From assembly GCA_964429995.1 (NCBI GenBank), contig CAYSDY010000005.1, positions 1-20,829 of the forward strand: a DNA stretch of 20,829 nucleotides, in the 5' to 3' direction. Below the pieces are notes generated by a model, which ran no database searches, had not been told where the DNA came from, and was given only the letters and a program-made list of their open reading frames with translations. Of the stretch, positions 1 through 20,829 are shown piece by piece. The position numbers and the translations under genes are program-made. Origin of the DNA: an uncultured Methanosarcinales archaeon. GTDB taxonomy: Archaea; Nanobdellota; Nanobdellia; Woesearchaeales; UBA583. How positions within the stretch are numbered: the stretch's first letter is position 1; every line of letters starts with the position of its first letter.

Positions 1-55
1 ATTCATCCACCACCAAAAATATTTTGGAAGTGGTCTTCTTGAGAATTAAGATAAA

Positions 56-63
56 TTTATAAA
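56..63 (+). promoter_or_regulatory. Archaeal TATA-box-like element for the 85..477 gene
   Basis: TTTATAAA preceded by purine-rich AAGATAAA. Its centre lies ~25 nt upstream of the ATG at 85. The same octamer sits at the same distance before several other first-in-unit genes in this window. Confidence 0.45.
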
Positions 64-84
64 ATAAAAAACATGTAAAAATAT

Positions 85-477
85 ATGTTGAAAAAAAAAA
101 GCATTAGCGAGCTTACAGGAGTAATGCTATTATTATCCTTATGCATTGTTGCAATAATTTTATATCAGGGATGGATAGTTGATTTTAGTAGTGGAATTTT
201 TTCACAGACACAAACCCATACAAACAACAATGCTTATATTCTTGAAAAGATAGAAACAGTTCTAAATAACAAGATTTACTTATCAACCAATAGAGGTCAG
301 TTAAACATAAAACAGATAAAAATAGGTGGAATAGATTGCAATATAAGCTTAAGTTTAAATGATACTGGAAGCATAGACTTTACCGATTGTATCGCTGAAA
401 TGGAATCTGGCAACAAAGAGATAGTTGTAATAACAGATAATAGAGTTATAAGCAAAACAGTATTTATACAAGGATAA
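85..477 (+). CDS. Archaeal type IV pilin-like protein (class III signal peptide)
   Basis: ATG start. The N-terminus MLKKKSISELTGVMLLLSLCIVAIILY is a short basic stretch followed by a hydrophobic helix. LNIKQIKIGGIDC resembles LALNYIKIGDRMC of the pilin-like ORF at 19565. The ORF ends at TAA 475-477, but the same frame stays open to 1623. Confidence 0.6.
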   Translation: MLKKKSISELTGVMLLLSLCIVAIILYQGWIVDFSSGIFSQTQTHTNNNAYILEKIETVLNNKIYLSTNRGQLNIKQIKIGGIDCNISLSLNDTGSIDFTDCIAEMESGNKEIVVITDNRVISKTVFIQG

Positions 478-666
478 AATCAAGTTATATTAAGTTTTTA
501 TTCTGACAAATATCATGCTTACAAAGGGAATAGTTTTACCCTTTATTGGACCAGTGAAGAAGCAACATCATGTAGTCTTTCAAATTCATCACATACAGAT
601 ATAGAAGTTTCACTCTCTTCAAGTCTTACAATATATCCTACAGAATTAGGTACTCTAAACTATAGC
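478..666 (+). other. Start-less coding-like segment in frame with both 85..477 and 667..1623
   Basis: 63 sense codons without a stop in an AT-rich background, and no in-frame ATG/GTG/TTG. The translation ...GNSFTLYWTSEEATSCSLSNSSHTDIEVSLSSSLTIYPTELGTLNYS looks like a small Ig-like beta-sandwich repeat (xLxWxSxxAxSC pattern). Confidence 0.6.
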
Positions 667-1623
667 ATGAAATGTGAAAACAAGGCATCAACAGTTATAG
701 AAAACATAAGCATAGAAGTAACAAGAAGTTTTATAGATTGTGCTTATTCAGATTATCTTTTAGGTTGTGAGGCTTTTTATATTGTAACACCACATAATAC
801 GTTAATAGACACATTACACGGAATTGAGTTGCAGACCAATTTTTCTTCAACAACTATGAATCATACGAATGGTAAAGCTCATTGTGAGGCTTTAGAACAG
901 GCAGGTCATTCAGACTGGAGACTACCAACATCAACAGAATTACTTATGTCTATTGTAAACATCGCTCCAAACGGTGCTGGAATAACAAATTTATTTAAAA
1001 GTGAACTATTTACAAGTATAGCAACCGGACAATATGTATGGAGTGATAGTTTTTACAGAACCTATACTACAAGACCATTAACACATCAGCCATCAAGACT
1101 TCTTCAAATACTTTCAGAAACAACATTATTATATTATGTAATGTGCGTAAGAGATTATGATACAGATAATGATTTTTTAAAAACACAAAAATATGTTTAT
1201 AACTCAGGTTTAGGGCAAAAAAGAAATGTATCCGATTTTATTTTAAATGGATGTGGATCTGGAACAATACTTGATAATCTTACAAAACGTTGCTGGCAAC
1301 AAAGTCTTTCAGGCGTTGAGATGGAGTGGTTGACCGCTAAAAATTATTGTGAAAATTTAGAATTAGGTAATCATAGTGATTGGGAATTGCCAGATTTAAA
1401 AGAATTAGCCACACTCTTAGGCTATTCTTCAGAGACAATACAAACAATAGTTACATCCTATGGTTTTTCAAATATTCCTAATGGCTATTTGTATTCAAAT
1501 AAGGAATATTATGGAGGCACAAATAATGTTTATTACGCATGTTTTAGAAATGCAAGACCTTACTATTTTGCCAAAACAGAAACCACATGGCGTCATGCTT
1601 TTTGTGTAAGAAGAGATTTTTAA
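667..1623 (+). CDS. Secreted Cys-rich protein with two tandem DUF1566 (Lcl C-terminal-type) domains; coding probably extends upstream to 478 or 85
   Basis: Two copies of the family signature: AHCEALEQAGHSDWRLPTSTELLMSIV ... YVMCVRD, and MEWLTAKNYCENLELGNHSDWELPDLKELATLL ... HAFCVRR. Ten Cys residues. Confidence 0.75.
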   Translation: MKCENKASTVIENISIEVTRSFIDCAYSDYLLGCEAFYIVTPHNTLIDTLHGIELQTNFSSTTMNHTNGKAHCEALEQAGHSDWRLPTSTELLMSIVNIAPNGAGITNLFKSELFTSIATGQYVWSDSFYRTYTTRPLTHQPSRLLQILSETTLLYYVMCVRDYDTDNDFLKTQKYVYNSGLGQKRNVSDFILNGCGSGTILDNLTKRCWQQSLSGVEMEWLTAKNYCENLELGNHSDWELPDLKELATLLGYSSETIQTIVTSYGFSNIPNGYLYSNKEYYGGTNNVYYACFRNARPYYFAKTETTWRHAFCVRRDF

Positions 1624-1670
1624 AACAATTTTATGGAAAAATTTATATTAACCATAAAATCTTAATACTT

Positions 1671-2012
1671 ATGAAATACTATGTTGTAACATTTATTATA
1701 CTTAACTTTGTAATGATATTGTATATGCTATCATCTTTTAGAAAAAAAGTTCCGTTAATATTTGAATTATCTTTTATATTACTATATGCACTAAACATGA
1801 TTATTGTAATATTTCCAAGAGTTGTTGAGATACTTCATTTTTACTTTGGTATATATAACATACTAGTATCTATTTTGTTTATATTCATATTCATATTGTA
1901 CATATTAGTTTACCTTCTTTTTGTTCACATAGAACGGCAAAGAAAAGATATAACAAAACTTGTAACAGAATTAGCACTAGAAAACAAGCAAAAGGATGAT
2001 TCAAAAAAATAA
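1671..2012 (+). CDS. Small 4-TM membrane protein, DUF2304-like
   Basis: Starting at the internal ATG 1671 (MKYYVVTFIIL...) avoids the 37-nt overlap of the track ORF (1587) with the upstream gene. Four hydrophobic helices are followed by a charged tail (ERQRKDITKLVTELALENKQK), as in DUF2304 proteins that accompany glycosyltransferases. Confidence 0.55.
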   Translation: MKYYVVTFIILNFVMILYMLSSFRKKVPLIFELSFILLYALNMIIVIFPRVVEILHFYFGIYNILVSILFIFIFILYILVYLLFVHIERQRKDITKLVTELALENKQKDDSKK

Positions 2013-2065
2013 TTTAAATTTATAAGCAAATAATTAATTCATTTAAATTTCAATCTGCCAACAGA

Positions 2066-2073
2066 TTTATAAA
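2066..2073 (+). promoter_or_regulatory. TATA-box-like element for lysS
   Basis: TTTATAAA centred ~26 nt upstream of the ATG at 2096. Confidence 0.45.
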
Positions 2074-2095
2074 CATTCAAAAATATAAATTTTAT

Positions 2096-3586
2096 ATGGT
2101 CATTTCGGATGAAATAAAAAAAGAAAAAATATCAAAGTTAAACAAGATTGCAGAATTAGGATACGAAACATATCCATATAGTTTTGATAAAGATTCAAGG
2201 ATAAAAGATATCAGGGAAAAATACGAAAATGTATTAAAAGAACACGAACAGACACAAGATTATGTCAAGATTGCTGGAAGAATAATGCTTAAGCGTGAGA
2301 TGGGAAAAGTCATGTTTATGGATATCTGTGATGAAGATTCAAAAATACAGGTTTTTTTTCGTTGCGATGATTTAAAAGAGAAATATGAGCTTGTTAAGTT
2401 GATAGATTTAGGTGATATAATAGGAGTTTATGGTCATGTTTTTAAAACAAAACTAGGGGAACTTTCAATATATGTAAAGGATTTTAACATATTAACAAAA
2501 ACATTTGTAGAACTTGGAGATAAGTTTCATGGAATAAAAGATGTAGAATTAAGATACAGAAACAGAAGCATTGATATGGTAATGAATCCAGAATCAAGAT
2601 CAGTGCTTAAAAAACGTTTTTTAATAATGCAAAAAATAAGGGAATTTATGATAAATGAAGGTTTTTTAGAAGTTGAAACACCAATTGCAGAAATACATTA
2701 TGGAGGAGCAGCAGCAAAACCATTTATTACACATCACAATGCATTAGATTTAGATCTATATCTTCGTGTTGCAACAGAAGAAAATCTTAAAAGAATCGTA
2801 TGTGGAGGAATAGAGGCTGTTTTTGAAATGGGTAAGGTTTTTAGAAATGAAGATATTGACAGAACTCATAATCCAGAATTTACATCAATGGAAGCCTATA
2901 AAGCTTATGTAGATTATGAATACATGATGAGTATGTGCGAGCGTCTTTTTGAGTTTGTTGCATTAGAAATAAACGGTACCACAAAAGTTACTTTTAAAGG
3001 TTGTGAAATAGATTTAAAGGCTCCATGGAAAAGAGTTAGTGTAAAATCCGCAATAAAAGAAGGTAAAGGGATTGATGTTGATAAATTGAGTGATGAAGAA
3101 TTATTTGAAATGGTAAAAAAAATAGGTAAAGATTTGTATCATAAAACAAGAGGAGAAGCAATATTAATTTTATTTGAAGAATATGGTGAACCTACAGGAA
3201 TACAGCCAACACACTTTATTGATTATCCACAAGAATCAACAGTCTTTTGCAAGAAAAAACGTGGTAGTCCTGATCTTATAGAAAGGTTTGAAAGTTTTAT
3301 ATGTGGAATGGAAGTTGCAAATTCATATTCAGAACTAAACGATGCAATACTGCAAAGATCTCTTTTAAAAGAGCAGGAAGAACATAAAGAGCAAGGTAAT
3401 GAAGAAACATGGGGAGAGGTAAATGAAGACTTCTTAGAAGCTCTTGAATTAGGAATGCCTCCTACTGGTGGAATAGGAGTTGGCATTGATAGACTTGTAA
3501 TGGTTATGTTAGGTCAGGATTCAATAAGAGATATAATATTTTTTCCAACAATGAAACCGAAAGAAAAAACAGTTAAAACAGAATAA
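2096..3586 (+). CDS. lysS: Lysyl-tRNA synthetase, class II
   Basis: 496 aa. The N-terminal OB-fold region is followed by a class II core. Motif 2-like FRNEDIDRTHNPEFTSMEAY; motif 3-like GMPPTGGIGVGIDRLVMVMLG. Confidence 0.93.
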   Translation: MVISDEIKKEKISKLNKIAELGYETYPYSFDKDSRIKDIREKYENVLKEHEQTQDYVKIAGRIMLKREMGKVMFMDICDEDSKIQVFFRCDDLKEKYELVKLIDLGDIIGVYGHVFKTKLGELSIYVKDFNILTKTFVELGDKFHGIKDVELRYRNRSIDMVMNPESRSVLKKRFLIMQKIREFMINEGFLEVETPIAEIHYGGAAAKPFITHHNALDLDLYLRVATEENLKRIVCGGIEAVFEMGKVFRNEDIDRTHNPEFTSMEAYKAYVDYEYMMSMCERLFEFVALEINGTTKVTFKGCEIDLKAPWKRVSVKSAIKEGKGIDVDKLSDEELFEMVKKIGKDLYHKTRGEAILILFEEYGEPTGIQPTHFIDYPQESTVFCKKKRGSPDLIERFESFICGMEVANSYSELNDAILQRSLLKEQEEHKEQGNEETWGEVNEDFLEALELGMPPTGGIGVGIDRLVMVMLGQDSIRDIIFFPTMKPKEKTVKTE

Positions 3587-3678
3587 TTTATTTAAATTTT
3601 TTTATAAAATAGACTAAATTTTAATTTAACATAAAAAAGAGATGTTTAAAACAATAAGTTTTTTAAATTACAAAATAT

Positions 3679-4164
3679 ATGCATATGAGTATGGACAGAG
3701 AAGACAAAACTTCATCAATTCTAAGGCAGTTTAAAAAAAAAACAAAAAGGATTGTAAATAAGAATCTATTTACAGAATTTTTTTATTTAAATAAGGAAAG
3801 AGAAGTAATAGAATTTTTGTATCATGAAGATGATTTGATAATAAATCAATTTTTAAAAAAATTTTTACCAAAAGAATTGTCAGAATTTGTAGAACTTAAA
3901 ATTTTTAATGATGAAGAAGAAGAAATAAAGAGTTGGTATTATAATGATGAAAACCTTGTTCTTATAATAGAAGTTAATTGGGGTGAAGGCAAGCAAGAAA
4001 TAAGTATGGAAATAGATATAGAAAATTTCAACATAACGATTGTAAGTGATAAAGGATTTTTTGCAAAAACAGTTGATCCTATACTGTTAAATGATTATTT
4101 TGTAAGCTTTATAGGAATTCAGGCAAATGCCATATCTCAGACATTCAACAATTTAAAGAGATAA
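3679..4164 (+). CDS. Hypothetical acidic protein, no recognisable domain
   Basis: 161-aa ORF between well-supported genes with no competing ORF. The start could also be ATG 3685 or 3691. Confidence 0.5.
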   Translation: MHMSMDREDKTSSILRQFKKKTKRIVNKNLFTEFFYLNKEREVIEFLYHEDDLIINQFLKKFLPKELSEFVELKIFNDEEEEIKSWYYNDENLVLIIEVNWGEGKQEISMEIDIENFNITIVSDKGFFAKTVDPILLNDYFVSFIGIQANAISQTFNNLKR

Positions 4165-4208
4165 AAAAATTATAGAAAGCTTACAAAACTCATATAGTTT
4201 GATTAGAA

Positions 4209-4295
4209 AACTATGTTAGTCCTTACAATATGTATGTTTTACAACGCCATATCCTAAAAAAGCTTACGAAAAACAAGGTTTTTTAAAATTCTCTA
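4209..4295. repeat. Intergenic repeat element, copy A (pairs with 14776..14873)
   Basis: Manual alignment with copy B gives about 75 of 87 positions identical plus one 1-nt indel, in the same orientation. It contains AGCTTACGAAAAAC and an AAAAAC-NNN-GTTTTT hairpin. The last 3 nt (CTA) are the TAG stop of the minus-strand gene 4293..5444. A weaker AGCTTAC-AAAAC copy lies ~83 nt upstream (4178-4189). Confidence 0.8.
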
Positions 4296-5444
4296 CAATT
4301 CAACATTTACACTTTGTTCTTTAAGGTCTAACTTTTTAATTATTTTTTTTAGTTTATCACTTTCTTTAATTTTCTCTTTTAAAAAATCAGAACCTTTTTC
4401 TTTTAATGTTAAATTAATGTTTTTTATAATATCCTCAACCAGAGCATAGTTAGAATATATCAAATTTCCTTTATTTGTTTCAAATTCAATTTCATCTTCT
4501 ATGCTTTTTAGTTGTTCCATCTGTTTTAAAAGTCTTACATTAAGGCTTTTCATTTTATTTTCATAATCAGTCTGTTTTTTATCAATAGCTTTAATATGTT
4601 GTGAGTAATACGCCTTTATCAGTTCATTAAATGTTTCAAATTCAATAAGTTTTTTATCAGAAAATGATTTAAAAAGGTAAGGAATAAAATCATTAATTAA
4701 TTTATCATCATTATCATCAATTACCCCAAATGGTTTTATTTGAATTTTGGTCAATTCTATTGCACTACATATAAGTTTTTTAGCAATATCTTGATTAATA
4801 TTATTAGTATAAATTCCTTTTTCTATTCCTGATCTTATACATACTTCTTCAGCATACTTACCACCAAATCCGAATTCAGTTGCAATAAATTTTACAATTT
4901 CAGTTCTAGTTTCACAAGTTTTTTTCATAAAATAGTCATAATCCATGTTAAAGATAGAAAAATCTTTTTTAGGAGGCAATTCATATTTATCAGATACCAT
5001 TATTGCCCTATCCTTATATTTTCTTTTAATGAGCGAATTTTTTATTATATAGTTATCATCACAAAGTATGACATTTCCTTTTGCAAACATCTCAAACATT
5101 AGATGATAACAGCAAATATCATCATTTTCCTTTTTTTCTATTTTAAAGTCTATTATTCTTTCTGATTCAACCTGTTTAATATCTGTTATATAAGAATTAT
5201 TAAGATACTTTCTTAAATACAATACAAAATTTTCAGGAAAACTTGAATCACATCCATCCTTATTATCATCAATAAAACAACATGTACCTATCTTAAATAC
5301 GAAAAACCTGTTTCCCTTATTCTTAACATATATCTTAATGTAAAAATTATCATCAGATTTATAAAAATTATCAATTCTCTGATTCTTTAACATTTCAAAT
5401 TCTTTTATCAGAAAAAACAAATCCATTGATGTTATCTGTTTCAT
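4293..5444 (-). CDS. NFACT-family (RqcH/FbpA/Rqc2-like) protein with the N-terminal half only: NFACT-N + HhH + coiled coil, no NFACT-R/DUF814
   Basis: The N-terminus MKQITSMDLFFLIKEFEMLKNQRIDNFYKSDDNFYIKIYVK is typical NFACT-N. FGFGGKYAEEVCIRSGIEKG is the HhH segment. A coiled-coil-like stretch KQTDYENKMKSLNVRLLKQMEQLKSIEDE follows. The ORF stops at 383 aa. Confidence 0.75.
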   Translation of the reverse strand: MKQITSMDLFFLIKEFEMLKNQRIDNFYKSDDNFYIKIYVKNKGNRFFVFKIGTCCFIDDNKDGCDSSFPENFVLYLRKYLNNSYITDIKQVESERIIDFKIEKKENDDICCYHLMFEMFAKGNVILCDDNYIIKNSLIKRKYKDRAIMVSDKYELPPKKDFSIFNMDYDYFMKKTCETRTEIVKFIATEFGFGGKYAEEVCIRSGIEKGIYTNNINQDIAKKLICSAIELTKIQIKPFGVIDDNDDKLINDFIPYLFKSFSDKKLIEFETFNELIKAYYSQHIKAIDKKQTDYENKMKSLNVRLLKQMEQLKSIEDEIEFETNKGNLIYSNYALVEDIIKNINLTLKEKGSDFLKEKIKESDKLKKIIKKLDLKEQSVNVEL

Positions 5445-5467
5445 AATACATAAATACTAAGGATAAA

Positions 5468-5475
5468 TTTATAAT
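5468..5475 (-). promoter_or_regulatory. TATA-box-like element for the NFACT-like gene
   Basis: The minus strand reads ATTATAAA, centred ~27 nt upstream of the start codon at 5444. Confidence 0.4.
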
Positions 5476-5564
5476 ATTTACTTTAGATGTAAATAATAAG
5501 CAATACTATTTCCTAAGAAGCTTAAAAAAAACCTTAATGTTTTTTAACTTCTTTATATTATAAA

Positions 5565-6836
5565 ATGGAATTTGACATACTAAAAGGAACAAAGGATTAT
5601 CCTCCAAAAGAACAGATTCAGATAAATAAAATATTTGATATTATGAGAAAAAATTTTGAATTATTTGGTTTTAGACCTTTTGATAGCCCAATAATAGAAT
5701 TTTTTGACACACTTGCAATGAAATATGATGAATCTGCTGAAATTGTACAGGAGATTTTTAAGGTTAAAGATAGAGGTGATAGGCAATTAGGTCTAAGATA
5801 TGATCTTACAACTCCTCTTTCAAGATTCTTTGCAATCAACAGGAACATAAAAAAGCCTTTTAGAAGATACCATATAGGAAAAGTTTTTAGAGATGGTCCT
5901 ATAAAGTCAGGTCGTCTTCGTGAATTTACACAATGTGATTGTGATGTTATAGGAGATAAAGATACTCTTGTTGATGCAGAATTACTATTACTTTATACTA
6001 AGGTTTACAAAGAACTTGGCATAAATGCTGTAATAGAAATCAACAACAATAAAATACTAAAAGGTGCATTTATGCAAAGTGGATTTGACCAAAAAGATAT
6101 TCAAAAATTAATATTAAGCGTTGATAAATTAAAAAAAATAGGTGTTAAAGGAGTTCTTTGTGAAATTAAAGCTAATGGTTTTGATGTTGTTAAAGCAGAA
6201 TTAGCAATAAATCTATTAAATAGCAAAGACATAGAAGAGCTAAGATCACTTGCAACAAATGAGCAATTACTTGAAGGTATAGATGAGTTATCAATATTAA
6301 AATCTGCAATATCCACATTTTGTGATTTTAGAATAAATTTTTCGATGGCAAGGGGTCTTGCAATATATACAGGCAACATATGGGAAGTTTACGATAAGGA
6401 TGAAACAATAACATCTTCAATTGGAGGTGGAGGTCGTTACGATAACATAATAGGGGAATATGCAGGTTTAAAAGAAAATGAGAAAGTATATGCTGTTGGT
6501 ATCTCATTTGGTTTAATTCCAATACTTGCATGTCTTGAAGCAAAAGAAGAGAAAAACACAAAAGAAGGAGTAACTGATTTGTTAATTGTGCCATTAAACA
6601 ATAATCTTTCAAATTATGCTTTTACTTTAGCAGAAAAATATAGGCAAAATAATATAAATACAGAAATATACTACGGTTATAAGCTAAATAAAGCTTTTGA
6701 GTACGCTCAATATTTAGGTTGCTTAAAAATGGCAATAATAGGTGAACAAGATTCCAAAAACAACATTTATACATTAAAAGACATAAATACAGGCGAACAG
6801 GAAAAAATAAACATGAATAATATCAAGATGTTTTGA
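5565..6836 (+). CDS. hisS: Histidyl-tRNA synthetase
   Basis: LKGTKDYPP N-terminus, LRYDLTTPLSRF, motif 2-like RYHIGKVFRDGPIKSGRLREFTQCDCDVIG, GGGGRYDNII, and a C-terminal anticodon-binding-like domain. Confidence 0.93.
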   Translation: MEFDILKGTKDYPPKEQIQINKIFDIMRKNFELFGFRPFDSPIIEFFDTLAMKYDESAEIVQEIFKVKDRGDRQLGLRYDLTTPLSRFFAINRNIKKPFRRYHIGKVFRDGPIKSGRLREFTQCDCDVIGDKDTLVDAELLLLYTKVYKELGINAVIEINNNKILKGAFMQSGFDQKDIQKLILSVDKLKKIGVKGVLCEIKANGFDVVKAELAINLLNSKDIEELRSLATNEQLLEGIDELSILKSAISTFCDFRINFSMARGLAIYTGNIWEVYDKDETITSSIGGGGRYDNIIGEYAGLKENEKVYAVGISFGLIPILACLEAKEEKNTKEGVTDLLIVPLNNNLSNYAFTLAEKYRQNNINTEIYYGYKLNKAFEYAQYLGCLKMAIIGEQDSKNNIYTLKDINTGEQEKINMNNIKMF

Positions 6837-6857
6837 CAAATATATTGAATAATAAAA

Positions 6858-7658
6858 ATGTTACAAAAGAAAAAAAATACAGACCTAATCAGAAGTTTTC
6901 ATTCAGAATTAAGAAAAATATACAGGTCTAGTTCGTATCACATACTTTTAAACAGTATGGATGACTGTCTAGATTATGACATATTTTCAATGAGAAATAT
7001 ACAGGGCCTTTCTGAACACATTCCAGTTTATAAATTAGCGAACAAAAAAATCATTGTTTTTGAAGGTCTTGAGGGGGCAGGAAAAACAAGGCAGTCAAAA
7101 GATTTAGAAAAAGTACTTAAAGGTTCATATAGGGTGCCTAAGATAACAAATAGTCCATTTTCATTATTTTTAGAGAGTCTTAAGTCATATTATACAGTTG
7201 GGTTTCCAATAATAAATCCATTATACGATAGTCTTTTACGTGCATTTAATGCACTTGAAATAAGAGATAGCATAGTTAAAGGGACTGTTTCAAACATTAT
7301 TCTTGACAGATCAGACATATCATTTAGAACTTTTCAGGAATATTATTTTAATAATACAGGAATTCTAAAGAAGCATTACAGGGATTTTTTAAAAGAATTA
7401 TCAATGTGTTTTCCCCCAAAAGACATTCTTATACATCTTCACATAAGTTATGAAGAATCGTTAAAAAGGAAAGAAAAAAGAAGTGATGAAGAAAGATCAT
7501 TTGATTTTTTTCATAGTCAGCCATGGTTATTGGACAGATATCACGAATTAATTAGAGAACACAATACATATTTAATAGAAATTGATGGTACACTGTCAAA
7601 AGAGGAAAATCATTATGAAATTGTAAAAAATCTAAAAAAAATGATAAATGGTCTTTAA
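6858..7658 (+). CDS. Thymidylate kinase-like P-loop NMP kinase (divergent)
   Basis: IIVFEGLEGAGKTRQSKDLEKVL matches the Tmk P-loop context, and LDRSDISFRTFQ resembles the Tmk DRY..S..AYQ segment. There is a ~60-aa N-terminal extension. ATG 6990 is an alternative start. Confidence 0.55.
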   Translation: MLQKKKNTDLIRSFHSELRKIYRSSSYHILLNSMDDCLDYDIFSMRNIQGLSEHIPVYKLANKKIIVFEGLEGAGKTRQSKDLEKVLKGSYRVPKITNSPFSLFLESLKSYYTVGFPIINPLYDSLLRAFNALEIRDSIVKGTVSNIILDRSDISFRTFQEYYFNNTGILKKHYRDFLKELSMCFPPKDILIHLHISYEESLKRKEKRSDEERSFDFFHSQPWLLDRYHELIREHNTYLIEIDGTLSKEENHYEIVKNLKKMINGL

Positions 7659-7978
7659 AATTTTAATTTTATAATAGAGGGTTGTAAAAAACCTATAAAA
7701 CAAAAATCGCAAAATTTGAGTTATCCACACCATAAGTGATTGGGGTATTTATCACACAATTTTTTTTTACTGCGATTTTTGATCATTCCTTTTAATAATC
7801 AACTGATCTATGGTGGAATATTAAAAGAAATAAATTTGGAATTGAACTTGTTCAATTAGGGCTTATAATGGTTTTTTGATAACACTCTTCTGAGAATTTT
7901 TTGGGTTTTTTTAAAATTCTCAATACTAAATGAATAGTAAAACATATAAATGCAAAAAAACTACTTAACAGTAGCGAT

Positions 7979-8626
7979 ATGATAAATATGTCTCTTGAAA
8001 AAAGAATAGATGAGCTTTTTAGTGTTATGGATTCATTTAGTAACATGCATAATGAGAATTTACCATTCGATCTTGCAATGTTATCTATGATGCCATCATC
8101 AGATAAAGAAAAAAAATATTGTAAGCAAATTTATGATGATATAGCATTATTTTATGATAAAAGAGTCAAAGATATTGATTTTTTAGAAAAAAAAGTTAAT
8201 CACAAACCAGATTGTTCTAGGATAGTTATAAATGCTTTATATGGCTTTAGTCTTGGTTCTGTAATTTTTCCATTTGAAAAGAGTTATTTGTTGTTTACAG
8301 CAGGTATAGGTTTATTATTAACAGCAAGTGATGAATTTTTAGGTAATGGTTCATATGATTTTGAAAAAACATTCATGTATTCTTTAAGTGGAAGTTTCAT
8401 AGGAGGTTACATTGGTGATTCTATAACCATGGGTGTTGGTTGTGCTATTGGTTTTGCAATAGGTTTATATTCTGGTATTAAAAAAAAAAGATTAGAAGAA
8501 AAACAAATGGCATCATTTATTGGGAATAATCATAAAGAATCAATTAATATTCTTAACGCTTATTACGATTCATTAAAAAAAGAGTTTATTTCATCTATTA
8601 AAGAAAGGTACGATGTAAAATTTTAA
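7979..8626 (+). CDS. Hypothetical membrane protein with a glycine-zipper-like C-terminal half
   Basis: 215-aa ORF. GSFIGGYIGDSITMGVGCAIGFAIGLYSG is a small-xxx-small-rich hydrophobic segment. A CATATAAAT box lies ~32 nt upstream. Confidence 0.55.
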   Translation: MINMSLEKRIDELFSVMDSFSNMHNENLPFDLAMLSMMPSSDKEKKYCKQIYDDIALFYDKRVKDIDFLEKKVNHKPDCSRIVINALYGFSLGSVIFPFEKSYLLFTAGIGLLLTASDEFLGNGSYDFEKTFMYSLSGSFIGGYIGDSITMGVGCAIGFAIGLYSGIKKKRLEEKQMASFIGNNHKESINILNAYYDSLKKEFISSIKERYDVKF

Positions 8627-8747
8627 ACAAGCATTAAATTTTTTTATACATATAGTTTGAAAAACTTATGATTTTATGATGCAAAAGTTTAAACAGGTAA
8701 ATCTTATTAAAGATAGATTTAAAATAAAAAGTTTATATTAAAGAATT

Positions 8748-9479
8748 ATGAGTAATATTTTAGTAATTCCGGCAAGACTTGAATCTGTAAGGTTTAAGAA
8801 TAAATTAATAGAAAAAGTTAATGGAAAAACAATAATAGAAATTGTTTATGAAAGAGTTAAAGATTCTTTATGTATTGATGATGTAATAATAGCAACAGAT
8901 TCAGAAATCATAAAAGATATAATGCAATCAGTTGGTGCTAATGTTGTAATGACTCCTAAAGATTGCAAAAATGGCACAGAACGAATAGGTTATGCCCTAA
9001 AAAGTATTGGATCAAAACATGATATAGTAGTAAACATACAGGCAGATGAACCAATGGTTGATTTAGAAATCATAGATCTTTTAGTAAAAAGTTTTGATGA
9101 TAATACAGATATGGTAACACTAAAAAGAGAAATAACAAAAGACATAGATAACCCTAATTTTGTTAAAGTTGTAACTGATAAAAATAATAATGCTATGTAT
9201 TTTTCAAGATCAAAAATTCCATACAACAGAGATAATGACACAAATGTAAAATATTATAAGCATTTAGGATTCTATGCTTACAGACAAAGTTTCTTACAAA
9301 AATATTTGCAAATGCAAAGTACAGTTCTTGAGCTTTCTGAAAAACTAGAACAGTTAAGAATATTGGAAAATGGTTATAAGATTAAAGTGATAGAAACCGA
9401 CAGATTAACAATAGATATAAATACAAAAGAAGATCTAGAACATTATAAATCATATATAGGTGAAAATAAAAATGTTTAG
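8748..9479 (+). CDS. kdsB: 3-deoxy-manno-octulosonate cytidylyltransferase (CMP-Kdo synthetase, KdsB/KpsU family)
   Basis: ILVIPARLESVRFKNKLIEKVNGKTII, VNIQADEPMV and LEQLRILENGYKIKV parallel the E. coli KdsB segments IIPARYASTRLPGKPL, VNVQGDEPMI and LEQLRVLWYGEKIHV (recalled from memory). Confidence 0.85.
   Translation: MSNILVIPARLESVRFKNKLIEKVNGKTIIEIVYERVKDSLCIDDVIIATDSEIIKDIMQSVGANVVMTPKDCKNGTERIGYALKSIGSKHDIVVNIQADEPMVDLEIIDLLVKSFDDNTDMVTLKREITKDIDNPNFVKVVTDKNNNAMYFSRSKIPYNRDNDTNVKYYKHLGFYAYRQSFLQKYLQMQSTVLELSEKLEQLRILENGYKIKVIETDRLTIDINTKEDLEHYKSYIGENKNV
9458..9463 (+). promoter_or_regulatory. Shine-Dalgarno-like site for the internal operon gene kdsD
   Basis: AGGTGA lies 8 nt upstream of ATG 9472, inside the 3' end of kdsB. 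Confidence 0.4.
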
Positions 9480-10440
9480 TCCAAAAGATATCAAAGAATA
9501 CATACAAGAAACAAGAGAGTCATTAAAATATCTTGAAGATAACATAGATGAAAATTACATAAAAGCATACAATTTATTAAAAGAAGTAAAAGGTAACATA
9601 ATTTTTACAGGTCTTGGCAAATCAGGTCATATAGCACAAAAAGCATCTGCAAGTTATACAAGTACAGGAAATCCATCCTTATTTCTAAATCCAGTAGATG
9701 CTCTTCATGGTGATCTTGGTGTAATAAAAAAAGATGATTTGGTTATACTTATATCAAAAAGTGGGAATACGCAAGAGGTAGTTGAGTTAGCAAGACATAT
9801 TCATAAAATGAACATTAAGGCAATAGCAATAACAAATACCAAAGATTGTTTGTTAAATAAATATGCTGATGTTGGAATTAATATGTATGTAAAAAAAGAA
9901 TTATGCATCCATAACCTAGCACCAACAACAAGCACAACTCATACACTCATAATACTTGATATATTTATGGTCCTTTTAATGAGAAAAAAAGAATTTAAAA
10001 AGGAAAATTTTGCATTGTATCATCCTAAAGGGACTCTGGGCAAACAATTACTCTTAACAGCAGGTGAGTTAATAACAGATCCAGTATATTATGCAAAGAA
10101 GACTGCAGATTTTACAGAAATACTTGAAATTGCATCAAAAAAATCAAAAGGAATAATTCCAATAGTTGAAAACGATAAAATTATAGGAATAATATCAGAT
10201 GGTGATATAAGAAGAATAATAAGAAAATATAAAAAAGACGTTTTTGATGTAAAAATTGAGCAGGTAATGACAAGTCTTAACATAAAAACAGTTGTTAAAT
10301 CAGAACTTGCAATTTGTGCATTAAAAATAATGACAGAAAATCATATAACAGCACTTCCTGTTCTTGATGAAGAAGGAAAACTTGCCGGTATAATCAACAT
10401 ACATGACATACTCAATGCAGGATTAAGGATTGATATGTAA
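9472..10440 (+). CDS. kdsD: Arabinose-5-phosphate isomerase (KdsD/KpsF family; SIS domain + 2 CBS domains)
   Basis: IIFTGLGKSGHIAQKASASYTSTGNPSLFLNPVDALHGDLGV...ISKSGNTQEV parallels E. coli KdsD. The C-terminal CBS pair ends in ITALPVLDEEGKLAGIINIHDIL. The track start 9460 is GTG. I prefer ATG 9472 because of its SD-like site; it overlaps kdsB by 8 nt (ATGTTTAG). Confidence 0.88.
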   Translation: MFSPKDIKEYIQETRESLKYLEDNIDENYIKAYNLLKEVKGNIIFTGLGKSGHIAQKASASYTSTGNPSLFLNPVDALHGDLGVIKKDDLVILISKSGNTQEVVELARHIHKMNIKAIAITNTKDCLLNKYADVGINMYVKKELCIHNLAPTTSTTHTLIILDIFMVLLMRKKEFKKENFALYHPKGTLGKQLLLTAGELITDPVYYAKKTADFTEILEIASKKSKGIIPIVENDKIIGIISDGDIRRIIRKYKKDVFDVKIEQVMTSLNIKTVVKSELAICALKIMTENHITALPVLDEEGKLAGIINIHDILNAGLRIDM

Positions 10441-10457
10441 AATACATGTGCTAAGAT

Positions 10458-10465
10458 TTATAAAT
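10458..10465 (+). promoter_or_regulatory. TATA-box-like element for the KpsS-like gene
   Basis: TTTATAAA centred ~26 nt upstream of ATG 10487. Confidence 0.45.
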
Positions 10466-10486
10466 TTAGATTAAGCCATAACAAGT

Positions 10487-11776
10487 ATGAAGCATAAAAT
10501 AATACTTGTTAACTGTCCTTGTAATAAATTTGCAGATAAAATGCAAAACTTCTTTTTAGACAAAAAAAAGCACTTTGATTTTGAAACAATAAATTTAAAT
10601 GATATACAAGAAAAAAAAAACAATCTAGACGATTTCCTTATATCAAGAATGATATCTTTTGAGCTGACAAAAAGTGCAGTATACAGATATAATTTTGGTC
10701 TCTTATTTAATTATAAAAGAATATTCTCAATAGCTAACAGATCTTCAGAGTTCTGTACAAAAAAAATAGAGCAGGCGGATCTTATACTAATTTTTGAAGC
10801 AAAACATCTCTTATCCCAGATATTTATAGAGTTATGCAGGTTACACAAAAAAGAGTGCTTTATAATTTCAAAAACAATACAAAACGAAGTAAATCTTTGT
10901 AGAATAATAACAAAAGAAGGTTTAGAGATTGAAGTAAGTTTTGAAAACATTTTAAATAACAACCAAGATATAAATGCAATTTTAAAAGACACACAGGATG
11001 TAAAATACAATGATATAAAAAAAACAGACAATTTCATAGAGAATAAGAAAGGTATGATAACACGACTAAAAGAACAAATGAAGTATTCTGGAATATTCTA
11101 TGGTTTGTTAAACTCTTTTAAATCATCTTTAATGTTTAAGATTAGCAATTACAGAAAAAACAAGTACGGAAAGTTCATTGAAATAGATAAAAACAAAAAA
11201 TATGTAACACTATTTTTACAGACAACATACGATAGTCACAATCTTTTAAGCAAGATAACTTATGATCAAATAATACAAAAACTAATAGATGAAACAGACC
11301 ATCAGATAATAATAAAAGAACATCCAGAGCAACATTACGAATACAAGATAGATGAAAAATTAAAAAAACACAAAAGAGTCACATGGATATCCAAATATGA
11401 TAGAATAGATTTTTTAGGTCTACTTTTAAATTCAGAATTTAATGTTGTAATAAATTCTACATGCGGAATAGAATCGGTATATCTTGATAAACCCACATTT
11501 GTTTTTGACAATGCTTTCTACTACAATTATACATATGCATCATACGATTACAATAATATAACATTTAAAGAATATATTAAAAGAAAAGAAGATTTAGAAA
11601 AAGAATATTCATTAAAAAGATTAAATTACAGAAAAGGTTATTATAAGTATTTTATATCACAAAATGGAACACAGGATTACATATTTAATTTTTTTTCAAA
11701 CTGCAATAATTTATATTCATTAGTTTTAAAATCAAAAAATAAAACGCTTTTTGACATAGCATCCAAAACTTTTTAA
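10487..11776 (+). CDS. Capsule_synth-family protein (KpsS/KpsC-like), putative beta-Kdo transferase
   Basis: YVTLFLQTTYDSHNLL (Q245-x3-D249), IIIKEHPEQ (H279-P280) and NVVINSTCGIESVYLDKPTFVFDNAFY match my recollection of the conserved core of KpsS/KpsC (LQvxxDsqi, KxHP, NSTvGleAl..gkPv..lG.a.Y). The gene sits directly after kdsB-kdsD. Confidence 0.65.
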   Translation: MKHKIILVNCPCNKFADKMQNFFLDKKKHFDFETINLNDIQEKKNNLDDFLISRMISFELTKSAVYRYNFGLLFNYKRIFSIANRSSEFCTKKIEQADLILIFEAKHLLSQIFIELCRLHKKECFIISKTIQNEVNLCRIITKEGLEIEVSFENILNNNQDINAILKDTQDVKYNDIKKTDNFIENKKGMITRLKEQMKYSGIFYGLLNSFKSSLMFKISNYRKNKYGKFIEIDKNKKYVTLFLQTTYDSHNLLSKITYDQIIQKLIDETDHQIIIKEHPEQHYEYKIDEKLKKHKRVTWISKYDRIDFLGLLLNSEFNVVINSTCGIESVYLDKPTFVFDNAFYYNYTYASYDYNNITFKEYIKRKEDLEKEYSLKRLNYRKGYYKYFISQNGTQDYIFNFFSNCNNLYSLVLKSKNKTLFDIASKTF

Positions 11777-11801
11777 AAATATAAAGTTTTTAAAAAAGTA
11801 T

Positions 11802-12947
11802 ATGAAAAACATTCTAGTTATTCCTCATAGTTTTAGTAACAAGATTAAAATAAGAGAAGTTGAAATAGCAAAACTGTTAAGGAGTACAGAAAATAATGTA
11901 TACTGTATCAGTTTTGGAAGCAATCATGAACTTGATAATTTGTTTAACAAATTAAAATATCAATTAAGCAGTGTTTTTAAGCAAATATCTCTAACAGAAA
12001 AAGACCAAATAAAATACATAGATATACCATACATTTTCCGTCCAATATCACTTGCAAGAAAATTTAATTCTGCGATAATAAAAAAAATAGCAATCAAATA
12101 TAAAATAGATATAATAATAAATTCATCTTTTGGTCAAGTATCTCTTATACCTCTTAAAAATCATAATGTAACAAAAATATATGATATGGTTGATTTTATT
12201 TCAGAAAATTCACTAAGCAAATATATAAAAGAAGAATTATCTGTTTATGATAAATATATTTCAAGTTCAAATATGTTAACACAATTTATAAAAAAAAACA
12301 TAAATGATAATAATAAAAAACCAATACTATATCTTCCAAATTTTGCTGACCTAAAATCTATACAGGATGTTTTAAAATCAGATGTTGATAAGCTTAAATG
12401 CGAATTATGTTTAAAAAAAACAGATTTTACAATATGTTATATAGGTAATCACTATGATTGGGGAGGATCAGAGTTACTGATAAAAGCATTTACAATGTTT
12501 AACAAAAAACATTTAGATTCAAAACTTTTAATAGTAGGTCCAGGTCCTGAAATTTCAAGACTTAAATCACAATATTGCAATAATAAAAGTATAATATTTA
12601 CAGGTCCAATAGAACCATCAAAAGTCAAATTTTATTTCAATATGACAGATATAGGAGTTCTTCCGTTTCAAAAGATAACACTTACAGATAATGCACTTCC
12701 AATTAAGGTACTTGAATACACAGCAGCAAATAAAAACATACTTGCAACAGAATTAAATGAATTAAAGACACATAATTTTCCTAATGTAGATTTTGTTAAG
12801 AATAATGTAAAAGCATGGGAGAAGGCATTAACAGATGCATATAAAAAAAGAAAAGATTTAAAACTAAAAGATTATAAAAATGTTGTACAGGAATACAGTA
12901 GCGATAAGATCAAAGTTAAAATATTAGAATACGTAAAAAATGATTAA
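11802..12947 (+). CDS. Glycosyltransferase, GT-B fold, group 1 (GT4-like)
   Basis: The C-terminal half WGGSELLIKAFTMFNKKHLDSKLLIVGPGPE...IIFTGPIE...DIGVLPF...LPIKVLEYTAANKNILAT fits the Glycos_transf_1 pattern, including the E-x7-E-like region. Confidence 0.75.
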   Translation: MKNILVIPHSFSNKIKIREVEIAKLLRSTENNVYCISFGSNHELDNLFNKLKYQLSSVFKQISLTEKDQIKYIDIPYIFRPISLARKFNSAIIKKIAIKYKIDIIINSSFGQVSLIPLKNHNVTKIYDMVDFISENSLSKYIKEELSVYDKYISSSNMLTQFIKKNINDNNKKPILYLPNFADLKSIQDVLKSDVDKLKCELCLKKTDFTICYIGNHYDWGGSELLIKAFTMFNKKHLDSKLLIVGPGPEISRLKSQYCNNKSIIFTGPIEPSKVKFYFNMTDIGVLPFQKITLTDNALPIKVLEYTAANKNILATELNELKTHNFPNVDFVKNNVKAWEKALTDAYKKRKDLKLKDYKNVVQEYSSDKIKVKILEYVKND

Positions 12948-14661
12948 TATTATAAAATACATTTTTAGAAAACAGATGGTTAAAAGTGATGAATTTCATC
13001 TTAATGCATCTTTAAAATGGTTAGAAAGTAATCACATAAAAAATAATGGTTTTGCAAAAAAATATAATTTTTTAACAGGTATTGATAAAAGTTATCCAGA
13101 AACTACAGGTTATATAATATCATCTCTAATAAATTATTCATTAACATATAAAACCAATAAATATGATTCAATAATTAATGAAAGTGTAAGATGGCTTATA
13201 AGTATTCAGAATAAAGATGGCTCTTTTAATGATACTTCAAATACCCCTCAGGTTTTTGATACAGGTCAGATAATTCTAGGTTTAACTTGTGCATACAACT
13301 ATCTTAACAAGCCAAAAAAAATATATGATTCAATAGATAGGGCGTGTAATTTTCTTATAAGAGTTCAGTCTTCTGATGGTTCATTTCACAAGTTCTCATA
13401 TAATAAAATAAAGCATACATATTATTCAAGAGTTGCATGGGCACTATTAGAAGCATATAAAATCACAAAAAAAGAAGCATACAAAATTTCAGCCATAAAA
13501 AATCTTGATTGGGTTTTAAGCATGCAAGAGGATAACGGTTATTTTAAATGCATGAGTTTTGATAAAAAACAATATCCATATCTTCATACAATGATTTATG
13601 TCCTTGAAGGTCTTTTAGAATCTTATAAAATAACAAAAGAATCAAAATATAAGTTTGCTGTTATAAAAACAGTTTCAGTACTGCTTGAAATATCAAAAAA
13701 AAGAGATTTTATTTTAAGATCACAATATAAAAAAGATTTTAGTGTTGCAAACTCACAAAAATGCATTCCAGGTCTTATACAATTTGCAGGTCTTTGTGTT
13801 GATCTTTATGATTACGAAAAAGATGAAAAATACATAACAGAGGCAAAAAAAATATTGGCATACGTAAAATCAAAACAGATATTGGATAATACTTCTAAAA
13901 AAGTATATGGTGGTTTTTGTGCAAGCATTCCTTTTTACGGCAGATATGGAAGATTTGAAATAGTAAACTGGAACAATAAATTTTTCATTGATTTAATTTT
14001 AAAAATAAAAAACTATAATATTGAAGAAAACGAATTAGATGTATATATTTCAGAAAGGTTCAATTTTTTTAGTAAAAAAAGATATTCAGAAGAAAACATA
14101 GAACAAAGGGATGAAAAAATCTTGCATATGACAAAACAGTACATAAAAGGAAAAGTGCTTGATTTAGGATGCGGAAAGGGAAAGATAGTAAAATACCTAA
14201 AAAACAAAGGTGTTGATATAATAGGTGTTGACCCAGCCGTAGAATATCTAAAAAATGCAGAATTGAACCTTTTAAAAGCAGATGTTTATGATACAAAACT
14301 TAAAGCAAATAGTGTTGATACTATACTTCTTATAGAAGTTTTACAGCATGTTCCATACATAGACAAGGCATTTTTGCACATAAAAAATATAATAAAAGAT
14401 GGTGGTCATATACTTGTTGTTGAAAGAAACAAAATATCTATAATGCAGATATTAAAGCCATTTATGGAAAAATTAGATCTTTGGATGTATCCTTCTGATA
14501 GCCCATTTTTTGAAAGAAGCATGTATAAAAAACAATGGATAGAACTATTTGCAAAATTAGGTCCAACAGTTTTTGTAAGAAAAATTAGTGGTGATGGAAA
14601 GATAGCAAAACATCTTAATAAATATTATGTGTTTGTAATAAAAGTAGACAAAAGCAAATAA
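12940..14661 (+). CDS. Fusion protein: N-terminal prenyltransferase/terpene-cyclase-like alpha/alpha-toroid repeats + C-terminal class I SAM-dependent methyltransferase
   Basis: The N-terminal part has repeats spaced ~50 aa apart: IQNKDGSFND, VQSSDGSFHKF, MQEDNGYFKC (Q-x2-DG-x-F type). The C-terminal part has VLDLGCGKGKIVKYLKNKGVDIIGVDPA (motif I, nt 14155-14180), VDTILLIEVLQHV and IKDGGHILVVE. The ATG overlaps the upstream stop by 8 nt (ATGATTAA). Confidence 0.7.
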   Translation: MINIIKYIFRKQMVKSDEFHLNASLKWLESNHIKNNGFAKKYNFLTGIDKSYPETTGYIISSLINYSLTYKTNKYDSIINESVRWLISIQNKDGSFNDTSNTPQVFDTGQIILGLTCAYNYLNKPKKIYDSIDRACNFLIRVQSSDGSFHKFSYNKIKHTYYSRVAWALLEAYKITKKEAYKISAIKNLDWVLSMQEDNGYFKCMSFDKKQYPYLHTMIYVLEGLLESYKITKESKYKFAVIKTVSVLLEISKKRDFILRSQYKKDFSVANSQKCIPGLIQFAGLCVDLYDYEKDEKYITEAKKILAYVKSKQILDNTSKKVYGGFCASIPFYGRYGRFEIVNWNNKFFIDLILKIKNYNIEENELDVYISERFNFFSKKRYSEENIEQRDEKILHMTKQYIKGKVLDLGCGKGKIVKYLKNKGVDIIGVDPAVEYLKNAELNLLKADVYDTKLKANSVDTILLIEVLQHVPYIDKAFLHIKNIIKDGGHILVVERNKISIMQILKPFMEKLDLWMYPSDSPFFERSMYKKQWIELFAKLGPTVFVRKISGDGKIAKHLNKYYVFVIKVDKSK

Positions 14662-14775
14662 AATAATTCTAATTCAATTTTGTGCAAACACTACAATTTG
14701 AGATAAAATTCATACAAATTTAGTAAATATTTAATTGATAGCTTACTTACGAAAAACTCCATAATTTAAAAAGGG

Positions 14776-14873
14776 AACTATGTAAACCATTACAATATAG
14801 ATGTTTTACAACGCTATTTCCGAAAGAAGCTTGCGAAAAACAATGTTTTTTTAAAATTCTCTATATTTTTTTA
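14776..14873. repeat. Intergenic repeat element, copy B (pairs with 4209..4295)
   Basis: Same orientation and ~86% identity to copy A by manual alignment. It ends 5 nt before the stop of the minus-strand flippase gene. An AGCTTACTTACGAAAAAC copy lies ~88 nt upstream of the internal AGCTTGCGAAAAAC. Confidence 0.8.
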
Positions 14874-14878
14874 AAAAA

Positions 14879-16396
14879 CTATTTGTCATTTTTCTTAACT
14901 TTAATATTAAACAGTGTTTTTATCAATTTAATGTCATAAACTTTTAATATAAATCCAATAATAAGATATATTAAGAATGCAGGGATAAAAATAATAATCA
15001 TCCTTAACAATATATTAAATGGTGGAACAAAAAAATTAGAAAATAGCAAAATTAATGTAAACACAATGTTGGCAAAGATAATACTTTTAATATTCTTTAG
15101 TTTTAATTTAAGAGCATTTCTATTAAGTTCAACATAGCTTAATAAAAATATTGCAAATGAAGATATAAATGTTGCAAATGCGATTCCATTGAGTCCAAAG
15201 ATAAGAACGAATAAAATATTTAGCAAAAGGTTCATTATGCCTCCCAAAATAAGTACAATATTCCTTTCCTTTATTTTATTTAAACCAGCAAGTACAGAAT
15301 AATTCATATTAAAAAAAACCTGTATCAGTGCGGATGATGATAATATTGCAATAAGCAAAGTACTATGAAAATATTTAGGATCATATAACACAGCAACAAT
15401 ATCTTTTGCAAAAATACTAAAAAATACAACACATGGAAGGGTTACATAAAAAAGAAAGGAATACACGTTGCTAACAATGTTTTCAAGTTCATTTTTACAA
15501 GATTCAAAAAGTTTACTAGTTAATGGAAATATCAACCTTTGAATTGGTGCAAACAATACAACTATTACATTTGCTATAGACATAGATATTTCATAAAGTC
15601 CAACATCTTCAAAACCAAGAAAAAATGTAATAACCTGAGTATCTATTTTTTGAAGAAAAAGGATAGCACCAATGCTTAGTGCAGAATAAAAGGCATAATT
15701 AAATATTTGGTTAAAAAAAGATTTTTCAAAGAAAAAAGTACCTTTTGCAAATACCTCACTAAACGAGAAAAAAATAAGAAAAATGTAAAGCAAGGTCATA
15801 AATGCAAATACAATTCCCCAAATAACTCCTATTATATATATAGATGTTCCATCAAAAAAATAAATATAAAAAAAAGATAATGCAAATATAAGTACAAGAT
15901 ACAAAAGAGTATATAAAAGATTCAAAAACATATTAAGTTTTACAAGGAAAAAATTGTGAAAAGGTTTTGAAACATTAAGAAATAAAAAATATACTGCAAG
16001 TACATAAAGCATTTTAACTGATGCTAAATCTTTAAAATAATATTTTGCTATATATCCTGAAAAAACAAATATCAAAATTCCAAAAATCAAAGAAGATATT
16101 ATTTGAATTATTACACTATAATAAAGCAATGATTTTAGTTTTGAATATTCTTTTTTCTCATAAAATTTTGGTCCAAAATAAGAAAAAGTATTAGAAAAAC
16201 CAATATCGCACAATATAGAAAGTATAGAATAAAATCCAATAATAGAATAAAACATTCCAAATTCAGATAACGAAAAGTTTTTAGTATAAAGAATTCTGAT
16301 AAAATAACCAAAAGGAGCTGTTATATATGTTAAAAGATATATGTAAAAACTATTCTTTGCAAAGTTCTTATACAGCTTATCAGAACCATCATTCAT
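14879..16396 (-). CDS. MOP-superfamily polysaccharide/oligosaccharide flippase (Wzx/AglR-like)
   Basis: 505 aa, hydrophobic throughout (about 12-14 predicted helices by eye). The N-terminus LYKNFAKNSFYIYLLTYITAPFGYFIRILYTKNFSLSEFGMFYSII is typical of Polysacc_synt proteins. It lies in a glycan locus next to aglB. Confidence 0.7.
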   Translation of the reverse strand: MNDGSDKLYKNFAKNSFYIYLLTYITAPFGYFIRILYTKNFSLSEFGMFYSIIGFYSILSILCDIGFSNTFSYFGPKFYEKKEYSKLKSLLYYSVIIQIISSLIFGILIFVFSGYIAKYYFKDLASVKMLYVLAVYFLFLNVSKPFHNFFLVKLNMFLNLLYTLLYLVLIFALSFFYIYFFDGTSIYIIGVIWGIVFAFMTLLYIFLIFFSFSEVFAKGTFFFEKSFFNQIFNYAFYSALSIGAILFLQKIDTQVITFFLGFEDVGLYEISMSIANVIVVLFAPIQRLIFPLTSKLFESCKNELENIVSNVYSFLFYVTLPCVVFFSIFAKDIVAVLYDPKYFHSTLLIAILSSSALIQVFFNMNYSVLAGLNKIKERNIVLILGGIMNLLLNILFVLIFGLNGIAFATFISSFAIFLLSYVELNRNALKLKLKNIKSIIFANIVFTLILLFSNFFVPPFNILLRMIIIFIPAFLIYLIIGFILKVYDIKLIKTLFNIKVKKNDK

Positions 16397-16418
16397 AAAA
16401 TTAAAATAAATACATTCA

Positions 16419-16427
16419 TTTATATTA
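16419..16427 (-). promoter_or_regulatory. TATA-box-like element for the flippase gene
   Basis: The minus strand reads TAATATAAA, centred ~27 nt upstream of the start at 16396. Confidence 0.4.
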
Positions 16428-16512
16428 CTTGCTTTTTATTTATTAATGAAAACCTTCTTTCAACGATGTTTTATGCTTAAATATTAGTAATTTTAGTAAA
16501 TAAACAAAAATA

Positions 16513-16520
16513 TTTATAAA
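16513..16520 (+). promoter_or_regulatory. TATA-box-like element for aglB
   Basis: TTTATAAA centred ~27 nt upstream of ATG 16543. Confidence 0.45.
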
Positions 16521-16542
16521 TGATATTTTAAAAAATGTTAGT

Positions 16543-19503
16543 ATGAAGAAGAAAAGCAACAGTAAGACTTCAAAAGAAGAACAAAAAGTAGCTGAAAAGT
16601 CATTTGTCAGTAAAATAATGGATAGTAAATTTGTAAAGAACATATTTCCTAAAGTACTTCCATTAATATTGATTTTTTTTGTAATGTTTTTTGCATTTTA
16701 CATAAGAAGTGCTCCTGATAAACTTAGAGGAATAGAAGAGATCTCAAGACAGGAGATATACAATTATGTAGGAAATATAATAAACTATAAAATATCTTTA
16801 GATTATCCAAACCTTAATCAGATATATCAATCAGAACTATACGAAAAAGAATTTCAAAATGCAATTAGCAATGGTTATGTTGATATTAATGGCGAAAGAA
16901 TAATGATAGAAGAAGAAGTTCAAAAAAGAGTTCAGCTTCACAAAGAATCATTAACAGATGATAACGGTCAGGTTTATTTAAATGCAATAGATCCATACCA
17001 TTTTTATCGTTTAGGTGAAATATATCAGGAAAATGGTTATATGGGAACATCAATTGTAACAGATGAACAAGGCAATCAAAAACCAATGATAGATTACAAA
17101 CTAGCTCCTAAAGGATTTGAAGGAAGCTATACTCCTGATTTACAGACATGGTTGTTTGCAACAATATTTAGATTTAAAGGATATGATGAAAACACTCCTG
17201 TTGGATACAAAACAGCATCAGTATATTATATTCCTGTTATAATAATTCTTCTAAGCATAATACCAATGTTTCTTATAATAAGAAAATTTTCATCAAACAT
17301 ATTTGCCTTTTTTGGAAGTCTTTTATGTGTAAGTATTGGAACAGTTACATCAAGAACAGTTGCAGGTTTTACAGACACAGATGGATATAATATACTATTT
17401 CCATTGCTTATACTTTTATTTTTAATATATTCATTATCAACAGAAAAGAGGATATTCAAAATAATTTACGCATTTTTAGCTTCATTGTTTACAACTATGT
17501 ACATATGGGCATGGCCAAGTGGATGGTTCATGTACATGTTTGTGATAATATCTATAATTGCATACTATTTTTTGATAATATTGTATAAAAAAATCATTTT
17601 AAAATCAATATTAAAAGATGATATTTCAAAGTTTAAAAAAACAATACTTTCAGATTCAATTATAGCATTGACATATGCAGTATTATCTTTTGTATTAACT
17701 TACATATTTTTAGGTTTTAATTTGTTTACACTTGCATATGACGGTTTTAGTGGTTCAATGTCAGATATTGCAACAGTAGGGCAGTCAAATATATGGCCAA
17801 ATGTATACTCATCTGTTGCAGAGTTAAATCCAGCATCATTTGAACAGATACTCTCAACAGTTGGAGGAAGTCTTGTTACAGGAAAAATTGTTCTTGTGAT
17901 TGCCATGTTTGCATTGCTGATGCTTGTGTTTAATGCTTTTAAGGGTGATACAGACAAAAAGAATAAATTGATAGTATTAGCATCAATTATTTGGTTTTTA
18001 ATCATAATTAATTTAAGTTTCTTTGTAAATCTTACAGTAAATAATCCTGAACTTTTCATATTTCTTTTATTTTTACCAATAGGTATTTCACTTTTAATGA
18101 ATATCATATCAGGACACAATAACTTTAAGGTTTTTTTAAGCATTTTATTAGCTTTATGGATGTCAGGAACAATATATATGAGTTTTCATGGAGTAAGATT
18201 CATTCTTTTATTAGCTCCAGCATTTTCAATAGCTTTTGCAATAGGTTTATACTACATTTCATTTTTTATGGTAAACATATTTGGTGGAGAATTTGAAAAC
18301 AGGTTTTCAGGAAGAAAATTAATAGGCCTAATAATAGTTACAATTTTTTTTACAGTATTATTCATTCCTGTTGCACAAACATCTGATAAAATTACAAAAT
18401 CAACATTACCAAATTTTGATGATTCATGGTATAATGCAATGTATAAAATAGAAAACGAAACAAGCAAATCTGCAATCATAACCTCATGGTGGGATTTTGG
18501 TCATTTTTTTGCAGCGATAAGTAAAAGAGGAGTTACATTTGATGGTGGAACACAGACTAATCCAGTATCACATTGGGTTGGAAGATTTCTTCTTGAAAAT
18601 GATGAACATGTTGCAGAAGACATATTAAAAATGCTTGTGTGTTCAAGCAATGATGCATACTACGATTTTTACAAAATGGTAGGAAAAAACGAAGCAGACA
18701 GCATTAAAATACTTCGTATAATAAACAGAACATTTGGACATGAAAGAGAAGAAAAACAAGATATTCTAAAAAATAATGGATATTACGACTTAACAGATGA
18801 TCAAGTAGAAAAAATATTAAACAATCTTGATTGTAAAGATAGCAAAGAAAGTATTGTTATAGCATCAGGTGATATGATTCCTAAAGCAGGAGTTTGGGCT
18901 CATTGGGGTTTATGGGACTTTGAAAAGAAATATGTATACAACAATTATCTTAGAATGTCAAGTAGTGATATTGCACATAACATAGATATAGATAAAGAAA
19001 TTGTTGATAAATATGTTGAAGAATTAAAATCAATAGATATAAGATCCAAAGTTGAAGGAATAAAAAAAGATGATCTTCTAAATTATTGGTTTGCACCTTA
19101 TCCAAGGTATTTAACATCAGATAATCAGTACATGTTCAATTGTCAGGTTGAAGGTAATGAAACAATCTCATGTTTAAACGGAAATCTTAAAATAGATGCA
19201 ATGACAGGCAATATAACAAAAAACAATCTTGCAGAAGGATTTACGGTAAGAAATATATACGTTCCATCAAAAGAAGATAAAGTATTAGAAATAGAACAGG
19301 ATTCAAATGGAAGGGTTGATATGATACTTATGAATACAGCCTCAGGTTTTGCAATAATGTTTGCCGAGCCACCTTTAGCAAACAGTCTTTTTAGTAAGAT
19401 GTATTTTATGAATGGTTCAGGTCTTACAAAATTTGAAAAGTTTATAGATGAAAATGGACTAAACGCACCAAGAATAACAGTTTGGAAGAGTGATTTGAGT
19501 TAA
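16543..19503 (+). CDS. aglB: Archaeal oligosaccharyltransferase, STT3/AglB family
   Basis: 986 aa. A multi-TM N-terminal region carries the acidic loop motifs NAIDPYHFYRL and GFTDTDGYN. The catalytic WWDFG motif is at nt 18487-18501, followed by a soluble C-terminal domain. Confidence 0.9.
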   Translation: MKKKSNSKTSKEEQKVAEKSFVSKIMDSKFVKNIFPKVLPLILIFFVMFFAFYIRSAPDKLRGIEEISRQEIYNYVGNIINYKISLDYPNLNQIYQSELYEKEFQNAISNGYVDINGERIMIEEEVQKRVQLHKESLTDDNGQVYLNAIDPYHFYRLGEIYQENGYMGTSIVTDEQGNQKPMIDYKLAPKGFEGSYTPDLQTWLFATIFRFKGYDENTPVGYKTASVYYIPVIIILLSIIPMFLIIRKFSSNIFAFFGSLLCVSIGTVTSRTVAGFTDTDGYNILFPLLILLFLIYSLSTEKRIFKIIYAFLASLFTTMYIWAWPSGWFMYMFVIISIIAYYFLIILYKKIILKSILKDDISKFKKTILSDSIIALTYAVLSFVLTYIFLGFNLFTLAYDGFSGSMSDIATVGQSNIWPNVYSSVAELNPASFEQILSTVGGSLVTGKIVLVIAMFALLMLVFNAFKGDTDKKNKLIVLASIIWFLIIINLSFFVNLTVNNPELFIFLLFLPIGISLLMNIISGHNNFKVFLSILLALWMSGTIYMSFHGVRFILLLAPAFSIAFAIGLYYISFFMVNIFGGEFENRFSGRKLIGLIIVTIFFTVLFIPVAQTSDKITKSTLPNFDDSWYNAMYKIENETSKSAIITSWWDFGHFFAAISKRGVTFDGGTQTNPVSHWVGRFLLENDEHVAEDILKMLVCSSNDAYYDFYKMVGKNEADSIKILRIINRTFGHEREEKQDILKNNGYYDLTDDQVEKILNNLDCKDSKESIVIASGDMIPKAGVWAHWGLWDFEKKYVYNNYLRMSSSDIAHNIDIDKEIVDKYVEELKSIDIRSKVEGIKKDDLLNYWFAPYPRYLTSDNQYMFNCQVEGNETISCLNGNLKIDAMTGNITKNNLAEGFTVRNIYVPSKEDKVLEIEQDSNGRVDMILMNTASGFAIMFAEPPLANSLFSKMYFMNGSGLTKFEKFIDENGLNAPRITVWKSDLS

Positions 19504-19534
19504 AGCAGGTAATGCTTAAAAATTAATACAAAAA

Positions 19535-19544
19535 TTTATATATA
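19535..19544 (+). promoter_or_regulatory. TATA-box-like element for the pilin-like gene at 19565
   Basis: TTTATATATA centred ~25 nt upstream of ATG 19565. Confidence 0.45.
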
Positions 19545-19564
19545 TTTTTATTGATTAATTAGTA

Positions 19565-20413
19565 ATGTTTAAAGATTTATTGCATAAAAAAGGAATAAGT
19601 TCTGTAGTTCTTGTAAGTATATTGATTGCAGGATCAGTAATGTCATTTTTTGTTCTTTCACAATGGTATACAGACATTCAGTCTAAATTAGAGTTACAGG
19701 CAATGTCTAATAATATACATACGCACCTTGAAATTGAGAAAATTTCAGAAACAAGTATTTACATTTTGAGTAGGTTTAAATTAAATTTAGCACTAAATTA
19801 CATAAAAATAGGTGATAGGATGTGTGTTAATAATTTAATAATAAGTCCAGGAGTTAACAAGATTAACATAAAAGGATGTATTGTAGGTTTACAAAACATG
19901 ACTCCATACGATGTTCAAATAGGAACGAATTTAGGGTTATATTCAGCATATAAAATTTTACGTGATATTCCAGAAAAAGAACTAATAATAAGATACACAA
20001 AATCAGAGTGCAATTCAGAAGATGGATATACAAGGCTTTACGGCGTTGATTCTATAGATAACTCACATGTTGAAATAGATGGTTCAGGAATCTACAATGT
20101 TTGTGCAAAACATGTAAATTATACAATTGGTAATCAGTGTACCAATTCTTTTGCTAATTTATTTTTAATAGCATCACAAAATAATTCACATGTATATACA
20201 GAGACATCACAGGTTCATTCTGCAAGTCCTGATTACTATGATTGGTACAATATATGTTTAAACAGTTTTGAATCAACAGTACATTATCTTTTAAACGAAA
20301 CAGCTGATGAAAGGTATACATGTATTGCAAGCATAAATAAAAATGATATTTACGGTGCATCGATTGCAAGTTGTGATTATTACAAAGACAATTTGTTTGT
20401 ATTTGTTGGATAA
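19565..20413 (+). CDS. Archaeal type IV pilin N-terminal domain protein with a Cys-rich C-terminal extension
   Basis: HKKGISSVVLVSILIAGSVMSFFVL resembles the archaeal pilin N-terminal signature (K/R-G-x-S-P-V-I-hydrophobic). The mature part has 8 Cys. It looks paralogous to the ORF at 85. Confidence 0.7.
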   Translation: MFKDLLHKKGISSVVLVSILIAGSVMSFFVLSQWYTDIQSKLELQAMSNNIHTHLEIEKISETSIYILSRFKLNLALNYIKIGDRMCVNNLIISPGVNKINIKGCIVGLQNMTPYDVQIGTNLGLYSAYKILRDIPEKELIIRYTKSECNSEDGYTRLYGVDSIDNSHVEIDGSGIYNVCAKHVNYTIGNQCTNSFANLFLIASQNNSHVYTETSQVHSASPDYYDWYNICLNSFESTVHYLLNETADERYTCIASINKNDIYGASIASCDYYKDNLFVFVG

Positions 20414-20465
20414 TTACTCACAAGTTAATACGATTATTTTTAACATTTTTTTAAGTGTGAAAAAT

Positions 20466-20829
20466 ATGAAAAAAGCCTTTTTAGTGTTTATTATTTACAT
20501 TTTAATGTTTTCTAGGATAGTTTTTTCAACTGGATTTCATACGCCTGACGAAATTTTACCTGGAACATTTACTGGAACATACTTCTATAACGGAACATTG
20601 AGTGTTACAGATAACAGTCAGCTTTGCTTAAACAATGAGTGTATAAATAATTGGAGTATCATAAGTGGTGCATCCGGAATGGGAATCAAAGGATATTTTG
20701 ATTACGATGGAACGTATTTAAAACCTAATCTAACCACAGGATCATATATATTAAATATTAATGCTCCTGGAATATTTGCCGGAAGCAATCCCTACGATTT
20801 AACACCAAGCGATGAGATTTTAGATGTAT
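20466..20829 (+). CDS. Secreted protein, partial (runs off the window; not in the supplied ORF track)
   Basis: ATG at 20466. I read the frame to the window end without a stop. MKKAFLVFIIYILMFSRIVFS looks like a signal peptide, followed by TGFHTPDEILPGTFTGTYFYNGTLSV. Confidence 0.6.
   Translation, partial: MKKAFLVFIIYILMFSRIVFSTGFHTPDEILPGTFTGTYFYNGTLSVTDNSQLCLNNECINNWSIISGASGMGIKGYFDYDGTYLKPNLTTGSYILNINAPGIFAGSNPYDLTPSDEILDV

Follow-up and report, generated by a model that had tools for sequence, protein, structure and literature searches.

In the group 2 capsule locus of E. coli, kpsFEDUCS, a KpsF-like (KdsD) gene and a KpsU-like (KdsB) gene adjoin a PF05159 transferase. The PF05159-type C-terminal Rossmann domain, with its QxxxD and HP motifs, is found in WbbB (GT99), KpsC/KpsS (GT107) and KrkA (GT140), next to which the supply of CMP-Kdo is encoded, and both motifs have been defined experimentally in these three families (PMC9587256, PMC10148158, PMC12887879). 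In such retaining β-Kdo transferases, the Asp of QxxxD is the nucleophile and the Gln binds the Kdo carboxylate, and the His of HP protonates the CMP phosphate. All retaining Kdo transferases known in 2022 were said to share a general-base Glu (WbbB Glu158, KpsC Glu66) without exception, and the E158A/Q variants of WbbB are inactive; in the GT140 enzyme KrkA, however, the general base is supplied by a different structural element (PMC12887879). In archaea, Halorubrum sp. PV6 carries genes for legionaminic acid, a nine-carbon sugar, clustered with N-glycosylation genes, and this sugar, which depends on LegB-I/LegF, has been shown experimentally to end on an AglB-dependent N-glycan (PMC6137143). 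We found no report in the literature of Kdo in any archaeal glycan.

Here we describe bacterial-style CMP-Kdo genes inside a protein-glycosylation gene cluster of an archaeon, uncultured and very rich in AT, whose source is an anaerobic digester. The stretch of DNA analysed (20,829 nucleotides, hereafter the window) contains kdsB, kdsD and a third gene, gene 3, encoding a divergent PF05159 protein. As in kpsFEDUCS, the KdsD and KdsB genes adjoin a PF05159 transferase gene, but the neighbours are a GT4 glycosyltransferase, a methyltransferase fusion, a Wzx-like flippase and AglB in place of KpsE, KpsD, KpsM, KpsT and the pair of KpsS and dual-module KpsC, and the lyso-phosphatidylglycerol acceptor of that system is implausible in an archaeon. 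The arrangement resembles that of Halorubrum sp. PV6 in placing genes for a CMP-activated ulosonic acid beside N-glycosylation genes in an archaeon, although the sugar here would be the eight-carbon Kdo, with KdsB/KdsD as its enzymes, as predicted from the genes alone.

Gene layout and the CMP-Kdo enzymes

The coordinates of the three genes, their shared strand, the 8-nt overlap of kdsB and kdsD and the 46-nt spacer before gene 3, all given in the original prediction, proved exact by an ORF check and by the public gene call (Table 1). That gene call starts kdsD at ATG 9472, which overlaps the kdsB stop codon TAG at 9477-9479; an alternative GTG start lies at 9460. The TATA-like box that had been noted before gene 3 was confirmed, and a corresponding box before kdsB is predicted to drive a leaderless transcript of kdsB and kdsD, both promoters being of the host type. 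The motif TTTAWAWW began at -29/-30 before 8 of the 17 gene starts, as compared with 9 of the 883 ATGs in the window (P about 5e-10), and no Shine-Dalgarno sequence precedes the window genes except the GGTG upstream of kdsD. The trio layout, the profile matches, the motifs and the gene 3 box are not at chance level.

Table 1. Positions in the window of the Kdo genes, their putative expression signals and the downstream genes.
Feature	Position	Strand	Basis or remark
TATA-like box TTTAAAAT	8718..8725	+	begins 30 nt upstream of kdsB ATG
kdsB, predicted 3-deoxy-manno-octulosonate cytidylyltransferase (CMP-Kdo synthetase), 243 aa	8748..9479	+	PF02348, TIGR00466, NF003952, structure alignments
GGTG, Shine-Dalgarno-like	9459..9462	+	13 nt upstream of kdsD ATG (internal gene of operon)
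kdsD/kpsF, predicted arabinose-5-phosphate isomerase (SIS + 2 CBS), 322 aa	9472..10440	+	TIGR00393, 2XHZ alignment
TATA-like box TTTATAAA	10457..10464	+	begins 30 nt upstream of gene 3 (glycosyltransferase) ATG
Gene 3, divergent PF05159 (Capsule_synth) protein, candidate retaining β-Kdo glycosyltransferase, 429 aa	10487..11776	+	profile, motifs, structure search
GT4-family glycosyltransferase, 381 aa	11802..12947	+	profile match; own TATA-like box at -30
α/α-toroid (prenyltransferase/cyclase-like) + class I SAM methyltransferase fusion, 573 aa	12940..14661	+	8-nt overlap with GT4 gene
Wzx/MOP-family flippase-like membrane protein, 505 aa	14879..16396	-	PF01943
AglB/STT3 oligosaccharyltransferase, 986 aa	16543..19503	+	PF02516, 91.8 bits; WWDFG at residues 648-652
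Protein that looks pilin-like (class III signal peptide) by its basic N-terminus and single hydrophobic segment, 282 aa	19565..20413	+	sequence inspection only

The kdsB product matched PF02348 (190 bits) and exceeded the cut-offs of the curated equivalog TIGR00466 (204.9 versus 155.2) and of NF003952 (288.7 versus 193), as compared with only 44 bits for the sister cytidylyltransferase model PseF. In the PDB it matched 13 KdsB entries with E values of 4.5e-44 to 4e-32, whereas CMP-NeuAc synthetase followed at 2.5e-6 (153 versus 30 bits). Residues 2-240 align end to end with residues 2-254 of H. influenzae KdsB (1VH3), keeping the blocks IPARxxSxR...K, GTER and LEQLRxLxNG, with NIQADEP replacing NIQGDEP. 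By homology, the protein is a full-length KdsB, for which CMP-Kdo synthetase activity is predicted. The identity first proposed for it is borne out by the curated cut-offs and the full-length alignment to a solved KdsB, and no closer kinship with CMP-NeuAc or pseudaminic synthetases was seen, the KdsB scores being far higher.

The kdsD product contains PF01380 (79.5 bits) and two copies of PF00571, and exceeds the subfamily cut-off of TIGR00393 KpsF/GutQ (250.3 versus 203.7). Together with a full-length alignment to E. coli KdsD (2XHZ), in which GxGKSGH, HGDLG, SxSGxTxE and HPxGxLG are kept, this supports the earlier assignment to KdsD/KpsF. In alignments with 2XHZ, 5UQI and 3ETN, the active-site blocks known from the KdsD literature are matched by GLGKSGH, ALHGDLG, SKSGNTQE, LAPTTSTT and YHPKGTLG. 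Since the protein scored below the equivalog cut-offs for E. coli KdsD (243 versus 505) and GutQ (218 versus 481), it is classed by these profiles as a member of the KdsD/KpsF/GutQ family and not as a close orthologue of either E. coli enzyme.

The candidate Kdo transferase

Gene 3 encodes a near-orphan, a singleton without close homologues and with 15 detectable relatives. Residues 227-363 passed the PF05159 profile (28.9 bits versus a gathering score of 20), as had been anticipated, and the ten relatives that were scanned are all PF05159 proteins. An hhalign comparison of gene 3 with its PF05159 relatives gave a probability of 99.6% (E 8.9e-24, residues 95-368), and the relatives' profile retrieved only KpsC (2.8e-13) and WbbB (1.4e-12) from the PDB, the next match being an epimerase at E 0.32. 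Identity to any solved retaining β-Kdo transferase is about 10-15%. Because gene 3 is equidistant from GT99 and GT107, it cannot be placed in a CAZy family.

The donor-side motifs of the known enzymes are present. QxxxD reads Q245-T-T-Y-D249 and is conserved among the 15 relatives, and D249 falls in the profile column aligned with Asp232 of WbbB. In HP (H279-P280), P280 is invariant in the alignment of 16 sequences and H279 at least 90% conserved; the spacing from D to H is 30 residues, as compared with 33-34 in WbbB and KpsC. The NSTxGxE motif is intact, and NSTCGIES, FDNAFY and the four motif residues all lie where the original prediction had put them. That prediction of a core with catalytic motifs holds for QxxxD and HP, but it overlooked the general-base position, where both the MAFFT and the hhalign alignments place Ser128. 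The Glu is kept in most relatives, in a 'yFEnG' segment that aligns, with low score, to Glu158 of WbbB. Gene 3 further differs from WbbB, KpsC and KrkA in being a single module, in its archaeal host and in its N-terminal acceptor-side domain, which is barely alignable, and not at all outside residues 95-150. The AF2 models were mediocre (pLDDT 63.7 and 65.9). With the low-pLDDT core model, the top eight Foldseek matches were all KpsC or WbbB, at TM scores of only 0.29-0.39; with the full-length model, UDP-GlcNAc 2-epimerases ranked first.

By profile and motif, gene 3 is a member of the PF05159 superfamily with the donor-side motifs, and its product probably transfers Kdo. Ser128 at the position where WbbB loses its activity upon substitution, the unalignable N-terminal domain and the orphan sequence could also be explained by a degenerate or repurposed PF05159 protein that handles another CMP-ulosonic acid, acts as a hydrolase or has a structural role, CMP-Kdo, if made, being used by another enzyme such as the GT4 or one whose gene lies elsewhere. 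We consider this unlikely, albeit the strongest of the alternatives, as Q245, D249, H279, P280 and NSTxGxE are intact, a promoter of the host type precedes the gene itself straight after kdsB-kdsD, and several assemblies give the same intact ORF. Nor does Ser128 exclude activity, since the base of GT140 comes from another element; the base position can thus move, and Glu134 and Glu144 lie close by in gene 3.

Glycosylation genes downstream and completeness of the pathway

The original prediction read the trio as a capsule 'region 1'-like module with a KpsS/KpsC-like transferase and left out the genes that follow it, namely those for the GT4 protein, the methyltransferase fusion, the Wzx-like flippase and AglB. 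Since these adjoin the trio, we favour a lipid-linked oligosaccharide for protein N-glycosylation over a lipid-anchored capsule. No more than 8 kb separates aglB from any of the Wzx-like gene, the GT4 gene, the PF05159 gene, kdsB and kdsD, which places them in an agl-type cluster. The link of AglB to the trio is one of adjacency only, the genes being separate transcription units, and the window contains no initiating phosphoglycosyltransferase. A simple hydropathy scan gave 11 hydrophobic segments in the Wzx-like protein, some of which are long enough for two helices. AglB has WWDFG as its form of the WWDxG catalytic motif and 11 hydrophobic segments in its N-terminal two-thirds, and is divergent, since its TIGR04154 match, at 51 bits, does not come near the cut-off. 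The toroid-methyltransferase fusion is a possible glycan-modifying enzyme, and the 282-aa pilin-like protein a possible substrate of AglB.

A capsule-like system, in which gene 3 would build a β-Kdo linker on an archaeal ether lipid that anchors a capsule-like polymer and not an AglB oligosaccharide, would account for the membership of gene 3 in the KpsS/KpsC family PF05159, for KpsC as the best PDB match of the family profile and for the KpsF-/KpsU-type genes next door. We regard it as rather unlikely, as no KpsMT, KpsE/KpsD or KpsS plus dual-module KpsC was found among the Pfam hits of the scanned window ORFs or in the next 10 kb (30 kb in all), gene 3 encodes a single module, WbbB scores as well as KpsC, and the local context is one of Wzx and AglB. 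Moreover, four loci of gene 3 relatives were read, and in three the neighbours are bacterial genes for a Wzx flippase and a Wzy polymerase and not kps genes. One such locus (AP024110.1, L053) is that of P0003, the best full-length relative with 31% identity over 150 aa; its gene stands between wzx and kdsA, a kdsB-kdsC fusion comes next, and kdsD is close by. That locus and the window both group a PF05159 gene with a Wzx flippase gene and kds genes, but AP024110.1, from a diderm bacterium, includes kdsA, kdsC, Wzy, Wza and Wzz, whereas in the window kdsA and kdsC are missing and AglB takes the place of Wzy and the export machinery.

The absence of kdsA (PF00793) and kdsC (PF08282) from the window, already pointed out, was confirmed by the Pfam scan and extends over the next 10 kb (about 30 kb in all, up to position 30.5 kb of the 63-kb contig). 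The Kdo pathway as seen is therefore incomplete, and we infer that KdsA and KdsC are encoded elsewhere in the genome. KdsB uses free Kdo and not Kdo-8-P, and DPANN genomes are reduced and host-dependent; with the missing genes, this would also fit a pathway truly without KdsA, in which KdsB activates scavenged Kdo that stems from the digester community, rich in LPS, or from a host, be it a bacterium or an archaeon, and KdsD interconverts pentose phosphates. Such scavenging seems improbable to us, as the 8-nt overlap of kdsB and kdsD and the only Shine-Dalgarno-like element of the window indicate co-expression for one pathway, the roughly 30 kb examined is a small part of a genome that we presume to be about 1 Mb, and bacterial kdsA is often unlinked from kdsB.

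Archaeal host, bacterial ancestry and proposed pathway

Judged from its sequence, the contig belongs to a DPANN-type (Woesearchaeota-like) archaeon, because TATA-like boxes at -29/-30 occur without Shine-Dalgarno sequences, its RqcH resembles NEMF, a neighbouring S-layer-like protein matches Woesearchaeota and AglB has WWDFG; the same observations uphold the archaeal host named in the original prediction. RqcH scored 63 bits to NEMF as compared with 24-28 bits to bacterial RqcH, and 217 bits to NCBIfam RqcH_arch, which puts it nearer to the eukaryotic protein than to the bacterial one. The S-layer-like protein shares 52% identity with its only named homologue, a protein from Candidatus Woesearchaeota. 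It is highly improbable that the contig is bacterial (for example from an AT-rich CPR/Patescibacteria member) or a chimeric assembly with nothing archaeal involved, as the bacterial-type class II LysRS, the VirB4/TrbC-like genes downstream, the bacterial PglB as best PDB match of the STT3 protein and the bacterial relatives of KdsB are set against boxes with leaderless starts throughout the window, kdsB and gene 3 included, an RqcH of archaeal/eukaryotic type, the Woesearchaeota homologue, an archaeo_STT3 model that outscores PglB, a gene order common to independent ENA, JGI and Logan assemblies, and a uniform GC content.

The closest relatives of KdsB are all bacterial (identity 51% or less), and in GC content (0.24-0.29) the trio does not differ from the genes around it. 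This combination points to a bacterial ancestry of the trio through an old transfer, in agreement with the acquisition first suggested.

In the pathway that we propose, KdsD would convert ribulose-5-P to arabinose-5-P, a Kdo-8-P synthase and a phosphatase encoded elsewhere (not seen) would yield free Kdo, and KdsB would convert Kdo to CMP-β-Kdo. The PF05159 protein would then transfer Kdo by the covalent Asp mechanism of retaining β-Kdo transferases, with His279 assisting the departure of CMP, Asp249 acting as the nucleophile and Gln245 holding the carboxylate of Kdo. As acceptor we propose a lipid-linked oligosaccharide made with the neighbouring GT4 and methyltransferase, and the Wzx-like protein would flip the glycan for transfer by AglB to Asn of surface proteins. 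We infer that Kdo is the sugar actually transferred, that the acceptor is lipid-linked and that the route leads through AglB. As a genomic prediction, we consider it on balance probable that the surface-glycan/N-glycosylation cluster of a Woesearchaeota-like archaeon holds a module of bacterial ancestry that places Kdo onto a lipid-linked glycan for AglB. More tentatively, and as a proposal that we hold to be plausible without calling it probable, this archaeon may decorate N-linked glycans of its S-layer or pilin-like surface proteins with Kdo, the transferase may represent a new retaining β-Kdo lineage with its general base moved as in GT140, and the bacterial module may have been rewired to leaderless promoters and the dolichol/AglB pathway. 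Should this hold true, Kdo would be the first octulosonic acid to be seen in a glycoconjugate of an archaeon.

Locus layout and the KdsB and KdsD proteins

Three consecutive genes, kdsB, kdsD/kpsF and a gene for a PF05159 protein (gene 3), were located as listed in the table. The kdsD ATG at 9472 lies ahead of the kdsB TAG at 9477-9479, giving an overlap of 8 nt, and the 46-nt spacer ahead of gene 3 contains TTTATAAA; the ORF coordinates thus bear out the layout in the original prediction, including its ORFs, overlap and spacer with a TATA-like box.

Positions of the features discussed (window coordinates unless a locus is named)
Feature	Position	Strand	Source
kdsB ORF	8748-9479	+	ORF scan
kdsD ORF	9472-10440 (alternative GTG start 9460)	+	ORF scan
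PF05159 protein ORF (gene 3)	10487-11776	+	ORF scan
TTTAWAWW boxes (examples)	8718-8725, 10457-10464 (spacer ahead of gene 3), 11772-11779, 16513-16520		window
PF05159 gene flanked by wzx, kdsA, kdsB-kdsC fusion and kdsD	L053 (AP024110.1 locus) 8001-14688		AP024110.1
Small protein	85-477	+	
Protein with Lcl domains	667-1623	+	
Lysyl-tRNA synthetase	2096-3586	+	
RqcH/NFACT	4293-5444	-	
Toroid/methyltransferase fusion	12940-14661	+	
Small protein downstream of aglB	19565-20413	+	
VirB4/TraG-like ATPase group	L007 (locus reading on downstream) 15337-19476	-	

The kdsB product scored 190 bits against PF02348, 204.9 against the NCBIfam model TIGR00466 (cut-off 155.2) and 288.7 against NF003952 (cut-off 193), and only 44 bits against the model of the pseudaminic-acid enzyme PseF. 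Its PDB matches were 13 KdsB structures with E-values from 4.5e-44 to 4e-32, and a CMP-NeuAc synthetase at 2.5e-6. KdsB of H. influenzae aligns to residues 2-240 of the protein, with the family blocks conserved. Because of these KdsB scores and this alignment, the protein does not cluster with nonulosonate synthetases, and a nonulosonate cytidylyltransferase of the NeuA, PseF or LegF type was rejected on the profile and PDB scores; the predicted enzyme is KdsB. The second gene product has a SIS and two CBS domains, scored 250.3 against TIGR00393 (cut-off 203.7) and aligns in its active-site blocks with E. coli KdsD (2XHZ), as befits a predicted arabinose-5-phosphate isomerase of the KpsF/GutQ/KdsD family. 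Both identifications had been made from motifs in the original prediction, and both stand.

The window represents the first 20.8 kb of the ENA metagenome contig ERZ27252302:k141_346526 (63,360 bp). Identical proteins in the same gene order were found in other ENA assemblies, including ERZ27252305 (contig k141_355034), in the JGI samples 3300033172 and 3300033169, and in several Logan assemblies. The JGI samples apparently derive from an anaerobic digester in Wageningen, the Netherlands (PMC10159854, in a table that is ambiguous as to which row carries the sample numbers). In every ENA, JGI and Logan assembly with the locus, the sequence stops no more than a few hundred bases before position 1 of the window, which suggests a repeat or strain-variable region there.

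A candidate β-Kdo transferase and the loci of its relatives

The gene 3 protein is a near-orphan: among 5.8 billion proteins searched by word index it had no match but itself, and among 1.84 billion cluster representatives searched exhaustively it had 16 matches (E-values 1e-9 to 8e-4), all covering residues about 180-395. One candidate relative, P0002 (2461 aa, 12 short stretches), was set aside as resembling a low-complexity artefact. All ten relatives scanned were PF05159 proteins; the gene 3 protein itself scored 28.9 against a PF05159 gathering score of 20, and hhalign matched it to the profile of its relatives over residues 95-368 (probability 99.6%, E 8.9e-24). A phmmer search of the PDB with the protein alone gave no meaningful match. 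The family profile, searched against 177,635 distinct PDB sequences, matched retaining β-Kdo transferases only, namely KpsC (2.8e-13 to 1.2e-9) and WbbB (1.4e-12 to 6e-11), the next match being an epimerase with an E-value of 0.32.

Retaining β-Kdo transferases have three catalytic elements: a QxxxD motif, in which Asp is the nucleophile and Gln binds the carboxylate, an HP motif, whose His gives a proton to the phosphate of the departing CMP, and a general-base Glu in the N-terminal domain (PMC9587256, PMC10148158, PMC12887879). Kdo adducts of +220 Da have been seen on WbbB, KpsC and KrkA. The gene 3 protein carries Q245-T-T-Y-D249 and H279-P280, so that both motifs originally noted in a PF05159 core are indeed present. 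D249 falls in the profile column that matches Asp232 of WbbB, and H279/P280 are kept in all relatives bar at most one. These data are evidence that the protein belongs to the β-Kdo transferase superfamily, and donor-side transfer chemistry involving His279, Asp249 and Gln245 would follow from the motif conservation.

As for the third element, both MAFFT and hhalign alignments place Ser128 at the position of a Glu kept in most relatives, which in turn ('yFEnG') aligns to Glu158 of WbbB ('HIEIG'); the N-terminal domain is otherwise not alignable. Ser128 at the predicted general-base position leaves real doubt about gene 3 as a conventional transferase. We regard the missing Glu as a caveat rather than a disproof, because the base of the GT140 enzyme KrkA comes from a different structural element (PMC12887879). 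AlphaFold models of the protein were mediocre (pLDDT 63.7 and 65.9). With Foldseek, the full-length model matched GT-B epimerases (UDP-GlcNAc 2-epimerases) and β-Kdo transferases alike, and the best eight matches of the core model were KpsC or WbbB, weakly, with TM-scores of 0.29-0.39.

P0003, the best full-length relative, is encoded on a bacterial chromosome of 2.8 Mb (AP024110.1). Its gene has a Wzx flippase gene on one side and kdsA, then a kdsB-kdsC fusion, on the other; kdsD and Wzy genes lie nearby, and all belong to an exosortase/Wza/Wzz polysaccharide locus. This exosortase-type EPS locus resembles a dedicated Kdo-containing Wzx/Wzy polysaccharide system. Two other relatives, P0007 and P0010, adjoin Wzx and Wzy genes, and P0006 adjoins GT2/GtrA-type genes. 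On the basis of these neighbourhoods, the gene 3 subfamily works in flippase-dependent, lipid-linked glycan assembly, with a dedicated Kdo supply at least once. These associations support Kdo as the probable donor of gene 3. They argue against the specific role of KpsS/KpsC, in which a linker is built on lyso-phosphatidylglycerol for ABC-transporter-dependent capsules.

Archaeal host and probable bacterial ancestry

The sequence TTTAWAWW precedes 8 of the 17 gene starts, its first base lying exactly 29 or 30 nt before the ATG; these starts include those of kdsB, gene 3, GT4, aglB and the gene after aglB. Of the 883 ATGs in the window, only nine are preceded by the box at this distance, and eight of the nine are gene starts (binomial P about 5e-10). 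A Shine-Dalgarno-like sequence was seen only at kdsD, an internal operon gene (GGTG at -13). An upstream TATA box at such spacing with no Shine-Dalgarno sequence is typical of archaeal promoters driving leaderless mRNAs. The boxes at gene starts and the near-absence of Shine-Dalgarno sequences imply that transcripts in this organism would be mostly leaderless.

The NFACT/RqcH protein scored 63 bits to human NEMF, as compared with 24-28 bits to bacterial RqcH/FbpA, and its best NCBIfam model was RqcH_arch (217 bits). Its 383 residues match positions 1-376 of the archaeal model, which has 645; the rest of the protein, its C-terminal half, is missing or encoded elsewhere. An S-layer-like protein of 831 aa, 10 kb downstream on the contig, had four homologues in the whole database (partial query), the sole named one being from Candidatus Woesearchaeota (52% identity). 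The STT3/AglB protein (986 aa) carries WWDFG; its best PDB match was bacterial PglB at an ambiguous 35 bits, and this comparison was left out of the evidence for archaeal origin. Taken together, four independent observations, namely the promoters, RqcH, the S-layer homologue and the AglB WWDFG motif, point to assignment of the host as an archaeon, in agreement with the original prediction.

The window also encodes a bacterial-type class II lysyl-tRNA synthetase (TIGR00499, 532 bits). At about 25-29 kb of the contig, downstream of the glycan cluster, genes for a VirB4/TraG-like ATPase (1013 aa), a TrbC/T4SS-pilin-like protein and small proteins of unknown type precede the S-layer-like gene. Such a synthetase and VirB4/TrbC-like genes fit DPANN genomes, and we count them as evidence neither way on the host. 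No tRNA or Rfam RNA was found in the window or L007.

The best 120 KdsB homologues were 45-51% identical, and every named one was bacterial (Fusobacterium, Cetobacterium, Omnitrophota 'Aceula', Metabacillus and Halonatronum). Likewise, a GTDB genome scan with KdsB gave 36 loci, all bacterial (including Planctomycetia, Omnitrophota, Acidobacteriota and Chlamydiales), and no archaeal relative. Two of the four homologue contexts read were clearly bacterial, both with genes for DNA polymerase III alpha and GatB and the second also with LpxD and OmpH; the other two were polysaccharide loci without archaeal features. The GC content was 22-32% across the window and did not shift at the three genes. 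A chimeric assembly and a recent, unameliorated transfer were both rejected on the uniform GC, the host-type promoters and the identical synteny in independent assemblies. Because the GC is host-like and the promoters are host-type, we infer an old, well-integrated acquisition from a bacterial donor; the bacterial ancestry with host-like composition envisaged at the outset is thus upheld by the named KdsB relatives and the uniform GC.

Glycosylation context, Kdo supply and implications

Judged by promoters and overlaps, the genes form the units kdsB-kdsD; the PF05159 glycosyltransferase; GT4 with an α/α-toroid/SAM-methyltransferase fusion (8-nt overlap); a Wzx-like flippase on the minus strand; aglB; and a pilin-like protein of 282 aa. 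This composition is that of an archaeal agl cluster and not of a kps locus. No KpsM, KpsT, KpsE or KpsD was found in the 30 kb of window and downstream sequence, and with Wzx and AglB as neighbours, the capsule 'region 1'-like framing of the original prediction is not sustained.

The fusion protein (573 aa) joins its α/α-toroid domain, which has weak prenyltransferase, squalene-hopene-cyclase and GH-like matches, to a class I SAM methyltransferase, an unusual architecture in a glycan cluster. Two small proteins each begin with a basic stretch and then one hydrophobic segment, much like the class III (type IV pilin-like) signal peptides of archaea; the one encoded directly downstream of aglB could be a glycosylation substrate. 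In a 318-aa protein, the Lcl C-terminal domain (PF07603, 90 bits), which takes its name from the Legionella collagen-like adhesin, occurs twice.

The closest archaeal precedent is Halorubrum sp. PV6, in which the genes for making legionaminic acid are clustered with those for N-glycosylation, and legionaminic acid caps the S-layer N-glycan (PMC6137143). Based on this precedent and the agl-type composition, we propose that CMP-Kdo would be made in the cytoplasm, that the PF05159 enzyme would add Kdo to a dolichol-linked oligosaccharide, and that the glycan would be flipped and then transferred by AglB. We infer the acceptor, the flipping and the transfer by AglB from gene adjacency only.

Neither kdsA nor kdsC was found in the contig part read (window and downstream, 30 kb), consistent with their originally reported absence from the window. 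Since a KdsD step without KdsA has no known purpose, we expect kdsA elsewhere in the genome; scavenging of free Kdo, instead of synthesis, is a possible alternative.

Kdo is regarded as characteristic of the envelopes of diderm bacteria, in the LPS inner core and capsule linkers, and is also found in plant rhamnogalacturonan II. For archaea, DPANN included, a full-text literature search turned up no paper on Kdo, KdsB or CMP-Kdo, which is not proof of absence because most subscription journals lie outside its coverage; a 2024 review of archaeal N-glycosylation makes no mention of Kdo. By sequence, the three enzymes are members of known families; the novelty lies in the setting, which combines an archaeal host with AglB and Wzx neighbours, leaderless archaeal promoters and a transferase lineage that lacks the canonical base. 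We consider the feature, as predicted from sequence alone, to be real. Should the prediction prove correct, an eight-carbon ulosonic acid would join the archaeal glycan repertoire, a module for a bacterial envelope sugar would have been carried over into a pathway that depends on AglB, and the very divergent β-Kdo transferase without the canonical general base would offer a mechanistic comparison with GT99 (WbbB), GT107 (KpsC/KpsS) and GT140. Counts of kdsB or kdsD in metagenomes would call for caution as a proxy for LPS-producing bacteria. The prediction, if correct, would also suggest surface mimicry or an adhesion chemistry common to an episymbiotic archaeon and the surrounding bacteria.

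Follow-up and report, generated by a model that had tools for sequence, protein, structure and literature searches.

Gene content and organization of the locus

The window analysed here, a stretch of 20,829 nt, belongs to a tiny DPANN-type archaeon with a 1.1-Mb genome (93% complete). It carries a five-gene collinear operon, extending from kdsB to the gene for a toroid::methyltransferase fusion, that converges on wzx, which in turn is divergent from aglB. The features are as follows:

8748-9479, plus strand: kdsB/kpsU-type CMP-Kdo synthetase, 243 aa (NCBIfam and Pfam)
9472-10440, plus strand: KpsF/KdsD-family arabinose-5-phosphate isomerase, 322 aa, SIS and two CBS domains
10487-11776, plus strand: KpsS-like PF05159 Capsule_synth glycosyltransferase (GT), 429 aa (Pfam)
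11802-12947, plus strand: GT4-family Glycos_transf_1, the GT1 gene of the locus, 381 aa (Pfam and NCBIfam)
12940-14661, plus strand: toroid::methyltransferase fusion, 573 aa (Pfam)
14662-14878, no strand: convergent intergenic region between glycan operon and wzx, 217 nt
14879-16396, minus strand: Wzx/MOP-family flippase candidate, Polysacc_synt PF01943, 505 aa
16397-16542, no strand: divergent intergenic region between wzx and aglB, 146 nt
16543-19503, plus strand: AglB oligosaccharyltransferase, STT3 family, 986 aa, WWDFG at 649-653
19565-20413, plus strand: pilin-like protein, 282 aa (sequence inspection)

With the ATG used by the gene callers taken as the start of kdsD, kdsB and kdsD overlap by 8 nt (9472-9479), as do GT1 and the fusion gene (12940-12947), and the remaining gaps within the operon measure 46 and 25 nt. 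Gene calls and coordinates agree with a preliminary description of this DNA, which had reported the tight collinear spacing, the two overlaps and the convergence on a MOP flippase gene paired divergently with aglB; its gene identities are upheld by family profile matches. It had also remarked on the lack of KpsM/T- and KpsE/D-like export genes, and indeed ABC2_membrane (KpsM-type) and Poly_export (KpsD-type) remained unmatched across the entire genome. A simple scan of the 217-nt convergent region gave no convincing terminator, and the 146-nt divergent region presumably holds the promoters for both wzx and aglB.

Integrity of the island

It had been suspected that the kds/kps genes belong to a chimeric assembly, with junctions at 8600-8750 and 14660-14880. 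However, at least six contigs, assembled independently of one another from different samples and as long as 63 kb, show the same gene order, and both suspect junctions are 99.97-100% identical among ENA, JGI and Logan assemblies. The island lies on a single contig, flanked by archaeal housekeeping genes and aglB, and GC, GC3 and codon usage of its genes are typical of the genome. Although the closest KdsB homologues are all bacterial, as might be expected for bacterial contamination fused to archaeal DNA, the matching order in these assemblies and the host-like codon usage speak against a chimera, which is rejected as far as assemblies can show and which we consider next to inconceivable. The full compositional amelioration implies long residence without decay.

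KdsB, KdsD and the missing synthesis steps

KdsB scores 204.9 with TIGR00466 (cut-off 155.2) and 288.7 with NF003952 (cut-off 193), and every significant match in a PDB search is a KdsB enzyme (best E 4.5e-44). The protein retains 38 of 41 highly conserved columns. Within 'TIDINTKEDL', Asn225 replaces the Asp known as Mg-A ligand (PMC3149649, PMC2901514), a Mg-binding residue present at this column in 38/38 aligned homologues and in the solved KdsB structures. Two residues upstream lies Asp223, which is unique to this protein; the equivalence of metal-binding residues between CNS and CKS enzymes is spatial only and not by sequence alignment (PMC2901514). KdsD scores 250.3 with TIGR00393 (cut-off 203.7) and, when aligned with E. 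coli KdsD (2xhz), keeps K50, H79, E102, E143 and H184. The protein closest to it is the KdsD encoded beside aglB in the congener G016 (46% identity, clade support 100/99).

Bacterial relatives show the order kdsB-kdsA-kdsD-kdsC, whereas kdsB and kdsD abut in the archaeal locus. The 'Kdo module' of the preliminary description holds good for the activation, isomerase and transferase genes, but amounts to half a pathway, as neither KdsA nor KdsC was matched in the 93%-complete genome. The genome also gave no match to NeuB, to the KdsA/DAHP-synthase family or to DHDPS/NAL, HpcH or HMGL-like aldolases. Among 19 congeners no KdsA was identified either; eight of them carry PF00793 genes, and the two that were scanned with NCBIfam are AroFGH-type DAHP synthases and were discarded as KdsA candidates. 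Since none of these known synthase families was found, the sugar acid would have to be salvaged, made by an unrecognised synthase or made by one encoded in the unassembled 7%; otherwise, the substrate would be a different one.

The KpsS-like transferase

The product of 10487-11776 is a strongly divergent near-orphan with 17 matches among 1.84 billion representatives, of which all ten scanned are PF05159 proteins; its identity to any other protein stays below 34%, over half of its length. Its own match to PF05159 (28.9 bits, cut-off 20) covers the C-terminal half only. Q244xxxD248 and H279-P280 are conserved, at positions comparable to Q244/H286 in a Neisseria KpsS homologue, and a family profile that includes the protein has KpsC and WbbB as sole PDB matches below E 1e-9 (WbbB structures at about 3e-12). 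These features suggest a single-module protein resembling retaining beta-Kdo-glycosyltransferases, of KpsS-like length. Glu is absent from the aligned catalytic-base position. The nearest relatives, among them a bacterial one (P0015), reside in Wzx/Wzy-dependent loci with pseudaminic/legionaminic-type (Pse/Leg) genes. The pairing with Wzx is therefore unexceptional, and the earlier view of 'Wzx instead of KpsMT' as a special hybrid does not stand.

The GT4 protein and the toroid::methyltransferase fusion

Relatives of the GT4 gene product yield weak GT4 matches, and a GT1 gene directly upstream of a fusion homologue is also found in Thermococcus sp. 9N3. The fusion consists of an (alpha/alpha)6 toroid and a class I SAM methyltransferase. 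In its AF2 model (pLDDT 93.2, pTM 0.92) the toroid resembles sugar epimerases/isomerases and GH88; Foldseek ranks AGE-family epimerases, cellobiose 2-epimerase, mannose isomerase, GH88 and GH76 at the top. The fusion has more than 1300 full-length homologues, most of them from bacteria, and all four that were looked up lie in surface-glycan loci.

Wzx, AglB and conservation in relatives

Wzx, with ~14 hydrophobic segments, is the sole PF01943 protein of the genome and adjoins the sole STT3 protein, AglB, which is 33-49% identical to its congeneric counterparts. The 282-aa pilin-like protein, with a class III signal-like N-terminus (KKG/ISSVVLVSILIAG...) and four N-x-S/T sequons, found no family match in Pfam/NCBIfam profile searches and is a possible AglB substrate. 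A genome search revealed no AglH-type initiating enzyme, and the window contains no Wzy polymerase or chain-length gene.

A search of 40 relatives turned up neither kdsB nor the KpsS-like GT; for kdsB, the 19 congeners gave no match, and weak CTP_transf_3 matches appeared in three further families within the order. Thus, the full linkage is not conserved. What does recur in related MAGs is the layout to which the preliminary description had drawn attention: in the congeners G002, G004 and G017 wzx lies 1-6 kb from aglB, and the two of these that were annotated, G002 and G004, have a GT4/methyltransferase/sugar-modification operon leading into it. In G016 the sister KdsD gene is directly divergent from aglB, with neither kdsB nor a PF05159 GT. 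These observations support a genus-typical form of the locus, in which a variable glycan operon feeds a single Wzx encoded next to a single AglB. At the level of the phylum, 43 of 401 genomes (about 10%) contain PF05159 genes, usually with a CMP-sugar synthetase and NeuB nearby; in 5 of 14 genomes checked they lie within 12-25 kb of aglB, where about 4% per genome is expected.

Proposed pathway and alternative explanations

Taken together, we read the Kdo-type genes as real, long-resident cargo in a variable glycan-assembly operon adjoining wzx and aglB, and propose for them the following pathway, an explanation in which, as a whole, our confidence is evenly balanced. A lipid-linked oligosaccharide would be begun on the cytoplasmic face by a GT2 enzyme encoded elsewhere in the genome, and the KdsB/KpsU-type enzyme would provide a CMP-activated 3-deoxy-2-ulosonic acid, that is Kdo or a close analogue. 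The PF05159 transferase may attach this acid via an Asp248-linked covalent intermediate, as in KpsC and WbbB, while the GT4 protein and the fusion may extend and modify the glycan. Finally, the sole Wzx would flip the product and the sole AglB would most likely move it to surface proteins, e.g. the downstream pilin-like protein. The suggestion that Kdo is part of an N-linked glycan is favoured by the adjoining Wzx and AglB and by the congener layout, but we infer the link to AglB from adjacency, which alone is no proof that AglB uses this glycan. Support for the pathway may be seen in the fusion homologues of a Nitratiruptor PglB locus and of a Thermococcus locus converging on Wzx, in the PF05159 genes found near aglB elsewhere in the phylum and in the precedent of Halorubrum sp. 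PV6 described below; Asn225 of KdsB, the KpsS-like GT without its catalytic-base Glu and the failure to find AglH or a synthase, or kdsB and the GT in relatives, would argue against it.

It is possible, with distinctly lower probability, that the locus is active with a sugar other than Kdo. In that case the KdsB variant (D223-x-N225) and the PF05159 GT would use another CMP-ulosonic acid, and KdsD would have a different role in glycan synthesis of the genus. This would accord with the altered metal site, with a Kdo-8-P synthase found neither in the genome nor in the genus, with the Pse/Leg-type surroundings of the nearest PF05159 relatives, with the pairing of PF05159 genes and NeuB in the phylum and with the solitary KdsD near aglB in G016. 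In addition, Asp223 at the -2 position presumably corresponds to Asp209 in the 'DID' motif of CMP-sialic-acid synthetases. However, KdsB exceeds the KdsB equivalog cut-off and keeps most conserved positions, the lack of NeuB and the other aldolases leaves a different sugar acid without encoded synthesis as well, and arabinose-5-phosphate is not known to have any fate except Kdo-8-P.

We think it unlikely that Wzx flips a glycolipid or lipid-anchored polymer outside AglB, an option already named in the preliminary description. KpsS starts on phosphatidylglycerol, and the KpsS-like GT, given its length and motif positions, might start on archaetidylglycerol; the lack of an AglH-type enzyme would fit as well. 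Against this stand the recurrence in the genus of a glycan operon running into wzx beside aglB, the single flippase and single oligosaccharyltransferase of so small a genome, and a window devoid of Wzy or chain-length genes. Rather improbable, finally, is a non-functional remnant of horizontal transfer that has lost kdsA and kdsC and contributes to no glycan. The gene order of bacterial relatives, the D-to-N change at a catalytic metal ligand and the failure to find kdsB and the KpsS-like GT in the relatives searched could be so explained, but all frames are intact and coupled by overlaps, the composition is ameliorated, KdsB is well conserved, and KdsD has every checked catalytic residue and a sister copy in a congener.

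Comparison with known systems

In the ABC-transporter-dependent group 2 capsule loci of E. coli, kpsF, kpsU and kpsS bring together the same three functions as the archaeal trio: paralogues of the A5P isomerase and of the CMP-Kdo synthetase, and a PF05159 beta-Kdo transferase of the retaining type that has the QxxxD and HP motifs (PMC10148158). These loci contain only kpsF and kpsU for CMP-Kdo, with kdsA and kdsC outside the cluster (PMC13171606); the capsule-dedicated subset relies on housekeeping KdsA and KdsC, neither of which was found in the archaeal host. Moreover, the archaeal locus is without KpsM/T, KpsE/D and KpsC, export presumably occurs through Wzx, and the host has no outer membrane. 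In Raoultella/Klebsiella, WbbB (GT99) caps O-antigen with a terminal beta-Kdo; its covalent Asp-Kdo mechanism (PMC10148158) is plausible for the KpsS-like GT, one possible role of which is to add a single terminal ulosonic acid to a short glycan. WbbB, however, is a multi-domain protein of an ABC-transporter pathway, and chain termination is unsupported by anything at the archaeal locus.

The toroid::methyltransferase homologues of Campylobacterota and Thermococcus are full length and 33-42% identical to the fusion. The Nitratiruptor glycan locus ends in an STT3-type PglB, and the Thermococcus locus (GT4-GT4-GT1-fusion) converges on Wzx like the window's operon; in place of Kdo-type genes, these loci have ones for UDP-ManNAc dehydrogenase and epimerase or for CDP-alcohol transferases. 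Modules of other DPANN archaea and of bacterial Wzx/Wzy loci combine a PF05159-type GT with a CTP_transf_3 synthetase; they form part of glycan islands that often share a contig with aglB. They include NeuB and a NeuA/PseF-type synthetase, whereas the present locus has a KdsB-type synthetase and KpsF/KdsD with no synthase, and its GT is only marginally similar to the DPANN ones (17-20 bits).

In Haloferax volcanii the agl cluster unites AglB with the flippase candidate AglR and the methyltransferase AglP. In Halorubrum sp. PV6 legionaminic-acid genes (LegF, CMP-activated) cluster with aglB, and the sugar is found on the N-glycan (PMC6137143). That sugar is a nonulosonic acid, whereas the present one, with its synthase missing, would be of the 8-carbon Kdo type. 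What archaeal agl clusters and this locus have in common, close to aglB, are genes for GTs, for a methyltransferase, for a flippase candidate of the Wzx family and for activating a sugar acid.

The glycan region is a genuine part of the host genome

The window represents the opening 20.8 kb of a 56-kb contig, and the host genome has a size of 1.10 Mb, a completeness of 93% and a GC content of 27%. Preceded on its 5' side by genes for AspRS, an NFACT protein, HisRS and a thymidylate-kinase-like protein, a seven-gene glycan region extends from 8748 to 19503:

8748-9479 (+), kdsB
9472-10440 (+), KpsF/KdsD
10487-11776 (+), PF05159 'Capsule_synth' glycosyltransferase
11802-12947 (+), GT4-family glycosyltransferase (GT1)
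12940-14661 (+), toroid::methyltransferase fusion
14879-16396 (-), Wzx
16543-19503 (+), AglB

The layout given in the preliminary description, that is two 8-nt overlaps and a wzx gene converging with the operon and diverging from aglB, was verified, with gaps of 217 nt on the convergent and 146 nt on the divergent side. The statement that KpsM/T and KpsE/D export genes are missing also holds: profile searches of genome and window revealed no group 2/3 ABC-transporter capsule exporter (KpsM/KpsT, KpsE/KpsD), and neither PF01061 nor PF02563 was matched in the whole genome or in the window. The worry that the region might be a junction artefact proved unfounded. Independent ENA, JGI and Logan assemblies display identical gene order with 99.97-100% identity over both suspect junctions, which rules out an assembly chimera, and one independently assembled contig with the same island order reaches 63 kb. 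Composition is likewise host-like, as GC, GC3 and codon usage place every island gene inside the bulk of the genome's ORFs. Promoter and terminator scans of this AT-rich archaeal DNA returned nothing informative. Near the 5' end of the window (667-2012, + strand), a DUF2304 four-helix membrane protein is encoded after an Lcl_C-domain protein (318 aa, 6 sequons); DUF2304 genes frequently adjoin GT2 genes in bacteria.

KdsB and KdsD represent half of a Kdo pathway

The designation of the first genes as a Kdo module stood in part. KdsB (243 aa) scores 204.9 against TIGR00466 (cut-off 155.2), and all 13 matches of a PDB search are KdsB enzymes (best E value 4.5e-44). KpsF/KdsD, which is composed of a SIS domain and tandem CBS domains, scores 250.3 against TIGR00393 (cut-off 203.7) and 243 against the E. 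coli KdsD equivalog NF008141, that is under the cut-off of 505 of the latter. Its residues K50, H79, E102, E143 and H184 align with K59, H88, E111, E152 and H193 of E. coli KdsD, which we take to be the catalytic residues. However, only half a pathway is present, as KdsA and KdsC were not found. There is no PF00793 match for KdsA in the 93%-complete genome, and tblastn with two Omnitrophota KdsA queries yielded nothing below E=1. For KdsC, the genome has no TIGR01670 match, and tblastn with KdsC of the nearest bacterial operons was negative. The latter operons, from Omnitrophota, have the order hldE-kdsB-kdsA-kdsD-kdsC-lptC; in the window, kdsB and kdsD overlap.

A KdsA concealed within the genus was considered and, as far as the PF00793 genes were scanned, rejected. 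A PF00793 gene is present in 8 of the 19 congeners, and both genes scanned with NCBIfam encode DAHP synthases, one of them beside a transketolase fragment:

G019:C1:206769-207671, AroFGH-type, next to the transketolase fragment
G017:C36:51050-51949, AroFGH-type
six other congeners, a PF00793 gene each

Alternative sugar-acid synthases were rejected as well, since neither NeuB nor HpcH/HpaI, HMGL-like or DHDPS/NAL-family aldolases were found in the window's 93%-complete genome. Aldolases of the HpcH/HpaI and HMGL-like types occur next to a kdsB-like gene in the phylum genome G275. In that cluster (G275:C17, locus L103, 1094-6167) the kdsB-like gene has as neighbours genes for a HAD phosphatase, for an Fe-S protein, for a pyruvate aldolase of the HpcH/HpaI family and for an HMGL-like::MptE-like fusion, which together may allow a 2-keto-3-deoxy sugar acid to be made independently of KdsA.

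The KdsB of the window deviates at its metal site. Two aspartates that ligate Mg-A are strictly conserved in this family, namely D95 and D219 in A. aeolicus and D98 and D225 in E. coli K-CKS (PMC3149649, PMC2901514). The first is kept as D100 (equivalent to D95), but position 225 (equivalent to D219) is occupied by Asn as compared to Asp in 38 of 38 homologues and in the solved enzymes. The segment concerned (residues 221-227, encoded at 9408-9428) reads T-I-D-I-N-T versus G/S-V-D-T in all 38 aligned homologues, and Asp223, which is unique to the window protein, is located two residues upstream of Asn225. Asp209 of CMP-sialic-acid synthetases presumably occupies that -2 position ('DID' motif) and by analogy, Asp223 may therefore make up for Asn225. 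With D223/N225, the metal site could be shifted or the enzyme impaired. In the kdsB tree, the window sequence stands apart from other DPANN kdsB-like genes; deep nodes are unresolved and a bacterial donor was not found.

The PF05159 protein carries motifs of retaining β-Kdo transferases

The 429-aa glycosyltransferase matches PF05159 with 28.9 bits (cut-off 20; 29.8 bits in the genome search), covering profile positions 133-283 only. Retaining β-Kdo transferases of families GT107 (KpsC/KpsS) and GT99 (WbbB) possess an invariant QxxxD motif providing the Asp nucleophile (D160 in KpsC, D232 in WbbB) and an HP motif, whose His protonates the CMP leaving group (PMC10148158). In the window protein, the first motif reads Q244-T-T-Y-D248 and lines up with the Q...D of KpsC (6mgd) and other PF05159 homologues, and the HP motif is present as K-E-H279-P280: in one alignment (A1) P280 is invariant and H279 nearly so, and in another (A2) both are invariant. 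Q244xxxD248 and H279-P280 are spaced as in KpsC and a KpsS homologue from Neisseria. At the position of the consensus catalytic Glu (KpsC Glu66, 'fExG'), MAFFT places Ser132/Lys133, the closest Glu residues being E123 and E136; the AF2 model (pLDDT 57, N-domain of low confidence) is too poor to locate the catalytic base. Foldseek searches with this low-confidence model ranked WecB epimerases, KpsC and WbbB on top in mixed order (TM 0.2-0.35), providing no discrimination with respect to a modified GT-B fold such as that of KpsC and WbbB. A profile containing the window protein, when compared with the whole PDB, retrieved KpsC and WbbB at E values of 1e-9 to 1e-12 and one other, unrelated chain at 0.33.

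A word-index homologue search matched the protein itself alone, and exhaustive phmmer analysis of 1.84 billion representatives gave 17 matches, with 10 out of 10 scanned belonging to PF05159. Judged by these searches, the transferase is a near-orphan. The closest relatives for which genomic context is available are encoded in Wzx or Wzx/Wzy loci of bacteria; one of these loci has a pseudaminic/legionaminic-type pathway.

The fusion protein (573 aa) is a member of an extensive family of ~580-aa proteins, most of them from bacteria. Matches to the Pfam families Prenyltrans and SQHop_cyclase had suggested the toroid as a dolichol/prenyl-binding module, an idea that was rejected on account of a confident model (pLDDT 93), in which the toroid is similar to sugar epimerases/isomerases of the AGE type and to GH88 and GH76, and not to prenyltransferases. 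Homologues occur in glycan loci. That of Nitratiruptor sp. SB155-2 (AP009178.1, L121, 6053-17761) ends in an STT3-type PglB, and in Thermococcus sp. 9N3 (L123, 4884-15952) a GT1-fusion pair converges on two Wzx genes; in the window, the same pair converges on the single wzx. Genes for CDP-alcohol phosphatidyltransferases are frequent neighbours of the family.

The wzx/aglB layout is typical of the genus, the cargo is not

As in agl-type clusters, an AglB with a WWDxG motif is accompanied by neighbouring glycosyltransferases, modifying enzymes and a candidate flippase of the Wzx family; the genome has one copy each of wzx and aglB. An AglH-type enzyme (PF00953) for initiation on dolichol phosphate was not found in the genome, and four GT2 genes located elsewhere could be AglJ/AglD-like. 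Directly 3' of aglB (19565-20413, + strand), a 282-aa protein is encoded that matched no family; its N-terminus resembles that of pilins (KKG/ISSVVLVSILIAGSVMSFFVL), and with its four N-x-S/T sequons it is a candidate AglB substrate.

As to conservation of the linkage, the picture was mixed. On the one hand, wzx lies 1-6 kb from aglB in the congeners G002, G004 and G017, and in both annotated loci (G002, G004) a co-directional GT4/methyltransferase/sugar-modifying operon runs into wzx. In addition, a KdsD homologue of congener G016 (46% identity), sister to the window KdsD (support 100/99), is encoded directly divergent from aglB. On the other hand, searches of the 19 congeners detected no kdsB, weak matches appearing in three other families of the order, and neither the PF05159 transferase nor the toroid domain was detected in these congeners or, apart from one weak toroid match, in the 21 other families searched. 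True kdsB is rare in the phylum, with 3 of 401 genomes above the cut-off, and the other two copies lie in unrelated clusters. In G016 (C51, L127, 4761-9648), the kdsD gene beside aglB is followed by three genes resembling a split ATP-citrate-lyase/citryl-CoA system (citrate-synthase C-terminal domain; CoA-binding/CoA-ligase; ATP-grasp plus citrate-binding) and then by Acyl_transf_3, all inside the glycan cluster.

Of the 401 phylum genomes, 43 have PF05159 genes, which mostly neighbour genes for a CMP-sugar synthetase and NeuB; in 5 of 14 genomes checked they lie within 12-25 kb of aglB (rough binomial P ~2e-4, with kin not being independent). NeuB, a CTP_transf_3 synthetase and a PF05159-like transferase are encoded no more than a few kb apart in many DPANN genomes (G347:C3, G263:C6, G272:C70, G418:C19, G214:C1 and others). 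This set, often situated on the aglB contig, is a candidate module for nonulosonic-acid glycans that seems to be widespread.

A working, species-specific operon is the most likely interpretation

Taken together, the region most likely represents a functional glycan operon next to aglB, in a variant specific to this species. Its products would attach a Kdo-type sugar acid, activated as the CMP form, to a lipid-linked glycan, which Wzx would flip and AglB would probably transfer. If the module works, the PF05159 protein is predicted to transfer Kdo from CMP-Kdo; its nearest relatives are located in nonulosonic-acid loci. These relatives and the incomplete pathway are consistent with a rival reading in which the substrate is another sugar; the score of KdsB above its family cut-off speaks against it. 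Less likely, the product is a glycolipid bypassing AglB; that no AglH-type enzyme was found favours this explanation, and the single wzx and aglB genes adjoining the operon count against it. Finally, it is improbable that the locus is a stranded, inactive transfer remnant, for which Asn225 of KdsB and the failure to find kdsB and the PF05159 gene in relatives would speak; the host-like composition, the overlapping genes and the G016 KdsD at aglB speak for the working operon.

A more specific version of the working operon strikes us as improbable, namely that N-glycans, e.g. on pilin-like surface proteins, bear Kdo or a methylated Kdo derivative through a capsule-type kpsF/kpsU/kpsS subset combined with Wzx/AglB, the acid being salvaged from nearby Gram-negative bacteria or a host or made by an unrecognised non-orthologous Kdo(-8-P) synthase. 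If true, no archaeal glycoconjugate with Kdo would have been reported before it, and KdsB would operate with its metal site shifted (D223/N225). More generally, a working module would mean that archaeal glycans are capped not only by nonulosonic acids but also by ulosonic acids of the Kdo type, and it would offer a relative of KpsS and WbbB that has a single module and is amenable to study. How an organism lacking KdsA comes by Kdo would then be a question with a bearing on metabolite sharing and surface mimicry in surface-attached symbionts. If inactive, the module would still be a clear example of cargo exchange in glycan operons adjoining aglB in DPANN archaea, and of a subset of capsule-type genes cut off from its housekeeping partners.

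Comparison with known systems

In terms of the E. coli kps system, the trio in the window corresponds to kpsF/kpsU/kpsS, the genes dedicated to the capsule; E. coli supplements them with redundant housekeeping genes, on which they rely (PMC13171606). In contrast to the E. coli kps hosts, no housekeeping KdsA or KdsC was found in the window's genome, which is also without KpsM/T and KpsD-type genes. The literature retrieved holds no report linking DPANN archaea to CMP-Kdo genes, that on archaeal N-glycosylation makes no mention of Kdo, and none of it connects Kdo with glycans of archaea. Archaeal N-glycans are very diverse, but Kdo is not known from them. In Halorubrum, they contain legionaminic acid, and the corresponding genes cluster with aglB (PMC6137143). 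This legionaminic-acid N-glycan is the nearest precedent for the locus described here.
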